The notes under the pieces: model-generated
What the model was told of the DNA's origin: nothing
The model's input: only the letters and a program-made list of their open reading frames with translations
Database searches by the model: none
Shown: piece after piece, positions 1 through 64,000 of the stretch
How positions within the stretch are numbered: the stretch's first letter is position 1
How the letters are laid out: each line of letters begins with the position of its first letter
Translations under genes and position numbers: made by a program
Assembly (NCBI GenBank): GCA_965214465.1
Contig: CBDCBX010000018.1
Span: 157,881-221,880, forward strand
Source of the DNA: Acidobacteriota bacterium
GTDB lineage: Bacteria > Acidobacteriota > UBA6911 > RPQK01 > CBDAPI01
Direction of reading: 5' to 3'
Length of the DNA stretch: 64,000 nucleotides

Positions 1-2571
1 TGGGTTCTTGAGAACAAATCCTCCTTTGGAGCCCACCGGCACAATCACGGCGTTCTTGGTCATCTGAGTCTTCATCAGGCCCAGCACTTCCGTCCGGAAG
101 TCGTCCGGCCTGTCACTCCAGCGGATGCCCCCCCGGGCCACCCGGCCTCCCCTCAGATGGATTCCTTCCATCCCGGGAGAACCCACGAAGATCTCGAAGA
201 GGGGTCGCGGATCCGGCATCACAGGAACCTTGCTGGAATCGATCTTGAGGGCGATGCGAGGGTGGCCCAGGAAAAAGTTGGTCCGCACGGTGGCCGCGAC
301 GATCCGAAGGAGAGTGCCCAGAGTCTCGTCCTCGGAAAGGGACGAAACCGGCGCCAGTTGCTCGTCGAACGCCAACCTGGCTTTTGCCACTGCTGTTTTT
401 CTAGACCCATTTCCGGAAGCACCGAACCTGGCTTCGAAGAATTCGTAAATGGCCCTGGCGCAACCCGGGTGTTTGACGAGAGCGTCCGCCACGAAACTCA
501 GGCTGGTCGCCGCCTGCACCTGCGAAAGATAGGCCCGATAGGTGCGCAGAACGGCCACCTGTCGAACACTCATCCCGGCTCTCAGAACGAGCCGGTTGAG
601 ACGATCATTGGCGGCACGCCCGTAGAGGAGTTCCAACAGTGCTTCGGTCAATACCTTGCCCAGCCGATCGACATCGATCGGGGAGCCGGAATGATCCAGA
701 ACACGGAAGATGTCGATGCCCAGGCTCGGGTTTCTGGAACCCTCCGGAAGGACTCTGCCGCCATCCGGACTGTACGAAATCTGCTCGATAATTCGGAGTC
801 CGAGGTTCTCCAGGATTGGAAATACCTCACTCAAGACCAGAGTTGACTGCTGATGATAAATCCGGACCTGTGTGGAGACCACCTGATCGCTTCCCCGGGC
901 CCGGGCCACCAGGTCCACCAGGTAAGGGTCGTCGCCCAGAGCCTCCAAATTCTCAATGTCGCGCGCCGCGAGCTGAGTGGACATTTCCACCCGGTAGCCC
1001 TCCTCGAAGGCCTTCGCATAGCCGTCGACCAGCCGTCGCGCCTCGGATCGATCGTGCCGCTTCAGCATCTCGTCTAGGACATCCTCTTCCCAGGATCGAG
1101 TGAATTCAGCAATTTGCCGGTCCAGGCCCGGCAGGTCGACTGCATCGATGGTCAGCTCGGTGGTAAAGAAGAAATGGAGCCGCGCCTTGGCGTCGCCCTC
1201 ACCCATTGCCAGGTGGTAATCGACGTGGTCCGCCTGCAGCCGTTCAGCCAGAAAACCCTGGATTCGCTGTCGGACCTTAGTGCTGAATCGATCGCGCGGT
1301 ATGATGACCATCAGGGCCAGGCCGCGACCGAGTGGATCCGGGCGCGCCGTCAGGCGGACCCGTCTTTGCCGCTCGATTCCCATGATCGTCCGAATGTCCC
1401 GGTGCAGCTGATCGGAAGGAGACCAGAACAACTCATCGCGAGGGATGGAATTGAAAATGGCTGTAACCTGCTTGAAATCGTGAGAACCTTCCACCCCCCC
1501 GTCAAGGGCCAGAACCTGCTTCAGTTTGCGCCGCAGCAACGGGATGAGTTCAACCGAAGTGGAAAGCGCTCTGGATGTAAACAGTCCCAGAAAGCGGCGT
1601 TCTCCGGCGGGGCGCCCCGACTCGTCGTAGACCTTGACTCCGATGTAGTCCATGCGGACGGGACGATGCACCGTAGATTCGGCGTTTGTCTTGGTCACCA
1701 TCAGGACCGGTCCCGAGGTCATCCTCTTTCTCAGTTTCTTCGGAATCTTCTCAAGAGGAGTGGCCTTGAAGTAGGCGCTGTTCTCGATTCTTCGGAGGAT
1801 ACCCAGCCCCGATCCGGGCCGGGTCTGCATGCAACGGCGGCCCTTGTGATCGGAGATCCGATACTCCCTGTAGCCAAGGAACACGAAGTTGTCCGCCAGG
1901 AGCCACTCGACAAAACTGGCGTATTCCCGCAGGTCAACCGCTCCTTCCTGGAAGGGCAAGCCAGCCCCGGCTTCCGCCGCCAGTCCTTTCAGGTAGTCAC
2001 TCAAGTCGAGCGCCTTGTGTTTCATGGCCGGGTAGTCGATGGAAGTGGGAACGACATCTCCGAGGACGCTCATGACGCGGTTCTTGATCTGCTTGTGGTG
2101 CGACCGCTCCACCTGGCGCACCAGAAACAGTTCGTATGCCTCGAGAGTGCTCTCGTCTGGCTGAGGCTTGACTCTCTGCAGTTTCCCGGTCCCATCCCGC
2201 CTGATGCGGATGACGGGGTGCAGGAAATCCACCAGCTCCAACCCCAGAGATGCCAGGCAGCCCGGCACCGAGTCGACCAGGAAGGGGCGGTCCTGCAACA
2301 GGATCTCGACCACCGTAAAGTCGGCCTTCCAGCCATGCCGGCCCGGCGTGGGATTGTAGACTCGTACCTTGATCTCCTCTTTGCGCCGCCGATCGACAAA
2401 GCGCAGTGACGAGCGCGCGATCGCGGCCAGATCCTCGGTGTCAAAAAGGCTCAGAAACCCGACGCCGGCCTTCTCGAAGAGCCAATGGGCAAAGTCGAGG
2501 GAGAACTCCCTGTCCTGGTCTGCGGCTGCAGCCTCAATCGATTCATATACCGGCTTAAGATTCAGGGGCAT
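1..2571 (-). CDS. gdhB: Large NAD-specific glutamate dehydrogenase (Bac_GDH/GDH2 type), 3' part outside window
   Basis: Absent from the ORF track because there is no stop in the window. Manual translation starts MPLNLKPVYESIEAAAADQDREFSLDF at ATG 2571 (AAGGAAG upstream). The same frame reads GRVARGGIRWSDRPDDFRTEVLGLMKTQMTKNAVIVPVGSKGGFVLKNP at the window edge, the family's catalytic motif. Confidence 0.93.
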   Translation of the reverse strand, partial: MPLNLKPVYESIEAAAADQDREFSLDFAHWLFEKAGVGFLSLFDTEDLAAIARSSLRFVDRRRKEEIKVRVYNPTPGRHGWKADFTVVEILLQDRPFLVDSVPGCLASLGLELVDFLHPVIRIRRDGTGKLQRVKPQPDESTLEAYELFLVRQVERSHHKQIKNRVMSVLGDVVPTSIDYPAMKHKALDLSDYLKGLAAEAGAGLPFQEGAVDLREYASFVEWLLADNFVFLGYREYRISDHKGRRCMQTRPGSGLGILRRIENSAYFKATPLEKIPKKLRKRMTSGPVLMVTKTNAESTVHRPVRMDYIGVKVYDESGRPAGERRFLGLFTSRALSTSVELIPLLRRKLKQVLALDGGVEGSHDFKQVTAIFNSIPRDELFWSPSDQLHRDIRTIMGIERQRRVRLTARPDPLGRGLALMVIIPRDRFSTKVRQRIQGFLAERLQADHVDYHLAMGEGDAKARLHFFFTTELTIDAVDLPGLDRQIAEFTRSWEEDVLDEMLKRHDRSEARRLVDGYAKAFEEGYRVEMSTQLAARDIENLEALGDDPYLVDLVARARGSDQVVSTQVRIYHQQSTLVLSEVFPILENLGLRIIEQISYSPDGGRVLPEGSRNPSLGIDIFRVLDHSGSPIDVDRLGKVLTEALLELLYGRAANDRLNRLVLRAGMSVRQVAVLRTYRAYLSQVQAATSLSFVADALVKHPGCARAIYEFFEARFGASGNGSRKTAVAKARLAFDEQLAPVSSLSEDETLGTLLRIVAATVRTNFFLGHPRIALKIDSSKVPVMPDPRPLFEIFVGSPGMEGIHLRGGRVARGGIRWSDRPDDFRTEVLGLMKTQMTKNAVIVPVGSKGGFVLKNP

Positions 2572-2596
2572 CCAGTACTTCCTTACGGACCCGCCG

Positions 2597-3694
2597 CTAG
2601 AGCACGGTTCTAAGCTGCCGGTCTGCAACTGCAGCTTCCATGGCCAGGCTCACGAGCCGTTCGACCAGCTCGGCGTAACCGACACCGCTTGCCTTCCAGA
2701 GCATCGGATACATGCTGATTGTCGTAAATCCGGGGATCGCGTTCAACTCGTTGACAACCACCTCATCCTTGGTCACGAAGAAGTCAACCCGTGCCATTCC
2801 TCGACATCCGAAGAGCCGAAAGGTATCCACTGCCAGCTGGCGCACCCGGGCCGCTTGCTCCTCAGAGATCCGGGCTGGAATTCGGAGCTCAGCACCATCC
2901 GGGTCCAGATACTTCGCCTGGTAGGAATAGAATCCATTCCTGGGCAGGATCTCACCCACAATAGAAGCCTCTGGATGATCGTTTCCCAGGACGGCACATT
3001 CGACTTCCTGCCCCTGGATGGCCTCTTCCACAACGACCCGGTGGTCGAATTGGAAGGCCTCATCCAGGGCTTCATCCATCTGCCCGGCTGAGTCGACTCT
3101 GGAAATCCCCACGGACGATCCCAGATTGGCCGGCTTGACGAAGAGAGGCAAACCGAGTTCGGCCACGATTCGACTCACCCGTTCCTCGCTGCGCCCGGTC
3201 CGATCAAGAGTCCGCCCCCTGGCGTGGGGGACTCCGGCCTGAGCCAGCACACGTTTGGCCATTTCCTTGTCCATTGTGAGAGAGGAGGCCAGGACCCCGC
3301 ATCCGACCATCGGAACCTGTGCCAGCTTCAAATGGCCCTGAATCGTTCCATCCTCTCCGTAAGGTCCATGCAGCACCGGGAAGATCACGTCCAGCGTCCC
3401 GCTGGACTTGCCGTCCCGGACGCGTCGCAGGTCATTGCCCGATGCCCAGGGCAAGAGGGTTACTTGATGGAAATCCTTCAGACTCAGGGCGATTTTCTCG
3501 GGGTCTTCCGGGTGCTCCAGAAAATCTCGATTCTCACAGTGGTACCACCGTCCCGCCTTGTCGATCGCAATCAGAACCGGCAGCAGCCGGGACGGATCCA
3601 TGGCCTCGATAATGTTCTGAACCGACTGTAGAGAGACTTCATGCTCGGCGGATTGCCCCCCGAACAGGAGTCCAACTCGGATGGGCTGACTCAT
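2597..3694 (-). CDS. ddl: D-alanine--D-alanine ligase
   Basis: GLLFGGQSAEHEVS, FPVLHGPYGEDGTIQG, FVKPANLGSSVG, NELNAIPGFT motifs; start placed at MSQPIRV. Confidence 0.96.
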   Translation of the reverse strand: MSQPIRVGLLFGGQSAEHEVSLQSVQNIIEAMDPSRLLPVLIAIDKAGRWYHCENRDFLEHPEDPEKIALSLKDFHQVTLLPWASGNDLRRVRDGKSSGTLDVIFPVLHGPYGEDGTIQGHLKLAQVPMVGCGVLASSLTMDKEMAKRVLAQAGVPHARGRTLDRTGRSEERVSRIVAELGLPLFVKPANLGSSVGISRVDSAGQMDEALDEAFQFDHRVVVEEAIQGQEVECAVLGNDHPEASIVGEILPRNGFYSYQAKYLDPDGAELRIPARISEEQAARVRQLAVDTFRLFGCRGMARVDFFVTKDEVVVNELNAIPGFTTISMYPMLWKASGVGYAELVERLVSLAMEAAVADRQLRTVL

Positions 3695-3747
3695 CCAGTC
3701 CATAGTATGAGAAGGCCCTGAAAGGTTCCTTGTGGGGCCGGAAGAGA

Positions 3748-3900
3748 GTGGGAGCGGCCTCCGTGCCGCGGACATTGACGAAACAGGCTACCGGAGTTCG
3801 GACCGCGGAGGGTCCTCCCACATTCCGGGCCGGCACAAGACCGGACCCTACGGGGTGCAGCAGCCGGCAGATTCGTAGGGGCGACCCTGGTGATCGCCCG
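3748..3900. repeat. Cluster of four REP-like GTAG/GTGG-footed palindromes (two families)
   Basis: GTGGGAGCGGCCTCCGTGCCGCG / CGGACCGCGGAGGGTCCTCCCAC and GGGCCGGCACAAGACCGGACCCTAC / GTAGGGGCGACCCTGGTGATCGCCC; related copies at 8701 and 28051. Confidence 0.8.
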
Positions 3901-3906
3901 AAGCGT

Positions 3907-5190
3907 TCACGCGGTCTTGATGAAATCGAGAGAGGGATCTGTGAAGTTGGCGCCCAGAACCTCGGTGGAATCGGCCCCCAGCCAGCCTGAGAGAAGGTGG
4001 GCATACACCGACCGGAAGTCAACCGAGTACTTCATGTCCCCAACGTTGTCGAGATCTCCAGGAGCCAGCGAAGGATGTGCCCCGTCATAGCCACTTCGCA
4101 CGTTGGCAGGATCTCCGATCACGAACATCTGGTTGGCTGTACCGTGGTCACTCCCGTTGCTGCCATTGTCGCGCAGACGACGGCCAAACTCCGACCAGGT
4201 GAAGATAACGACGTCCTGCTCCCGACCCATCTCCACCATGTCGTCATGAAACGCCTTCAGGGTCTGGGAGACGCCGCCCAGAAGATTGCTGTGGTTACCC
4301 TGCTGAGGATTCCCTCCCACCACCTGATTGGCGTGTGTGTCGAAGCCTCCGGTTTTGGCATAGAAGACGGTCACGCCCAGATCAGCCGCAATGATTTGAG
4401 CGATGGTTCTCATGTTTCCGGAGAACGCCCCCCCGGGATACTGAACCGTACTCGAGTAATTGTCACGGCCCTCCAGCAAGGCGATCGAACTGGCGGCTGC
4501 GTCCAGGATGGTCTCACTCACGTAGTCCTGGAATCCAAACTCTTTCTGCGGTTGCGACAGCAGCTCCTGGAAGGCCGCATTCTTGTTGGAGGCGTCCTCG
4601 GGATGAAAGGGATCCGTCTGAATCTGATAGGTGTCGACATTGAGGATGGAAGGTGCCGAACCCTCCGAGGAGACCATCGAGCGTGGCACCGATCCTCCGA
4701 TGTTCACTCCCACCAGATCCTCCGGATCCTCCAGGCTGTTGAAATAGTTGGCCAGCCAGCCTCCAGAGGCTACACTTTCGGGCTCAGCCGTGTGCCAGAT
4801 ATCGCGAGACCGGAAGTGGGACCGGTTCGGATTCGGGTAACCCACTCCCTGAACAATGGTCAGCAGATCGTCGTCCCACAGCTCCTTGAAACCGGTCATG
4901 GCCGGATGCAGCGCGTACTCGGAATCGAGGGTCAAGAGGTTGGGAGCCCCAGCCAGCCCCAGACTTTGCCGGGCTTGCTGGTAGAAATCATTTGTATAGG
5001 GGATGACCGTGTTGAGCCCGTCGTTGCCACCGGCCAGTTCAACAACTACCAGGATGCGATTCGGGTTTCCCAGATCGGCATTGAGCATCCCGCTCGCTTT
5101 AGCTCCCTGGATACTCTTGACCAGAAACGTGGGCGCCACGGTAACTGTAGATAACAGTGTGAACTTCTTGATGAAATCTCGTCTTTCCAT
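3907..5190 (-). CDS. DUF1501 family protein with Tat signal
   Basis: MERRDFIK twin-arginine leader; LAGGNDGLNTVIPY, PNRSHFRS, GGFDTHANQ, WSEFGRR, GSDHG motifs. Confidence 0.9.
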   Translation of the reverse strand: MERRDFIKKFTLLSTVTVAPTFLVKSIQGAKASGMLNADLGNPNRILVVVELAGGNDGLNTVIPYTNDFYQQARQSLGLAGAPNLLTLDSEYALHPAMTGFKELWDDDLLTIVQGVGYPNPNRSHFRSRDIWHTAEPESVASGGWLANYFNSLEDPEDLVGVNIGGSVPRSMVSSEGSAPSILNVDTYQIQTDPFHPEDASNKNAAFQELLSQPQKEFGFQDYVSETILDAAASSIALLEGRDNYSSTVQYPGGAFSGNMRTIAQIIAADLGVTVFYAKTGGFDTHANQVVGGNPQQGNHSNLLGGVSQTLKAFHDDMVEMGREQDVVIFTWSEFGRRLRDNGSNGSDHGTANQMFVIGDPANVRSGYDGAHPSLAPGDLDNVGDMKYSVDFRSVYAHLLSGWLGADSTEVLGANFTDPSLDFIKTA

Positions 5191-5204
5191 CTTCGTACTC
5201 GCTC

Positions 5205-5369
5205 CTAGTGCACTGTCCGGAAAGTTCACGCCGCTACTTCGGGCGTCTTTTCACCGACAGCTTTGCTGCTCTACCTCGAAATACTCCCGGCATTCCTGCG
5301 TCGCGCACCTCACTGACGACGAAAATCCATCCCGAACTAACCCCGCGAACTTCCCGGACAGTACACTAG
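5205..5369. mobile_element. MITE (~165 bp) flanked by CTAG
   Basis: Terminal IRs CTAGTGCACTGTCCGGAAAGTTCACG (5205-5230) and CGCGAACTTCCCGGACAGTACACTAG (5344-5369), 23/26 complementary; non-coding interior. Confidence 0.8.
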
Positions 5370-7052
5370 TTGAGCTGGTATGTCGGTAGTAATGAAAGCA
5401 AAAAGATCACGCCGCGCACCTTGGCGTCCACCATCACCGGGTCGTTGATGTCGAACAGCTCCGGGAGCCCATCCGGGCCCCTGTTCATGTACTCTTCCAG
5501 GATGTAAGCGTCATCAATGGTCTGATCTTCCTACAGCAGGGCGTTGGCAAAGTAACTCACGATGTCAGGCGCAAAACGCAGGTTGTTGCTTTCAATGATC
5601 CCAAATCGCGATGTCGACTTGATCCTGTGACTGGCTGCGGCGACAAATCTGCTCAAAAAAGGATTCCCGGTCTGTGAAGGGGGGATCCCCGGGATTGCGC
5701 CCGCGGTTGCAGCTCACATAGTACATGAAATTGAAACGCGCAATCACGGTCCCTGTATTGATCCATCCTTCGTCATGCGGCCAGCCGCCCACATCGGGCG
5801 GAAGGAACAACTGCTGCCCCAGGCCAAAGATTTCCGAGTAGGGCGAGACCCAGAACGGGTCCACGACCCCCAGCTCACGATAGGCTCCTACCATGAACTC
5901 AATCGGGCTCTTGATCTTGGCTCGATAGGCCTTGCTGGACATGAAATGAGGATGAGTGAAGATGGCCCGCATGAGAGGCTTGAGCTCGTAATTGCTAGAG
6001 CGGAAGACCTCGGCCAGCTCCTGGATAATCTGGTCGCTGGGGTCGTTGTAGACGAAATATTCCCACAGCTTGCGGGTGATAAAGATGGCCGTCTGCGGTT
6101 GCTCGAAAATGATGTCGATGACCCGTTCTCCGTCGATGATCGAAGACGGCGCCTCGGGATCATCGGGATCAGGAGAGACAATCACCTGGCCCAGAACGGT
6201 CTTGGGCTGGAAGTCGTGCCACGGAGGGAAGAAATAGAAGTCCCATGCTTTTCTTACGCCCGGGATCTGGAGTCGGCCATTGGAGGTCCAACCTGTGAAA
6301 GCCCGTGCGGCTTCCTGGATGTCAAACTCGGTATAGGCGGCACTCTCACTGCTCTCCCCCACGGTGAACAGCTCCAGCAGTTCGCGGGCCCAGTTCTCAT
6401 TCGCATTTCCGACCCGGTTCTCGCGGTTGTTGAGCCACAGGATCATGGCCGGATCGCGAGCAATGGCGTGAACCATTTCCTTGAAGTTGCCCAGGGCGTA
6501 CTGGCGCAGCATCTCGTTCTGCACCAGACTCAGCGGCCTTTCGGTGCCGTCCAGTATCGCGTTGTCACCCCTCGGCGCTCCCAGAACGTAGTTGACCTGC
6601 AGGACGGAGGTCGCGAAGTGGTCGTGCCAGAACATGGCCATTTTCTCGAGAAGCTGGCGCCGGCTGTGGATCATGCGGTACAGCCACCATCTCTGCAGGT
6701 TCCCGATGTTGGTCCTGTACTGCCCATTGTTGTTCTGTCGAATCAGCGATAGGCCAGCGGCTTCCAGCCCGGCTTCCATTTCTGAATCATCGATGGCTTC
6801 GTAGTCGAGAAGCTCGCTCAAGGTGACCTCGAAGCCTTGTCCGACCAGGCGCCCGATCTCCTCTGGAGGAGCGCTGAAGCCGCCTCGCCTCATCAGGTGA
6901 GCGGCAGCCCCTGTGCCCCAGGTGAGAGCTTGAATTCTCTCGCCACCTGTATCACGCCCTGGGTAGCGCCAGCTACCACCACCGCGCCCTACCTGGGCCG
7001 CAAGCTGGGAGCAGAACAGAAAAAAGGTCAGGATGAAAGTAATTCGCACCAT
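5366..7052 (-). pseudogene. DUF1800 family protein with a frameshift (~5600) and an in-frame TAG (5531-5533); pseudogene or consensus error
   Basis: LEKMAMFWHDHFAT, NENWARELLELFTVG, PPDVGGW motifs. A family-like C-terminus (...KVRGVIFLLSLLPTYQLN*) continues in another frame to TAG at 5366. Confidence 0.8.
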
Positions 7053-7265
7053 TAGTAAAGACCGTTCAAACCGCATTGAAAGTTCATTACGAACGCCGGT
7101 TTCTGATGTTTCATGCAAAATGCTATTTTTTTAGCAATTATACATTGTCACGGCTTTTCTTGCACGGGCTATGATCAGCCAGGTTGTTATTTATTCTAAA
7201 CTATTGGGCCTACTATTTGTCTACCCCATCGTTGCAGCGCGTTGCCCCTGCTACACTTCTTCCTG

Positions 7266-8684
7266 ATGCCACTCCGGAGTTCGACTCAGCTCGCAGCATT
7301 CATCCTTTTTTTCATTCTGCTGGCTCTGACGGTTCCTCCTCCTTTCGGGGTGACGGCTCTTCAGTGGGACACCTTCTGCCTCTTCATTGGAACCATCACG
7401 GTCATTCTCTGGAACCGATATCCAATCATGGTGGTGGTCCTGATCTCACTGGCCCTGGGAATGGTCTTGAAGACAATGTCTCTGGAGCAAGCGCTGCGGG
7501 GCTATTCTTCGAGCGTCACCTGGATCATCTTGATGGCGTTCATTTTCGCCCGGACCTTCATCAAGACGGGCCTGGGAAGGCGGATCGCGCTGCTACTGAT
7601 CCGGCAACTGGGTTCGAGTTCCCTGCGCCTGGGCTATTCCTTTGCCCTGTCTGATCTGGTGCTGGCTCCGGTGACCCCTTCCAACACGGCCCGGGCGGGC
7701 GGCATCATTTATCCAATCGCCCGGAGTCTGGTGCGCGAATTCGACTCCCATCCGGGCCCGACTGCGCGCCGCATCGGAGCGTATGTGCTCTTCACCGCCT
7801 ATCAGTCCAACATCGTAACCAGTGCCCTGTTTCTGACGGCAATGGCAGCCAACGGGCTTTCGACACAACTGGCCATGGACAGCACCGGCGTGGTCATCGA
7901 CTGGGGCACCTGGTTCAAAGCCGCCTCGGTTCCCGGCTTCTGCTCCTTTCTTCTGGTTCCTCTGCTCATCTACGTGGCCTACCCTCCGGAAATCAAAAAG
8001 ACACCGGAGGCAGGTCGATTTGCCCGCCGAGAGCTCTCCGCCCTGGGCCCTGTGAGTCGCGATGAAAGGATCCTGGGTCTGACGTTTCTACTGCTGGCCC
8101 TGACCTGGGCAACATCTGGCTGGCATGGCACCAGCACGGTAGCGGCGGCATTTCTTGCCGTTTGCGTCCTCCTCGTGGCTGAAGTCCTGGAACCCAAGGA
8201 TCTCTCCGGCGAGTCCTCTGCCTGGGAAACCTTTCTCTGGTTCGGGGGGTTTCTCTCCATAGCCGGGACAGTCTCGGACAGTGGTCTCATTCAATTCCTG
8301 GTCTCCGGTCTGGGAGTCTGGTTTCAATCCTGGAATCCCATCCTGGCTCTGGTCGTGCTGGTCATCGCCTATACCTATCTGCACTACCTCTTCGCCGGAA
8401 TGACGGCCCAGATCATCGCCTTGTATGCGGCCTTCCTGACCCTGGCCGTCGCGGCCGGAGCCCCGCCACTCCTTTCAGCTCTGGTACTGGCTTTCTTCTC
8501 CAATCTGTATGCCTGCCTGACGCACTACGGAGACGGCGCGGCTCCCATCTTCTTCGGATCGGGCTATATTGAAGTGAAGGACTGGTGGAGGATTGGCTTC
8601 CTGCTTCGGCCCGAATCCGTCCTGCACCTTGTCGTGTGGCTGGGGGTGGGCTTGCCATGGTGGAAACTAATCGGGATTTACTGA
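7266..8684 (+). CDS. DASS family (CitT/DiT-like) di/tricarboxylate:anion transporter
   Basis: KTGLGRRIA, PSNTARAGGIIYPI, LTHYGDGAAPIFFGSGY, WWRIG motifs; multiple TM segments. Confidence 0.92.
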   Translation: MPLRSSTQLAAFILFFILLALTVPPPFGVTALQWDTFCLFIGTITVILWNRYPIMVVVLISLALGMVLKTMSLEQALRGYSSSVTWIILMAFIFARTFIKTGLGRRIALLLIRQLGSSSLRLGYSFALSDLVLAPVTPSNTARAGGIIYPIARSLVREFDSHPGPTARRIGAYVLFTAYQSNIVTSALFLTAMAANGLSTQLAMDSTGVVIDWGTWFKAASVPGFCSFLLVPLLIYVAYPPEIKKTPEAGRFARRELSALGPVSRDERILGLTFLLLALTWATSGWHGTSTVAAAFLAVCVLLVAEVLEPKDLSGESSAWETFLWFGGFLSIAGTVSDSGLIQFLVSGLGVWFQSWNPILALVVLVIAYTYLHYLFAGMTAQIIALYAAFLTLAVAAGAPPLLSALVLAFFSNLYACLTHYGDGAAPIFFGSGYIEVKDWWRIGFLLRPESVLHLVVWLGVGLPWWKLIGIY

Positions 8685-8698
8685 CCTTAGATCTCGAA

Positions 8699-8760
8699 CC
8701 GTAGGGGCGACCCTGGTGGTCGCCCGTCCAGACGGGCCGGCACAAGACCGGCCCCTACGG
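8699..8760. repeat. REPIN (inverted REP doublet) between convergent genes
   Basis: CCGTAGGGGCGACCCTGGTGGTCGCCC...GGGCCGGCACAAGACCGGCCCCTACGG; units near-identical to 3826-3900. Confidence 0.8.
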
Positions 8761-8797
8761 GGTACCACACCACCCGAGTAGGCCGGAACCCGCTAAC

Positions 8798-9691
8798 CTA
8801 TTTGGCCCTTGGATGAGTACGGTTGTAGACCTCCCGCAGCCGGTGCTTCGCGACATGGGTGTAGATCTGGGTGGTTGAGATGTCGGCGTGACCGAGCATC
8901 ATCTGCAGGGCGCGCAGGTCGACATCGTTTTCCAGAAGGTGGGTGGCAAAACTGTGGCGGAGCATGTGAGGACTCAGCTTGCCTTCCCTGCCCAGGGCCC
9001 TTCCATAACGGTTCAGAAGCATCCAGAAATACTGCCGGCTCATGGGACCTCCCTGCTGGGTCAGGAACACGTACTTGGAGGTTCCTCCTTTCAGGAAGCG
9101 TGGACGGGCTTCCTTCAGATAGGTTCGAAGGCAGCCCAGAGCCGATTCCCCGATTGGCACCGTCCTTTGTTTGTTACCCTTCCCCACCGGCTGCAGGATG
9201 CCCATTTCCAGGTTCACTTCCCCCGGCTTGAGCCCCACCAGTTCACTGACTCGGAGACCAGTTGCATACAGCACCTCGAGCATGGCTCGATCGCGCACCC
9301 CGTGGGGCGACTCCAGATCGGGTGCGGCCAGGAGACCCTCGACTTCCTCCCTTGTGAAGTACTCCGGAAGGGTGTGCCAGACCCTGGGCGTCTCCAGGTT
9401 CTGGGCGGGATTCAGTTCGAGATATCCATCCAGAACCAGAAATTTGAAAAAGCCTCGCAAGCTCACGATCTTCCTCATCACGGAGCGGGGAGAAAGCCGC
9501 TCATACAGTCTCTGGAGAAACCGGCTCAGATCAAGATGTTGGACAGCTTTGAGCTTCTTCTCTTCGTCTTCGAGGAAGGCCAGGAACTCCTCGATATCGG
9601 ATCGGTAAGCGGTGATCGTGTTGGTGGCCAAGCCCTTCTCGACCCGGAGGTAGTTCAGGAAGTTGTGAAAAGCCAGTTGAGCGAGATTCAA
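8798..9691 (-). CDS. xerD: Tyrosine recombinase XerD
   Basis: RDRAMLEVLYATGLRVSEL, SPHMLRHSFATHLL, LGHADISTTQIYTHV; 297 aa. Confidence 0.93.
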   Translation of the reverse strand: MNLAQLAFHNFLNYLRVEKGLATNTITAYRSDIEEFLAFLEDEEKKLKAVQHLDLSRFLQRLYERLSPRSVMRKIVSLRGFFKFLVLDGYLELNPAQNLETPRVWHTLPEYFTREEVEGLLAAPDLESPHGVRDRAMLEVLYATGLRVSELVGLKPGEVNLEMGILQPVGKGNKQRTVPIGESALGCLRTYLKEARPRFLKGGTSKYVFLTQQGGPMSRQYFWMLLNRYGRALGREGKLSPHMLRHSFATHLLENDVDLRALQMMLGHADISTTQIYTHVAKHRLREVYNRTHPRAK

Positions 9692-11271
9692 CTCTCCTCC
9701 CCTCCCCGCCTGATCAGGAGCTTGACTTCCTCCAGCTTGAGCACCAGCGCGGCCGCCAGGTAGACCACGGCACCCACCGCGATGCAGGCCCCCAGGGCCA
9801 GAACCCGTACCACTCCCTGCAGTTCATAAGGAGCCAGCCACCACGACAACGCAAACACCGCACCCGCCATGAACAGCGACGAAAGGAGTGCCTTCCCGGC
9901 GACCCCACCCACGCCCAGGCCGCGGAAAGAGCCCAGCTTCGACGAAAGTTTCTTCATGAGAAGGGTCTGATTCAAGATCAGAGACAGAGACGTGACGAAG
10001 GCGAGGCCCAGAAACTCGTAACCCGGAGGACACAGCCAGAAGATCATGAGCAGATTCGTCGCTATGTGAAACAGAGCGGTGATGATGCTGACACGAACCG
10101 GGGATCTCGAGTCATTGAGCGCATAGAAGGTGGGAACGTAGATCTTGACACAGCTGTAACTGGTCAGGCCAATCGCATACAGGGTCAGAGCAGCGGCCGT
10201 CTGCCCGGTGTCAAAGGAGCCGAAACGCCCCCGCTCAAAGATCGTCCCCACGATGGGAGTCGCGAGTACCATCAACCCCAGCGTGGAAGGGATGGCCAGG
10301 CATAATACCATCCTCAGGGAGTTGGCCACCGTCTGCTTGAGTTCCTTCCAGTTCTCCTCGGCGGCGTAGGCTGACACCTCTCTCAGGTTGACGATCCCAA
10401 TCGCCACCCCGAACAGACCAATCGGCAGGTAGATAATACGGAAGGCAAAATTCAGCCACGAGATGGCACCATCTTCCAGAGTCGAAGCCAGAATCGTATT
10501 GATCAAGACCGTCAATTGCGTAACGCCCACCCCCAGGAAAGCGGGACCGACCAGGCGTCCGATGCGGAGCAGATCCGGATGCTTCAGTTGAATCCGAAAA
10601 CGGAACCGGAATCCAAGTCTGGCCAGAGTAGGGGCCTGAACCAGTATTTGGAGAGCACCCCCGGCGACAGCCCCAAACCCGACAGCGTAGATTCCCGGAA
10701 TTCCCTGGCTCTCGAACCAGGGGACCGCCAGAACTGCCGCTCCGATGATGGCCAGGTTGAAGAAGGCTGTGGTTACGGCAGGAAGGAAGAAACGATCAAA
10801 GCTGTTCAACATCCCCATCGCCACTGAAGAGAGCGCCACCAGCAGCAAGAAGGGCGAGATAATTCGGATCAGTGTCGAGGTCAGTTCGAATTTTCCTTCA
10901 ACCTGGCCAAAGCCGAAGGCGAACAGATAGACAAAAGAGTCGGAGAAGAGATAGAGAAGGATGGCAACTGCGCCCAGGATCAGCAGCAACGCGCTCATCA
11001 CCAGGCTGGCCAGTTGCCACGCTGCTTCTTTACCCTGCCGCGCGAGAACTCGATTGAAGGTGGGTATGAAGGCCGAACTGAGCGCACCCTCGGCCACGAG
11101 ATCTCGCAGCATCCCGGGTATCCTGAAGGCAACCACCCAGGCGTCCGTCACGGCCCCGGCTCCGAATACGGCTGCTATCGTAAGTTCGCGAACCAGGCCC
11201 AGCAGCCGGCTGATCAGCACCGCAAGGCTGACCCTGCCTGCTGCTCTCGCCGCCTTCTGCTTTCTGGCCAT
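9688..11271 (-). CDS. murJ: Lipid II flippase MurJ (MviN)
   Basis: SRLLGLVRE, AFRIPGMLRDLVAEGALSSAFIP, LPIGLFG, FERGRF motifs; many TM segments. Confidence 0.95.
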   Translation of the reverse strand: MARKQKAARAAGRVSLAVLISRLLGLVRELTIAAVFGAGAVTDAWVVAFRIPGMLRDLVAEGALSSAFIPTFNRVLARQGKEAAWQLASLVMSALLLILGAVAILLYLFSDSFVYLFAFGFGQVEGKFELTSTLIRIISPFLLLVALSSVAMGMLNSFDRFFLPAVTTAFFNLAIIGAAVLAVPWFESQGIPGIYAVGFGAVAGGALQILVQAPTLARLGFRFRFRIQLKHPDLLRIGRLVGPAFLGVGVTQLTVLINTILASTLEDGAISWLNFAFRIIYLPIGLFGVAIGIVNLREVSAYAAEENWKELKQTVANSLRMVLCLAIPSTLGLMVLATPIVGTIFERGRFGSFDTGQTAAALTLYAIGLTSYSCVKIYVPTFYALNDSRSPVRVSIITALFHIATNLLMIFWLCPPGYEFLGLAFVTSLSLILNQTLLMKKLSSKLGSFRGLGVGGVAGKALLSSLFMAGAVFALSWWLAPYELQGVVRVLALGACIAVGAVVYLAAALVLKLEEVKLLIRRGGEES

Positions 11272-11445
11272 GATCTCCTTAGTACCCGTTGGGGTGAAAC
11301 CAGTCCTTCCCAGAGAACCAGTGCACCAGGGTAGGCCACGCTGCTGGACGTGTCTTTCCCCGGTAGCTTCCCGGCAGGCGCTATAACTCGGGAGAAGGTT
11401 ACGTTATCATTCCCATCTGAACAGGGCAGGAGTCTCCGGAAGGAA

Positions 11446-12492
11446 ATGAAACTTGCAGCAATCGCCCAGCACCTGGATTGTCAACTTGAGGGTGACGGCG
11501 AGGTCGAGATTCTTGGCGCCGCCGGTATCGAGGAGGCCGGACCTGAAGACCTCACGTTTCTTTCCAACCCGAAGTACGTGTCCAGTGTCGCGGCCTGCAA
11601 AGCGGGCGCCCTCATTGTCGGTTCGGATTCACCCACCACCCCAATCCCGCGTTTGATCTCGGAGAATCCTTACCTGTCCTTTGCCCAGGCGATTGAGCTG
11701 TTTTATCGTCCTCCGGTTGTTATCCCAGGGATCCACCCCACCGCCACTGTGGCAGAAACGGCCCGCCTCGGAGAGGACTCCTCGATCGGGGCCAATGTGG
11801 TCATTGGTGAGGGGGCAGCCCTGGGCGATCGGGCCGTCCTTCATCCCAACGTCATCATCTACCCTTATGCTGAGATTGGAGATGATTTTGTGGCCCACAG
11901 CCATGCTGTGGTTCGGGAATACTGCCGAATCGGCGACCAGGTCATCTTGCAGAACGGGGTGGTGATCGGAGCTGACGGCTTCGGGTTTGCGCCCCGCAGC
12001 GATGGAAGCTACTACAAGATCCTGCAGGCGGGAATCGTGGTCCTGGAAGACAACGTCGAGATTGGAGCTCACACCTGCATCGATCGCGCCACGGTGGGAG
12101 AAACCCGCATTGGGTCCTCCACCAAGATTGATAATCTGGTCCAGATCGGGCACGGCTCGAAGGTAGGAGCGGATGCAGTTCTGGCCGCTCAGGTCGGGCT
12201 GGCCGGGAGCACGCGGGTCGGCGACCGGGTGATGCTGGCAGGCCAGGTTGGCGTCGCCGGTCACCTGACGATTGAAGATGACGTGATTGCGACTGGCCAG
12301 ACAGGAATCGGGCGCTCGGTCAAGGCAGGAAGCAAGATCTCCGGAAGTCCGGAAATGGATTCCGGCTTGTGGCGCAGAAACTACATTCTCCTGCACCGCC
12401 TCCCGGACCTGGTGCGCACCGTTAGGTTCCTGGAAAGAAAAGTTCGGGAGTTGACTGGATCCGCCCAGCCAGAGGACGACCCGCTTGACTGA
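11446..12492 (+). CDS. lpxD: UDP-3-O-acyl-glucosamine N-acyltransferase
   Basis: LTFLSNPKY, hexapeptide repeats, [25 protein letters not shown]. Confidence 0.96.
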
Positions 12493-13333
12493 AGTCACTT
12501 ACCGCCCCAACCAGCGTTCCCGGTTGAGTTATTTCGAAACCTGGAAGCGGATGGCGGGAGCCTTCCGGAAGAATCGAGAGCTGATCACCCAGCTGTTTCG
12601 GCGCGACTTCGTGGGAAGCTACAAGAAGTCGCTTCTGGGCCCCACCTGGGTGTTCCTTTCCCCCATCGTGGGCGTTGTCGCCTGGGTCTTTCTGCGCCGC
12701 GCCGGAATGCTCAACACCGGGGAACTGGACATACCCTATCCGATCTACGTACTGGTGGGCACCACCATGTGGGGTCTGTTCATGGGGTTTTACTCGGCCT
12801 CCGCCAGCACCCTGCGGGCAGCCGGAAGCCTGCTCATGCAGATCAACTTCCCTCACGAAGTCTACCTGTTTGAGCAGAACGCCCTGCAGTTGGTCAATTT
12901 CTCGATTCTGCTGGTTTTGAACCTGCTGGCAATGATCATCTTTGGAGTTACCCCCAGCTGGAAGCTGATCCTGTTGCCACTGGTGCTCTTACCCCTCTTT
13001 CTGGCGGGTGCTGCGATCGGCTTGATTGCTTCCGTTTTCGGAGCCGTTACCGTGGATGTAAGGCGTGGCCTGGACTTGACTCTGGGCATGATGATCTGGC
13101 TTTCGCCGATTATCTACTCATCCAAGATTCAGAGTTCGACCCTGATCACGATTTCTGGATACAATCCCCTGACGTACCTGGTCTGCTCGGCTCGAGACAT
13201 TGTCCTCTACGGCCGGCTCTACGACACGGGAGGTTATTTATTGAGTTCACTCCTGGCGCTGGTCCTGTTTCTTTATGCATGCCGGGTCTTCTACGTAGCG
13301 GAGACCAGACTGGTGGAGAGGATGCTGGTCTGA
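12485..13333 (+). CDS. wzm: Polysaccharide ABC exporter permease (Wzm-like)
   Basis: [33 protein letters not shown]; about six TM segments; overlaps the lpxD stop. Confidence 0.85.
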
Positions 13334-14166
13334 TGAACGAGCCAACTCCCGCACCCGGCAGCACGCTGGCACGGGAAACAGGGGGTCCTGCCACGGACAA
13401 CGTTCTTGCTCTGAGTGGTGTGTCCAAGAAGTTTTGCCGGAACCTGAAGCGGTCCATGATGTACGGACTCAGCGACATCCTGCGTGTGATGGCCGGTTTG
13501 AGTCCTCCCACGGATAGAATCCGGCAACATGAGTTCTGGGCGATCGACGACGTCACTTTTGATCTCACGAGAGGCGACATTCTGGGACTCATGGGTCAGA
13601 ATGGATCGGGTAAGACCACTCTGCTGCGCATGATTTCCGGTATTCTTCCTCCCGATCGCGGCGAAATCCGAGTACGAGGGAGGCTGGCATCCCTGATTGC
13701 TCTGGGTGCCGGGTTCCACCCCCATATGACGGGGAGAGAGAATATCCTCCTGAATGCGACGCTGCTGGGGATGGGGCCGGGTATGATCCAGGATCACATT
13801 CCCAGAATCATCGCTTTCTCGGAGTTGGAAGAGTTTATCGATTCCCCGGTTGCCACCTATTCGAGCGGCATGCGCGTACGCCTCGGTTTCTCGATCGCGG
13901 TCCATACCAATCCCGACATCTTTCTGATCGACGAGGCACTGGCGGTGGGAGACCAGCGGTTCAAGCTGAAGTGCTTCCGCGAACTGGAGAGAATTGCGGA
14001 ATCGGCGACAGTGATCATCGCCTCCCATTCCGCGCAGCGAATCAGCCGCTTGTGCCACTCCATGAAGGTGATGGAAAAGGGACGCATCATCTATTCCACC
14101 GACGACGTGAAGGGGGGTATTGAGTTCTACCATTCCCGCCTCGGTATCAACGAAGAGATTCACTGA
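13333..14166 (+). CDS. wzt: Polysaccharide ABC exporter ATPase (Wzt-like, no C-terminal carbohydrate-binding domain)
   Basis: Walker A GQNGSGKTT, GAGFHPHMTGREN, YSSGMRVRLGF, IDEALAVGD. Confidence 0.9.
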   Translation: MNEPTPAPGSTLARETGGPATDNVLALSGVSKKFCRNLKRSMMYGLSDILRVMAGLSPPTDRIRQHEFWAIDDVTFDLTRGDILGLMGQNGSGKTTLLRMISGILPPDRGEIRVRGRLASLIALGAGFHPHMTGRENILLNATLLGMGPGMIQDHIPRIIAFSELEEFIDSPVATYSSGMRVRLGFSIAVHTNPDIFLIDEALAVGDQRFKLKCFRELERIAESATVIIASHSAQRISRLCHSMKVMEKGRIIYSTDDVKGGIEFYHSRLGINEEIH

Positions 14167-14177
14167 GGAGTTACCCC

Positions 14178-14810
14178 GTGCTCAGATGGCTTTCGAATCG
14201 TGGACCGGAAATGGTGTCGATCCACATTCCTAAAACCGGAGGCACCAGTTTCTGGCGGGTGCTGGAGCACGTCTACGCACCCGAGGCAGTACAGCGCGTG
14301 TTTCCCGGCGACTATGAGGGACAGGAGGCATTTCCGATCAAGCGCGGCACCAGAGCGTTGCATGGCCACATTCGATACATGGATCTGGCCACCTTTTTCG
14401 ACCTGCCCACCGATGCGAAGCTGGTGACGTGGCTTCGCGATCCCACCGATCGAGTCATCTCCAACTTTCACTATCTGGTTGAACGCGGCGAGATGGAAGA
14501 GTCTGATCTGTTGGAATACGCGGCCAGAAAATCCGCTCGCAACCGGATGAGCAGGTTCCTGAAGGGCTCCGACCTGCAAGACTTTTTTCTGGTGGGCATC
14601 CTCGAGGAGTTCTGGGAGGACTGTAAGGATCTGGGTCGCCGGTTGAATTGGGCCGACGTCCCTCACATCTGGGAGAATGCAAGTGATTACACGCGGAGAC
14701 AGGTTCCAGAAGACACACGCCGTAAGATCAGGCTGTTGAACGAGGAGGACGAGAAATTGTACCAGCGAGCCCTTGCCCTGCGGTCTGAAAGACTTTCGAG
14801 AGTCGGTTAA
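14178..14810 (+). CDS. Sulfotransferase family 2 protein
   Basis: 5'-PSB motif HIPKTGGTS and 3'-PB motif LRDPTDRVISNF. Confidence 0.85.
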   Translation: MLRWLSNRGPEMVSIHIPKTGGTSFWRVLEHVYAPEAVQRVFPGDYEGQEAFPIKRGTRALHGHIRYMDLATFFDLPTDAKLVTWLRDPTDRVISNFHYLVERGEMEESDLLEYAARKSARNRMSRFLKGSDLQDFFLVGILEEFWEDCKDLGRRLNWADVPHIWENASDYTRRQVPEDTRRKIRLLNEEDEKLYQRALALRSERLSRVG

Positions 14811-14845
14811 ATGCTGAAGCTTCTCTCAGGACAGGAGAGTTCGAA

Positions 14846-15571
14846 ATGATCTGGCTTGCCTCATTTCCCAGATCCGGAAACACCTTCTTCCGGATCGTGC
14901 TGCATGAGGTCTACGGAATCTCTTCGGGTCATCTTCGCCCGGCAGAAATGCGCGAGGGAGACTGGAAGAAGGACCTGGATTTTCCGGTGGTCAAGACCCA
15001 CGTTGAGCCGAGCGATCTGGACCCTGCCGACACCGCGATTCCGGCGGTCTACATCGTCAGAGACGGACGCGACGCCATGGTCTCCATTTCTCATCATCGC
15101 AGCGACATCGTGGTTCCGGGTTCGGACTACCTGCGCAATATGGACGAGGCGATTCGGGCCGAGAACGGCAGTTTCTTCGGTGGCTGGAGTCGAAATGTTG
15201 AAGCCTGGCTGAAGCGTGCCAGTGTGGTCATCCAATTCGAAGAACTGATCGAGGATCCCATCGGAAATGTAGAGAAGCTGCGCGACATTCTGGACCTGCC
15301 GGAGCCGAAGGTCTCCAACCTGCCCACCTTCGAGGATCTCAAGAGCAAGCCCATGCCCTACGGGAGACGCGCCGACGGCGAATGGCGGGAGAAGTTTTTC
15401 CGTCGCGGCAAGGTGGGTGCCTGGAGAGATGAGATGCCGGAAGCCATGCAGCAGCTTTTTTGGGCCTTGCACGGTGAGACCATGGAGAGGCTCGGGTATG
15501 TCGAGGGTCGCTGGGAACGTCCCCCCCCCAAACAGAAGTGGTTTCAGAGGATGTTCAGCCTGAAGAGCTGA
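14846..15571 (+). CDS. Sulfotransferase domain protein (Sulfotransfer_1-like)
   Basis: WLASFPRSGNTF, VKTH, YIVRDGRDAMVS, FFRRGKVGAW. Confidence 0.9.
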   Translation: MIWLASFPRSGNTFFRIVLHEVYGISSGHLRPAEMREGDWKKDLDFPVVKTHVEPSDLDPADTAIPAVYIVRDGRDAMVSISHHRSDIVVPGSDYLRNMDEAIRAENGSFFGGWSRNVEAWLKRASVVIQFEELIEDPIGNVEKLRDILDLPEPKVSNLPTFEDLKSKPMPYGRRADGEWREKFFRRGKVGAWRDEMPEAMQQLFWALHGETMERLGYVEGRWERPPPKQKWFQRMFSLKS

Positions 15572-15591
15572 GCCGCGGCGTTGTCCAGCCT

Positions 15592-16935
15592 ATGCAAAAG
15601 CGAGTTCTTATCGAAGCATTCAAGTTGACCGAAGGAAAGAGGGACGGGTGTTTCCGGTACACCCTGGAACTTCTGAAAGGCCTGGTCCGCCTGAACCAGG
15701 AGCAGCCATTCGAGTTCAGCCTGGAGGCCCTGGTGGGCGGAAAAGCCCTGGCCCTCCCGGATGTTGCTCGTGTCCTGGAGGGATCTTTCGGGAGTTACGA
15801 GCGGAAAAGAGCCAGAATTGACGAAGTGGCCAAGATGCGCCAGAAGCTGGCTGACGCCATCACGTCCCGGACTCCCTTCCTGAGCCAACCGCTCAGAAAG
15901 CTCGACGAGCGCCTCAAGCTGACGAAATCTCTTGAGCATGCCCATGTCGGGGCTCTGGCCGAATCCAACCGATACGACTTGATCCACCTGACACTCCCCC
16001 AGACCTTCAAGCTGATCGAAGAGCAGGAAGCGTCCCGCTATCTGGTGACTGTTCATGACACCACGCACAAGTTGTTCCCGGAATTCCATACCTGGGAGAA
16101 TGTCGACACTTCGGAACAGGGCTTTCGGTTCGCCGTCAAAAAGAATGCCTCCTTTATCAGCGTCTCCGATTCGGCCCGGGCGGACCTGATCAAGCTCTAT
16201 GACATTGAGTCCTCCCGAGTCACTACGGTTTACGAGGCTGCCGACCCGGCGACCTTCTATCCGGTGACCGATCAACAGTCCATCGATCAGGTGAGAGTGA
16301 GATACGGAATTCCGGAGGGTGCCCCCTACCTTCTGACCCTTTCTACACTCGAACCGCGCAAGAACTTGAGTAACACGCTGAAGGCGTTCGGTCAGCTTCT
16401 GGTGGCCCTGCCCGATTCCAGGATCCACCTGGTCATCGCCGGGCGCCTGGGGTGGAAATACGATCAGTTTCTAGCCGAGCTGAAGAACCAGCGGCAGAGA
16501 GTCAGCTTCACGGACTTTGTACCTGAAGAAGATCTGGCTGCTCTCTACTCCGGGGCTCTAGCCTTCTCCTTTGCCTCCTACTATGAAGGATTTGGACTCC
16601 CTGCTCTGGAAGCCATGGCCTGTGGGGTTCCAGTCGTGTACGGAAATCGGGGCTCCTTACCCGAAGTGGTCGGCGATGCCGGTCTGGCCGCAGAACCTGA
16701 AGATGTGGACGAGATCAGCGGCCACTTTGCCGCCCTGATCCAGGATTCCGAACTGCGCAGCGAACTGAGTCGGAATGCGGTCAGGAGAGCGACCGGGTTC
16801 TCCTGGGACACCACGGTTCGAAGCACCGTCGAAATCTACAGATCGCTACTAGCCACCGAGCCACTTTCTGCAGCGACAAGCGCAAACTCAACCGCAGACA
16901 CGACCTCGAGCCCACCTGCGAAAGCCTGCGAGTAA
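15592..16935 (+). CDS. Glycosyltransferase family 4 (GT-B)
   Basis: TLEPRKNL, YEGFGLPALEAMACGVPV. Confidence 0.9.
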   Translation: MQKRVLIEAFKLTEGKRDGCFRYTLELLKGLVRLNQEQPFEFSLEALVGGKALALPDVARVLEGSFGSYERKRARIDEVAKMRQKLADAITSRTPFLSQPLRKLDERLKLTKSLEHAHVGALAESNRYDLIHLTLPQTFKLIEEQEASRYLVTVHDTTHKLFPEFHTWENVDTSEQGFRFAVKKNASFISVSDSARADLIKLYDIESSRVTTVYEAADPATFYPVTDQQSIDQVRVRYGIPEGAPYLLTLSTLEPRKNLSNTLKAFGQLLVALPDSRIHLVIAGRLGWKYDQFLAELKNQRQRVSFTDFVPEEDLAALYSGALAFSFASYYEGFGLPALEAMACGVPVVYGNRGSLPEVVGDAGLAAEPEDVDEISGHFAALIQDSELRSELSRNAVRRATGFSWDTTVRSTVEIYRSLLATEPLSAATSANSTADTTSSPPAKACE

Positions 16936-16943
16936 TACGGCCT

Positions 16944-19154
16944 TCAACTCGCGGTAACGGAAGCCAGAATCTGCGAGAGGCGTTCCTCAAACGCTTCCCT
17001 GGACAACTCTCGGGCTCGGTCCAGCCCTGCCTGGACGTGGTTCCTGTACAGCGTGACATCCCCGCACAGCGCAATCACTTGCCGAGCCAGGTCTTCCGCA
17101 CTCTCGGGCTCGAAGAGAAGTCCGGCACCGGCCAGCACCTCAGGAACGGCTGCGATGTCGGCGCCCACGCAGGGCAGACCGGACGCCATGGCCTCCAGAA
17201 AGGGCATTCCGAAGCCCTCATGCAGGCTAGCCGACACGAATACGTCGGCACTTCGGTAGAGAGCAGAGAGCCGCGTGTCTGAAACCCTGCCGGCAAAGGT
17301 CACCCTGGCTTCGACTTGCAACTCGGCGGCCAGGGCGAGGCAGGTCTCCATGACCTCAGCATACTCGGGACGCTCATTATCTCCCGCCACCACCAGAGAG
17401 TATTCCCCGGGTAGTCGCCCCAGCGCCCTGATCAGAAGATCGATTCTCTTGCTGGTGGCGAGCCGGCCCACGTAGAGCAAGACAATCCGACCCTCCATCC
17501 CCAGCAACTTCAGAAGCGTCTGGTCCCTGGGCCCGGGTCGAAACTGGTCCGTGTCGACACCCAGGTAAAGGGTCTGGACACTTTCGCTGGGGAGGTCCTG
17601 CGTGGCGCGGATCTCACCACCCATGTAGTCGCTGTGCACCAGGATCCGGTCGGCTCGTGCGGCCAGCGAGACGTCACGGTGGCTGGCATCGAGATCGTTG
17701 TCTGCCCACAAAGCGGCGGGCGTGACGCCGTGGAAATCAAAGATCCGGGGGCCGCGACAGCTTTCAATCTGCTTCAAGAACGGATAGGTACCCGGGTACT
17801 GAAACCAGTGGATCCCCTCGGCATCGGGGTCGGGCAGCACCTCGGTGATCCGGCTGGCATACTCTACATTCTCGACCGGGCCCTCCACATGAATCGAAAA
17901 CTGGATTCCATGATCGTCCAGAATGCGGGCGATCTGAGCCAGGTAGTTGCCCACGGCATCCCTCTGCAGGAAATTGGGGGCATAAAGGTAGACTCTCGTC
18001 TCTCTCAGGACCCTGGCTCTCCCCAGAAACTCAAAGAAGGCCTGGAAGCGGGGTCCCATGACCGATGGAGCGAAGCGCCGCCGGGTGAACTCCTGACCCT
18101 GCCTGCCCAGAATCGCTCTCTCGGTCGGATGGGTCCTCAGGAATTCGACGGCCTTGCGAAACTCGTCGGAGGAGCCGGCCGAGAGTCCCCCGTCGGCACG
18201 CAGACAGAACTCTTCGGTCACTTTCGACAGGGCGCTGACGATCACCGGGGTCTGCTGCTGCCAGGACTCGAACAGGACCAACGAGAAGCTCTCCATGGCG
18301 GAAAGCTGACAGGTCGCGAGAGCTTTCCCATAACAGTAGTCCAACTCCGGCTCAGTGAGGCCCTGAAGATGAAGTGTCTTGCCCGGAAGAGCCACTTCTC
18401 CCTCCCCCACGACCACCAGATCCACCTCCGGCGTACCTTCCATCCAGTCCAACAATTGCAGAACGCCCTTGCCCGGTTCCAGGCGACCCACGTAGAGCAG
18501 GAAGGGACGTTCGGGAAGGGCCAGAGGTGCCGGATCTTCCCCGGCCGGTGAGGACCGCGCCGGGACCGGCAGCCCCAGAACTCTCTGGGGAACTCTTGCC
18601 AGATCGTAGATGTGATTGGCAAAGCGCTGTTCGGCCGCCGAATTGAAAGCCAGACCTCCCAGTCTGGGAAACCAGTCCTTAAAGAGCTGAAAGTGTGCAG
18701 GCGGCTCATCGTGCAATCCCGGCAGCAAGAGGCTCAGATGCGGAAACATCTGCGCTCCGTAATAGGTGGTTGCTCTCAGGTAGGGCGTAAAGAAATAGGC
18801 GTCGTGACTGCTCTTGCCGAGATCCTCGAGAAGGCTGCTGCTGTTGTAGCAGTTTCGCATCCATTGCTCCTCCTCGGCGAGGCTCAGACGCTCATGCTGC
18901 ATCTTTTCCGTGAGGCGGGTGAAAAGTGCATGATCGATGGCATCGGGAGAGTATCGGCGAACCGTCAGATTTCCGATTTGCTCTTCCCCTTCCGGGTACC
19001 GTGGGGACTGGGCGTCAAAATCTTTCAGAGTCGTCGAGTAGACAGTGGTGCTGGCATCCGGAAGGGCCTGAGATACCCGCAGAACAGCGATTTCCGAACC
19101 GGCAAAAATCTCGGAACCGAAGCGGGCAGTGACAAATGCAACGTCGAGAGACAT
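16944..19154 (-). CDS. Two-domain GT4 glycosyltransferase
   Basis: Two GT-B modules: YVGRLEPGKG...ESFSLVLFESW and YVGRLATSKRID...HEGFGMPFLEAMASG. Confidence 0.88.
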   Translation of the reverse strand: MSLDVAFVTARFGSEIFAGSEIAVLRVSQALPDASTTVYSTTLKDFDAQSPRYPEGEEQIGNLTVRRYSPDAIDHALFTRLTEKMQHERLSLAEEEQWMRNCYNSSSLLEDLGKSSHDAYFFTPYLRATTYYGAQMFPHLSLLLPGLHDEPPAHFQLFKDWFPRLGGLAFNSAAEQRFANHIYDLARVPQRVLGLPVPARSSPAGEDPAPLALPERPFLLYVGRLEPGKGVLQLLDWMEGTPEVDLVVVGEGEVALPGKTLHLQGLTEPELDYCYGKALATCQLSAMESFSLVLFESWQQQTPVIVSALSKVTEEFCLRADGGLSAGSSDEFRKAVEFLRTHPTERAILGRQGQEFTRRRFAPSVMGPRFQAFFEFLGRARVLRETRVYLYAPNFLQRDAVGNYLAQIARILDDHGIQFSIHVEGPVENVEYASRITEVLPDPDAEGIHWFQYPGTYPFLKQIESCRGPRIFDFHGVTPAALWADNDLDASHRDVSLAARADRILVHSDYMGGEIRATQDLPSESVQTLYLGVDTDQFRPGPRDQTLLKLLGMEGRIVLLYVGRLATSKRIDLLIRALGRLPGEYSLVVAGDNERPEYAEVMETCLALAAELQVEARVTFAGRVSDTRLSALYRSADVFVSASLHEGFGMPFLEAMASGLPCVGADIAAVPEVLAGAGLLFEPESAEDLARQVIALCGDVTLYRNHVQAGLDRARELSREAFEERLSQILASVTAS

Positions 19155-19161
19155 TACTGAC

Positions 19162-19551
19162 TCACGGATCGGAGTCCGCCCCTTTTGACAGTCTCTCTCC
19201 CAGCACCTCGATTTGTGTCTGAAGCAGGTCCAGTCGCTCACTCAGAGCCTGAACGGCTGCGATGTTCGAACTGTTGTAGAGGTCCTGGTAGCGGCTGTAG
19301 ACCATGATCACGCGGAGCATCATCTGCTTGAAAAAACGGAGCCGTGTTGCCCGCGGAAGCCGAGCCCTTCGATGGGACTGCAGGCGGGCCACGATGGTCA
19401 GGAGCTGCTGGTTGGATTGCTCGGCTTCAAGGATCAGTTCTTTGAGAGTCTGGTCCACGGCCGTGGAGTTGGAGTGAGAATGTCCTATGCCGATTTCGCT
19501 CATGAGGCGCCCCGCGTCAATGCGTCTCGGCCGCAGCCGATCATCGTTCAC
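19162..19551 (-). CDS. Small coiled-coil hypothetical protein
   Basis: Operonic spacing between the radical SAM and GT genes; heptad-rich helices. Confidence 0.6.
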   Translation of the reverse strand: MNDDRLRPRRIDAGRLMSEIGIGHSHSNSTAVDQTLKELILEAEQSNQQLLTIVARLQSHRRARLPRATRLRFFKQMMLRVIMVYSRYQDLYNSSNIAAVQALSERLDLLQTQIEVLGERLSKGADSDP

Positions 19552-19573
19552 AACTTTCCCCAGGTTTGCGCAT

Positions 19574-20968
19574 TCAGTCCTGTCGCTGGTTCCAGGGAGC
19601 CAGCATGCCCAACCGCCCGATTCCGGCTCCGCCCAAGGCCCTGATCATCTTCAGGGAGTTGGGGCGGTCGTTTTTCAATTCCCGATGCAGTCTCATCTGA
19701 TGATGAATCCAGCGGCCGGCATGATGGTAGAAGCGATCCGGATAGCGTCCCCGAATACCCAAATCCTTATCCGTCCCGGTCTCCCAGTCACCGCTGCTCA
19801 CAATTCGATCCCCGAGCTGGTCAAAATAGGATGTTCCCTTAATCGGATAAGCAACCGTTGTCAGAAACCGGTCCGGGGAGGCACTCTTCAAGAACGTGAG
19901 CGTCGCTTCGACATCCTTCCTTTGCTCTCCCGGATAACCCAGCATGATGAAAAGTCCGGCTTCAATGCCATTGTCTTGAAGAAGCCTGACCATCTCTACC
20001 ACACGACTGGCACTGGTGCGCCGCTGCATCGCATCCAGAACCGGCTGTGAACCACTTTCGGCCCCAATCCAAAGGCGGAAGCACCCCATAGCGCCGAGTT
20101 CCCGAATCACCTCGGCGTCCAGCCGGTCTTCGCGAGAAATGGTCTCGAAAGGAATCCTCAGGTTTCTCTGTTGCAACTCCCTGGAGAAGGAAAATAGCCA
20201 CTTTCGGTTCATGGTGAAGACATCGTCCGCATACCACAGCATGTCCGGCCGGCAGGTACGCACCAACTCCTCTACTTCATCCGCCACATCCTGCGGCGAC
20301 CTGGAGCGGTAACTGAAGCCGTACACTCCATGACTGCACCAGCTGCAGGTATAGGGACAGCCCCTGGACGTAATGATGGAGACCGGACCTCGTCCATGAT
20401 GGCGTCGCCAGACCTCCACATATCGTTTCTGGTCGATGGCTTCCCGGTCGGGAAAAGGCAGCCTGTCCAGTTCGCGGATCATCGACCTTGACGGAGTGCG
20501 CACGACTCCGCCGTTCTTATCTCTGAAAAAAATACCCTCGATCTCTGCCAGGCTCCCCGGGCTGCCCTGGCAGCGGTACCGGAGCAACTCCTCGAGTGTC
20601 TCCTCTCCTTCTCCTACCACAACCACATCCGCCCCCTGCTCCAGATACTGACGGGCGTAGTTGGCAGGCTCGGGTCCCCCCACCACGACCCAGCTTCCCA
20701 GGGAACGGCAGAGACGGATCATCTCGACGACTCTCACCCTGGTCATCAGGTTGGCTGAAAGGCCAACCACAGGGGGCCTGATCTTCTCAACATGGGCCTC
20801 AAATGCCGGCAGCGAAGAAAACGTGGAATCGAACACTTCAACCGAAAAGCCACTGCGCTTGAGATAGGCGCTGAGGTAGAGGAGACCGAGGGGAGGATAC
20901 GGCTTCATCACCTCCTTTTCCACGGCGTCCTCCATGAGGAAATACCCGTGACTGAGGAGGATATCCAT
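19574..20968 (-). CDS. B12-binding radical SAM protein
   Basis: N-terminal PPLGLLYL...VVVGGP...GEGEETL cobalamin domain; SRGCPYTCSWC CxxxCxxC; GAESGS. Confidence 0.92.
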   Translation of the reverse strand: MDILLSHGYFLMEDAVEKEVMKPYPPLGLLYLSAYLKRSGFSVEVFDSTFSSLPAFEAHVEKIRPPVVGLSANLMTRVRVVEMIRLCRSLGSWVVVGGPEPANYARQYLEQGADVVVVGEGEETLEELLRYRCQGSPGSLAEIEGIFFRDKNGGVVRTPSRSMIRELDRLPFPDREAIDQKRYVEVWRRHHGRGPVSIITSRGCPYTCSWCSHGVYGFSYRSRSPQDVADEVEELVRTCRPDMLWYADDVFTMNRKWLFSFSRELQQRNLRIPFETISREDRLDAEVIRELGAMGCFRLWIGAESGSQPVLDAMQRRTSASRVVEMVRLLQDNGIEAGLFIMLGYPGEQRKDVEATLTFLKSASPDRFLTTVAYPIKGTSYFDQLGDRIVSSGDWETGTDKDLGIRGRYPDRFYHHAGRWIHHQMRLHRELKNDRPNSLKMIRALGGAGIGRLGMLAPWNQRQD

Positions 20969-21141
20969 CGGGGCTAGAGTAGCATGGATAGCGTTCCCCG
21001 TTCCTCGTTCCTCGTTGCCCCCAAAGCCCTAATTCAGTCACTAGATTGGTGGCCGCTGGGGAAACAGGAAAGCCCGAGCACCGCCGCGGTTCCAGACGAT
21101 TCTTCAAGACCCCGAGGAAACCCGGAACGAGAAACGAGGAA

Positions 21142-22065
21142 CTATTCTCTTCTGGTTCCGACCAGCATCAGAAACCTGGCCGGCTCGCGGCTACCGAAGA
21201 GGGACTCTCTCAACTGTCGCAGCCGCCACTTGAACCCGTAAGCGGGGCGAAGCGATTGCCAGGTCAGGCCCAGATCAGCGCCCAGCTCGTCCAGTCGCTC
21301 GAAAGTAAGAAAGTGCTCACTCTGCAGCGAGTTGGAAGGGCACCCGTAGGAACTCTCAAAATGGCGCTCCCGCTGCTTCACCATCTGCTCGCCGCTTTGA
21401 GCGCTGTGATAGATGGGCGAATCCAGCACCACAATTCTCCCGGCCGGGCGGAGGACGCGCAGTGCCTCCTCCAGCGTGATCCGGTAATCCGTCGAGTAAT
21501 GGAGAGAGGCGTTGAAGACGGCCAGGTCAAACTGCTCACTCTGGAAAGGAAGGCGGTCGAACTCAGCTTCCACGCAAGCGAAAACGGAACTGAAATAGCG
21601 CTGGCACCTCAGGCCGTCGAAGCTGTTCTTGACCAGATCGACTGCCGCCACCTGCAGTCCTTCCAGTGCCAGCCGGTTAGACAACCAGCAATTTCCCGCC
21701 CCCAGATCACAGGCTCGCAGGGGCTCGGATCGCTCCTTCTTCCAGGCCTGCAGAGTCGACTGGAGTGTGGCGAAAGTGGCGGCCCGGATGACCCACTCTC
21801 CCCTCCCTCTTGAAGATGGGCCAGGGAAAGGCAGGGCCTTGTACGCCTCGGGGGACAGCTCCCTTCCTTCCGCTTTTCGGATGGTCTCATATTCGCGAAT
21901 GAACTGATCCAACCGGTGTCGTTGGGACGGGGGCAGAAAACCGCGGATTCCATCGACTTCCTCAAAGCTCAGCCGGCAGTCGAGGCAGTGCAGGTCGTGC
22001 CGGCCCTGAAGCGGCTTCCGGCATTGGGGACAAGCCCATTCGATCCAGTGCGCGACTTCCATCAC
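21142..22065 (-). CDS. Class I SAM-dependent methyltransferase with N-terminal Zn ribbon
   Basis: CPQC...CLDC; DLGAGNCW; LPFQSEQFDLAVF. Confidence 0.85.
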   Translation of the reverse strand: MMEVAHWIEWACPQCRKPLQGRHDLHCLDCRLSFEEVDGIRGFLPPSQRHRLDQFIREYETIRKAEGRELSPEAYKALPFPGPSSRGRGEWVIRAATFATLQSTLQAWKKERSEPLRACDLGAGNCWLSNRLALEGLQVAAVDLVKNSFDGLRCQRYFSSVFACVEAEFDRLPFQSEQFDLAVFNASLHYSTDYRITLEEALRVLRPAGRIVVLDSPIYHSAQSGEQMVKQRERHFESSYGCPSNSLQSEHFLTFERLDELGADLGLTWQSLRPAYGFKWRLRQLRESLFGSREPARFLMLVGTRRE

Positions 22066-22071
22066 GAGCCG

Positions 22072-22264
22072 CTAGTGTCCTGTCCCAGAGATTCGCACCA
22101 TTTTGCGGATGGGTCTTGCGAAGTGAGGTCGCGAAGAGAGGAGGAGGCGATGCAGTAGCATCGTTGACGACGAACGACAAAGAGATCGCCCGCAATCCCC
22201 GTCCGCCCGCAGGGTTGGGGCGGGACGGGCCCAACAAAATGATGCGAATCTCTGGGACAGGACA

Positions 22265-22268
<4 letters not shown>
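22072..22268. mobile_element. MITE (~197 bp) flanked by CTAG at the mqnC stop codon
   Basis: IRs TGTCCTGTCCCAGAGATTCGCACCATTTT (22076-22104) and AAAATGATGCGAATCTCTGGGACAGGACA (22236-22264), 28/29 complementary; CTAG on both sides. Confidence 0.88.
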
Positions 22269-23344
<1,076 letters not shown>

Positions 23345-23375
23345 GTGGGTCACGCGGGCCAGCCCAAGACCGGCC

Positions 23376-23669
23376 TTACGATTCTTCCAGTATACTCCCG
23401 GCAATCTGGGCCCATTCATCTTCCAGGGTGCCCAAAAACTCCGGCTCAGAGGCGCTCCGGTACCAGTAGCGAGCATTCCCCAGATCGCCTTCTTTGCGGT
23501 GCAGATAGGCATGAATGCGGGAGCCGATTGCAGAGTGGATGTCCTGGGCCGTGTCGTGGGCGCTGTGCCAGTCTCCCCTGTGGTCGTACCAGAGGGCCAG
23601 GAGTTCCGGCGAGAGATCTTCGGGAGGATTTGTTTCCGCAGTGGAGGCCTGGAAGTCCTGCAACGTCAC
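23376..23669 (-). CDS. Conserved hypothetical small helical protein
   Basis: LALWYDHRGDWHSAH...HAYLHRKEGDLGNARYWY, a widespread small-protein pattern; GTG start inferred. Confidence 0.75.
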   Translation of the reverse strand: MTLQDFQASTAETNPPEDLSPELLALWYDHRGDWHSAHDTAQDIHSAIGSRIHAYLHRKEGDLGNARYWYRSASEPEFLGTLEDEWAQIAGSILEES

Positions 23670-23750
23670 AGCGCTGGCCAGAATAGCACAGCCTGGTATG
23701 GCTGAGGCTGACGGGCTGACACTGCGCAACCAGAAACGAGGAACGAGGAA

Positions 23751-25241
23751 CTACTGATCCGGATAGACCATCGTGGCCGGGTCAGGAAGCGGAATCATGG
23801 TGATCTTTCCGTCCGCCGCCAGTTTCTGAAACGAGTACTCAGGCCGGTCCGGATTTCCTTTCAGCATGTCCTCGACCTGGCCCACTGCCAGTATCACCAT
23901 ACGGTCTGGATGCAGGTACTGGCGGGCTACTCGAAGGACATCCTCGACGGTAACCGCTTTGAGCCAGTCGCGGTAGCGGGTCCAGTAGTCGGGGGCTCGT
24001 CCCACCAACTCGTCAGTCGCGAAGGTTCCGGCCACGGCCAGGGCTGAGGAGAAAAACCGGGGGAAGACTTCGACGGCCTGGTTCTTGATCGTCTTGAGCT
24101 CCTCCTGGCTCACCTTTTCGGTTCGAATCTTCTGGATTTCATCCAGTATGATCTGGGCGGCCTGCGCACAGGTTCGAGACTTGGACTCGAACCCGGCGCG
24201 GAAGGTACCCGGATAATAAGCTCCGGCTGAGAAGCTGGAGCCGGCGTTGTAAGCCAGCCCTTCATCCGACCGGACCCGGCCCAGGATCCTGGAAGTGAAC
24301 CCTGAACCGCCCAGGATGTCATTCATCAGGTCAATGGCAAACTGGTCGGGGTTGCCCAGTTCAATTCCCAAGTGGCCGATCGATACACGGCCCTGGTTCA
24401 CGTCTTCCTTGTTCACCAGGTACACGCCCGGGACCGGAGTGTGGTCAGGCGGCTCGATTCGAGGGGCTCTCTCACCACCCTGCCACCCCTGCATGCGACT
24501 CTCCAGGCGGGCCTTCATTTCTGCCGTGTCGAAGTCCCCGGAAACTGCGAAGATGAAGTTGGCCGGACGGAAGTACTTCTCATGAAATGACTTCAGATTT
24601 GCAACACTGATCGACTCGATGGTAGCGGTCGTCGTCTGCGCACTGCTGGGATGATTCGAGCCCCGCATCAACCGAGCCCATTCTCTCCGTTCGATAGAGG
24701 AAGTCCTGTCATTCCTTCGTTCCAGGTTCTGCAGTACCTGACTCTTGTAGAGATCGAGTCGATCCTGCTGGAAAACCGGGTTCTTCAGCATTTCAAAGAA
24801 GAGATCCAGCCCCTTATCCAGATCTTTGGTCAGAACGTTCAGGTCGGCATCGCAGGAGTTCAATTCTGCGGTGGTAGAGATGGAAGCCGCCAGAAAATCG
24901 GTTTCTTCGTCAAATTCTTCGGCTGTCCAGCGTTGAGTTCCCCCGCTCCTGAGCAGGGAGAGAACAGCCTGGGTCAGCCCCCGCTTGTCGTCGGGATCCA
25001 GGTGGGAACCGGCCCGAATGACGAGGCTGACGTTCACCAGAGGGAGATCGTGATTCTCAACAAAGAAGCCGACTACGCCGTTGCTCAAGACGTGTCGATG
25101 CTGGCTGGCGTGCGGGGGTTCGTACTCGAGCGGGGGAAAGAGAAGCTGGTCCGGATGGGAAGCTATTTCACCCTGACCCGCCAGAAACGGGGAAAAGAGG
25201 AAAACGACAATCCCTGCAAGCACTGTGGGGTTGCTTCTCAC
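23751..25241 (-). CDS. M16B peptidase-like subunit (no HXXEH), signal peptide
   Basis: LSNG..ENHDLPLV, ILGGSGFTSR..VRSDEGLAY; overlaps its partner gene. Confidence 0.88.
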   Translation of the reverse strand: MRSNPTVLAGIVVFLFSPFLAGQGEIASHPDQLLFPPLEYEPPHASQHRHVLSNGVVGFFVENHDLPLVNVSLVIRAGSHLDPDDKRGLTQAVLSLLRSGGTQRWTAEEFDEETDFLAASISTTAELNSCDADLNVLTKDLDKGLDLFFEMLKNPVFQQDRLDLYKSQVLQNLERRNDRTSSIERREWARLMRGSNHPSSAQTTTATIESISVANLKSFHEKYFRPANFIFAVSGDFDTAEMKARLESRMQGWQGGERAPRIEPPDHTPVPGVYLVNKEDVNQGRVSIGHLGIELGNPDQFAIDLMNDILGGSGFTSRILGRVRSDEGLAYNAGSSFSAGAYYPGTFRAGFESKSRTCAQAAQIILDEIQKIRTEKVSQEELKTIKNQAVEVFPRFFSSALAVAGTFATDELVGRAPDYWTRYRDWLKAVTVEDVLRVARQYLHPDRMVILAVGQVEDMLKGNPDRPEYSFQKLAADGKITMIPLPDPATMVYPDQ

Positions 25242-26983
25242 TGACCTTCCCCTTTCAGTTCTTCCAACCGTCTCTCCAGCAGTTGCCTGAAAACGTCGAA
25301 CATTTTCCTTTGATCCTCCGGAACCTGCCCCTCTGAGCGCGCCATCTGGGCCAGTTGCTGCTCGATCTGCTCAGCGGGAGCCTGTGAGAGGCCGGCCAGC
25401 ATGGGCTGTATCGCCGCCCGCTCCTGAGGGGACAGGGAAGACAGGAGCGGATCCGGCTCGGCCTCACCGGCCTCCGACTCCTTGGTGTAATAGATGGCCA
25501 CAGCGCGGTTCTCAGGGCTGAAGTACTTTCCAATCAGGTGCTGAATGTCCTCCGCTGTCACGGCCTGGATCAGGGCAGGATCCGTGTTGAAGGACTCCCA
25601 GCCTCGGTTGGATTCGGCGATCAGAAGTTGAAACATCAAGGAAAAGTTGTTTTCCATCCGCCGAAAAGCGCTGGCCGCGTAGCGATTCTTGACCTTCTGG
25701 AGTTCACGCTCACCGACCGGTTCCTCTTTGAGCCTGTCCAGCTCTGCGTAAATAGCGAGCTCGACGTCTTCGGGTGTCTTTCCCGGCTTGGCGATTCCCG
25801 AGATGGAGAAAAAGCCCGCCCACTTGCGGGAGCTCTGGCCTGCCGAAACCTGATTGGCAACCTGCTGGCCTTCCACCAGAGCCTTGTGGAAGCGACCCGT
25901 TCTGCCGCTCAGTAGAGTCCCGAGTACGGTCAGTGCAGCATCATCCTGGTGGCCGTCGGCAACCGTGTGATAGCGGATTTCAACCTCTGGGTTGGTCTCG
26001 GCATAGGCAACCATCCGTTTTTCCGCCATTTGCTCGATCTCGCGGGTCCGTACGGCAGGTTGCTCAATCGGACTACGCTGAAGACGACCAAAATACTGGT
26101 CGATGAACCGTTTCACCTGGGCCGGATCGAACTCACCCACCAGACAGGCAACCAGATTGTTGGGAGCGTAATTGAGCGCAAAGTAGTCCATCGCTTCCTT
26201 GCGCGTGATTCCGTCCAGGTCGCTGGGCCAGCCCACTACCGGCCACGCATAAGGATGGGAGGTCCAGAACAGGGAGTCGAACTCTTCCCGAAACCGGCCC
26301 GTGGGGGTGCTCTCCACAGAGAGTCGCCGCTCCTCGCGAACTACGTCTCGCTCCGCGTAAAACTCTCGAAACACCGGGTTGGAGAGTCGGTCAGTCTCCA
26401 TCCAGAACCACAGTTCTAACTTGTTGGCCGGGAGATTGATGAAATAGATGGTGAAATCCTGGCTGGTTCCCGCATTCATGCTACTGGCACCGGCGCTCTT
26501 ATAGATTCGGTCGAAGTCGCTTTTGACCAGAAGCTCCTTCTGCGACGCCAGAAGACCTTCGAACTCGTCCAGAAGCCGCTGGTGTTCCTCAGTTCTGCTC
26601 TCGGGATTCACCAGGTCATCGATTTCACCCAATCTCAGCCGATCGATCATGTCTTGCTCTTGAATCGCCAGCCGGGCCTTGGTCTCATCCAGTGCGGCGA
26701 TGATCTTCAGATCCTCTTCGATATCCCGGGTGCCGATGGTGTGGGTACCCTTGAACATCATGTGCTCGAAGAGATGCGAAAGGCCTGTAATCCCGGGCCT
26801 TTCGTTGACGGATCCAACCCGGGCTACCCAGCCGGCAGCGACATTCGGATCTCCGCGCCGGGGCACCAAAAGGAAGCTCATCCCGTTGTCCAGAAGGTAC
26901 TCTTCAACCTGGACCTGCTGGGCTGCGCCAGGAGCGGTCAGAAAAGTCCAGGCCAGTAAGATCAACAGCGGCTTCTTGTTCAT
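25238..26983 (-). CDS. M16B zinc peptidase, catalytic subunit
   Basis: GLSHLFEHMMFKGT (HXXEH), NAGT, EERR, HPYAWPVVGW. Confidence 0.92.
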   Translation of the reverse strand: MNKKPLLILLAWTFLTAPGAAQQVQVEEYLLDNGMSFLLVPRRGDPNVAAGWVARVGSVNERPGITGLSHLFEHMMFKGTHTIGTRDIEEDLKIIAALDETKARLAIQEQDMIDRLRLGEIDDLVNPESRTEEHQRLLDEFEGLLASQKELLVKSDFDRIYKSAGASSMNAGTSQDFTIYFINLPANKLELWFWMETDRLSNPVFREFYAERDVVREERRLSVESTPTGRFREEFDSLFWTSHPYAWPVVGWPSDLDGITRKEAMDYFALNYAPNNLVACLVGEFDPAQVKRFIDQYFGRLQRSPIEQPAVRTREIEQMAEKRMVAYAETNPEVEIRYHTVADGHQDDAALTVLGTLLSGRTGRFHKALVEGQQVANQVSAGQSSRKWAGFFSISGIAKPGKTPEDVELAIYAELDRLKEEPVGERELQKVKNRYAASAFRRMENNFSLMFQLLIAESNRGWESFNTDPALIQAVTAEDIQHLIGKYFSPENRAVAIYYTKESEAGEAEPDPLLSSLSPQERAAIQPMLAGLSQAPAEQIEQQLAQMARSEGQVPEDQRKMFDVFRQLLERRLEELKGEGQ

Positions 26984-28035
26984 TGATTTCTTTCCATCCT
27001 GGGTTCCGAGTCTAGCACGGTGGGATCATCCGCAGCCGTCCCACACTGCTCCCGCAAGAAGCTCGTGATCGTCGCCAGGTAGCGGTCCGAGTCGGCTTCC
27101 CAGGCGTCTCCATGATTCGCCTGATCAAAGAAAACCAGTTTCTTGTGGGTGGTCGGCAAAGCCTGGAACAGTGACCTAGCAGTCTGCGCCGGCATTCTCT
27201 CGTCCTCGCTGCCATAGATCAGCAGAGTCGGAGGCCAGTTTTGCAACTTCTTGAAGACGCGGGGCAAGTCGAAGGCCTCGGCGGAAAAGCCTCCTAACCT
27301 CGTCAACTGCCAGACGAAGACATCTGCGAAGGGGAAACCGGGCATCCCTACAAACAACCGGGCATGCCGACGGACCGTGTCCCTCAGGCTGGCAAAACTG
27401 CTGTCCGCGATGATGGCCATCGGAGCTTCCTTCATTTCGGAAACCGCCATCAGACTGGCGGCAGCACCCATCGAAATCCCCATCACTGCGAGACCTGAGG
27501 ACTGATTCTGCCGCACAAACCGTACGGCTCCCAGCACGTCGAGCCTTTCTTGATATCCCATGGTGATGGGCCCGGGTCCGCTTTTCCCGTGCCCCCTCAG
27601 GTCATAGACCAGTACGCTGTGACCCAGTTGGCGAAACTGGCAGCCGCGTTCGGTCACTTCCTTTCGATCCCGAAACAGGCCATGCGCAATCACGAGCACA
27701 GTTTTCTCCGGATCGCCCTCCATCCACCAGCCGGCCAGATCAATTCCGTCGCGGCTCTTGAAGACTACCTCCTCAAAACGGCAACCGAATTCTCCCGGGT
27801 CCAGATTCAGCCGGACATCCTGGGGCCTGGTACCCGCCCCTGAGATCAGAAGGGCAAAGAGAACGGGGATGAGCACAAAGGTGACCGTGGGCCAGACCCC
27901 CAGAAACGAGTAGAGCGAGAATCGCACAATGCGCCTTCCCCAGCGCCTCTTGAGCAACCGCGAAACGATCCAGGTGAGGCCGCTCAGAAGCACAATCAGG
28001 ACCCCTGCCACAACCCCCGTTATCAAATAGAACAT
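26980..28035 (-). CDS. Membrane-anchored alpha/beta hydrolase
   Basis: N-terminal TM segments; YDLRGHG, GISMG nucleophile elbow, C-terminal His. Confidence 0.85.
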   Translation of the reverse strand: MFYLITGVVAGVLIVLLSGLTWIVSRLLKRRWGRRIVRFSLYSFLGVWPTVTFVLIPVLFALLISGAGTRPQDVRLNLDPGEFGCRFEEVVFKSRDGIDLAGWWMEGDPEKTVLVIAHGLFRDRKEVTERGCQFRQLGHSVLVYDLRGHGKSGPGPITMGYQERLDVLGAVRFVRQNQSSGLAVMGISMGAAASLMAVSEMKEAPMAIIADSSFASLRDTVRRHARLFVGMPGFPFADVFVWQLTRLGGFSAEAFDLPRVFKKLQNWPPTLLIYGSEDERMPAQTARSLFQALPTTHKKLVFFDQANHGDAWEADSDRYLATITSFLREQCGTAADDPTVLDSEPRMERNQ

Positions 28036-28050
28036 TCAGCTTCCTCTCCA

Positions 28051-28103
28051 GTAGGAGGACCCTCCGTGGTCCGAGCAGATCGCCGCATGGAAGCGGCTCC
28101 TAC
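28051..28103. repeat. REPIN (second REP family)
   Basis: GTAGGAGGACCCTCCGTGGTCCG...GGAAGCGGCTCCTAC; first unit matches the reverse complement of 3799-3821. Confidence 0.75.
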
Positions 28104-28267
28104 GCCTCGCTGTCGTGCGACATTCCTAGCAGCCCGCGCTGGAAGTCCCACGGACTGCAAACCTGGCCCGGCCCGACCCCGGGAGACATCTCCAGTACAC
28201 CGTCACTGCCAACCAGTCATAATGATACGTCTTGCTCGCCACCGGCGAGTGCGCAGCAGAAACTAGC

Positions 28268-30070
28268 ATGGACAGAGCTCACATTCGGAACTTCTGCATT
28301 ATCGCCCACATCGACCATGGGAAAAGCACTCTGGCCGATCGCATCCTGGAATTGACCGGGACCGTCGGAGTGCGTCAGATGCGCGAGCAAGTGCTGGACA
28401 AGATGGATCTGGAGCGAGAGCGAGGGATCACGATCAAGATGGCAGCCGTGCGACTTTCCTACTCTGCCGCTGATGGACAGGACTACGAGCTGAACCTCAT
28501 TGATACGCCCGGGCATGTCGATTTCACCTATGAAGTGTCTCGAAGTCTGGCCGCCTGTGAGGGCGCCATTCTGGTAGTGGATGCTGCCCAGGGCGTCGAA
28601 GCTCAGACCCTGGCCAATGTCAATCTGGCTATCGATAGCGGCCTCGAAATCGTTCCGGTGATCAACAAGATCGATCTTCCCGCAGCCGATCCGGAACGGG
28701 TCAGACAAGAGATCGAGGAGACGCTGAGCATCGACTGCTCATCCGAACTGCTGGCCAGCGCCAAAGAAGGGACAGGGATCATCGAAGTCCTGGAAGCGGT
28801 GATTCAGCGGGTGCCCGCGCCGGCAGGAACGGATGAGGGCCCTTTGCGAGCGCTGGTCTTCGACAGTCATTTCGATCCCTATCTTGGAACTATCGCTCAT
28901 GTTCGTGTTTTCGACGGGAAGATCCGCAAGGGGACCGGCATTCGAATGATGGCGTCCGGCCATGAGGCCGAGGTCAGCGGGGTCGGGGTCTTTGCTCCCG
29001 AGATGCGTTCGGCGCAGGAGTTGAGAAGCGGACAGGTGGGTTTTGTGCATGCCGCCATCAAGTTGATCGGGCAGTGCCAGGTGGGCGATACCATGACCCT
29101 GGCGAATCGACCCGCCGCCGAAGCCCTGCCCGGGTATCGGTCTGCCAAGCCGGTGGTTTTCTGCGGTCTCTACCCGGTCGAGACGGACGAGTTTCCCGAG
29201 CTTCGAGAAGCGCTCTCACGGCTTCAACTCAACGACGCGGCCCTCTCATTCGAGCCCGAGACTTCGGCGGCCCTGGGCTTTGGATTTCGCTGCGGATTCC
29301 TGGGCCTGCTTCACAGTGAGATCATCCAGGAACGGTTGGAACGGGAATTCGGAATCGAACTAGTGGCCACTTCCCCTTCGGTTGTTTACCAACTCAACCT
29401 GAAGGCCGGCGAGGTTCAGGTGCTCGACAATCCCAGTGCCTGGCCCGACCGTGGTGACATTGACTTTGTCGAAGAACCCTATGTGCTGGCCACGATTCTC
29501 ACCCCCAACGACTACGTGGGCTCGTGCATGGAGCTGTGCGAAGACCGGCGCGGAAACTTCAAGCACATGGAGTACACGGGGCCGGAAAGGGTAGTGCTCA
29601 CTTATGAACTCCCGCTGGGGGAGATCCTTCTCGATTTCTTCGATACGCTGAAGAGCCGAAGTCGGGGCTATGCCTCTTTCGACTATGAGTGGATGGGTTA
29701 TCGGCCAGGCAAGCTGGTCAAGCTGGACATTCGTATTAACAACGAGGTTGTGGATGCGCTCAGTTTCATTACTCACACAGAGAGGGCCTTCAGCCGTGGC
29801 AAGGCACTGGTGAAGCGTCTCCGGGAAATCCTCCCGCGACAGCTCTTCGAAATCCGACTGCAGGCGTCTCTCGGAAGCAAGGTGATTGCGGCCGAGAAGA
29901 TCAGCGCCCTGCGCAAGAACGTGATCGCCAAATGCTACGGCGGAGACGTCACCCGCAAACGAAAACTGCTGGCCCGCCAGAAGGAGGGAAAAAAGCGGAT
30001 GAAATCCGTGGGCCGGGTGGAGATCCCTCAGGAGGCTTTCTTGAGCGTTCTGAAGGTAGGCAGTGAGTAA
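28268..30070 (+). CDS. lepA: Elongation factor 4
   Basis: [53 protein letters not shown]. Confidence 0.98.
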
Positions 30071-30076
30071 GCGACA

Positions 30077-31276
30077 TTGAAAACGCCGCAGACCGCCGGG
30101 CAGATCAAGGTCGTCGCCAGGGCAGCAGGCCTTCCCGTCGGGACCGGTCCTCTGGAAGACCTGGGCGTCTATGTGCATATCCCTTTCTGTGTCCAGAAAT
30201 GCCCTTACTGTGATTTTGTAACCGACCCTCTGCAGCCGGCTCCAAAGCAACGCTATCTGGAGGCCCTGGAACGCGAAATCCGTTCCTCTCCCTGGGCGGG
30301 GAGCCGCGTTTCGACCTTGTTCCTGGGAGGAGGCACACCTTCCGAACTGACCCTGGCGGAACTGGGCCGGCTGTTCGCAGCCATCCGATCCAGTTTCGAC
30401 CTGTCCAAACTCAATGAGGCGACGCTCGAGTGCAATCCCGGCACCCTGACCGCCAGCCAGGCTGACGCCTGGTTGCAACTCGGTTTCAATCGGATCAGCC
30501 TGGGAGTCCAATCCTTCCAGGATCGCCATCTGAAGCGGCTGGGGCGGGCTCACACCGCGGTCGAGGCAAGACGAGCCCTCTCCTTCATCCAGGACAGCGG
30601 GTTCAGGCGTCTCAGCCTCGATCTGATCTTCGCTCTCCCCGCTCAAGCACTTCCCGAGTGGGAGTCGGACGTAGCCGAAGCCCTTGACTTCGACCCGGGG
30701 CACATCTCCCTTTACCATCTGACTTTCGAGAAGGGGACGGAGTTCTTTGCGAGGATGCGGAGCGGAGAGCTGATTCCCCCCGACGACCACGTCGCCGCCG
30801 AGATGTTCGAGAGCGCCATCCGCCGGCTGGAATCCTGCGGGTACCGACAGTATGAGATTTCCAACTTCGCCAAACCGGGGCATGAGTGTCTTCACAACCA
30901 GCGCTACTGGCAGAACCGGCCCACGCTGGGCCTGGGTGTGAGTGCTGCGTCCTACATCGAGGGAGTCCGCTGGGCCAACGCCCGGCAGATCGCCACTTAC
31001 TCAGAAGCCGATTCCAACCCACCCCCTCTGGATTTTGTAGAGGCACTGAGTCCTCCAGAGGCTCTGGGTGAAGAAATTATGCTCCGACTTCGTACTGATG
31101 AGGGAGTCCACCTGGATCGGGTTTCCGCCAAGTTCGGGTTGGACTCGCCCGGCCCCTACGCTGAGAGGATTGAAAGGTTGATCGCACTCGACCTGATTTC
31201 GTGGCACGACCATCACCTGCAGTTGACCCGTGAGGGGCTGATGGCGGCGGACTCGGTCTGTATGGAGTTTTTGTAG
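30077..31276 (+). CDS. hemW: Radical SAM heme chaperone HemW
   Basis: YVHIPFCVQKCPYCDF, GGGTPS, YEISNF, HNQRYW; follows lepA. Confidence 0.92.
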   Translation: MKTPQTAGQIKVVARAAGLPVGTGPLEDLGVYVHIPFCVQKCPYCDFVTDPLQPAPKQRYLEALEREIRSSPWAGSRVSTLFLGGGTPSELTLAELGRLFAAIRSSFDLSKLNEATLECNPGTLTASQADAWLQLGFNRISLGVQSFQDRHLKRLGRAHTAVEARRALSFIQDSGFRRLSLDLIFALPAQALPEWESDVAEALDFDPGHISLYHLTFEKGTEFFARMRSGELIPPDDHVAAEMFESAIRRLESCGYRQYEISNFAKPGHECLHNQRYWQNRPTLGLGVSAASYIEGVRWANARQIATYSEADSNPPPLDFVEALSPPEALGEEIMLRLRTDEGVHLDRVSAKFGLDSPGPYAERIERLIALDLISWHDHHLQLTREGLMAADSVCMEFL

Positions 31277-31762
31277 GGGGGGCGGGATGGTCGGGACGAT
31301 CCTTCGGTTTTCACTATACCTTCAGGCTGAAAAGCGTCCGCGAAGGTCTCTCCAATGCCGATTCGACGCGCAGCTTCTTCCATGGCGCGAAAATCCATCA
31401 TAGACTTCCAGCTGACTAGCGGCTCCCGACGGGGATCGAGACCGTAGACTTTGATCCGTTCGCCGAGGGTCTCGAAAAACAGTTTCAGCAGTTGTCGTTT
31501 GTCCGCGAAGTCCGATTTATCAATCCGGGCGGAAACGACCTCGCCCAAGGTGTTGTTGAGATGAAGGATTTGCTTTCGAATCGCCTTGTGATGGGTCTTC
31601 TGACCTTCAAGCGTCTTCAACTTGGCCTCCAAGCGGTCTAGCTTTGATTGCTCGGAGTCTTTTCGTTGCCTTACTTCCAAGATCTTCTTCAAGACCATTT
31701 CCATCGAGAAATCGGCGTCCGCCGCGTAGAGATCAAGAAGTCTGCTCTCCTTCCGCTCCAGC
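31213..31762 (-). pseudogene. C-terminal coiled-coil remnant of a probable large serine recombinase, 5' part removed at an IS end
   Basis: The frame extends upstream of the called ORF as LERKESRLLDLYAADADFSMEMVLKKI...ADKRQLLKLF, resembling LSR coiled-coil tails; it reads through the att site and is cut at the IR at 31763. Confidence 0.6.
31269..31318. other. attL-like junction of the island (B arm + GG + P' arm)
   Basis: GTCGGGACGATCCTTC (31290-31305) is repeated at 47635-47650; 31295-31318 is 22/24 complementary to 47614-47637. Confidence 0.8.
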
Positions 31763-31836
31763 CCGTCCTATCCGAAAACTCAGCCGATTTGTAACCCACT
31801 GTGGGAGTTCGACTTGTAGGCGCGTACAATGGCGGC

Positions 31837-32898
31837 ATGAAAGCCGATACCTACCCGCTGCAGGTGCTACTCTGGGCCCTTTCAGGCTGGGTGAACCGAC
31901 ACCAGCAGGACGTCATCGCGTACTTGGTTGAGGAGAACCGGGTCCTGAAGGAGCAGATGAAGGGTCGTCGGCTTCGCCTGACCAACGAGCAGCGACGGCG
32001 ACTCGCCGCGAAGGGCAAGCGCCTTGGTCGGAAGACGCTCAATCGGGTCGCAACGATCGTGACTCCGGATACGATAATGCGATGGCATCGGCAATTGATA
32101 GCTCTCAAGTGGACCTGCGAATCCAAGAGGGTCGGCCGGCCTGGGCTCATGAAGAGGATTGCCGGCTTGATCGTGCGGATGGCCTGGGAGAACTCGGGCT
32201 GGGGGTATTGCCGGATCCAGGGGGAACTCCGGAAGCTCGGACATCGGGTCGCGACCAGCACGATAGCCAAGGTGCTCAAGGACAATGGGATCAAACCCGC
32301 GCCTGACCGGCCATCTTCTTGGAAGACTTTTCTGCAGGCCCATTGGGGCGAGATCGCCGGAATGGACTTCTTTACGACCGAGGTGTGGACGCCACGCGGC
32401 CTGAAGACCTACTACATCCTCTTCGCGATCGATTTGAAGAGTCGGAAGGTCCACTTCGCGGGAGCGACGCCGAATCCAAACGAATCCTTCATGGCCCAAG
32501 TCGCTCGTAACCTGAGCGATGCCTTTGACGGCTTTCTAACGGGGCACCGTTTTCTGATCTGCGACCGTGACTCGAAGTTTTCTGAACAGTTCAGACGGAT
32601 TCTCAAAGGCGCGGGTGTCGATGTGATCCGGACACCCATTCAGGCCCCCAACTGCAACGCGCATGCGGAGCGGTTCGTGCTGTCGATCAAATCTGAGTGC
32701 CTGCGGAGGATGATCTTCTTCGGAGAAGCCTCGCTGCGTCGGGCAATTACAGAATACCTGGATCATTATCATACCGAGCGAGCGCACCAGGGCCTGGGAA
32801 ACGATCTCATTGAGAAGCATGAAGTCACACCCGAGGGTGAGATTCGGTGTCGGGAACGACTTGGAGGAATTCTCAAGCACTACTACCGGGCCGCATGA
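31837..32898 (+). CDS. Integrase-core-domain (DDE) transposase
   Basis: WGYCRIQGEL HTH, MDFFT, LICDRDSKF, NAHAERFVLSIKSECL, YHTERAHQGL, RLGGILKHY. Confidence 0.92.
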   Translation: MKADTYPLQVLLWALSGWVNRHQQDVIAYLVEENRVLKEQMKGRRLRLTNEQRRRLAAKGKRLGRKTLNRVATIVTPDTIMRWHRQLIALKWTCESKRVGRPGLMKRIAGLIVRMAWENSGWGYCRIQGELRKLGHRVATSTIAKVLKDNGIKPAPDRPSSWKTFLQAHWGEIAGMDFFTTEVWTPRGLKTYYILFAIDLKSRKVHFAGATPNPNESFMAQVARNLSDAFDGFLTGHRFLICDRDSKFSEQFRRILKGAGVDVIRTPIQAPNCNAHAERFVLSIKSECLRRMIFFGEASLRRAITEYLDHYHTERAHQGLGNDLIEKHEVTPEGEIRCRERLGGILKHYYRAA

Positions 32899-32901
32899 GG
32901 A

Positions 32902-33245
32902 TGGAACTACTCAATCGCTCTGCGGTGATCGTAAAGCCACTTCGACCCTATCTCGAATGGGCCAAGGGAGACGACGCCGAGGGGCTTGCTGAATTAGTCT
33001 TTGAGAATCTACGACGTGAGCCGCATGTGTATCTCCTTCCTGAATACGAAGACCCCACGTCGCAGCAAGAGGTGCTGAAGGAATTTTGGCCAGCCATATT
33101 TGAGGCCATGTTGGCAGGCTGGGTGACGGACGAGGCGTTGTGGCCTAAGAACCGAACGCTAGGAATGTTCCAGAAGTGGTTCGAAATCCAAATGAGTTCG
33201 ATGGTTCAGGATCTCGACGGCTACACGCCTCTGGAGCTGATTTGA
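32902..33245 (+). CDS. Conserved hypothetical passenger protein
   Basis: LNRSAVIVKP..PYLEW...IFEAMLAGWVTDEALWPKNRT...WF; lies inside the IRs. Confidence 0.75.
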
Positions 33246-33306
33246 CCCAAAAGCGACAATGGAGTTGGCTCCGGAACCGTCTCGGCTGAGTTTTCGGATA
33301 GGACGG

Positions 33307-33445
33307 CCAAGCCACCCAAAGAGTTGTCCACATCGGGTTGAATCGCTGGTGCAGGGTCTGCAGCTGGTTCCGACTTCTCAGCTACCTTGCATGCGCTGAC
33401 AGTGAGGGACAAAAGGAACAAGCCGGGCAACAGGGTCTTTAACAT
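33307..33445 (-). pseudogene. Lipoprotein 5' fragment truncated by the element
   Basis: MLKTLLPGLFLLSLTVSAC lipobox-like signal; the frame runs into the IR at 33306. Confidence 0.45.
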
Positions 33446-33969
33446 CGCCGGTGGTTCCAAAAAGATCGGGAAATCGACCAAGAGAACGTGGTCTCCATTC
33501 GAAAAGCATGATAACAAAAGTGCAGCGATCACTACGATTCGGATAGTGTCAACACGCTGGGGAACGCACGCCGGGCCATTGTTTTTGAACTCACTCCGAT
33601 CGAGGAATTTCTTCCTCACAGCAATGTCGCCTTGACCAGTCGGTCGTACATCGTCACCAGCTAAGGTTTCAAGGGGAAATAGACCGCTCAGGGGACCGGT
33701 CGAGTCGGTCGCCGAGAGGGGCACTCCGTTCGGGCTCGCCCCCACTGCGTCCCCTCTCTCAGTCTTCAAGAACTCGAGGAGATCGTTTCCCAGGATCAGA
33801 TAGAACAACCTATAACCAGGTGGGTCACTTTTTCCTTGTCATTCCGATACCCGGTTGTCTTGCCTATGTTCCACTGTGGCAGCGATACGGCAATACCCCT
33901 GTTGGAGAAAGTCAACAACACTTCCCTGAAGAAGCACCCCCTGCTTGATAGAATCTGCGGACGGAAGAC

Positions 33970-34857
33970 ATGACAACCAATTCCATCCCCATCATCGACA
34001 CCCACCAGCATCTCTGGGACCTGGAGAAGGTGCGGCTGCCCTGGTTGAACCTGGAAGGCAAGACTGACGCCGAAGGACTGGATCGAAGCTTTCTTATGGA
34101 GGAGTTCCTTCACGCGGTTGAGCACGAGGCTGTCGTTGGCAGTGTCTACATGGAAGTCAATGTCATCCCAGAGGATCAGAAAAAGGAAGCCGAGTATGTT
34201 CTTGACCTCTGCCGAAGCGATGAGAACCCCATGCGAGCGGTAGTGATAGGCGGCTACCCGCACGATCCTGGCTTCCAAAGCTACATCGAAGCGCTGGCAC
34301 GAGAAGAATTCGTCAAGGGGGTCCGGACGGTTTTGCACGATCCCGATCGGCCGCAGGGGATGTGTCTGAGGAAGGAGTTCATCCGGGGCTGCCGGTTGCT
34401 GGGAGAACTGAATCTGAGTTTCGACCTGTGCATGCGTCCCGGAGAGTTGCAGGATGCCGCTCGACTGGTCGATCGCTGCCCACAAACCCGCTTCATCCTC
34501 GACCACTGTGGCAATATTTCGGCAATGTCTGAAGATGGGGAGTTGCGGCGGCAGTGGGAGCAGGGAATCCAGGAACTGGCCCACCGCGACAACGTGACCT
34601 GCAAGATCTCAGGAATCGTTGCCTCAGCTCGTTCCGACTGGCAGCCGGCGGATTTGGCCGATGTCGTTTCATTCTGTTTGGACAGCTTCGGCGAGGATCG
34701 GGTCTGCTTCGGAGGAGACTGGCCGGTCTGTACACTCCGGGCTTCCTACAGCCAGTGGGTCGATGCTCTAGAATGGATTGTCAGGGACCGATCGCCCGAG
34801 TTCAAACGGAAATTGTTTCATGACAACGCGCTGCGAATCTATCGATTACAGAGTTGA
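33970..34857 (+). CDS. Amidohydrolase_2 family protein (sugar lactonase-like)
   Basis: IIDTHQHLWD, ILDHCG, CKISG, FGGDWPV. Confidence 0.88.
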   Translation: MTTNSIPIIDTHQHLWDLEKVRLPWLNLEGKTDAEGLDRSFLMEEFLHAVEHEAVVGSVYMEVNVIPEDQKKEAEYVLDLCRSDENPMRAVVIGGYPHDPGFQSYIEALAREEFVKGVRTVLHDPDRPQGMCLRKEFIRGCRLLGELNLSFDLCMRPGELQDAARLVDRCPQTRFILDHCGNISAMSEDGELRRQWEQGIQELAHRDNVTCKISGIVASARSDWQPADLADVVSFCLDSFGEDRVCFGGDWPVCTLRASYSQWVDALEWIVRDRSPEFKRKLFHDNALRIYRLQS

Positions 34858-35650
34858 GTTCTCAGAGCAGCAACGGTCAGCCGTCAACGGTCAACCTCCC
34901 GTCCTCGCCTTCATCGTTCTGATCATCTCCTTATTGACGCCATCACTCTGGGCTGAAGTTCCCGGCCGCGTCACCTACCGGGACGGCAGTCCCTGTGCTT
35001 TTTGCTGGCTCACCATTGAGCTGCAGGATCGAAGCTTCAAGATGCGGGCCGATGGAGACGGCTATTTCGAACTGGAGATCGAAACCTCGGAGCAGATCAA
35101 GAGAATGAGAGCCCGGAATCTGCGCGGGGAGCGAATTGTGGAGGACGGCTTTCTGTTTCTCTTCCTTCACAGAGACAATCCTCAACTTGAGCCCGTCATC
35201 AAAGATCTCCGCAAGCGGCTTCAGACCTATCGGGTTTTCACCAGCAGCACGCTGGTTCAGCAGCTCATATCGGAGGACTGCTATTTCATCGTAGAGCGGG
35301 AAGTGTCCCTTTTCGACCGGGTGTCGAGATTTCGCTCGGTGGAAGTGGATCTGAGTAAGCTCGAGCTTCTCGAAGCTTGCAGCGAGGATACGCAGGCCTG
35401 CATTCGTCTACAGCCGGCCCGGGTCCTGGGCGAGAAGAACCGACTCGACATGGGTGGAGCCGTCGTGTTTTTCGACGGCAGGCACAAGGAACAGGTCCCC
35501 GGTCTACTCCACTCCATCGCCCTTCTGGCCCGGGCCTGCGGAAATCTAAAGACCCACGTGATGGCCCCGGAAGCCCCGTGTCCACCCGAAAAACTCCATC
35601 CAACCGGTGAGGAAGCCCGTGGACGCACCGCAGGCGGCAGATTTGAATGA
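34778..35650 (+). CDS. Hypothetical exported protein; 3' end replaced by element IR at 35578; start uncertain
   Basis: Hydrophobic signal-like stretch; the ORF runs into the IR. Confidence 0.45.
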   Translation: MSGTDRPSSNGNCFMTTRCESIDYRVEFSEQQRSAVNGQPPVLAFIVLIISLLTPSLWAEVPGRVTYRDGSPCAFCWLTIELQDRSFKMRADGDGYFELEIETSEQIKRMRARNLRGERIVEDGFLFLFLHRDNPQLEPVIKDLRKRLQTYRVFTSSTLVQQLISEDCYFIVEREVSLFDRVSRFRSVEVDLSKLELLEACSEDTQACIRLQPARVLGEKNRLDMGGAVVFFDGRHKEQVPGLLHSIALLARACGNLKTHVMAPEAPCPPEKLHPTGEEARGRTAGGRFE

Positions 35651-36160
35651 TCCTCTTCGGCGAGCACTTCGAACCACAATGAGAATTAGTGGACAGGCGT
35701 TTGGCTTTGGGTCTGAAGAAGCCGCCCAGACAGACCTTGCCTGTGTCGGACAGATGTTGAGGGAATGAGTTGGTTGTGGAACCTGAGTCCTACGCTGCCA
35801 CCCGTTCGTAGCGATGGTGAAGCCCACCGCAGATCGGAAACGAGATCAGCTTGGTTGGCGCATTTACCACTGCCGGTTTCTGTATTGGAATGGGTGTGTC
35901 ACGGTCCAGTCCCTGATGTGGCCGGCTGCAATGGTAGTACTGCTCAATGTACTCGCTGAGCAACCTGTTCAGGTGCCTTTCACTGAGCACAATGACGTGA
36001 TCGAGTAGTTCCCGGCGGAGAGTGCCGAAAAGCCTTTCTATATAAGGATTCTGCCAAGGACTTCGGTAAGCCGTTCGCACTTCTTCGATATTGCAGCTGT
36101 CCAGGAACTTCCGCACTCCGTGGCCGTAGATGCCGTCATTGTCACGCAACAAGTATCTAG

Positions 36161-37802
36161 CCCGGATTATGCAAGAACCGTAGTCCGGAGTTGAAAAACG
36201 ACTCGAGAAGTGGCTCAACTCGAAAGCGGACAGGTGTGACAGGCGGATTTGCGAAGAATATCGGTTGGCGAGGCGTTTGAAGTGGTTGGGGAGTGAATTT
36301 CAGACAGATCTGGGCCTGGGTGAGTATCGGAAGCGGTTTTTCGGGGAGCTGGGAGAGGCTAGCTGGAGTTGAGACGACTCAAGACGAGGTGGAAGAGGGG
36401 TTGTTCGGGAAAGGCTGAGGAAAGATGGACCCAGATGCGTCGAGTGGTTTGTCGGATCCGGGCCCCGATCTTGAGGACACGACGACGTAAGGTTTCGATT
36501 TCGAGCAGGGGGTCCCGTGCAGATAGTCGCGCAGGCGCACGAACATCTGGTAAGCCAGGGCATGCAGAAGGAGTCGAAACTGATTGGCCAGGAATCGATG
36601 ACAGCTGAGTCGGTCCATGCTCAGATGATTCTTGAAGGCCTTGATGAAGTTTTCGGTCTGTCCTCGGTTTGTGTAGTGGTCATAAAGTGATTGGGAGCAG
36701 AGATCGTCCCGGTTGGTGACCACAAAGCGACGATTGATCCCGCGCTGATCGACCTCCACTTTGACGATGACGCGACGAGATCGATCCCAGCTGTTGGCTC
36801 GATAAAGAAACTCGTCAAACTGACGCTGTTTTTCCTCCAGCTCAAGGAACCTTTCCCGAGTCGAATCCAGCAGGGGCTCGACCACTCGCTGCAGGCGAGG
36901 GTTTCGACTTAACCCAATGACATACTGGAGTTGATTCTCTTCAGCCTCACAGAACTCGTAGAGCCGCGGCGTGGCAAAGCCGCTGTCGGCCCGAATCTCA
37001 ATCTCGACATCCGTCCCCACTCCTTGTCGGATAGCCTCCACGACTCGCTTCAGAATGGGCACGATGTGAGAGGCAGCTCCCTTGTTGCCAGGTCTCAACA
37101 CGGCACACACCAGGTCTCCCGTGTCGGCATCGAAGATCAGCAAAGGATGCAGAATGTGGCTTCGGTAATACCCGTGGTAGAAGGAGAACTCCTGCTGGCC
37201 GTGGGTGTGGTCGTCGGTACTGTCCAGATCCAGGATGATCTTACCGGGACGTCTTTTCTTCAGGGAGCGCACATAACGGCCTAGCAGCCACTGGCTCAAA
37301 CGCATCAGATCCTTCCTGGTGACGGAGTTCTCCAAGCGGGAGAAAGTCGGCTGCGTGGCCAAATCCGGATCGCTCTCCGGCAACTGATCACAGACGGTTT
37401 TGAGCATCGGATCCGAGCGCAGCGTATCGGCGTCATTACAGTCTTCGTAGCCGGCCACGATCTGCAAGACTCGTTGTCGGATCAACTTCAACAGATCATG
37501 ACGAATGTAGCGTTGGTCTCGACTCTCCGAAATACACGAACTGAAGCCCTCGCAGAGCCGATGTTGCCGATCCACCGATCCAAACAACAACCATCCTGCG
37601 TCGGAAGTGAGGCTCCCCCCATCAAAACGCGCCGTGATCTTTCTGTGGCTGTGAAATGCAGGGTATTCTGGCAGACTGCTCTTAACATTGCCGTAGCTCC
37701 TGGTTAGGGTCTTGTTTGTGTAAACCCTTTTATATCAGAGAGCTACGGCTCTTTTTATGGGCCCAAATCTCACTCGGATTCAGATCTCATGCATAATCCG
37801 GG
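36161..37802 (-). mobile_element. IS1380 family element
   Basis: IRs CCCGGATTATGCA / TGCATAATCCGGG; 4-bp TSD CTAG (36157-36160 and 37803-37806). Confidence 0.92.
36359..37688 (-). pseudogene. IS1380 transposase with two frameshifts
   Basis: FDGGSLTSDAG, ILDLDSTDD..HGQQE, RADSGF, YTNRGQTENFIK, ANQFRL; frame breaks near 37650 and 36510. Confidence 0.85.
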
Positions 37803-38904
37803 CTAGGCTTCCGACCGAAGGGTGTGGCTTCTCGAAGCTGCTGAATCACCCATTCCATGGAGGGATGGTACGTCGTCGAGAAGTGGATCACCTTCCTGCG
37901 GCCATGTTCAAAGACAACAAATACATAGAGAAATGAGAAGCCGACCGTGATCACCGTAAAGAAGTCGATCGCCCATGAGACGTCTAGGTGGTTGTGCAGG
38001 AAGGGCAGCCAGTTCGTTGGATTGTCAGGCTTCTTGGGGCGGGACATGTACTTGCGGATCGTGTCGCTGCAAGGGGGATCATAGCCGAGCAGCCGCAACG
38101 TATCCTCGATTCGTTCGGCACTCCATAGAGGATTCTCTCGGCTCAACTTGCGAATCAGATCCCGCGTCTCCTTTGGCACGGGAGGCCGGCCGGGCCGGCC
38201 CTTCGACTTCCGGCGCCAGTAGAGACGGAAGCCTGTGGTGTGCCAGCGCTTCACGGTGGCGGGCTGCATTAGATGTGCCACCTGATGCCATTGATCCCAG
38301 ATCCTGGACAGCAATACCCAAAGAAGCCTGAAAGCACGGGTGAATCTGGGTCTCGGACGATCTTGCTCCACGATCCGATGCTTGCACGCGGCCAGCTGAC
38401 TCTCTGCCGCCAAGACTCGTGCCGCCAAAGTCGCCCGTGAGCTGAAGAACGCCGATAGAAATGTGCGGACGAATCCGGCAGCTTGCCCGAGGTCAGAAAT
38501 TGTCCTGAAGATGATCTGGAACAGGCAACGAATCTCTCTCATGGCCCGAAGGATACGAGGCCTTGAGCTCCACCTCAAGACTTGCGTAAATCATTGCTGT
38601 ACAAGGTGGACGGAATTTTTCGGGGGGACAACCCAGGAAAGCTCGCGCCTGGCCAAGCCTTTGATCGCGGGAACAACGTGCCTTTGCACGGCACACCTGG
38701 ACCACTACAGGGGCGCCTTCATCTGCCAGGGGGATACCGCTCCGCTAAAGACGGGTTGAGCCCCAAGAATTCTTCGGATCGCGCCGATTCTGAGGAAGCA
38801 ACAAACCAACTCCCCTGGCCGGTAGAGAGCAGGCAAAAATCGGTCCAGCACACCTGTCACGCCGAAGGTCGCGAGTCGCGGATCGGATGCCGCTGGCTCT
38901 CTGC

Positions 38905-40299
38905 TCAGGGGGCAAACTCGTCGGGGGGAAGTCCCACTTCCTCCCAGAGAAAACTGAAATCCACCGGATCCCGGCCCGCACCAGCGGATTCCCGGCGCTC
39001 CTCGACCTCGTAGCTGCGGAGAAGTTCCGCGACTTCGCGGCGACTTTGTGGGGACCGGATCGCCTGCCGTGGTGTCTTTCCTCTCAAAGCAGGAATCGGC
39101 TCATCTGCCCAGTTTTCGTAGATCCGGCGGTAGAGCCTTTGCTGGAACTCACTCCGTTCCGTCTTGGAAAGGCCCTCCAAGGGGTCCTCAGAGCGGCTGG
39201 GGGCCGTCTCGGGCTGGTGCCGGGTTTTCCATATGTGGCGCGGGTCACTAATCTCTCGGGTGATTTTCTCGACGGAATCGCCAGCGATTTCAGCCACCCA
39301 CTTATCTCCCGTTTCGGCACGTGCCGCCGTTCGGCTAAAGATCTCGAGGCGATCCTCTTTCCTGCGGCGGAGCGAATGGAGGACTCGAGACGAGCTGGCC
39401 TCTGGATCGTCCAGGCGCACCCAGGAGTCGTCGCCGTCTTTCCTCACGTCGGACTGACCTTTTAGAGCCTCTTCGAGACTTGCCCAATCTTTGACCCGAT
39501 AGTGCACGGTGGTCAGCAGGATCGGGTCGCCGGATGCGGCATCCACGATCCGTGGAGCCGGTCCGATCAGAACCGACAGCCACTTTTCGGTGACGCAGCG
39601 GCTGATCCAGGCGGGTTCGATGTTTCCCGCGGAGTCCCGCGGTCCCTCGAGTATCCTGCCACGAAGCTCCAGATATTGGAGCCTTCCGAAAGGATACAGA
39701 CATCCGCTGAGAATCCTGGGCTCGTTCGGCAAAACACGGGCTGCAAAGATGTCACCCTCTTTCAGGGTCCGCGAGGCTGACCGCTCCTGGACCCAGAACT
39801 TTTCCCGCTCCTCTGCCAGAGCCGATACGAGCCAGAACCCCCGATTCGGCTGGACTTCGACCACTTCGTACAGACCAAGGGGTGAGGCGGTCAAGGTTTC
39901 CAGGTAGCGGCGCTCGTCGACTTCCATCAAAGGACCGCCGTGACCGAGCACAAGGTCGGCAAAGCGAGGGTGCCGCTCTTGATCGTCTTCCGGCGATTGT
40001 CGTCCCTCGCACAGGACCCACTCGAACGCGTTCAACTGGAACATCTGGAGAAGATCATCAGGAAGAGCTTCCAACTCGCCCAGCTGTTCGGGCCCCAGTC
40101 CTGCGCCGTACTGGAACTCAATCGCGTCTCCGACCTCTTCACCATGGTGCTCCATCAGCCAATCGAGCGCTTTCGACTCCGCTCCTTCTGCCACCGAGCG
40201 CTCTCTCGCCGCCCCTTCATCGTGCCCGAGACAACATCTCTTGTATTTGCTGCCACTCCCGCAAGGACAAGGATCGTTCCGACCGATTTTCTTCATCAT
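38905..40299 (-). CDS. SEC-C motif protein with C-terminal DUF2384/MbcA-Xre-like segment
   Basis: KIGRNDPCPCGSGSKYKRCC; C-terminal WADEPIPALRGKTPRQA. Confidence 0.8.
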   Translation of the reverse strand: MMKKIGRNDPCPCGSGSKYKRCCLGHDEGAARERSVAEGAESKALDWLMEHHGEEVGDAIEFQYGAGLGPEQLGELEALPDDLLQMFQLNAFEWVLCEGRQSPEDDQERHPRFADLVLGHGGPLMEVDERRYLETLTASPLGLYEVVEVQPNRGFWLVSALAEEREKFWVQERSASRTLKEGDIFAARVLPNEPRILSGCLYPFGRLQYLELRGRILEGPRDSAGNIEPAWISRCVTEKWLSVLIGPAPRIVDAASGDPILLTTVHYRVKDWASLEEALKGQSDVRKDGDDSWVRLDDPEASSSRVLHSLRRRKEDRLEIFSRTAARAETGDKWVAEIAGDSVEKITREISDPRHIWKTRHQPETAPSRSEDPLEGLSKTERSEFQQRLYRRIYENWADEPIPALRGKTPRQAIRSPQSRREVAELLRSYEVEERRESAGAGRDPVDFSFLWEEVGLPPDEFAP

Positions 40300-40462
40300 C
40301 CGCTCTCCAGAACGAGCTTGCCCGAAATCCAACGCCGGATCAAGACGCAACAGTTCATCGATCCCAGAGTCTTGCCCCGTCTCTCATCCGCTTATTTGAT
40401 ACGAGACAGGCCTGAAGCGCGCCTGAGTGTGCTAGGTTGGATGGAGTTTTTCGGATGGACAC

Positions 40463-40854
40463 CTGTTATCAATCGATACTCGACCGGGAGGCTGTCGCCG
40501 CGATCCCTCCGCGACGCAGTGCACGGCTGAGTGAAAATGTGGACCCGCCTGCCTGGCGTGCGATGCGCGATGCCCATCTACGAGAAATAAGGAGGCTCGG
40601 TCGATATGAATGGCGCATCTCCAGTGGTTGCACCCGGCAAAGCCTCGCAGAGAATGCGATGTCGAGGTTCAAGACGTTGTTTGGGCCTAAGCTGTCGGCC
40701 CGAGGATTCGACAATCAACGGGTCGAGGCCATCATCAAATGTGAGGTGCTGAATCGTATGACAAATCGGGGCATGCCTGAGTCAGTGCGAATTCAATAGC
40801 AGTCACATACAAAGCCCGAAATCCGCGAGGTGATTGGAATTGTGCAACAACGCC
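40463..40854 (+). mobile_element. IS5 family (IS903 group) 3' remnant with right IR
   Basis: IPPRRSA...WRISSGCTRQSLAENAMSRFKTLFG...LNRMT..GMPESVR*; end GAATTGTGCAACAACGCC (40837-40854) resembles IS903-group IRs. Confidence 0.8.
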
Positions 40855-41090
40855 CGCCGGAGCCTCGGCTCGGACGCCTTTTGTGAACTCAGAATAGCCG
40901 TTGGCGAGTATCTCCAACTCGGAAGTCGAGCCGGAGTGGGACACCGCGTGCAGCGGTTTCTTAGCCCCCGACGTATACGTATCAGGTTTCCAGTTGGTCC
41001 CATAGGATCAAAGCCTTGTCTCGCAAGGGGCTGGCGCATAACATACGCGGTAACGATCTCATCTAGTTTCTTTAGTAGCAGATAGGACCA

Positions 41091-43706
41091 ATGGCTCAAG
41101 TACGCTGTCCGGAATGTGGAGCTGGACTTCCAGAAGGCAGCCCGGCAAGACTCTGTCCGAGGTGCCGGGCGACACTCGAAGAGAGCCTTCCGGACCAGTC
41201 CGATGTACCCACACTCACCACGCCTCTTCCACCAGACGAGCCTGTCTCTGGAGAGCCGATCAAGACCATGCTCCCCCTTGGTCGTCAGTTCGGCCACTAC
41301 CAGATCAATCGCCTGCTGGGGAAAGGTGGCATGGGAGAGGTCTATGAGGCGGAAGACCTGGACAGCGGCCGCGTCGTTGCGCTCAAGGTCCTCCGTGAGC
41401 GCATGGACTCAGAAAATGACCACCAGCGTTTCCTGCGGGAAGGGCGCCTGGCCGCCCAGGTCAGTCACCCCAACGTGGTCTTCGTCTTTGGCACCGAAGA
41501 AATCGATGGGCAGCAGGTCATCTCGATGGAGTTCGCTCCCGGAGGGACACTCGAGGAACGGGGACCGCTGCCGGTGACCGAGGGCGTGGATGCCGTCCTT
41601 CAACTCATCGCGGGTCTTGAAGCCGCCTCTTCAGTGGGAGTTCTGCACCGCGACATCAAGCCGGCAAACTGTTTCATAGACGCTGACGGCAGGTTAAAAA
41701 TCGGTAATTTTGGCCTTTCTATTTCTACCCTCGAGAGGCAGCAAAGCGATCGTTTCAAGGGCACACCGGCCTTTGCTTCTCCCGAACAGGTGCAAGGCAG
41801 AGAACTCAACATTCGAAGCGACATCTACTCACTGGGAGTCACCCTCTTCTACCTCTTGACTGGCAAGACTCCTTTTGATGTGACCGGTCTCAATGAGCTG
41901 CTCAAGAAGATCGTGACACAAGAGCCTGAGACTCCGCGGAAACACAGACCGGAGTTGTCCAAGTCGTTGGCAGCCGTTGTTCTCAAGTGTTTGTCGAAGG
42001 AGCCGGCTGATCGCCCGCAGGATTATGCAGAGCTGAATCGGCTTCTCCAACCCCACAGTTCGTCGGGCTTGCAGCCAGGTCGGCTGGGCGTTCGCTTCCT
42101 TGCGGGCCTCATCGATCTTCTGCTTGTCTGGGGGTTGCCCTTCTTGATAGTCGTTTTCGTGTGGGTTTTCCAGCGCGTCTTTGCAATTCGAATCCCCCCT
42201 GCGGGCAGAATAATTATATCCTTGTGGCTATTCGTCCTACCCATCTCTTATTTCGCCCTGTGCGAGTCTCTTTGGGGTTCGACCGTGGGGAAGCGCCTCT
42301 TTGGATTGAGAGTCATCGGGGCCGATGGCGGGAGGCCTGGCCTCGTGGTGGGGATCGGGCGCGCCTGTGCTTGGTTTGGCTTGTTGGTCATCCTGCCAGG
42401 CAGTTTTTTTCGCTTTTTCCTGGGACTTGGCATCGCTTTCTCAGTGGCTCGATCACGGAATGGCTGGGCGGGACTGCATGAGCTGATCACCGGCACTCGA
42501 GTTGTAAGGAGCGCCAGCGTCCGTCATCGAGTTGCGATAGTGACGGCGGCTGCACCGGCTGACACAACCAACTGGGACAATCTTGGGCCCTTTAAGATCA
42601 GGCGAACCCGGGACCGACATCCAGGCCAGGTCGTTGAGGGTCTTGACTCGAAACTTCAGCGAATGGTTTGGCTAAGAATCGTAACTGCGGAGACCCCAAT
42701 TGTATCGTCAGCTCGGCGAGATCTGTCGAGCCCAACTCGTCTGCGCTGGCTTGAAGGAAGGCGGGCGGAACCTAACTCTTGGGACGCATTCGAAAGGCCA
42801 AACGGAGAGACTTTCATACAGGCGACCACCCAACCTCGGAGTTGGTCAACCGTTCGTAGGTGGTTGCTGCAGATTGTGGCTGAGCTGGGAAGCGATTCTG
42901 AAGCACCCACACTACCGGTGCGGCTAGGGTTTAACCATCTCTGGGTAACAGAAGACAGTCGGCTTCGCATTCTCGACTTTCCATTAGATTTAGATCTTCC
43001 ATCCGAAGAGGATGGTTATGAAACCGGGCAGGTGAGAGAGGTACAGCGCCTGCTCTACGAGGTTGCCCATCGGGCCAAGTCTGGAACGCTGGACAGGCCA
43101 ACCGGTGCGAGCCCGTGGCCGCTTCACGCCAACGAATTCCTGCTGACAATCAAGAACGGCAGCTTTGAGGCCACGGAGCAGCTGTTGGCGAAATTGAGCG
43201 ATCTAAGCCAGTTTCCAGCCTATGTTACGCAGCGTCTTCGGCTGATTCAGATCCTCCCCTGCGTACTGTGGGGGATCATGTTTACCATTTTCGAATTTTT
43301 CTTTTTTTCAATCGGGGGCACCTGGCCCGCCATGGGTGACATCAAGTTGCAGCTCGCGATTCCGGTGCTTGTTCTGGGACAATTCTTTCCCGTGGCCCTG
43401 ATCTCGACACTTGCAGCTCCATTTCTGGGTGGCGGCTTGTCGTTTCCGGCACTCTCCTTGACTCTTGTGGACGAAAACAAACGCAGGGCCAGTCGCTGGC
43501 GGATCCTGGCTAGAACCGGCCTAAATTGGTTTCCAGCGCTGTGTTTTCCTGTCCTGTTTTACCTTTATCGCGCTGCCGATTGGGTCGCCGGCGTCCTGGG
43601 GTACTGTCTTGTGGCCGTGCTGTTGGGCGGAGCCTTGTGGACCGTCCTACATCCCAACCGAGGATGGGCAGACTACATTGCGGGTAGTGCCGTTGTTCGC
43701 CGCTGA
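41091..43706 (+). CDS. Ser/Thr protein kinase fused to RDD-like membrane domains
   Basis: LGKGGMGEVY, VALK, HRDIKPAN, NFG in place of DFG, GTPAFASPEQ; RFLAGLID..GKRLFGLRV..GLHELITGT (RDD) and a second C-terminal RDD-like unit. Confidence 0.88.
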   Translation: MAQVRCPECGAGLPEGSPARLCPRCRATLEESLPDQSDVPTLTTPLPPDEPVSGEPIKTMLPLGRQFGHYQINRLLGKGGMGEVYEAEDLDSGRVVALKVLRERMDSENDHQRFLREGRLAAQVSHPNVVFVFGTEEIDGQQVISMEFAPGGTLEERGPLPVTEGVDAVLQLIAGLEAASSVGVLHRDIKPANCFIDADGRLKIGNFGLSISTLERQQSDRFKGTPAFASPEQVQGRELNIRSDIYSLGVTLFYLLTGKTPFDVTGLNELLKKIVTQEPETPRKHRPELSKSLAAVVLKCLSKEPADRPQDYAELNRLLQPHSSSGLQPGRLGVRFLAGLIDLLLVWGLPFLIVVFVWVFQRVFAIRIPPAGRIIISLWLFVLPISYFALCESLWGSTVGKRLFGLRVIGADGGRPGLVVGIGRACAWFGLLVILPGSFFRFFLGLGIAFSVARSRNGWAGLHELITGTRVVRSASVRHRVAIVTAAAPADTTNWDNLGPFKIRRTRDRHPGQVVEGLDSKLQRMVWLRIVTAETPIVSSARRDLSSPTRLRWLEGRRAEPNSWDAFERPNGETFIQATTQPRSWSTVRRWLLQIVAELGSDSEAPTLPVRLGFNHLWVTEDSRLRILDFPLDLDLPSEEDGYETGQVREVQRLLYEVAHRAKSGTLDRPTGASPWPLHANEFLLTIKNGSFEATEQLLAKLSDLSQFPAYVTQRLRLIQILPCVLWGIMFTIFEFFFFSIGGTWPAMGDIKLQLAIPVLVLGQFFPVALISTLAAPFLGGGLSFPALSLTLVDENKRRASRWRILARTGLNWFPALCFPVLFYLYRAADWVAGVLGYCLVAVLLGGALWTVLHPNRGWADYIAGSAVVRR

Positions 43707-43715
43707 AACTACTAT

Positions 43716-43830
43716 CTTGGCTCCCCGGACGGGCAGCGTTTCCTGATGCTCAGGAAGGAGATAGAACCGGAACGCCCAGTTCACGTGGTGCTCAACTGGT
43801 TTGGAGAACTCAAGCGCCAGGAGGTGTTTT
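43716..43830 (+). pseudogene. C-terminal fragment of a kinase/TolB-like protein
   Basis: SPDGQRFLML...VHVVLNWFGELK, resembling the tail of Acidobacterial kinase-propeller proteins. Confidence 0.5.
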
Positions 43831-44055
43831 GTTCAATAGTCTAGGAATAGCGATCGTTTCCAGAACCGGCGCACAAGTGTCGCGAGTCCGAGCTTTTTTC
43901 CGAAACGTTACAGCCTGGTCACCCGTTGAAAGCGGGCGCGGTCCTTTTGAAACAAACTGGAGGGCTATCTTGTTAGCGCGTACTGGCCAAGAAAAGAGAG
44001 AGAACACCCCAACGTCGCAAGCTGTGGACGAAGGAGCAAAGCCACGGAGCACGTA

Positions 44056-45048
44056 ATGGAGATTTCAGGGTGGCATCTCTTCAGAATCGGAGCAAAATCG
44101 GAATGTGCTGCGGCCCTCGTCGTACTTGCGACCTCTCTCATTTCATGCGGCCCAGGATCGGACGTGTCGGCTCAGCTCTGGGATCTGGCCACGACTGGAT
44201 CTCCTGAAAAAATCTTTTCTGGCCCACAAAACCACAGTCGCCCCGTACTTCTGGTCGCGTTCTCACCCGGTGGCAACAGGATTCTCACTGTGGGCCATGC
44301 GAATTTTCTCAAAGTATGGGACATCTCTAATGCAAATCCGATCCACAGCTTGTGGATCCCCGGCTTTTATCACGCGCGAAATATGGCACGGGCCGCTTTC
44401 TCTGCCGATGGCTCAAGAATTCTGATTGCGGTCGATGGCAAAGTCGTGTGGACCTGGAATCCTGTCACGGGAGAGCAGGAGGAAACAGTCCTGGCAGAGA
44501 CCATTTCACACATTACTTTCTCAGCTGATGGCTCCCGCTGTATCCGGCGAGATGGTCAGGGCTTCACCGTCTACGACACCAGGAGTTGGGAAGTGGTTTG
44601 GAATGTTCCTGTACTCCACACCCATGGCCCAGTCATCCCTTCGGCAGACGGAAGCCTCGTGTTTGTAGACGGAACGCTATGGAACACTAACACCCGCGAG
44701 ATCAGAGAAATCCCCACCGGTTCGTATTCAGCGGCAACTTTTTCGTCGGACAGCTCTTGGCTGTTGATTGGTTACGAGAGCGGGGCCCAAATATGGAACT
44801 GCAAGAGCGGAAAACTGCAGCAGGCCTTTTCGGGACACAATGGCCGAGTCATATCGGTTGCGTTTTCTCCCGATGCCACCCGTGTAATCACTGGAGTCCG
44901 GGGCGGCACCGTCAGGTTATGGAATTCAGAGACGGGGGCTCTCCTCAAGACTTTTCCAAATCGAACTTGTCCTGCAAGATCAGTGGCCTTTTCCCCTGAC
45001 GGAAGGAAGATTCTTATTTCGGGTTGCGGCCAATGGAGAGGGACTTGA
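44056..45048 (+). CDS. WD40 repeat protein
   Basis: Repeated VAFSPDG/FSADG...LWD/WN units; GHNGRVISVAFSPD. Confidence 0.85.
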   Translation: MEISGWHLFRIGAKSECAAALVVLATSLISCGPGSDVSAQLWDLATTGSPEKIFSGPQNHSRPVLLVAFSPGGNRILTVGHANFLKVWDISNANPIHSLWIPGFYHARNMARAAFSADGSRILIAVDGKVVWTWNPVTGEQEETVLAETISHITFSADGSRCIRRDGQGFTVYDTRSWEVVWNVPVLHTHGPVIPSADGSLVFVDGTLWNTNTREIREIPTGSYSAATFSSDSSWLLIGYESGAQIWNCKSGKLQQAFSGHNGRVISVAFSPDATRVITGVRGGTVRLWNSETGALLKTFPNRTCPARSVAFSPDGRKILISGCGQWRGT

Positions 45049-45369
45049 TTTGGACTCCTGTGTGCCCGTTCGGCTTCAATCTCAAAGAGGTTCCGTAACG
45101 ACGTCCTCAGAAATTCACTGGCACATAAATCTCATGTCCATATCTATTTGGGTTGATGGTGACATCGACAGCCCTTTTCAAACGGCACCACTGCCAAACC
45201 GGCCTCGGGACCCGGATGATCGACTGGGAGCCTGATCCGGGTCAAGCCCTCGGGCAAGATCGCCGCCACGGTGGTGCAGACCCGCCCGGGCCAGTTTGCG
45301 GCGCTGCCGGTGGCGGCGCTGCAAACCCTGAGGTCCATCTCCTGTTGCTGCCGGGCCCCATCGTCCCGT

Positions 45370-45500
45370 CTTCTCCTAGGCCCGGGCCGAAACGCGACGT
45401 AGGAGCCGTCGGGTGAACAGACAGCAAGCCTGTCTGAGTGATCTCCGGTCAGTTCTCTTCGGTTGCTCCCGTCCCCATCCATGATCTGTAGTCCGGTTCT
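45370..45500 (-). pseudogene. TolB/PD40 repeat fragment
   Basis: IMDGDGSNRRELT...CSPDGSYVAF. Confidence 0.45.
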
Positions 45501-45638
45501 CTGGGTTCGAGTTATGCTGGGTTTAAAAACACCAGACGATGCCGCACAACCGAGTCATCCTGGGCCTCAACCCGGGAAGAATCGACTGCTAACCCGGTCC
45601 GTCAGAATTCCGAGGCAGGTGAAAGCCCGTCCCAGTCG

Positions 45639-46901
45639 TGACCTTACCCCCTGAAACGAGTCCAGGTTGAGTTTTAGTAACTGGACGTAGTAAGGAGGTA
45701 ACAATGGCACAGAAAAAACACACCCCGGAACAGATCATCCGCAAGCTGAGGGAGGTCGAGGTGGCCCAGGCTCAGGGGAAGATGATTGCTCAGGCCGTGA
45801 AACAGATTGGCGTGACGGAACAGACTTTCTACCGCTGGCGCAAAGAATACGGCGGTATGCGGGTAGACCAGGCCAGACGGCTCAAAGAGCTGGAGAAGGA
45901 GAACCTCAGGCTGAAGCGACTGGTGGCCGATCTGTCCCTGGATAACCAGATTCTCAAAGAGGTGACGGAGGGAAACTTCTAAGCCCGGCGAAACGACGAC
46001 GAGCTATCGAGCATGTTCGCTCGAAGCTGGAACCGGAAGTGGTGTCGGAGCGTCGGGCTTGCCGGGTCTTGGGTCAGCCTCGTTCCACCCAGCGCCGTGA
46101 GCCGAAGATTGCAGAGGACGAAGATGAGTTGGTGGCACGGATGACTCAGCTGGCCAGCGAATACGGCCGTTATGGGTACCTTCGGATCACGGCTCTACTG
46201 AGACGGGAAGGCTGGCAGGTGAATCACAAGAGGATCGAACGACTGTGGAGGCGAGAAGGCTTGAAAGTACCGGCCAAACAGCCCAAGCGGCGACGTTTGT
46301 GGTTGCACGACGGATCCTGCATTCGACTGCGGCCGGCCTATCGAGACCATGTTTGGAGTTACGACTTTGTGCAATCGAGAACTCACAACGGCCGGGCTTT
46401 CCGGATGTTGACTTTGATGGATGAGTACTCCAGAGAGTGTCTGGCGATTGAGGTCCAGAGAAAACTCAACAGCTCGTCGGTCCTCGAGAAACTGGGAGAG
46501 CTCTTTGTCCAGAGAGGAACACCCGAGCATCTTCGATCCGACAACGGGAGCGAGTTTACGGCCAAGGTTGTCAGAGAGTGGCTGGCTCGGGTGGGAGTCG
46601 GGACGCTTTACATCGAACCGGGAAGCCCCTGGGAGAATGGATATATCGAGAGTTTCAATGGAAAGCTCAGAGACGAACTGCTGAACCTCGAGATCTTCGA
46701 CACTTTGCTGGAGGCGAAGGTTTTGATTGAACGCTGGAGAAGGGAGTACAACCAGATTCGACCCCATAGTTCCCTCGGTTACCGACCGCCAGCACCGGAG
46801 GCTCACTGGGTTCCGCCACCGTTGATTTCACGGCTGCAGGCTACCGGAAATGGGCCCGCGACCCTAACATAGAGAGTGGACTCGGTTGTGGGGTTGGGTC
46901 A
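45639..46901 (+). mobile_element. IS3 family element (IS407-like), apparently intact
   Basis: TG...CA imperfect IRs TGACCTTACCCCCTGAAACGAGTCCA and TGGACTCGGTTGTGGGGTTGGGTCA; orfA/orfB. Confidence 0.9.
45704..46872 (+). CDS. IS3 transposase OrfAB via -1 programmed frameshift
   Basis: orfA HTH 45704-45982; slippery G-GGA-AAC at 45970-45976; orf[29 protein letters not shown]. Confidence 0.92.
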
Positions 46902-47099
46902 TCATCTTAGCGCATCTCGACACCAGGTGATGACGCCCTCCAGATTCACATGCGTCGTCGTCAGCCTCTCCGTCGGCGTTCTTGCCGGCTTTGGGATCGC
47001 GTTCTTTCTCGGTGCTATGAAGTTTCTGGTAGGCACAACTACTACGATGCCTATCTGAGCCTGCAGGAGAAGTGGAATAACGGTGATGCCGCTATGTAC

Positions 47100-47325
47100 A
47101 CGATTCAGCTCTGGGGCGACAAGACTGTCGGTCTCCCCATGCTTACACATTGGGCGGCGCGCACGCGCTTCTTAAGGAAGATCGCATCGGGTCTCTGGAA
47201 ACAGGAAAATACGCAGACTTCATCGTGCTGGATCGTAACCTGCTGGAGATTCCCGTTGACGACATTAGCGAGAGCGAGGTGCTCAAGACTGTGTTCAATG
47301 GAAAGGTCGTTTACGACCAGACAGG
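47100..47325 (+). pseudogene. Amidohydrolase_3 C-terminal fragment
   Basis: IGSLETGKYADFIVLDRNL...VLKTVFNGKVVY. Confidence 0.7.
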
Positions 47326-47613
47326 ATGTGGCCTTCGGAAACTTCAGCTGATAGGTGGCAATAAACTCGTCAACCCGTCCCCAAACACTGCCTCCCGGTT
47401 TCGTTGATATCACGATCCTGATAGCGGGCCGCGGCGGCAAGGGACGCCTCCATGAGGCCTTGTCTCGAAACTCTACCCGGGCGGTCTGGAACCGAAATCC
47501 CTCCGAAACAACAGGAAACAGAGTCCAAGAAAAACCTAATCTCGGAGAGCCGAGTCCCTTCTAAGCTTTTCAAATAGAGCAACTTACGCCGATCCAGAAC
47601 TTGCTTCACCCCT

Positions 47614-47663
47614 TATAGTGAAAACGGAAGGATAGTCGGGACGATCCTTCCGAATACACATGA
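47614..47663. other. attR-like junction of the island
   Basis: TATAGTGAAAACGGAAGGATAGTC-GG-GACGATCCTTCCGAATACACATGA. Confidence 0.8.
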
Positions 47664-47727
47664 GTTCTGGGAAGGTCCTAGCCGCACCGAGCCTTCTGAA
47701 AAGTATATTGGATCTTTAAAGTTGGTC

Positions 47728-47867
47728 CCGACCAGTTTCAAGCCGGAACGGATGGGCCGGATTCCCGAATCCATCACCTGCAAACCCGCCTGCAACCCCT
47801 TTTCGGCGTCACAGACGCAGGCCGTGTCCAAAAGCCTGAGACGTTGTATCAGCTCTGTCCTGTGCAT
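47728..47867 (-). pseudogene. RraA/HMG-aldolase family 5' fragment, cut at an att-like site
   Basis: MHRTELIQRLRLLDTACVCDA...MDSGIRPIRSGLKLVGT, then an abrupt switch to AT-rich unrelated sequence. Confidence 0.7.
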
Positions 47868-48186
47868 GTTGCGGGGAGTGTAGCGTGGTCGCCTCCGGGT
47901 GAGAAGAGGGGAAGTCCTGAGACCCACCGCCGATAATAACGTGGACAATAATGTGGACGGTTGTGACCCAGGGCACAGTTGACTTGATGATTCGAGCGTA
48001 TAAGAGGGTACAGGACTGGCACCAGCGAACGGTCCTGTAGAGTTGGTCAAGACGCCTCCTGAGTCACGTTCAACCAACTCATTGGTGAGACCCGGGGCCT
48101 CCCGGCTTCGGGTCCTCACTCCTCCCGAGCCCATATTCCACTTGAAACCAACTTGCCACAGCGACGTAAGATGTTCAGTACTGCTG

Positions 48187-50574
48187 ATGAAGTCGTCGAA
48201 GAGAGTTCGTTCTTTTCCAGATTTTTCCGAGGACAACCTCGTGTCTCTGACCGTCCTGTTGCTCTTTTCGGCTGTGGCTCTCGCCCAGCCTGCTTCTGCT
48301 GCCCGCCAAACGGCCCAACAGAAGGAACCGATCATCCGCGTCACCACCGAGCTGATTGAATTGCGGGTCGTGGTGACGGACAAGAAAGGGCAGCCAATTC
48401 TCGGTCTGGAAGAGGACGACTTCACACTTCAGGTCGGAAAAGAGGCCCGTGAGATTGGCTTTTTCTCCGAGACCCGGCTGCCTGCCACGAGGCCTTCCGG
48501 AAGCCGTGTCGTAACCGATCGGCGAGGAAGCCTCGAGTCACCAGGTCCCTTGATCGCGGAAAGTCCCGAGAGAACCGTGATGCTCTTCGTCGACACTCTG
48601 CACATGTCCATCTCGAGTCTTTTCAGGATAAAGAAAAGCCTCCGGAAGTTCCTGGACGAGCAGTTGTCTGATCAGGACCTGGTTGCGGTCGTGAGCACGG
48701 CGAAGAGGCTCGGAGTGACGGGGCAGTTTACACGCAATCGCCACGTCCTCCGCTACGCCATCGATAAACTCAGCCAGGGGCTGAATGTCCAGGACAGTTT
48801 CTTTACACCCTACATTGCGGCCGGAGTGGAGCGCGGCGAGCGCCAGTCCCTGGCATTGGCCGTGCAGATTCTGCAAATGGAAGAGGGGATGGACGGGGAT
48901 CCTGCGTTTCTTGTGGCCATGGCCCAAAGCAGAGCCATTCAGGTTCTCTCCGAAGCCTCCTATCGCCGCAAGGCTACGTTGAGCACTCTCAAGGCCGCGG
49001 CTGAGCAGATGGCCGGCTTACCGGGGCAGCGCCTGATGGTTCTCTACTCCGATGGCTTTACCTTGATGGACCGTTTCGGAACCCTGGACAGCGTCGATCT
49101 GCAAGCGGCAATCAGCAAAGCTGTACGCTCGGGGATGGTCATCTACTCCATCGACGCAAAGGGCCTGCAGCCACCCCCACTCTTCAGTGCCGCCTACGCC
49201 GGCAGCTACGACCAGAGCATGCTGAGCTATCTCAGCAGCTCGGAAAAGGACATGGAAGACGGGATCAACCGGCTGGCCAGGGACACGGGGGGAGTGACTT
49301 TTTTCAACACCAATGATCTGGGAGGGGCTCTCACCGAGGCACTGGACAGCAATCGCTTCTACTACGTTCTCGGCTTCTATCCCCCCGAGACGGAACAAGG
49401 CAAGGGTTTTAAGAAGTTCACTGTCCGCATCAAGGATCATCCCAAGTATCGAGTTCGCACGCAAAAGGGTTACGCTCCCACAGAAACAATCGAATCGGAG
49501 GATGAGGACTGGAACGCGACGCCGGAGAAGCGCTTTCACAAAGCCGTTTTGAACCCTGTTCCCGTCTCGAATATCAGAGTGTTCGCCTGGGCCGACTTCA
49601 TCGAAACGGATGCGGATGATGCCCAGGTTTCCCTTCACGTTCATATCGCCGGCGACAAGATCACTATGAAGAAGGAGGGCGACGCCTATCGAATGGAACT
49701 GGAGCTGATGGCCTACGTCTTCAATAAGAGAGGCAAGAGCAAGGACAGCAAGGTCCACGTGATCCAGGGAAAGTTACAGTCCAAAGCCGTAGAGGAGATC
49801 AGAAACAATGGGCTCTATGTCTCCAAGCGACTCACCCTCAAACCAGGCCTCTATCAACTTCGAGTCGGAGTTCGCGAAAAAGGAACCGAGCAGCTAGGGA
49901 CCTCGGTGGCCTGGATCGATGTCCCCAAACTGCCCAAGAAGAAGGTGGTTCTCAGCAGTATCGTGCTGGCTGACCGGTCTACTCAGCCGGACGCCCTGGC
50001 GGAAACACTCCTGGGGGGGAAGCCGCCCGGTGCTCACTTCAGGGAGGGTCTACGGTTCTACCGCCGCGGAGATGCCTTCACCTACTTCCTGGTCGTCTAT
50101 CCCCTCTGGAAGGCAGGCCTCGAATCAAAACTCCAGATCAAGACCGAGTTTCTCCTCGACGGCGAGCCGATCGCACCCGCCCCCTACCGGCCGCTGACCG
50201 CCCGATTGCTGGGCCAGAATCAGAAGGGGACCATCGTGGGAGGCGAGATCGAACTCTCCGGCACGCAACCGGGCATCTACGAGCTGCTGGTCTCGGTCAA
50301 AGACCCGGAAGCCGACCGCACGGTCTGGAAGGCAGGCCTCGAATCAAAACTCCAGATCAAGACCGAGTTTCTCCTCGACGGCGAGCCGATCGCACCCGCC
50401 CCCTACCGGCCGCTGACCGCCCGATTGCTGGGCCAGAATCAGAAGGGGACCATCGTGGGAGGCGAGATCGAACTCTCCGGCACGCAACCGGGCATCTACG
50501 AGCTGCTGGTCTCGGTCAAAGACCCGGAAGCCGACCGCACGGTCCAGCGCTCGGCGATTTTCGGTATCGACTAG
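48187..50574 (+). CDS. Acidobacterial VWA-domain exported protein
   Basis: IRVTTELIELRVVVTDKKGQPILGL, LFVDTLHMS, LYSDGF, IYSIDAKGL, LARDTGG, YYVLGF; start uncertain. Confidence 0.85.
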   Translation: MKSSKRVRSFPDFSEDNLVSLTVLLLFSAVALAQPASAARQTAQQKEPIIRVTTELIELRVVVTDKKGQPILGLEEDDFTLQVGKEAREIGFFSETRLPATRPSGSRVVTDRRGSLESPGPLIAESPERTVMLFVDTLHMSISSLFRIKKSLRKFLDEQLSDQDLVAVVSTAKRLGVTGQFTRNRHVLRYAIDKLSQGLNVQDSFFTPYIAAGVERGERQSLALAVQILQMEEGMDGDPAFLVAMAQSRAIQVLSEASYRRKATLSTLKAAAEQMAGLPGQRLMVLYSDGFTLMDRFGTLDSVDLQAAISKAVRSGMVIYSIDAKGLQPPPLFSAAYAGSYDQSMLSYLSSSEKDMEDGINRLARDTGGVTFFNTNDLGGALTEALDSNRFYYVLGFYPPETEQGKGFKKFTVRIKDHPKYRVRTQKGYAPTETIESEDEDWNATPEKRFHKAVLNPVPVSNIRVFAWADFIETDADDAQVSLHVHIAGDKITMKKEGDAYRMELELMAYVFNKRGKSKDSKVHVIQGKLQSKAVEEIRNNGLYVSKRLTLKPGLYQLRVGVREKGTEQLGTSVAWIDVPKLPKKKVVLSSIVLADRSTQPDALAETLLGGKPPGAHFREGLRFYRRGDAFTYFLVVYPLWKAGLESKLQIKTEFLLDGEPIAPAPYRPLTARLLGQNQKGTIVGGEIELSGTQPGIYELLVSVKDPEADRTVWKAGLESKLQIKTEFLLDGEPIAPAPYRPLTARLLGQNQKGTIVGGEIELSGTQPGIYELLVSVKDPEADRTVQRSAIFGID
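50105..50544 (+). repeat. Perfect 219-bp in-frame tandem duplication
   Basis: 50105-50325 equals 50324-50544; the 73-aa unit WKAGLESK...EADRTV appears twice. Confidence 0.95.
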
Positions 50575-50578
50575 CGGG

Positions 50579-51184
50579 CTATCCCCCCATTTGCCACGTC
50601 TTGATGGCATCGATGGGGTGGAGCAGCATGACGATGTTCAGGGTCAGGCTGTCACGAATGGCCAGCAATAGCACGGCTTCAACCCCCAAGAAAGCCGCCG
50701 CTGAGATCCACGCCGACAGCCACAGGGCCGCGCTGTAGCCCAGGGCAAAAGCGCCGATGTCGGCGATCGAGTTCAAGACGCTGTCGCCAAAATAGTTCAG
50801 GGCAATCGTCGACTCCCGATAGGACTCAATCACGAAGTTCGTGTTCTCAAAGAGCTCCCAGATTGCCTCGAAGAGAATCGCTACCACCAGGCGGGCCGCC
50901 GGCCAGCGGGATCGAAAGACCAACCACAGCAGCGCGTAGGCCAGCACCCCGTGCTGCATGTGGGTAAAACTGTAGGGGTCGAGCAGGTGCTGCGAGTTGT
51001 GAATGCTCCAGATGTCCCACGACCAGAGACTCAGGTCGCCATCCGGACACCAGAGTCCGCGGCCCATGGAGTACAGGGACAGTGCCGTCACCACAACGAC
51101 GCCCAGAGCTGCAGCCACGCCTGGGCGCGTCCAGGCGGAGGAGAGAGAGGGTTCTGTGGGCGGGTTCTTCACACCGGAACTCAT
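50579..51184 (-). CDS. DUF2585 (UPF0314) membrane protein
   Basis: MGRGLWC...HNSQHLLDPYSFTH..HG, WELFENT, YFGDSVLNS, IRDSLTLN. Confidence 0.88.
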   Translation of the reverse strand: MSSGVKNPPTEPSLSSAWTRPGVAAALGVVVVTALSLYSMGRGLWCPDGDLSLWSWDIWSIHNSQHLLDPYSFTHMQHGVLAYALLWLVFRSRWPAARLVVAILFEAIWELFENTNFVIESYRESTIALNYFGDSVLNSIADIGAFALGYSAALWLSAWISAAAFLGVEAVLLLAIRDSLTLNIVMLLHPIDAIKTWQMGG

Positions 51185-52524
51185 ACCTCCAGTTTCCAGG
51201 GAGCCCGATAGGTCTTCGTCACCAGGGCGTTGGCCTCGGCATCGTCGATCACTTGCTCCCGCTTCGCATCCCAGCGGATCTGGCGCCCCACCTTCCAGGC
51301 GATGTTCATCAGGTGTCCCGGATTGGACGAGTAGTGCCCGTTTTCGATGTCAGCAAAAGGCCTCTTGCGCTCGCGAACAGCCCGAATGAACCCGGCAGCA
51401 TGTTCCGGCGTCCCGACTCCTTCGCCTTTGACCTTCTTGATCACCTTGGGTGATTTCAGGGTCCCCGGAAACTCCTCGGTGAGAGTGTAGCCGCTGCGGT
51501 CGATGGCCAGCGATGCATTGGCTCCGCAGAACATTTTTCCATGGGCTGCCGCCATAGTGGGGGCCTGTGCACAGCCCCCCCGAAACGTGTACTGAAGGAT
51601 GAAACCCTTTCGGGCCATTGGGCCGGGTTCATACTCGCAAATGGCTGAGAGAGTATCGGGCCATTCCGTATTGGTTTCTTCAAAACTGCGGAAGCCACCG
51701 ATCGCTGTCACCGTGGAAGGAGCGATAACCTGCATGAACCAGTGGACGATGTCGTAGTGGTGCACGCCCCAGTCCAGCGGCCAGCCTCCGCCGTAATCGA
51801 AAAACCAGTAATGGCGCAGAAAGCGGTTGGGGTTGTAGGCGACCTGGGGGGACGGTCCCACCCAGAAATCCCAGTACTTTTCACCAAATTCGGAAGGTGG
51901 ATCGACATCCGGCGGGGCCCCAAAACCCGGGTAGAAGTTGTTGTAGTCCCAGGCTTTCACCTCGGAAATCTCACCCAACTCCCCCGACTGAACGATTTCA
52001 GCCGCCTCGCGGTAGTGTTTCCAGCTACGTTGCTGGCTTCCAAACTGCACGATCCGGTCGTATTTCCGGGCTGCCACGACCGCAGCACGGCCTTCTGCGA
52101 TGGAGGTCCCGACGGGCTTCTCCAGATAGACATCCTTCCCCGCCTGGCAGGCGTGTACCGTGGGGAGAACATGCCAGTGGTCATTGGTCGCCACGATCAC
52201 GGCATCGACATCCGGATTCTCCAGCAACTTCCGGTAATCACGGTAGGTCGCCACCCCGGGGTTCCCCGTGGCTTCGACCCCCAGAGCCAGCCGCTCTTCA
52301 TTCAGGTCGCAAACTGCGGCGACTCGGACTCCCTCGACCTTCTGGTGGAGGGCCATGACCCGGCGTCCGCGGCCCCCGCATCCGATCAAGCCGATCTGGA
52401 TCGTGTCGTTGGGACCCGGTCTTCGAGCGGACGCACCTTTCACACTCTTGCGTCCGGCCCAGACGGCAGCAGCGGTTGTCCCTAGAAATTCTCGCCGGTT
52501 CTTCCTCTTCAAACGGACCTCCAT
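51181..52524 (-). CDS. Tat-exported Gfo/Idh/MocA oxidoreductase
   Basis: NRREFL; GLIGCGGRG; AGKDVYLEKP; DWGVHHYD. Confidence 0.9.
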   Translation of the reverse strand: MEVRLKRKNRREFLGTTAAAVWAGRKSVKGASARRPGPNDTIQIGLIGCGGRGRRVMALHQKVEGVRVAAVCDLNEERLALGVEATGNPGVATYRDYRKLLENPDVDAVIVATNDHWHVLPTVHACQAGKDVYLEKPVGTSIAEGRAAVVAARKYDRIVQFGSQQRSWKHYREAAEIVQSGELGEISEVKAWDYNNFYPGFGAPPDVDPPSEFGEKYWDFWVGPSPQVAYNPNRFLRHYWFFDYGGGWPLDWGVHHYDIVHWFMQVIAPSTVTAIGGFRSFEETNTEWPDTLSAICEYEPGPMARKGFILQYTFRGGCAQAPTMAAAHGKMFCGANASLAIDRSGYTLTEEFPGTLKSPKVIKKVKGEGVGTPEHAAGFIRAVRERKRPFADIENGHYSSNPGHLMNIAWKVGRQIRWDAKREQVIDDAEANALVTKTYRAPWKLEV

Positions 52525-52822
52525 TCGTTGTGGCTTGTGGTCAGTATCATAAAGGATTGTCCCGGAATCCTCGTACCTGGCTAAATATCCCGGCGTATTC
52601 GGAGGCACAAAATGCCACTTCTTGGCGATCCAGACATCTTCTAGCTTGACGGCCTTCGTCATTTTGGCGCGGAGCCAAGGGGGGATGAGGGATGAAGAGA
52701 AAAATCAGCAGGATTCTCAGATGGGTGTTCAGCGGACCCGCTGACCCCATGATCGAGGATCAGATCAGAAGAAACGCAGAAGCACTTGAGATGAAGCGCC
52801 TCGCGGCTGCTTCCATTCCGGT

Positions 52823-53626
52823 TTAGCCATTCAGGCTGGTCAGACTTCCAGCTTTCGCCTGCATCAATGCCCTGCCTGTGGGCAGAATCCGCACGGATTC
52901 CATCCTGGTGAGCCTCCCCAGGAGATTCTCCAGATAGGCAGGTCGCACAGGTCCCCAACCTTCATCGTCCAGACCGTGGAGGTTGTAAACCATCCAGCCT
53001 TTCGGCTGCGCCAGCAGCTTCTCGATGGTCTCGTCGACATCCTTCTCCGCGTTGCCGGGGCCAAAACTTCCTGTAGTTATCTTCCGCGTATTCGGTCCCG
53101 GAACGGGATTGATGCTGTCTCCACGTGTGCGGAAGGCCATGACCACCGACGGCAGCCACTCCTCCAGTTCCGGAGAGGACGAGTTGTAAGGGAAATTAAA
53201 GACGGCTTTCGCCGGGTCGAACCCCCGCAGCTCCCTCGAGAACAAATCCAGGCTCTTGAGGATCAGGCCCTTCGCCTCTTCCAGCGGAAGGCGAGAGAGT
53301 AGAGCGTGCTGGTAGCCATGGATCATGATCTCATGACCGCGGTCCTGCAGCTCGTTCCAGACTCCGAAGTCCCCGAAGGAACTTTGTGGCATGTACTTGT
53401 CACGTACCAGATTACCGGGCAAGTGAGCGGATGCGACGATGTTGAAGCAGGCTGAGAGGCTGAATTTCTCGTAGATCTCCGCAGTGCGAAGGAAAGACCT
53501 CTTGAAGCCGTCATCGAAACTCAAACTGATGATGTGCAGCTTGTCGGATGCGGCGACCAGGGGGCGAACCGCACCGTTGACCGCCAGGATCGCCCCAATG
53601 GTGCCGAGGAACTCTCTCCGCTTCAT
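52823..53626 (-). CDS. Tat-exported polysaccharide deacetylase family protein
   Basis: MKRREFLG; SLSFDDG; GHEIMIHGYQH; FNFPY. Confidence 0.8.
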   Translation of the reverse strand: MKRREFLGTIGAILAVNGAVRPLVAASDKLHIISLSFDDGFKRSFLRTAEIYEKFSLSACFNIVASAHLPGNLVRDKYMPQSSFGDFGVWNELQDRGHEIMIHGYQHALLSRLPLEEAKGLILKSLDLFSRELRGFDPAKAVFNFPYNSSSPELEEWLPSVVMAFRTRGDSINPVPGPNTRKITTGSFGPGNAEKDVDETIEKLLAQPKGWMVYNLHGLDDEGWGPVRPAYLENLLGRLTRMESVRILPTGRALMQAKAGSLTSLNG

Positions 53627-54735
53627 GCCTTCAGAAAAATCTTTTGTCTGTAGAGGAAATAGAGAAAAAGCCACTTGACCGCCAGGACGCAAAGGATCAT
53701 GAAGAGGGGCTGGAAGGCTCCCAGATACATGATGAATCCGTGCACGAAGATATTGGCAATGGTACCGAAATCAAAGACACTCTGCAGAACATAAACAGTG
53801 ATCGGGTTCATGCCGATCACGACCAGAGGAAACGCCCATCGCTTGAATCCCCTGACATCGATGACCCAGTAGAAAGCCGCCAGCAACAGCAGACTCCATC
53901 CAGCAGCGTAGAGCACGTAGGAGCTGGTCCAGAGCACCTTGTTGATGGGGAAAATCAAACTCCAGAGCAGGCCGCCAAGCAGACCCGCAACGCCACCTGC
54001 CAGAAGTCCCTGTACTTTTCTCAACTGTGAGTGGGGGGTGCACAGCCAGTGACCCGCCAGAACCCCGATCAAGGTCGTGGCCAGCGCTGGAATCGTGCTC
54101 AGAATTCCCTCGTTGTCGCCGTACTCGAAGCAGCAGAACCTGCCCGGCAGCAGCGCCTGGTCGATGAAAGCAGAGAGATTGCCCTCGGGCGTCAGTACTC
54201 CCGCGCCAAAACCGGGAACCGGGATCAGCTTCATGATGGTGAAGTAGACGACCAGGATTCCGCCCACCAGGATCGCCTGGGTCTGGATTCTCGTATTCAC
54301 AACGATCAGGGCCCCGACGAAATAGCAGATGGCGATGCGTTGCAGCACGCCCACATAACGGAGATTGGAAAAGTCGAAATCGAGAACCTGGTTGTAAACG
54401 AGACCCAGAACCAACAGCGTGAGGGTCCGCTTGACAATGTGCCCGTAAAGATCGCCATGGCTGGTTCCACGCTCTAGACGCCGCGTGATTGCCAACGGCA
54501 TCGTTAGCCCGACAATGAACAAGAACAGAGGAAAAATCAGATCATAGAAAGTAAAACCATTCCATTCGGAGTGCTCGACCTGGTGTGCCATCTCCCGGAG
54601 AATGGGAACACCAAATAGCGCAGGCAGGGCCCGAAACAGCGAGTCCCCGCCGATGATCCAGAACATGTCAAATCCCCTCAGAGCATCGATCGAGACGATG
54701 CGCTCAAAAGAGGATCTAGCTGGGGTCGAAATCAT
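53623..54735 (-). CDS. HGSNAT/DUF5009-like membrane acyltransferase
   Basis: SIDALRGFDMFWI, YDLIFPLFLFIVG, GVLQRIA, PINKVLWTSSYVL. Confidence 0.88.
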   Translation of the reverse strand: MISTPARSSFERIVSIDALRGFDMFWIIGGDSLFRALPALFGVPILREMAHQVEHSEWNGFTFYDLIFPLFLFIVGLTMPLAITRRLERGTSHGDLYGHIVKRTLTLLVLGLVYNQVLDFDFSNLRYVGVLQRIAICYFVGALIVVNTRIQTQAILVGGILVVYFTIMKLIPVPGFGAGVLTPEGNLSAFIDQALLPGRFCCFEYGDNEGILSTIPALATTLIGVLAGHWLCTPHSQLRKVQGLLAGGVAGLLGGLLWSLIFPINKVLWTSSYVLYAAGWSLLLLAAFYWVIDVRGFKRWAFPLVVIGMNPITVYVLQSVFDFGTIANIFVHGFIMYLGAFQPLFMILCVLAVKWLFLYFLYRQKIFLKA

Positions 54736-55711
54736 CACTTTTCCCGCTTCCGGGTCGAGCCTGCCAGTACTGAACGCTGAAGTAGTCCTCCGCGTCCAGC
54801 CAGGTGGCGCGACAGAGGAAGCCACTCTGAGCGGCCAGGTGTCGAGCTTTCCGGATCGTGTATTTGTGGCAGTTCTCGGTGTGGATCAGCTCACCTTCCG
54901 CGAGTTCGACAGTTTCCCCTCCCACGGAAATTTTGTGAGTCTGTTTCGATCGTAGATAGAGTTCAATTCTCTGTCGGTCCGCGTTGTAGCGAACCTCATG
55001 GGCGAAACGGGCCGGCTCCAGATCCGCCCCAAGCTCGCGACGCATCCGCTCCAGCAGGTTCAGGTTGAAGGCTGCCGTCAGTCCGGCGGCGTCATCGTAG
55101 GCGGCTTTCAGAATCGCAGGATCCTTGACCAGATCCATTCCTATCAAGAGCGCCCCCTCTTCACCGACCAGCGCTCGAACTGCTTTCAGAAAACCCCTCG
55201 CCTCGGTATCGTTCATGTTTCCGATTGTGGAACCTGGGAAATAAGCAATAGTACGTCGATAAGAGGTAGGCGACTCCGGCAAAACCAGGGGCTCGGAGTA
55301 ATCTGCCACCAGGGGGAGCACCTGAACCCCAGGGTAGTCCGCGGCCAACTGAGAAGACGCGGCCAGCAAGTGACGGCGGGAGATGTCGACAGGGATATAG
55401 ACGGAGGGATCTTCTAAGGCGTCCAGGAGGATTCTGGTCTTCACGCTGCTCCCGCTGCCGAACTCGATGAGCCTGATTTCGGGACCCATCCAACCGGACA
55501 TCTCCCCGGCACTCTGATTCATGATCTCCAGCTCAGCCCGGGTCAGGTAGTACTCGGGAAGTTCACAAATCTGCTCGAACAGCCGCGAACCGGTGGCGTC
55601 GTAAAAATACTTGCAGTGAAGTCGCCTGGGAGTCGAGCGGAGTCCATCCACGACGTCTTGCAGGAATCGATCAGCACAGGCTGCGGTCTCCACTTGCTGC
55701 ATGACTTTCAC
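54716..55711 (-). CDS. egtD: L-histidine N-alpha-methyltransferase
   Basis: KYFYDATGSRLFEQICELPEYY, EFGSGSSVKT, FPGSTIGN, AYDDAAGLTAAFNLNLL. Confidence 0.95.
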   Translation of the reverse strand: MKVMQQVETAACADRFLQDVVDGLRSTPRRLHCKYFYDATGSRLFEQICELPEYYLTRAELEIMNQSAGEMSGWMGPEIRLIEFGSGSSVKTRILLDALEDPSVYIPVDISRRHLLAASSQLAADYPGVQVLPLVADYSEPLVLPESPTSYRRTIAYFPGSTIGNMNDTEARGFLKAVRALVGEEGALLIGMDLVKDPAILKAAYDDAAGLTAAFNLNLLERMRRELGADLEPARFAHEVRYNADRQRIELYLRSKQTHKISVGGETVELAEGELIHTENCHKYTIRKARHLAAQSGFLCRATWLDAEDYFSVQYWQARPGSGKSDDFDPS

Positions 55712-55732
55712 CCGGACTGCTGACTCGTTGGG

Positions 55733-57019
55733 TTAGTTGCTCCGTGCCAGGCGAATCCCTGAGAACTGCCAGCGGGCAGCGGAAGGAAAAAAGTTCCTGT
55801 AGCCGGGACGAATATGGTCAGAAGAGGTGGCGCAGGATCCCCCTCTCAAGACGTATTGGTTGCACATGAACTTGCCGTTGTACTCGCCCACTGCCCCCTC
55901 GGCCGGATTGTACCCGGGATAGGGAGCATAGGAACTCAGGGTCCACTCCCACACGTCTCCAAAGAGCTGTTGAGGGATTTCCTGATGGGCGTTCGGGGCG
56001 ACAGGATGAAATCTCTTGGAGTCTACAAAGTTGCCCCGCAGACCGGCTGCCCTGGAGGCCCTCTCCCATTCGAATTCGGTAGCCAGTCGACTCTTTGCCC
56101 ACCGCGAGTAGGCGTCGGCTTCAAAGAAGCTGACATGAGTCACCGGTTCTTCCAGATCCAGTTCCCTTCTCCCGGTCAGCGTGAAAATGTCGCATTCACA
56201 GTCCTGCCCCAGCCAATACAGCGGTGCTTCCCAGGACTCTTCCCGGCAAAGGTCCCACCCCTCGGAAAGCCACAGCTCGGGGCGCTCGTAACCTCCGTCT
56301 CCGATGAACTCCAGAAATTCTCCGCAGTTGACCAGGCGGGAGGCGAATTGGAAGGGGTGCAGGAGTACGCGGTGAGAAGGCAGCTCGTTATCAAAGCAGA
56401 ATCCAGGTTCGGCCGACCCGATTTCCACGATCTGTTCGGGAAAATCGATCCATTTCATGGGCAGAGCGTCAGAATACCGCGGTTCTGGTGAGGATTCGAC
56501 ATAGGCCGGACACAACGGGTTCAAGGAAAAGGCATGCTTGATATCGGTGAGCAGAAGTTCCTGATGTTGCTGTTCGTGGTTGAGCCCCAGTTCGACAAGA
56601 GCAACAACCTCCTCAGAATGGTCGTGATTGGCCAGCAACCTTTCCATGTTCTCATCGACACAGCTTCTGTAGTGAAGAATCTCGGCGGCGGAGGGGCGAC
56701 TAATCTTTCCCCGATCAGGACGCGCATATTGCTGGCCCACAGCATTGTAGTAGGAATTGTAGAGAAAGCTGAACTGGTCTTGAATCGGCTTCCAGCCCGG
56801 GAAGAACGGCTTCAAGAGAAACGTCTCGAAAAACCAGGTGGTGTGGGCCAGATGCCACTTGGTCGGACTGGCATCCGCCATGGACTGGAGCTGCATGTCC
56901 TCTGGGCTGAGGCGGACCGCCAACTCTTCAGAAAGGGACCGGACCCGGAGGTACTTGAGCAGCGCGTCTTCACTTTCGGTTGAAGGCGCGGCAGGTTCAG
57001 AGGTCGTCGTTTCGGTCAT
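55733..57019 (-). CDS. egtB: Ergothioneine sulfoxide synthase
   Basis: DinB-like ASPTKWHLAHTTWFFE, HEQQHQE; FGE-like GDVWEWT, EYNGKFM, YRNFF. Confidence 0.95.
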   Translation of the reverse strand: MTETTTSEPAAPSTESEDALLKYLRVRSLSEELAVRLSPEDMQLQSMADASPTKWHLAHTTWFFETFLLKPFFPGWKPIQDQFSFLYNSYYNAVGQQYARPDRGKISRPSAAEILHYRSCVDENMERLLANHDHSEEVVALVELGLNHEQQHQELLLTDIKHAFSLNPLCPAYVESSPEPRYSDALPMKWIDFPEQIVEIGSAEPGFCFDNELPSHRVLLHPFQFASRLVNCGEFLEFIGDGGYERPELWLSEGWDLCREESWEAPLYWLGQDCECDIFTLTGRRELDLEEPVTHVSFFEADAYSRWAKSRLATEFEWERASRAAGLRGNFVDSKRFHPVAPNAHQEIPQQLFGDVWEWTLSSYAPYPGYNPAEGAVGEYNGKFMCNQYVLRGGSCATSSDHIRPGYRNFFPSAARWQFSGIRLARSN

Positions 57020-57062
57020 AAGAGGTTGCCTGTCGTGGATGTGCATCCTATCAAGGTGGCAC

Positions 57063-57938
57063 CTACTCTCCCATTTTCTCTTGGCCCAGCATGGAGCGGG
57101 CTGCATTCCAGGCCGAGTCCAGATACTGCGAAACAACGCGAAGCTGGCCCTCAGAAGTGGCCTGGGCGGTGATGACCGGAGCCGTCAGGACCGCACCCAT
57201 CCATCCCTCGGTGTGCCAGTGCGCGCCGTCGGGCAGCGCCGGGAGTGGAGGACGCTCGTCGGGCAGAGAGTATGGACTCAAGTACCAGTAAGGAACGGGA
57301 TAGCTGTCATCTCCCGGCGTCATCCCCATACCTATGGAAGGTGCATTCGCAGGATCCGAATCGGTTCCCAGGGGAATCCACGGCCCAATGTCGAAGTGAT
57401 GCGGCCAGCATCGAACCGGAGCACCGTACGGGTCGGCCATTGCGGTGAGTACCAGATCGGCATTTGCGAACCATCGGGAGAGCTCCTCAAAGGCGGCGCC
57501 GTCGTTCAGGGAGAAGTTTCCGCCCTCGCCGACGGAGTGGGCGGGGATTTCATAGCCGGTCGCCACCAGCGGCCTGGCCGCCTCCCCGATGCGGGAATCG
57601 ATCGTAGCCGACAACCAGGCGGATCCCTGTTTCAGACTGGCCCCATCCAGGGCCAAGCGGCTGACTTCGTTTCCCTGCCCGTCCTTCAAGAATAAGGTGA
57701 GGTCTGCAGGGTGAAGGGCGGCCTGAAAGCTCTTTTGCGCGGTCACGACATGGCCGGCCAGGCTCTGGCTCGCCCGATCCCATCCCAGATTGGGATGACT
57801 GTCATCAGGTCGGGGGTCGAGATAGGTCTTGCCCACTGAGGCGACCAACTGAACGGCCCAGTGCAGTTGGAGCCGAGCCTCGGCTAGATGCTCGGGGCCG
57901 GTATTTCCCAGTATCTGCCACTCTTCAGACATGTCCAT
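57063..57938 (-). CDS. Hypothetical protein (DUF5996-like)
   Basis: LQLHWAVQLV, RCWPHHFD, GMTPGDDSYPVPYWYLSP, HWHTEGW. Confidence 0.6.
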   Translation of the reverse strand: MDMSEEWQILGNTGPEHLAEARLQLHWAVQLVASVGKTYLDPRPDDSHPNLGWDRASQSLAGHVVTAQKSFQAALHPADLTLFLKDGQGNEVSRLALDGASLKQGSAWLSATIDSRIGEAARPLVATGYEIPAHSVGEGGNFSLNDGAAFEELSRWFANADLVLTAMADPYGAPVRCWPHHFDIGPWIPLGTDSDPANAPSIGMGMTPGDDSYPVPYWYLSPYSLPDERPPLPALPDGAHWHTEGWMGAVLTAPVITAQATSEGQLRVVSQYLDSAWNAARSMLGQEKMGE

Positions 57939-58097
57939 GGTGTTCTTCTACCTCCCTCATGCCAGTACTCTATCGCGCCTCGAGGCCGTCGGGAAACCAG
58001 TACGGTCTTGGATCCGACCGAGAGTCGCTGCTTCTGGAGAGCAATTGACCTGTTTCCCATCGGGTCCTATTCTCTTCCAGGGCGTAGGATTACTGCT

Positions 58098-59669
58098 ATG
58101 AACTGCCGACTTTTGAGCTCGCTTCTGGTCTCCCTGCTCTCGAGTGGGCTGGGCACTGGCGGCCTGCAAGCAGAAGAGCCTGCCTGGCTCGGCGTTGCGC
58201 TGCCCTCGCCCGATATGAACAGGCCGGAAAGCATCTACCGGACGGGAGCATTTCCCCCCATGCCGGTTCAGCCTTCCCAGGGGCGCAAGGCCAGCGCGGA
58301 TATCAAGGGAGCAGAGATCTTTGGATATGTCCGCGATCTGGCCGCCATCTCAGAGCAAACGCGCAAGGCAGGAGAGCCGCTCTGGGGACGCATCCCCGGC
58401 CGTCTCGGCGACCGGCTGGCGACCCGTTACATCCAGTCCAGATTCGACAAATTCGGGCTCCACGAGGTGCGCATCGATGAAGTGCCCATGCCGCCCGTGT
58501 GGTGGCCCTCGACCTGGCAGGTGACGCTACTCGGCAATCCTGCCTACGGTGCCGCCACCCGGGATTACGTGTTCCAGACCGCGATGCCCCAGCCACCGAG
58601 TCGATCGACCCGTTCGGGCGGCGCGGATGCCGAGCTGATCTACGCCGGTTATGGCCGCGATGCCGATCTCATCGGCAAGGATCTCAAGAACAAGGTGGCG
58701 GTCATCCGCGCACGTCCCCTGCCGGGTGCGTTTTCGAGCGGGGACGGCGTTGCCCAGAAGCTGGCCGCCCGAGGTGCCGTCGGCCTGATCGCCATCATGG
58801 ATTGGGCGGTGGATCTGCAGCTCTACCTCGACCTTCTCTTGTTGGGAACCGAGCAGATGACCGTCTTCGCCGTCTCAGACGCCGAGGGGAGGTTCCTCGA
58901 GAACGTGTTGACGGCGACCGAGGGGGTCGCGCAGCCGAGAGTCAGAATTGAGTTGGAGAGTGAAATGAGCACTGACTTGCGCACCCACAATGTCGTCGGG
59001 ATGGTGCGCGGCAGTGACAACGAGTACGTCATCGTCAATGCCCATCATGACGCTTACTTCTACGGGGCCAACGACAATGCCAGCGGCGTCGGCACCCTGC
59101 TGGCGCTGGCCCGGCACCTGGCATCTCGCCAAACCCCGCCCCGGCACAATTACATCTTCGTCGCCACCGGGTCGCACCACAACGGTCATGCCGGCGCCAC
59201 GTATTTCATCGAAAACAACCAGGAAATCCTGGACCGGTGCCTGATCGTGCTGAACGCTGAGCACACCGCATCGCTCCTCGAAATCGAGTATCCCAGGCTC
59301 AAGGCCGCCTGGGGATCGGAGGGCGGCGTCCTGGTTGCGAATACGGAAACCCCGAAGTTTATGAGCCTCCTGCCTGAGAACCCCATTCTCCTGGATCTTT
59401 TTCGCGACGCCGTTCATCGATACGGGGTGACCACTCTTTCTGAAGTCTGGACGGCTGCGCCCGGCGATGCATCCACCTATCATCGGGCGGGTTATCCGGT
59501 TGTCCAATTGATCGAAGTGGGGAAGTGGTACCACACAACCGCCGACATCCCGGCCGCTGTCTCGGTGCCGGGTCTGGAGCGAACCGCACGGGCTTTCGCC
59601 GATTTCCTGGCCGAACTCGACAAGCGATCCCGAGAGGAGATCTGGGGGCCATCCGAAACCCATCGCTGA
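58098..59669 (+). CDS. Exported M28 peptidase with PA domain
   Basis: Signal peptide; NAHHD, GANDNASG, YHTTAD; usual EE replaced by HH. Confidence 0.82.
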   Translation: MNCRLLSSLLVSLLSSGLGTGGLQAEEPAWLGVALPSPDMNRPESIYRTGAFPPMPVQPSQGRKASADIKGAEIFGYVRDLAAISEQTRKAGEPLWGRIPGRLGDRLATRYIQSRFDKFGLHEVRIDEVPMPPVWWPSTWQVTLLGNPAYGAATRDYVFQTAMPQPPSRSTRSGGADAELIYAGYGRDADLIGKDLKNKVAVIRARPLPGAFSSGDGVAQKLAARGAVGLIAIMDWAVDLQLYLDLLLLGTEQMTVFAVSDAEGRFLENVLTATEGVAQPRVRIELESEMSTDLRTHNVVGMVRGSDNEYVIVNAHHDAYFYGANDNASGVGTLLALARHLASRQTPPRHNYIFVATGSHHNGHAGATYFIENNQEILDRCLIVLNAEHTASLLEIEYPRLKAAWGSEGGVLVANTETPKFMSLLPENPILLDLFRDAVHRYGVTTLSEVWTAAPGDASTYHRAGYPVVQLIEVGKWYHTTADIPAAVSVPGLERTARAFADFLAELDKRSREEIWGPSETHR

Positions 59670-59715
59670 CCGACCGTCCGGCGGCGAACGCCGCACCAAA
59701 GCCGGGTTGTCCGCG

Positions 59716-61497
59716 TTACTTCTGATGCACTTCCAGTTGATGAATTCCCCGTAGCCTGGTGCCGTGCTGCAGCACCGCTTCGATCTCCGTATCGCCCCGG
59801 GGAAGATCCACTCCGTTGAAAGTGCAGGTTGCGGCTTCGGCTCCAATCTCCTGCATGAGTTCCGTGTCCCCGATCTTGAGCCGGACGCTCCCCGGCTCTG
59901 ACTCGGGATCGAAGCGCAAGAAGAGGTCGTAGGCTGCCGCCCGGGTGACGTACACCTCCCAGTGCCCGGAAGAGCCGCGCTGCCATCCAGCTGTAAAGTC
60001 GGGGTTGGAGCGCCAGTCCTGGCGAGTCAGGACGGTCGGGTTCTCTGCGGCGGAGCCGATGTGGATTCGTGGCGGCGCATAATTGTCGGGCCGGGAACTG
60101 CTGACGGAATCGAACCAGGAGTCATAGGCGGCCTTCATCTGGAGCAGAATCTCGGGGCGACGCCCGGCCAGATTGTGCTCTTCAAGGGGATCCTCCTGCA
60201 TGTCATAGAGCTCGAATTCTGGGCTGGAGGACAGCGTTTCACTGTGAAATCCACTGGGATTGAGCAACTTCCAGGGCTGAGTGCGGGCCGCGAAGTTGTG
60301 GTAGCGCTGGGGGAGATTCCCGCGGTGGCCCTGAAGCACAATCGTACGGTCGGGCCAGTCGGGCGTCTCTCCCTGCAGAAGCGGCAGGAGGCTCCTGCCA
60401 TCGATTTGCAGCCCCGGGGGCAACCCCACCCCGGCTGCCTCCAGCAAGGTGGGAAGAACGTCGATGTGGGCGGCGATCCGATCCGAGGAAATGGGGGTAA
60501 GACGGGCCGGCCAGCGCACCCAGAAAGGGGAGCGGATCCCGCCCTCGTAGACCTCGCTCTTCATCCCCCGCATCCCGGCCACATAGCGACGAGTGTTGGG
60601 GCCGTTGTCCACCATAAAGACGATGATCGTGTTGTCGGTCAGACCGAGTTCCTGCAGCTTGTCGACCAGACGTCCCACGTTTTCATCAATGTTGGTGATC
60701 ATGGCGAAGATGCGATTGAGCCGGTCTCTGCTGTCCCATTCCCCGGGCAAGGGGTGTCCTTTGAGCTGTGGAAACTGTGATGGACTCAGATCCTGTGCCT
60801 GGTAGTACTCGAGGTGTTCGGCAGGGACGTCATGAAAGGGAAAGTGGGGTGCGTTGGTGGGAAGGTAGGCCAGAAAGGGCTTGCCCTCACTCTGGTTTTG
60901 GGCGATCCATTCCAGAGCCGACTCGAAGTAGACGTCCGTACAGTAACCCTTGGTTTGGATCGCCTGGCCGTTGTGGAAGAGCACGGCGTCCGTATACCTG
61001 TTTTCTCCCCCCGGCGGGTCCGACGGTTGACCGATCCCACCGCCGCGGTGGACTAATACCTCCTCGAATCCCTGGTCCTGAGGTCGCATCGGATAGTTGT
61101 CCCCCAGATGCCACTTGCCAAATATCCCGGTCGCGTATCCGGCTTTTTTCAGGATTTCCGCCAGTGTTTCTTCCTCTGGCTCCAGCATGGCCCGCCCTAA
61201 CCAGGTGTCAACCACCCGGGTGCGGTAGTTGTAACGTCCGGTCATCAGGCTGGCCCTGGTCGGAGCGCACACCGGACTCACGTAGAAGGACTCCATTCTG
61301 GCGCTGCCGCTCGCCAGTCGGTCCAGATGAGGAGTCCGAATGAGGGGATTTCCGGTGACGCCCAGATCCCCATAACCTTGATCGTCGGTCATGATGAGCA
61401 CGATGTTGGGAGGATCGGCTTGCGGACGGGCTGTCTGTCGGCAACCCCCCAACAGCAGGATCGCTACGGGAAGCAAGACAGGGGCAAAGCTCTTCAT
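59716..61497 (-). CDS. Arylsulfatase (lipoprotein)
   Basis: PNIVLIMTDDQG, CAPTRASLMTG (FGly motif), GKWHLG, YEGGIR. Confidence 0.93.
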   Translation of the reverse strand: MKSFAPVLLPVAILLLGGCRQTARPQADPPNIVLIMTDDQGYGDLGVTGNPLIRTPHLDRLASGSARMESFYVSPVCAPTRASLMTGRYNYRTRVVDTWLGRAMLEPEEETLAEILKKAGYATGIFGKWHLGDNYPMRPQDQGFEEVLVHRGGGIGQPSDPPGGENRYTDAVLFHNGQAIQTKGYCTDVYFESALEWIAQNQSEGKPFLAYLPTNAPHFPFHDVPAEHLEYYQAQDLSPSQFPQLKGHPLPGEWDSRDRLNRIFAMITNIDENVGRLVDKLQELGLTDNTIIVFMVDNGPNTRRYVAGMRGMKSEVYEGGIRSPFWVRWPARLTPISSDRIAAHIDVLPTLLEAAGVGLPPGLQIDGRSLLPLLQGETPDWPDRTIVLQGHRGNLPQRYHNFAARTQPWKLLNPSGFHSETLSSSPEFELYDMQEDPLEEHNLAGRRPEILLQMKAAYDSWFDSVSSSRPDNYAPPRIHIGSAAENPTVLTRQDWRSNPDFTAGWQRGSSGHWEVYVTRAAAYDLFLRFDPESEPGSVRLKIGDTELMQEIGAEAATCTFNGVDLPRGDTEIEAVLQHGTRLRGIHQLEVHQK

Positions 61498-61644
61498 GTC
61501 GGCCATCCAGGTCAAGTATATCGAAGAGGCTCATCGCGGCCGGGTTTTCGCCACCTTCTCCTGGTGTGTCACACACACAACTCGAATACAATACTGATCA
61601 GCAGAGTGTTGGTTGGCCATGGAAACTGTCCGAGGAATCACCCG

Positions 61645-62634
61645 ATGAGACGAACTCTCCCATTCCTGCTGGTTGTCACCCTGGTTTCGTGGGCCGGACG
61701 GACCCTTGCGGCCGAACCGGGCTATGATCCGCTAGCGCTTTCCAGTCTGAGCCCCCCCGAGACACTGGACTTTGCAGTCGATGACAAAGAACGAGAACGC
61801 GAGATTCCCCTTCGCATCTATTTCCCGGCAGACCGAACACCCGCACCTGTCGTCCTCTTCAGCCATGGCCTGGGAGGCTCGCGCGAGGGGAATGCCTACA
61901 TGGGTCGGCACTGGGCCGGGCGTGGCTACGTAGTCGTGTTCCTCCAGCATCCGGGGAGCGATACCTCGGTCTGGCAGAACGTCCCTTTGAGCGAGCGCAT
62001 GGCTGCTCTGAAGCAGGCGGCCAGCCTGCGGAATTTCCTGCTCCGGGTGCAAGACGTAGCCAGCGTGCTCGATCAACTCGTTGACTGGAACCAGATCGAA
62101 GGTCATGGACTGGCGGGGCGGATCGATCTGAAGCAGGTCGGGATGTCGGGACATTCCTTCGGGGCGGTGACTACGCAGGCGGTCAGCGGCCAGGGCATTC
62201 TACTGGGCCGGCCCACCTACACCGACTCTCGAATTCAGGCGGCCATCGCCTTTAGCCCCAGCACTCCCCGACTGGGAAGCGCCAACCGGGCCTTTGGCGC
62301 TGTGCTCATTCCCTGGATGCTGATGACCGGCACCAGGGATCTGGCCGTGATCGGGAAGGCCGACCTGGAGTCGCGCCTGGCCGTGTATCCCGCCTTACCG
62401 CCCGGGGGGAAGTACGAGCTGGTCCTGGACCGGGCCAAACACTCCGCCTTCACGGAACGCGTGCTTCCCGGAGACACCGAGACTCGAAACCCCAATCACC
62501 ACCGGGTCATACTCGCCTTGAGTACGGCCTTTTGGGATGCCTGGCTGCGCCAGGATGCCGGCGCAAGAGCCTGGCTGGACGGCGACGGTCCGCGCTCCGT
62601 GTTGGAGAAAAAGGATCGCTGGCAGACCAAGTGA
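61645..62634 (+). CDS. Exported alpha/beta hydrolase (dienelactone hydrolase/PAF-AH-like)
   Basis: FSHGLGGS, QHPGSD, GHSFG, MTGTRD, AKH. Confidence 0.85.
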   Translation: MRRTLPFLLVVTLVSWAGRTLAAEPGYDPLALSSLSPPETLDFAVDDKEREREIPLRIYFPADRTPAPVVLFSHGLGGSREGNAYMGRHWAGRGYVVVFLQHPGSDTSVWQNVPLSERMAALKQAASLRNFLLRVQDVASVLDQLVDWNQIEGHGLAGRIDLKQVGMSGHSFGAVTTQAVSGQGILLGRPTYTDSRIQAAIAFSPSTPRLGSANRAFGAVLIPWMLMTGTRDLAVIGKADLESRLAVYPALPPGGKYELVLDRAKHSAFTERVLPGDTETRNPNHHRVILALSTAFWDAWLRQDAGARAWLDGDGPRSVLEKKDRWQTK

Positions 62635-62640
62635 GTGGAC

Positions 62641-64000
62641 CTAAGCCAGCAGCTCTTCAATAACCTGGCCGCCGAATTGAGAAAGCTGCTTGAAGCGGCC
62701 CCCGTGGAAATAGGTCAGCTGGTTGTCGTCCAGTCCCAGGAGTCTCAGAATCGTCACGTGGAGGTCACGGATATGGTGGACATTCTCAACCGCCTGGGCG
62801 CCCAGCTCGTCGGTGGCGCCAACCGTGTGACCGGCCTTGACTCCGCCTCCCGCCAACCAGATGGTCATGGCCCTTGCGTTGTGATCGCGGCCGTAGGCGA
62901 TACCACCGCGAATACCGTTGTCCGGGCTCCTGCCAAACTCGCCACACCACACGATTAGAGTCTCGTCCAGAAGGCCCCGCTGCTTGAGATCAGTAATGAG
63001 CGCCGCCATCGGCTTGTCAACAGAATGAATCAAGGTTCCGTGGGCTTTCTCGATGTAGTCGTGCGAATCCCAGGTGCCGGCGTAGAGTTGCACGAAACGC
63101 ACTCCCTGCTCTACCAGGCGCCGGGCCAGGAGGCATTTTCGTCCAAATGCGTCGGTACCCTCTTCGTCGACTCCGTACATGCCTCTGGTGTGGGCACTCT
63201 CCGACTCGATGTCCAGAATCTCCGGTACCTCCATCTGCATGCGAAAGGCCAGTTCGTAGTTCACCATTCGTGCTGACAACTCCTGGTGCCAGGGATGGCG
63301 GGTTCGATGGCCGGCGTTGAGCTCGGCCAGCAGGTCCAGGTTTTCTCGCTGGTGCTCGGGAGTGACACCGTCAATCGGGCGCAGATTGAGCAGAGGAGAA
63401 CCTTTGGCGCGCAGGGCGGTGCCCTGGTACTGGGCGGGAAGAAATCCGCTACCCCAGTTGGGGGCACCCCCCTGCGGGTAGAAGACTTCGGGCAGCACCA
63501 CAAACCCGGGCAGATTTTGATTGAGTGTACCCAGGCCGTAAGTCACCCACGACCCCAGGGCAGGATCGCCGCCAAAACGATTGCCCGTGTTCAACTGGTA
63601 CAGGGCCGTGGGGTGGTTCACCGAATCGACCTGGCACCCCCGATAGAAACAGAGATCATCGGCCACCTTTGCCAGGTGCTCCCATTGGGTTGACATGTCG
63701 GCGCCACTCTCCCCCACCTGCTGAAAATCAAAGGGGCTCTGGACGTAGTACCGTTTCCCGGACTCCATGGCCGAGTTCATCTCTCCCCGGCGCTGAAACT
63801 CTTTGAGATGAAGTTCCTTGAGTCTGGGCTTGGGATCGAACGTATCGATGTGGCTGGGGCCACCCTCCATCATCAGAAAGATACAGTTCTTTGCCTTGGA
63901 AGGAAGGTGCGCGGCGGCCGGGGCCTCTCCGGCCATCTGATCCGTCAGGGCGACGGACCCGATAGTGGCGCCCAGCCCGTACAGAAATTCTCGCCGGCCC
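62641..64000 (-). CDS. DUF1501 family protein (sulfatase-associated type), 5' end at or beyond window edge
   Basis: GRREFLYG Tat motif at the edge; CIFLMMEGGPSHIDTFDPKP, GTWDSH, GEFGRSP, GRDHN. Confidence 0.9.
   Translation of the reverse strand, partial: GRREFLYGLGATIGSVALTDQMAGEAPAAAHLPSKAKNCIFLMMEGGPSHIDTFDPKPRLKELHLKEFQRRGEMNSAMESGKRYYVQSPFDFQQVGESGADMSTQWEHLAKVADDLCFYRGCQVDSVNHPTALYQLNTGNRFGGDPALGSWVTYGLGTLNQNLPGFVVLPEVFYPQGGAPNWGSGFLPAQYQGTALRAKGSPLLNLRPIDGVTPEHQRENLDLLAELNAGHRTRHPWHQELSARMVNYELAFRMQMEVPEILDIESESAHTRGMYGVDEEGTDAFGRKCLLARRLVEQGVRFVQLYAGTWDSHDYIEKAHGTLIHSVDKPMAALITDLKQRGLLDETLIVWCGEFGRSPDNGIRGGIAYGRDHNARAMTIWLAGGGVKAGHTVGATDELGAQAVENVHHIRDLHVTILRLLGLDDNQLTYFHGGRFKQLSQFGGQVIEELLA

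Follow-up and report, generated by a model that had tools for sequence, protein, structure and literature searches.

Relics of a large serine integrase element family beside hemW in an Acidobacteriota genome, probably left by two separate insertions

Two att-like sites around an IS-rich interior

The window analysed here is a 64-kb stretch of DNA from an Acidobacteriota bacterium, in which hemW is followed by a recombinase remnant, a long interior rich in insertion sequences (IS) and a second att-like site. The features are listed below, with the strand where one is assigned and the evidence in brackets.

30077..31276, plus strand: hemW (radical SAM, HemN_C; Pfam), left host gene of the insertion site
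31213..31762, minus strand: C-terminal remnant (P0001) of a large serine recombinase (LSR), residues 406-587 of the intact protein (homology to P0002 and P0003)
31277..31292: putative host-derived (B) half of attL, within the hemW/Zn-peptidase spacer (relatives' homology ends at about 31270-31275)
31293..31294: central GG of attL, putative crossover dinucleotide (symmetry centre of the arms)
31295..31318: P' arm of attP, also coding for the last conserved recombinase residues (22 of 24 positions complementary to 47614-47637)
31763..33306, plus strand: IS-a, with perfect 25-nt terminal inverted repeats, cutting the recombinase gene (repeats, Pfam)
31801-32898, plus strand: IS-a transposase ORF (rve, rve_3, HTH_21; Pfam)
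33307..47448: mosaic interior as a whole, its status as element cargo unsupported (Pfam, repeats, orthologues)
33912-33939: solo MITE-like terminal repeat (repeats)
33970-35650: amidohydrolase and neighbouring ORF (Pfam)
about 35578-38635: IS-b, split by an IS1380-like copy (repeats)
about 36158-37812: the IS1380-like copy within IS-b (repeats)
38905-40350: SEC-C-motif protein (Pfam)
40435-40462: solo IS-b end (repeats)
41091-43706: Ser/Thr kinase with RDD domain (Pfam)
44056-45048: WD40 protein (Pfam)
about 45645-46896: IS3-family IS (Pfam, repeats)
47317-47373: IS256-like fragment of 57 nt (sequence matches)
47449..47613: conserved, probably non-coding right end of the element family (86-90% identity to C9:4656-4818 and C21:387807-387994)
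47541-47554, minus strand: terminator-like hairpin (one found against 0.7 expected; weak on its own)
47614..47637: P arm of attP, right end of an element copy (22 of 24 positions complementary to the P' arm)
47638..47639: central GG of the right-hand site (symmetry centre of the arms)
47640..47735: outer arm P'' (a good half-site) with about 70 nt of flanking sequence and a short stub resembling comM (shared with G002:C3 and partly with C17:14774-14855 of the source genome, G000)

The two sites share an exact 16-bp direct repeat (31290-31305 and 47635-47650), as a sequence-only reading of this DNA had noted, and the extent of hemW (30077-31276) agrees with its remark that the stop codon lies 13 nt before the repeat. 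Across the whole 64-kb window, the only further matches to the 16-mer, at 40268 (minus strand) and 62145 (plus strand), carry two mismatches each and have no wider likeness. A repeat search extended the direct repeat to 30 nt at 83% and recovered inverted arms of 34 nt (31285-31318 and 47614-47647) that are 85% complementary. Because about 0.5 exact 16-mer repeats of any sequence are expected by chance in 64 kb (hand arithmetic), the direct repeat alone is weak evidence, and the weight is carried by the palindrome and its context.

The attP sites of LSRs are ~50-bp imperfect palindromes around a 2-bp crossover. Joining the arms 47614-47637 and 31295-31318 gives a site of this kind, consisting of two 24-nt arms that are complementary at 22 of 24 positions around a central GG (31293-31294 and 47638-47639). 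Only three inverted pairs with at least 22 of 24 complementary positions occur in 30500-48500, two of them being IS terminal repeats, and none appeared in any of 20 dinucleotide shuffles. The earlier proposal that the two ends rebuild a palindromic attP is thus upheld: the repeat and the palindrome are genuine, and derive from mobile DNA of the kind that large serine integrases move. That the sites are instead the terminal inverted repeats of a DDE-type or composite transposon, as an inverted repeat at each end of an IS-rich stretch might suggest, is highly implausible, since no target-site duplication was found outside the arms, the left arm lies inside the LSR reading frame, the copies end at a common GG rather than at an outer terminus, and none of the transposases is tied to these ends.

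The claim that all IS elements lie between the two sites held for the interval itself, where ORFs within 31763-46896 encode transposase domains; outside it, the support extends to a scan of 28 ORFs of at least 230 aa, none of which has such a domain. GC content does not mark a sharp boundary (0.54-0.60 inside the interval against 0.57-0.61 outside), and a search of 29000-49500 against Rfam at E values up to 0.1 found no structured RNA. Orthologues of 33970-35577 are present in two related genomes, G003 and G006, at 76-78% and far from hemW (220 kb in G006), and 57 copies of the IS1380-like element were counted at an identity of at least 98%. Judged from its sequence, the interior appears to be a transposon-scrambled mosaic, mostly of chromosomal genes and IS copies, and not cargo.

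A recombinase remnant and its intact homologues

The minus-strand frame proposed as an LSR remnant at 31213-31762 is confirmed as to strand and identity, the open frame in fact spanning 31213-31764. The full-length homologue that was to be sought exists: P0002 (587 aa) matches the remnant at 97% identity over 182 aa, covering residues 406-587, and a second homologue, P0003, at 87% over 160 aa. Both contain the three expected domains, Resolvase (PF00239, E values of 4e-26 and 5e-24), Recombinase (PF07508) and zinc ribbon (PF13408), and among proteins of solved structure the intact homologue is best matched by the SPbeta integrase (4e-19), followed by the catalytic domain of TP901-1 (6e-12). The family shares 24-27% identity with the other LSRs of the source genome. 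P0002 and P0004 are encoded on 64-kb and 2.7-Mb contigs. No close LSR homologue was found among 40 related genomes, the best (in G002) reaching 33-48%, and close relatives of the locus were not found in metagenome, genome and viral contig collections, where a single 23% match came from a metagenome. Sequencing runs from sponge, seawater and sediment contained only small shares of the query words.

The window copy has neither the catalytic Resolvase domain nor the Recombinase (PF07508) and zinc ribbon (PF13408) domains. Codons 1-405 were not found in any of the 21 contigs of the source genome, where residues 406-587 alone are present and IS-a abuts them, in line with the earlier suggestion that the recombinase was later truncated. 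As the resolvase-type catalytic domain is absent, this copy is the relic of an LSR and not a working member of the family; without any catalytic part it is immobile in this genome, an ordinary dead relic.

The last 26 residues of P0001 are a read-through into host DNA antisense to hemW, and P0002 retains this whole tail, which places it at the same hemW site. In P0003 the part of the protein that the P' arm encodes is retained, and divergence sets in just past the GG, within about 5 nt to its left as judged from codons. Because the LSR reading frame passes through attP, the length of the tail after the core varies, from 10 residues in the excised form to 26 at hemW and 6 in P0003.

Pairing the ends

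Which right end belongs to the attL beside hemW is best judged from synteny. Eight genomes of the genus were searched, of which six matched hemW and five could be anchored; these are other species, with hemW at 77-89% identity and spacers that are not conserved. In all five anchored relatives a Zn-peptidase gene directly follows hemW, after a gap of 38-200 nt, and homology to the hemW region ends at the hemW stop codon. In the source genome the Zn-peptidase gene lies on another contig, C9, 16 nt past another copy of the element's right end. Homology to the relatives breaks off at C18:189150-189155, at the hemW side, and restarts at C9:4833, 16 nt past the C9 P arm and GG, so the insertion was clean, with no flanking DNA lost. 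The adjacency of the Zn-peptidase gene to the C9 right end indicates that the hemW attL pairs with the attR on C9. This pair has the structure expected of hybrid sites around a single clean insertion, the relatives having the site unbroken; the sites at 31290 and 47635 do not have this structure. No empty site was seen in the same species, the relatives compared being other species.

The elements of the family share their ends. The source genome has one P'-type arm, at 31295..31318, and, besides that of the window, P-type arms on C9, C21 and C17, with a genus total of 13 in four genomes. The C9 junction likewise has a GG, as do 10 of the 12 other right-end junctions of the genus. The flanks to which right ends are joined are of at least four kinds. 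That one copy of the conserved right end (47449..47613) has a 1-nt indel speaks against its being coding.

The junction at the right-hand site, together with its flank, matches G002:C3, from a sister species, at 85.6% over 104 nt, plus 27 identical nt at 47704-47730, and in that species the shared unit runs into a 5'-truncated comM. Up to six mismatches, we found no unoccupied copies of the outer arm in the source genome beyond the window and C17. In G003, G005 and G006 the DNA upstream of the right-flank gene is IS or unmatched in the source genome, and the gene's ancestral left neighbour was not recovered there.

On the basis of these observations, we favour the view (with a probability of roughly 0.8) that two different insertions, both by members of one LSR-moved element family, left their relics in the window, which would thus not hold one hidden island. 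In the first insertion, an element would have integrated between hemW and the Zn-peptidase gene, in their short spacer, leaving an attL at 31277-31318, with its LSR gene reading leftwards through the P' arm into host DNA and its attR, carrying the conserved 165-bp right end, now on C9 beside the Zn-peptidase gene. Later, IS-a would have landed at codon 405/406 of the LSR, and codons 1-405, coding for the catalytic serine and recombinase domains as well as the zinc ribbon, would have been lost, unrelated chromosomal DNA now following IS-a. The right-hand site (47614-47664) would be an older relic of another element copy, its P arm joined through GG to a good half-site arm in a unit that also lies beside a truncated comM in the sister species. 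An attP can be rebuilt from such unpaired ends because both relics belong to one family, in which any P' and any P arm suffice. With the 5' part of the LSR missing and C9 starting 4.8 kb before its attR, we infer the route of the rearrangement. In the intact relatives, dimers would bind attP and attB and form a synapse, the catalytic serine would cut both strands at the central GG, and one pair of subunits would rotate by 180 degrees before the ends are rejoined, as in the standard LSR mechanism.

The sequence-only reading had proposed that a single integration built a 16.4-kb island, later filled with IS, whose target site was the hemW-side arm followed by the sequence from 47640 onward. Its appeal lies in the exact 16-bp repeat, the 22/24 arms, the contiguous assembly between the sites and the outer arm at 47640, a good half-site; moreover, as that model predicts, the hemW-side arm pairs better with 47640-47664 as a small palindrome (by eye, at 7 of 8 inner positions), and this outer arm is more half-site-like than the C9 flank. 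Nevertheless, we consider the model very improbable. The Zn-peptidase gene that follows hemW in five of five relatives lies on C9 beyond another right end, with no flank lost; the right flank is located elsewhere in G003, G005 and G006; the right junction and flank are common, as a unit, to another species and C17; and the interior has chromosomal orthologues. The empty site that was predicted in relatives, hemW followed directly by the right flank, occurs in none of 75 other genomes of the order, a weak argument in itself since the spacers are not conserved. In none of the relatives is the right flank beside hemW.

It is also very improbable that C18 is misjoined inside IS-a (31763-33306), in which case the true order would be hemW, attL, the cut LSR, IS, the remainder of the element, attR and the Zn-peptidase gene, with no mosaic. 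The genome is indeed very IS-rich, and C9 begins only 4.8 kb ahead of its attR. However, the assembly contains a single further IS-a copy of full length, distinguishable at 94.7% identity, the 5' part of the LSR is in none of the 21 contigs, and both IS-a junctions are supported by one assembly and, in addition, by X9 run contigs that cross them without difference (30888-31818 and 32795-33709). Contigs from two other runs, X12 and X13, match 31267-31763 without difference and continue for 1165 and 1481 nt unlike IS-a, which is absent at 31763 in both. At the flanks of IS-a at that position no target-site duplication or direct repeat was seen, although which duplication length is typical of this IS family was not established.

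For the right-hand site only, there is a somewhat less favoured possibility that it is the intact, unrecombined attP of an LSR-less relic, and not an attR in an attP-like target. In G002, 19 of 24 positions of the outer arm agree (by eye) with the P arm's reverse complement, and the intact comM genes of G006 and G005 show that the outer arm with the ~95 nt beyond it is not native comM. Against this, no LSR coding remnant was found beyond the outer arm, where the frame is full of stops and bears no likeness to P0002. Furthermore, LSR transposons prefer targets resembling their own joint, which would look alike.

Comparison with known integrases

The intact homologues share the three domains and long C-terminal region of the known large serine integrases (SPbeta SprA/YokA, TP901-1, A118, Bxb1 and phiC31), although they are only remotely similar to the SPbeta integrase (E value of 4e-19), and the rebuilt attP resembles theirs as an imperfect palindrome of about 50 bp with a 2-bp centre. 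Unlike in those systems, the reading frame here passes through attP, and the window copy lacks its catalytic parts. What is gained is a testable pair, made up of the intact 587-aa P0002 and its deduced sites, an attP and, in the hemW/Zn-peptidase spacer, an attB; the gain is modest, as catalogues of LSR and att pairs already run to thousands of entries. A more general lesson is that, where a genome is rich in IS, a pair of att-like sites from one family does not have to mark the ends of a single island, and it was the synteny of relatives that corrected their pairing here.

TnpX and TndX are LSR transposases. The present family resembles them and the multi-targeting LSRs in that near-identical proteins, P0002 and P0003 (in the 90% range), lie at different sites, and differs in its GG core. 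Two integration sites can be ascribed to close relatives (those of P0002 and P0003), and further junction types exist. The multi-targeting clade is marked by single 90% clusters whose integrations fall in target gene clusters numbering more than three, and DUF4368 is reported for most of it, according to the parts of Durrant et al. 2022 (PMC10083194) that describe it. The variety of flanks joined by the family's right ends is a likeness to this clade, with the reservation that many of these junctions may be old relics rather than integrations of their own; the lack of a DUF4368 match in P0002 and P0003 is a difference from the clade as those parts portray it. In the literature searched, we found no studied LSR of this kind in the lineage.

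One rather doubtful extension is that the family combines relaxed or multiple targets and a GG crossover with repeated landing close to the end of a MITE-like repeat, at its subterminal site (such as that at 33886-33939), and that copies of this repeat would serve as landing pads and may spread half-sites, while read-through of attP would give each integration another C-terminal tail that could affect activity or directionality.

The integrase IntP of the myxophage Mx8, a tyrosine integrase with attP inside its own gene, offers a parallel, in that the integrase gene acquires a new 3' end upon integration. It belongs, however, to another recombinase superfamily, and here only the last 6-26 residues change. 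Taken together, the LSR family described here is a further example of an already known class of integrases.

Recombinase remnant beside hemW and two attP arms

Features of the window, by position:
31213–31762, minus strand: LSR (large serine recombinase) remnant
31276: end of hemW
31295–31318: P' arm, hemW side
31763–33306: insertion sequence (IS) with perfect 25-nt ends, abutting the remnant
33886–33939: stretch with a copy of the 28-nt terminal repeat (33912–33939)
33970–35577: amidohydrolase gene and neighbouring ORF
about 35578–38635: second IS, split by an IS1380-like copy
47541–47554, minus strand: terminator-like hairpin
47614–47637: P arm, right end
47640–47664: outer (P'') arm

The minus-strand frame 31764–31213 encodes 183 residues and has no Pfam match of its own. 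Among longer proteins it matches two, P0002 (587 aa) at 97% identity over 182 residues and P0003 (566 aa) at 87% over 160 residues, both with Resolvase, Recombinase and Zn_ribbon_recom domains; among solved structures the SPbeta prophage integrase is nearest (E 4e-19). This homology bears out the proposal, made from the sequence alone, of a truncated LSR. Only residues 406–587 were found in the whole assembly, whose other LSR genes are 24–27% identical, and the window copy is a dead relic.

The sequence-only reading was also correct in its repeat and palindrome: exact copies of a 16-mer lie at 31290 and 47635, and the arms 47614–47637 and 31295–31318 are complementary at 22 of 24 positions about a central GG. 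A repeat search extends these inverted arms to 34 nt (31285–31318 and 47614–47647; 85% complementary). Three inverted pairs that good occur in 30500–48500, the other two being IS ends, and none of 20 dinucleotide shuffles yielded a pair as good as the 22/24 arms. By our arithmetic the exact 16-mer repeat is by itself near chance level in 64 kb, so that the weight rests on the palindrome and its context; two further matches of the 16-mer, each with two mismatches, have nothing else in common with the two sites.

P0002 retains the entire tail read antisense to hemW in the window, so its genome has the intact gene at this same site. P0003 retains what the P' arm encodes, then diverges just past the GG. 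Contigs from two sequencing runs, X12 and X13, cover 31267–31763 with zero differences and then continue for 1,165 and 1,481 letters in place of the window's IS; we infer that both carry an uncut LSR gene. The IS junction is spanned by one contig of a third run, X9. On these alignments the left junction is real. The LSR reading frame crosses attP (window 31213–31318 with 47606–47637), and its tail after the core codon measures 26 residues at hemW, 6 in P0003 and 10 as expected in the excised form. The hairpin, just beyond the excised-form stop, is a weak signal by itself, yet it is kept in three copies.

The partner of the hemW junction

With up to two mismatches allowed, the genome has four copies of the arm motif: both window sites, C9:4791 and C21:387970. 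BLAST adds C17:14774–14855 and a variant palindrome at C17:302073–302114. The C9 and C21 copies share with 47449–47637 a non-coding right end of about 165–190 bp at 86–90% identity.

Eight genus relatives were searched for synteny, of which six matched the hemW end and five could be anchored (G008 was unanchorable). In all five a Zn_peptidase_2 gene follows hemW by 38–200 nt. Homology of the window's genome to these loci stops at the hemW stop (C18:189150–189155) and resumes at C9:4833, 16 nt past the C9 arm and GG, with the next syntenic gene from C9:9354 onward; the two unaligned stubs and GG sum to about 35 nt, where the relative G001 has 37 nt. The window's right flank is found elsewhere in G003, G005 and G006. 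The hemW insertion is a clean one, with attL in the window and attR on C9, and the two window ends are not partners. The recombinase and attP proposed earlier stand, and the single 16.4-kb island between the repeats does not. A search for the empty site predicted for it, in 75 other genomes of the order, gave 0 matches; this negative is weak by itself because the spacers are not conserved. The unpublished genome G012 is counted in this survey, in that of the arm motif and in the comM search, but it supports none of the claims made here. A primase-polymerase-like ORF with an NrS-1 polymerase helical bundle domain (C9:242–1192) lies 3.5 kb inward of the right end on C9, and the hemW insertion may have carried it as cargo.

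Within the interval, the amidohydrolase segment has orthologues in G003 and G006 (76–78%), in the latter 220 kb from hemW. The rest comprises the two IS elements, an IS3-family IS, an IS256-like fragment and genes for a SEC-C-motif protein, a Ser/Thr kinase and a WD40 protein. For the stretch with the last two genes the only match is partial (74%, in G005). The GC profile has no sharp boundary at the interval. No direct repeat flanks the IS at 31763, which fits, but does not prove, an IS-mediated deletion or inversion. Separately, the IS1380-like element (36158–37812; DDE_Tnp_1_4) has 57 copies with at least 98% identity over at least 1,600 nt, pointing to a recent burst, and a stretch of about 230 bp (33614–33847) is repeated 10–40 times in the sister genomes G001, G002 and G006 at 70–82%, with one partial second copy in the window's genome.

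The right-hand site and comM

The right junction and flank (47561–47664) are 85.6% identical to contig C3 of G002, 47704–47730 adding 27 identical letters, and the C17:14774–14855 copy is an 82-nt version of the same unit. In G002 the unit leads into a comM without its 5' end. Alignment with G006 and G005, where comM is intact, shows homology only from about 95 nt past the outer arm, which is therefore no part of native comM. By itself the outer arm is a good half-site, and no LSR remnant was found beyond the right-hand site; the site may be either an attR formed in a target that resembles attP or the unrecombined attP of an old relic. Either way the right-hand site is an old unit occurring in more than one species, whereas the insertion at hemW differs from strain to strain.

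Of comM itself the window's genome keeps a stub of about 30 nt (47704–47735), and the queries used detected no other comM there; the gene is 5'-truncated in G002 (C3:317295–318716), whereas the copies of G006 and G005 look intact. Elsewhere in G002 (C5:201495–203317) a P arm and GG abut a 53-nt piece of the comM P-loop region. About 50 nt beyond lies the end of a second, full-length LSR of 582 aa (32% identity to P0002), and both LSR families may use comM as a landing site.

The element family and its targets

The arm motif occurs in 9 of 76 genomes of the order, this one included (reversed control, 0 matches). The genus holds 13 P-type and 2 P'-type arms, and family copies have at most about 240 bp in common inward of the arm.

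Sequences at the 13 P-type junctions
Inner side of 28-nt terminal repeat, 5 nt between: 6
P''-type arm: 3
comM P-loop fragment (in G002 beside the second LSR): 2
Variant palindrome: 1
Zn-peptidase flank: 1

The window's genome has 24 copies of the 28-nt repeat, including three inverted pairs about 183 bp apart (C18:9835/10018, C10:6545/6727 and C17:323500/323682) that look like a MITE of about 211 bp. All six junctions at this repeat have a fixed offset, five via GG and the C21 copy via GC, and their 5-nt spacers match distinct unoccupied variants, which suggests that the LSR family integrated repeatedly into the MITE-like repeat; the G005 pair, however, belongs to a larger duplicated repeat. 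The C21 copy, within C21:383000–388030, is another right end, just downstream of glmS; on its upstream side are transposase genes (IS256-like and DDE_3) and a second LSR, decayed, whose frame contains two TGA codons. In g26, another genus of the order, an arm variant with three mismatches and both flanks conserved, present in 1–6 copies in five of six genomes, may form a separate repeat family.

PMC10083194 describes multi-target LSRs, and DUF4368 is common in its multi-target clade; P0002 differs in being without this domain. The element is an LSR integrative element of known kind.
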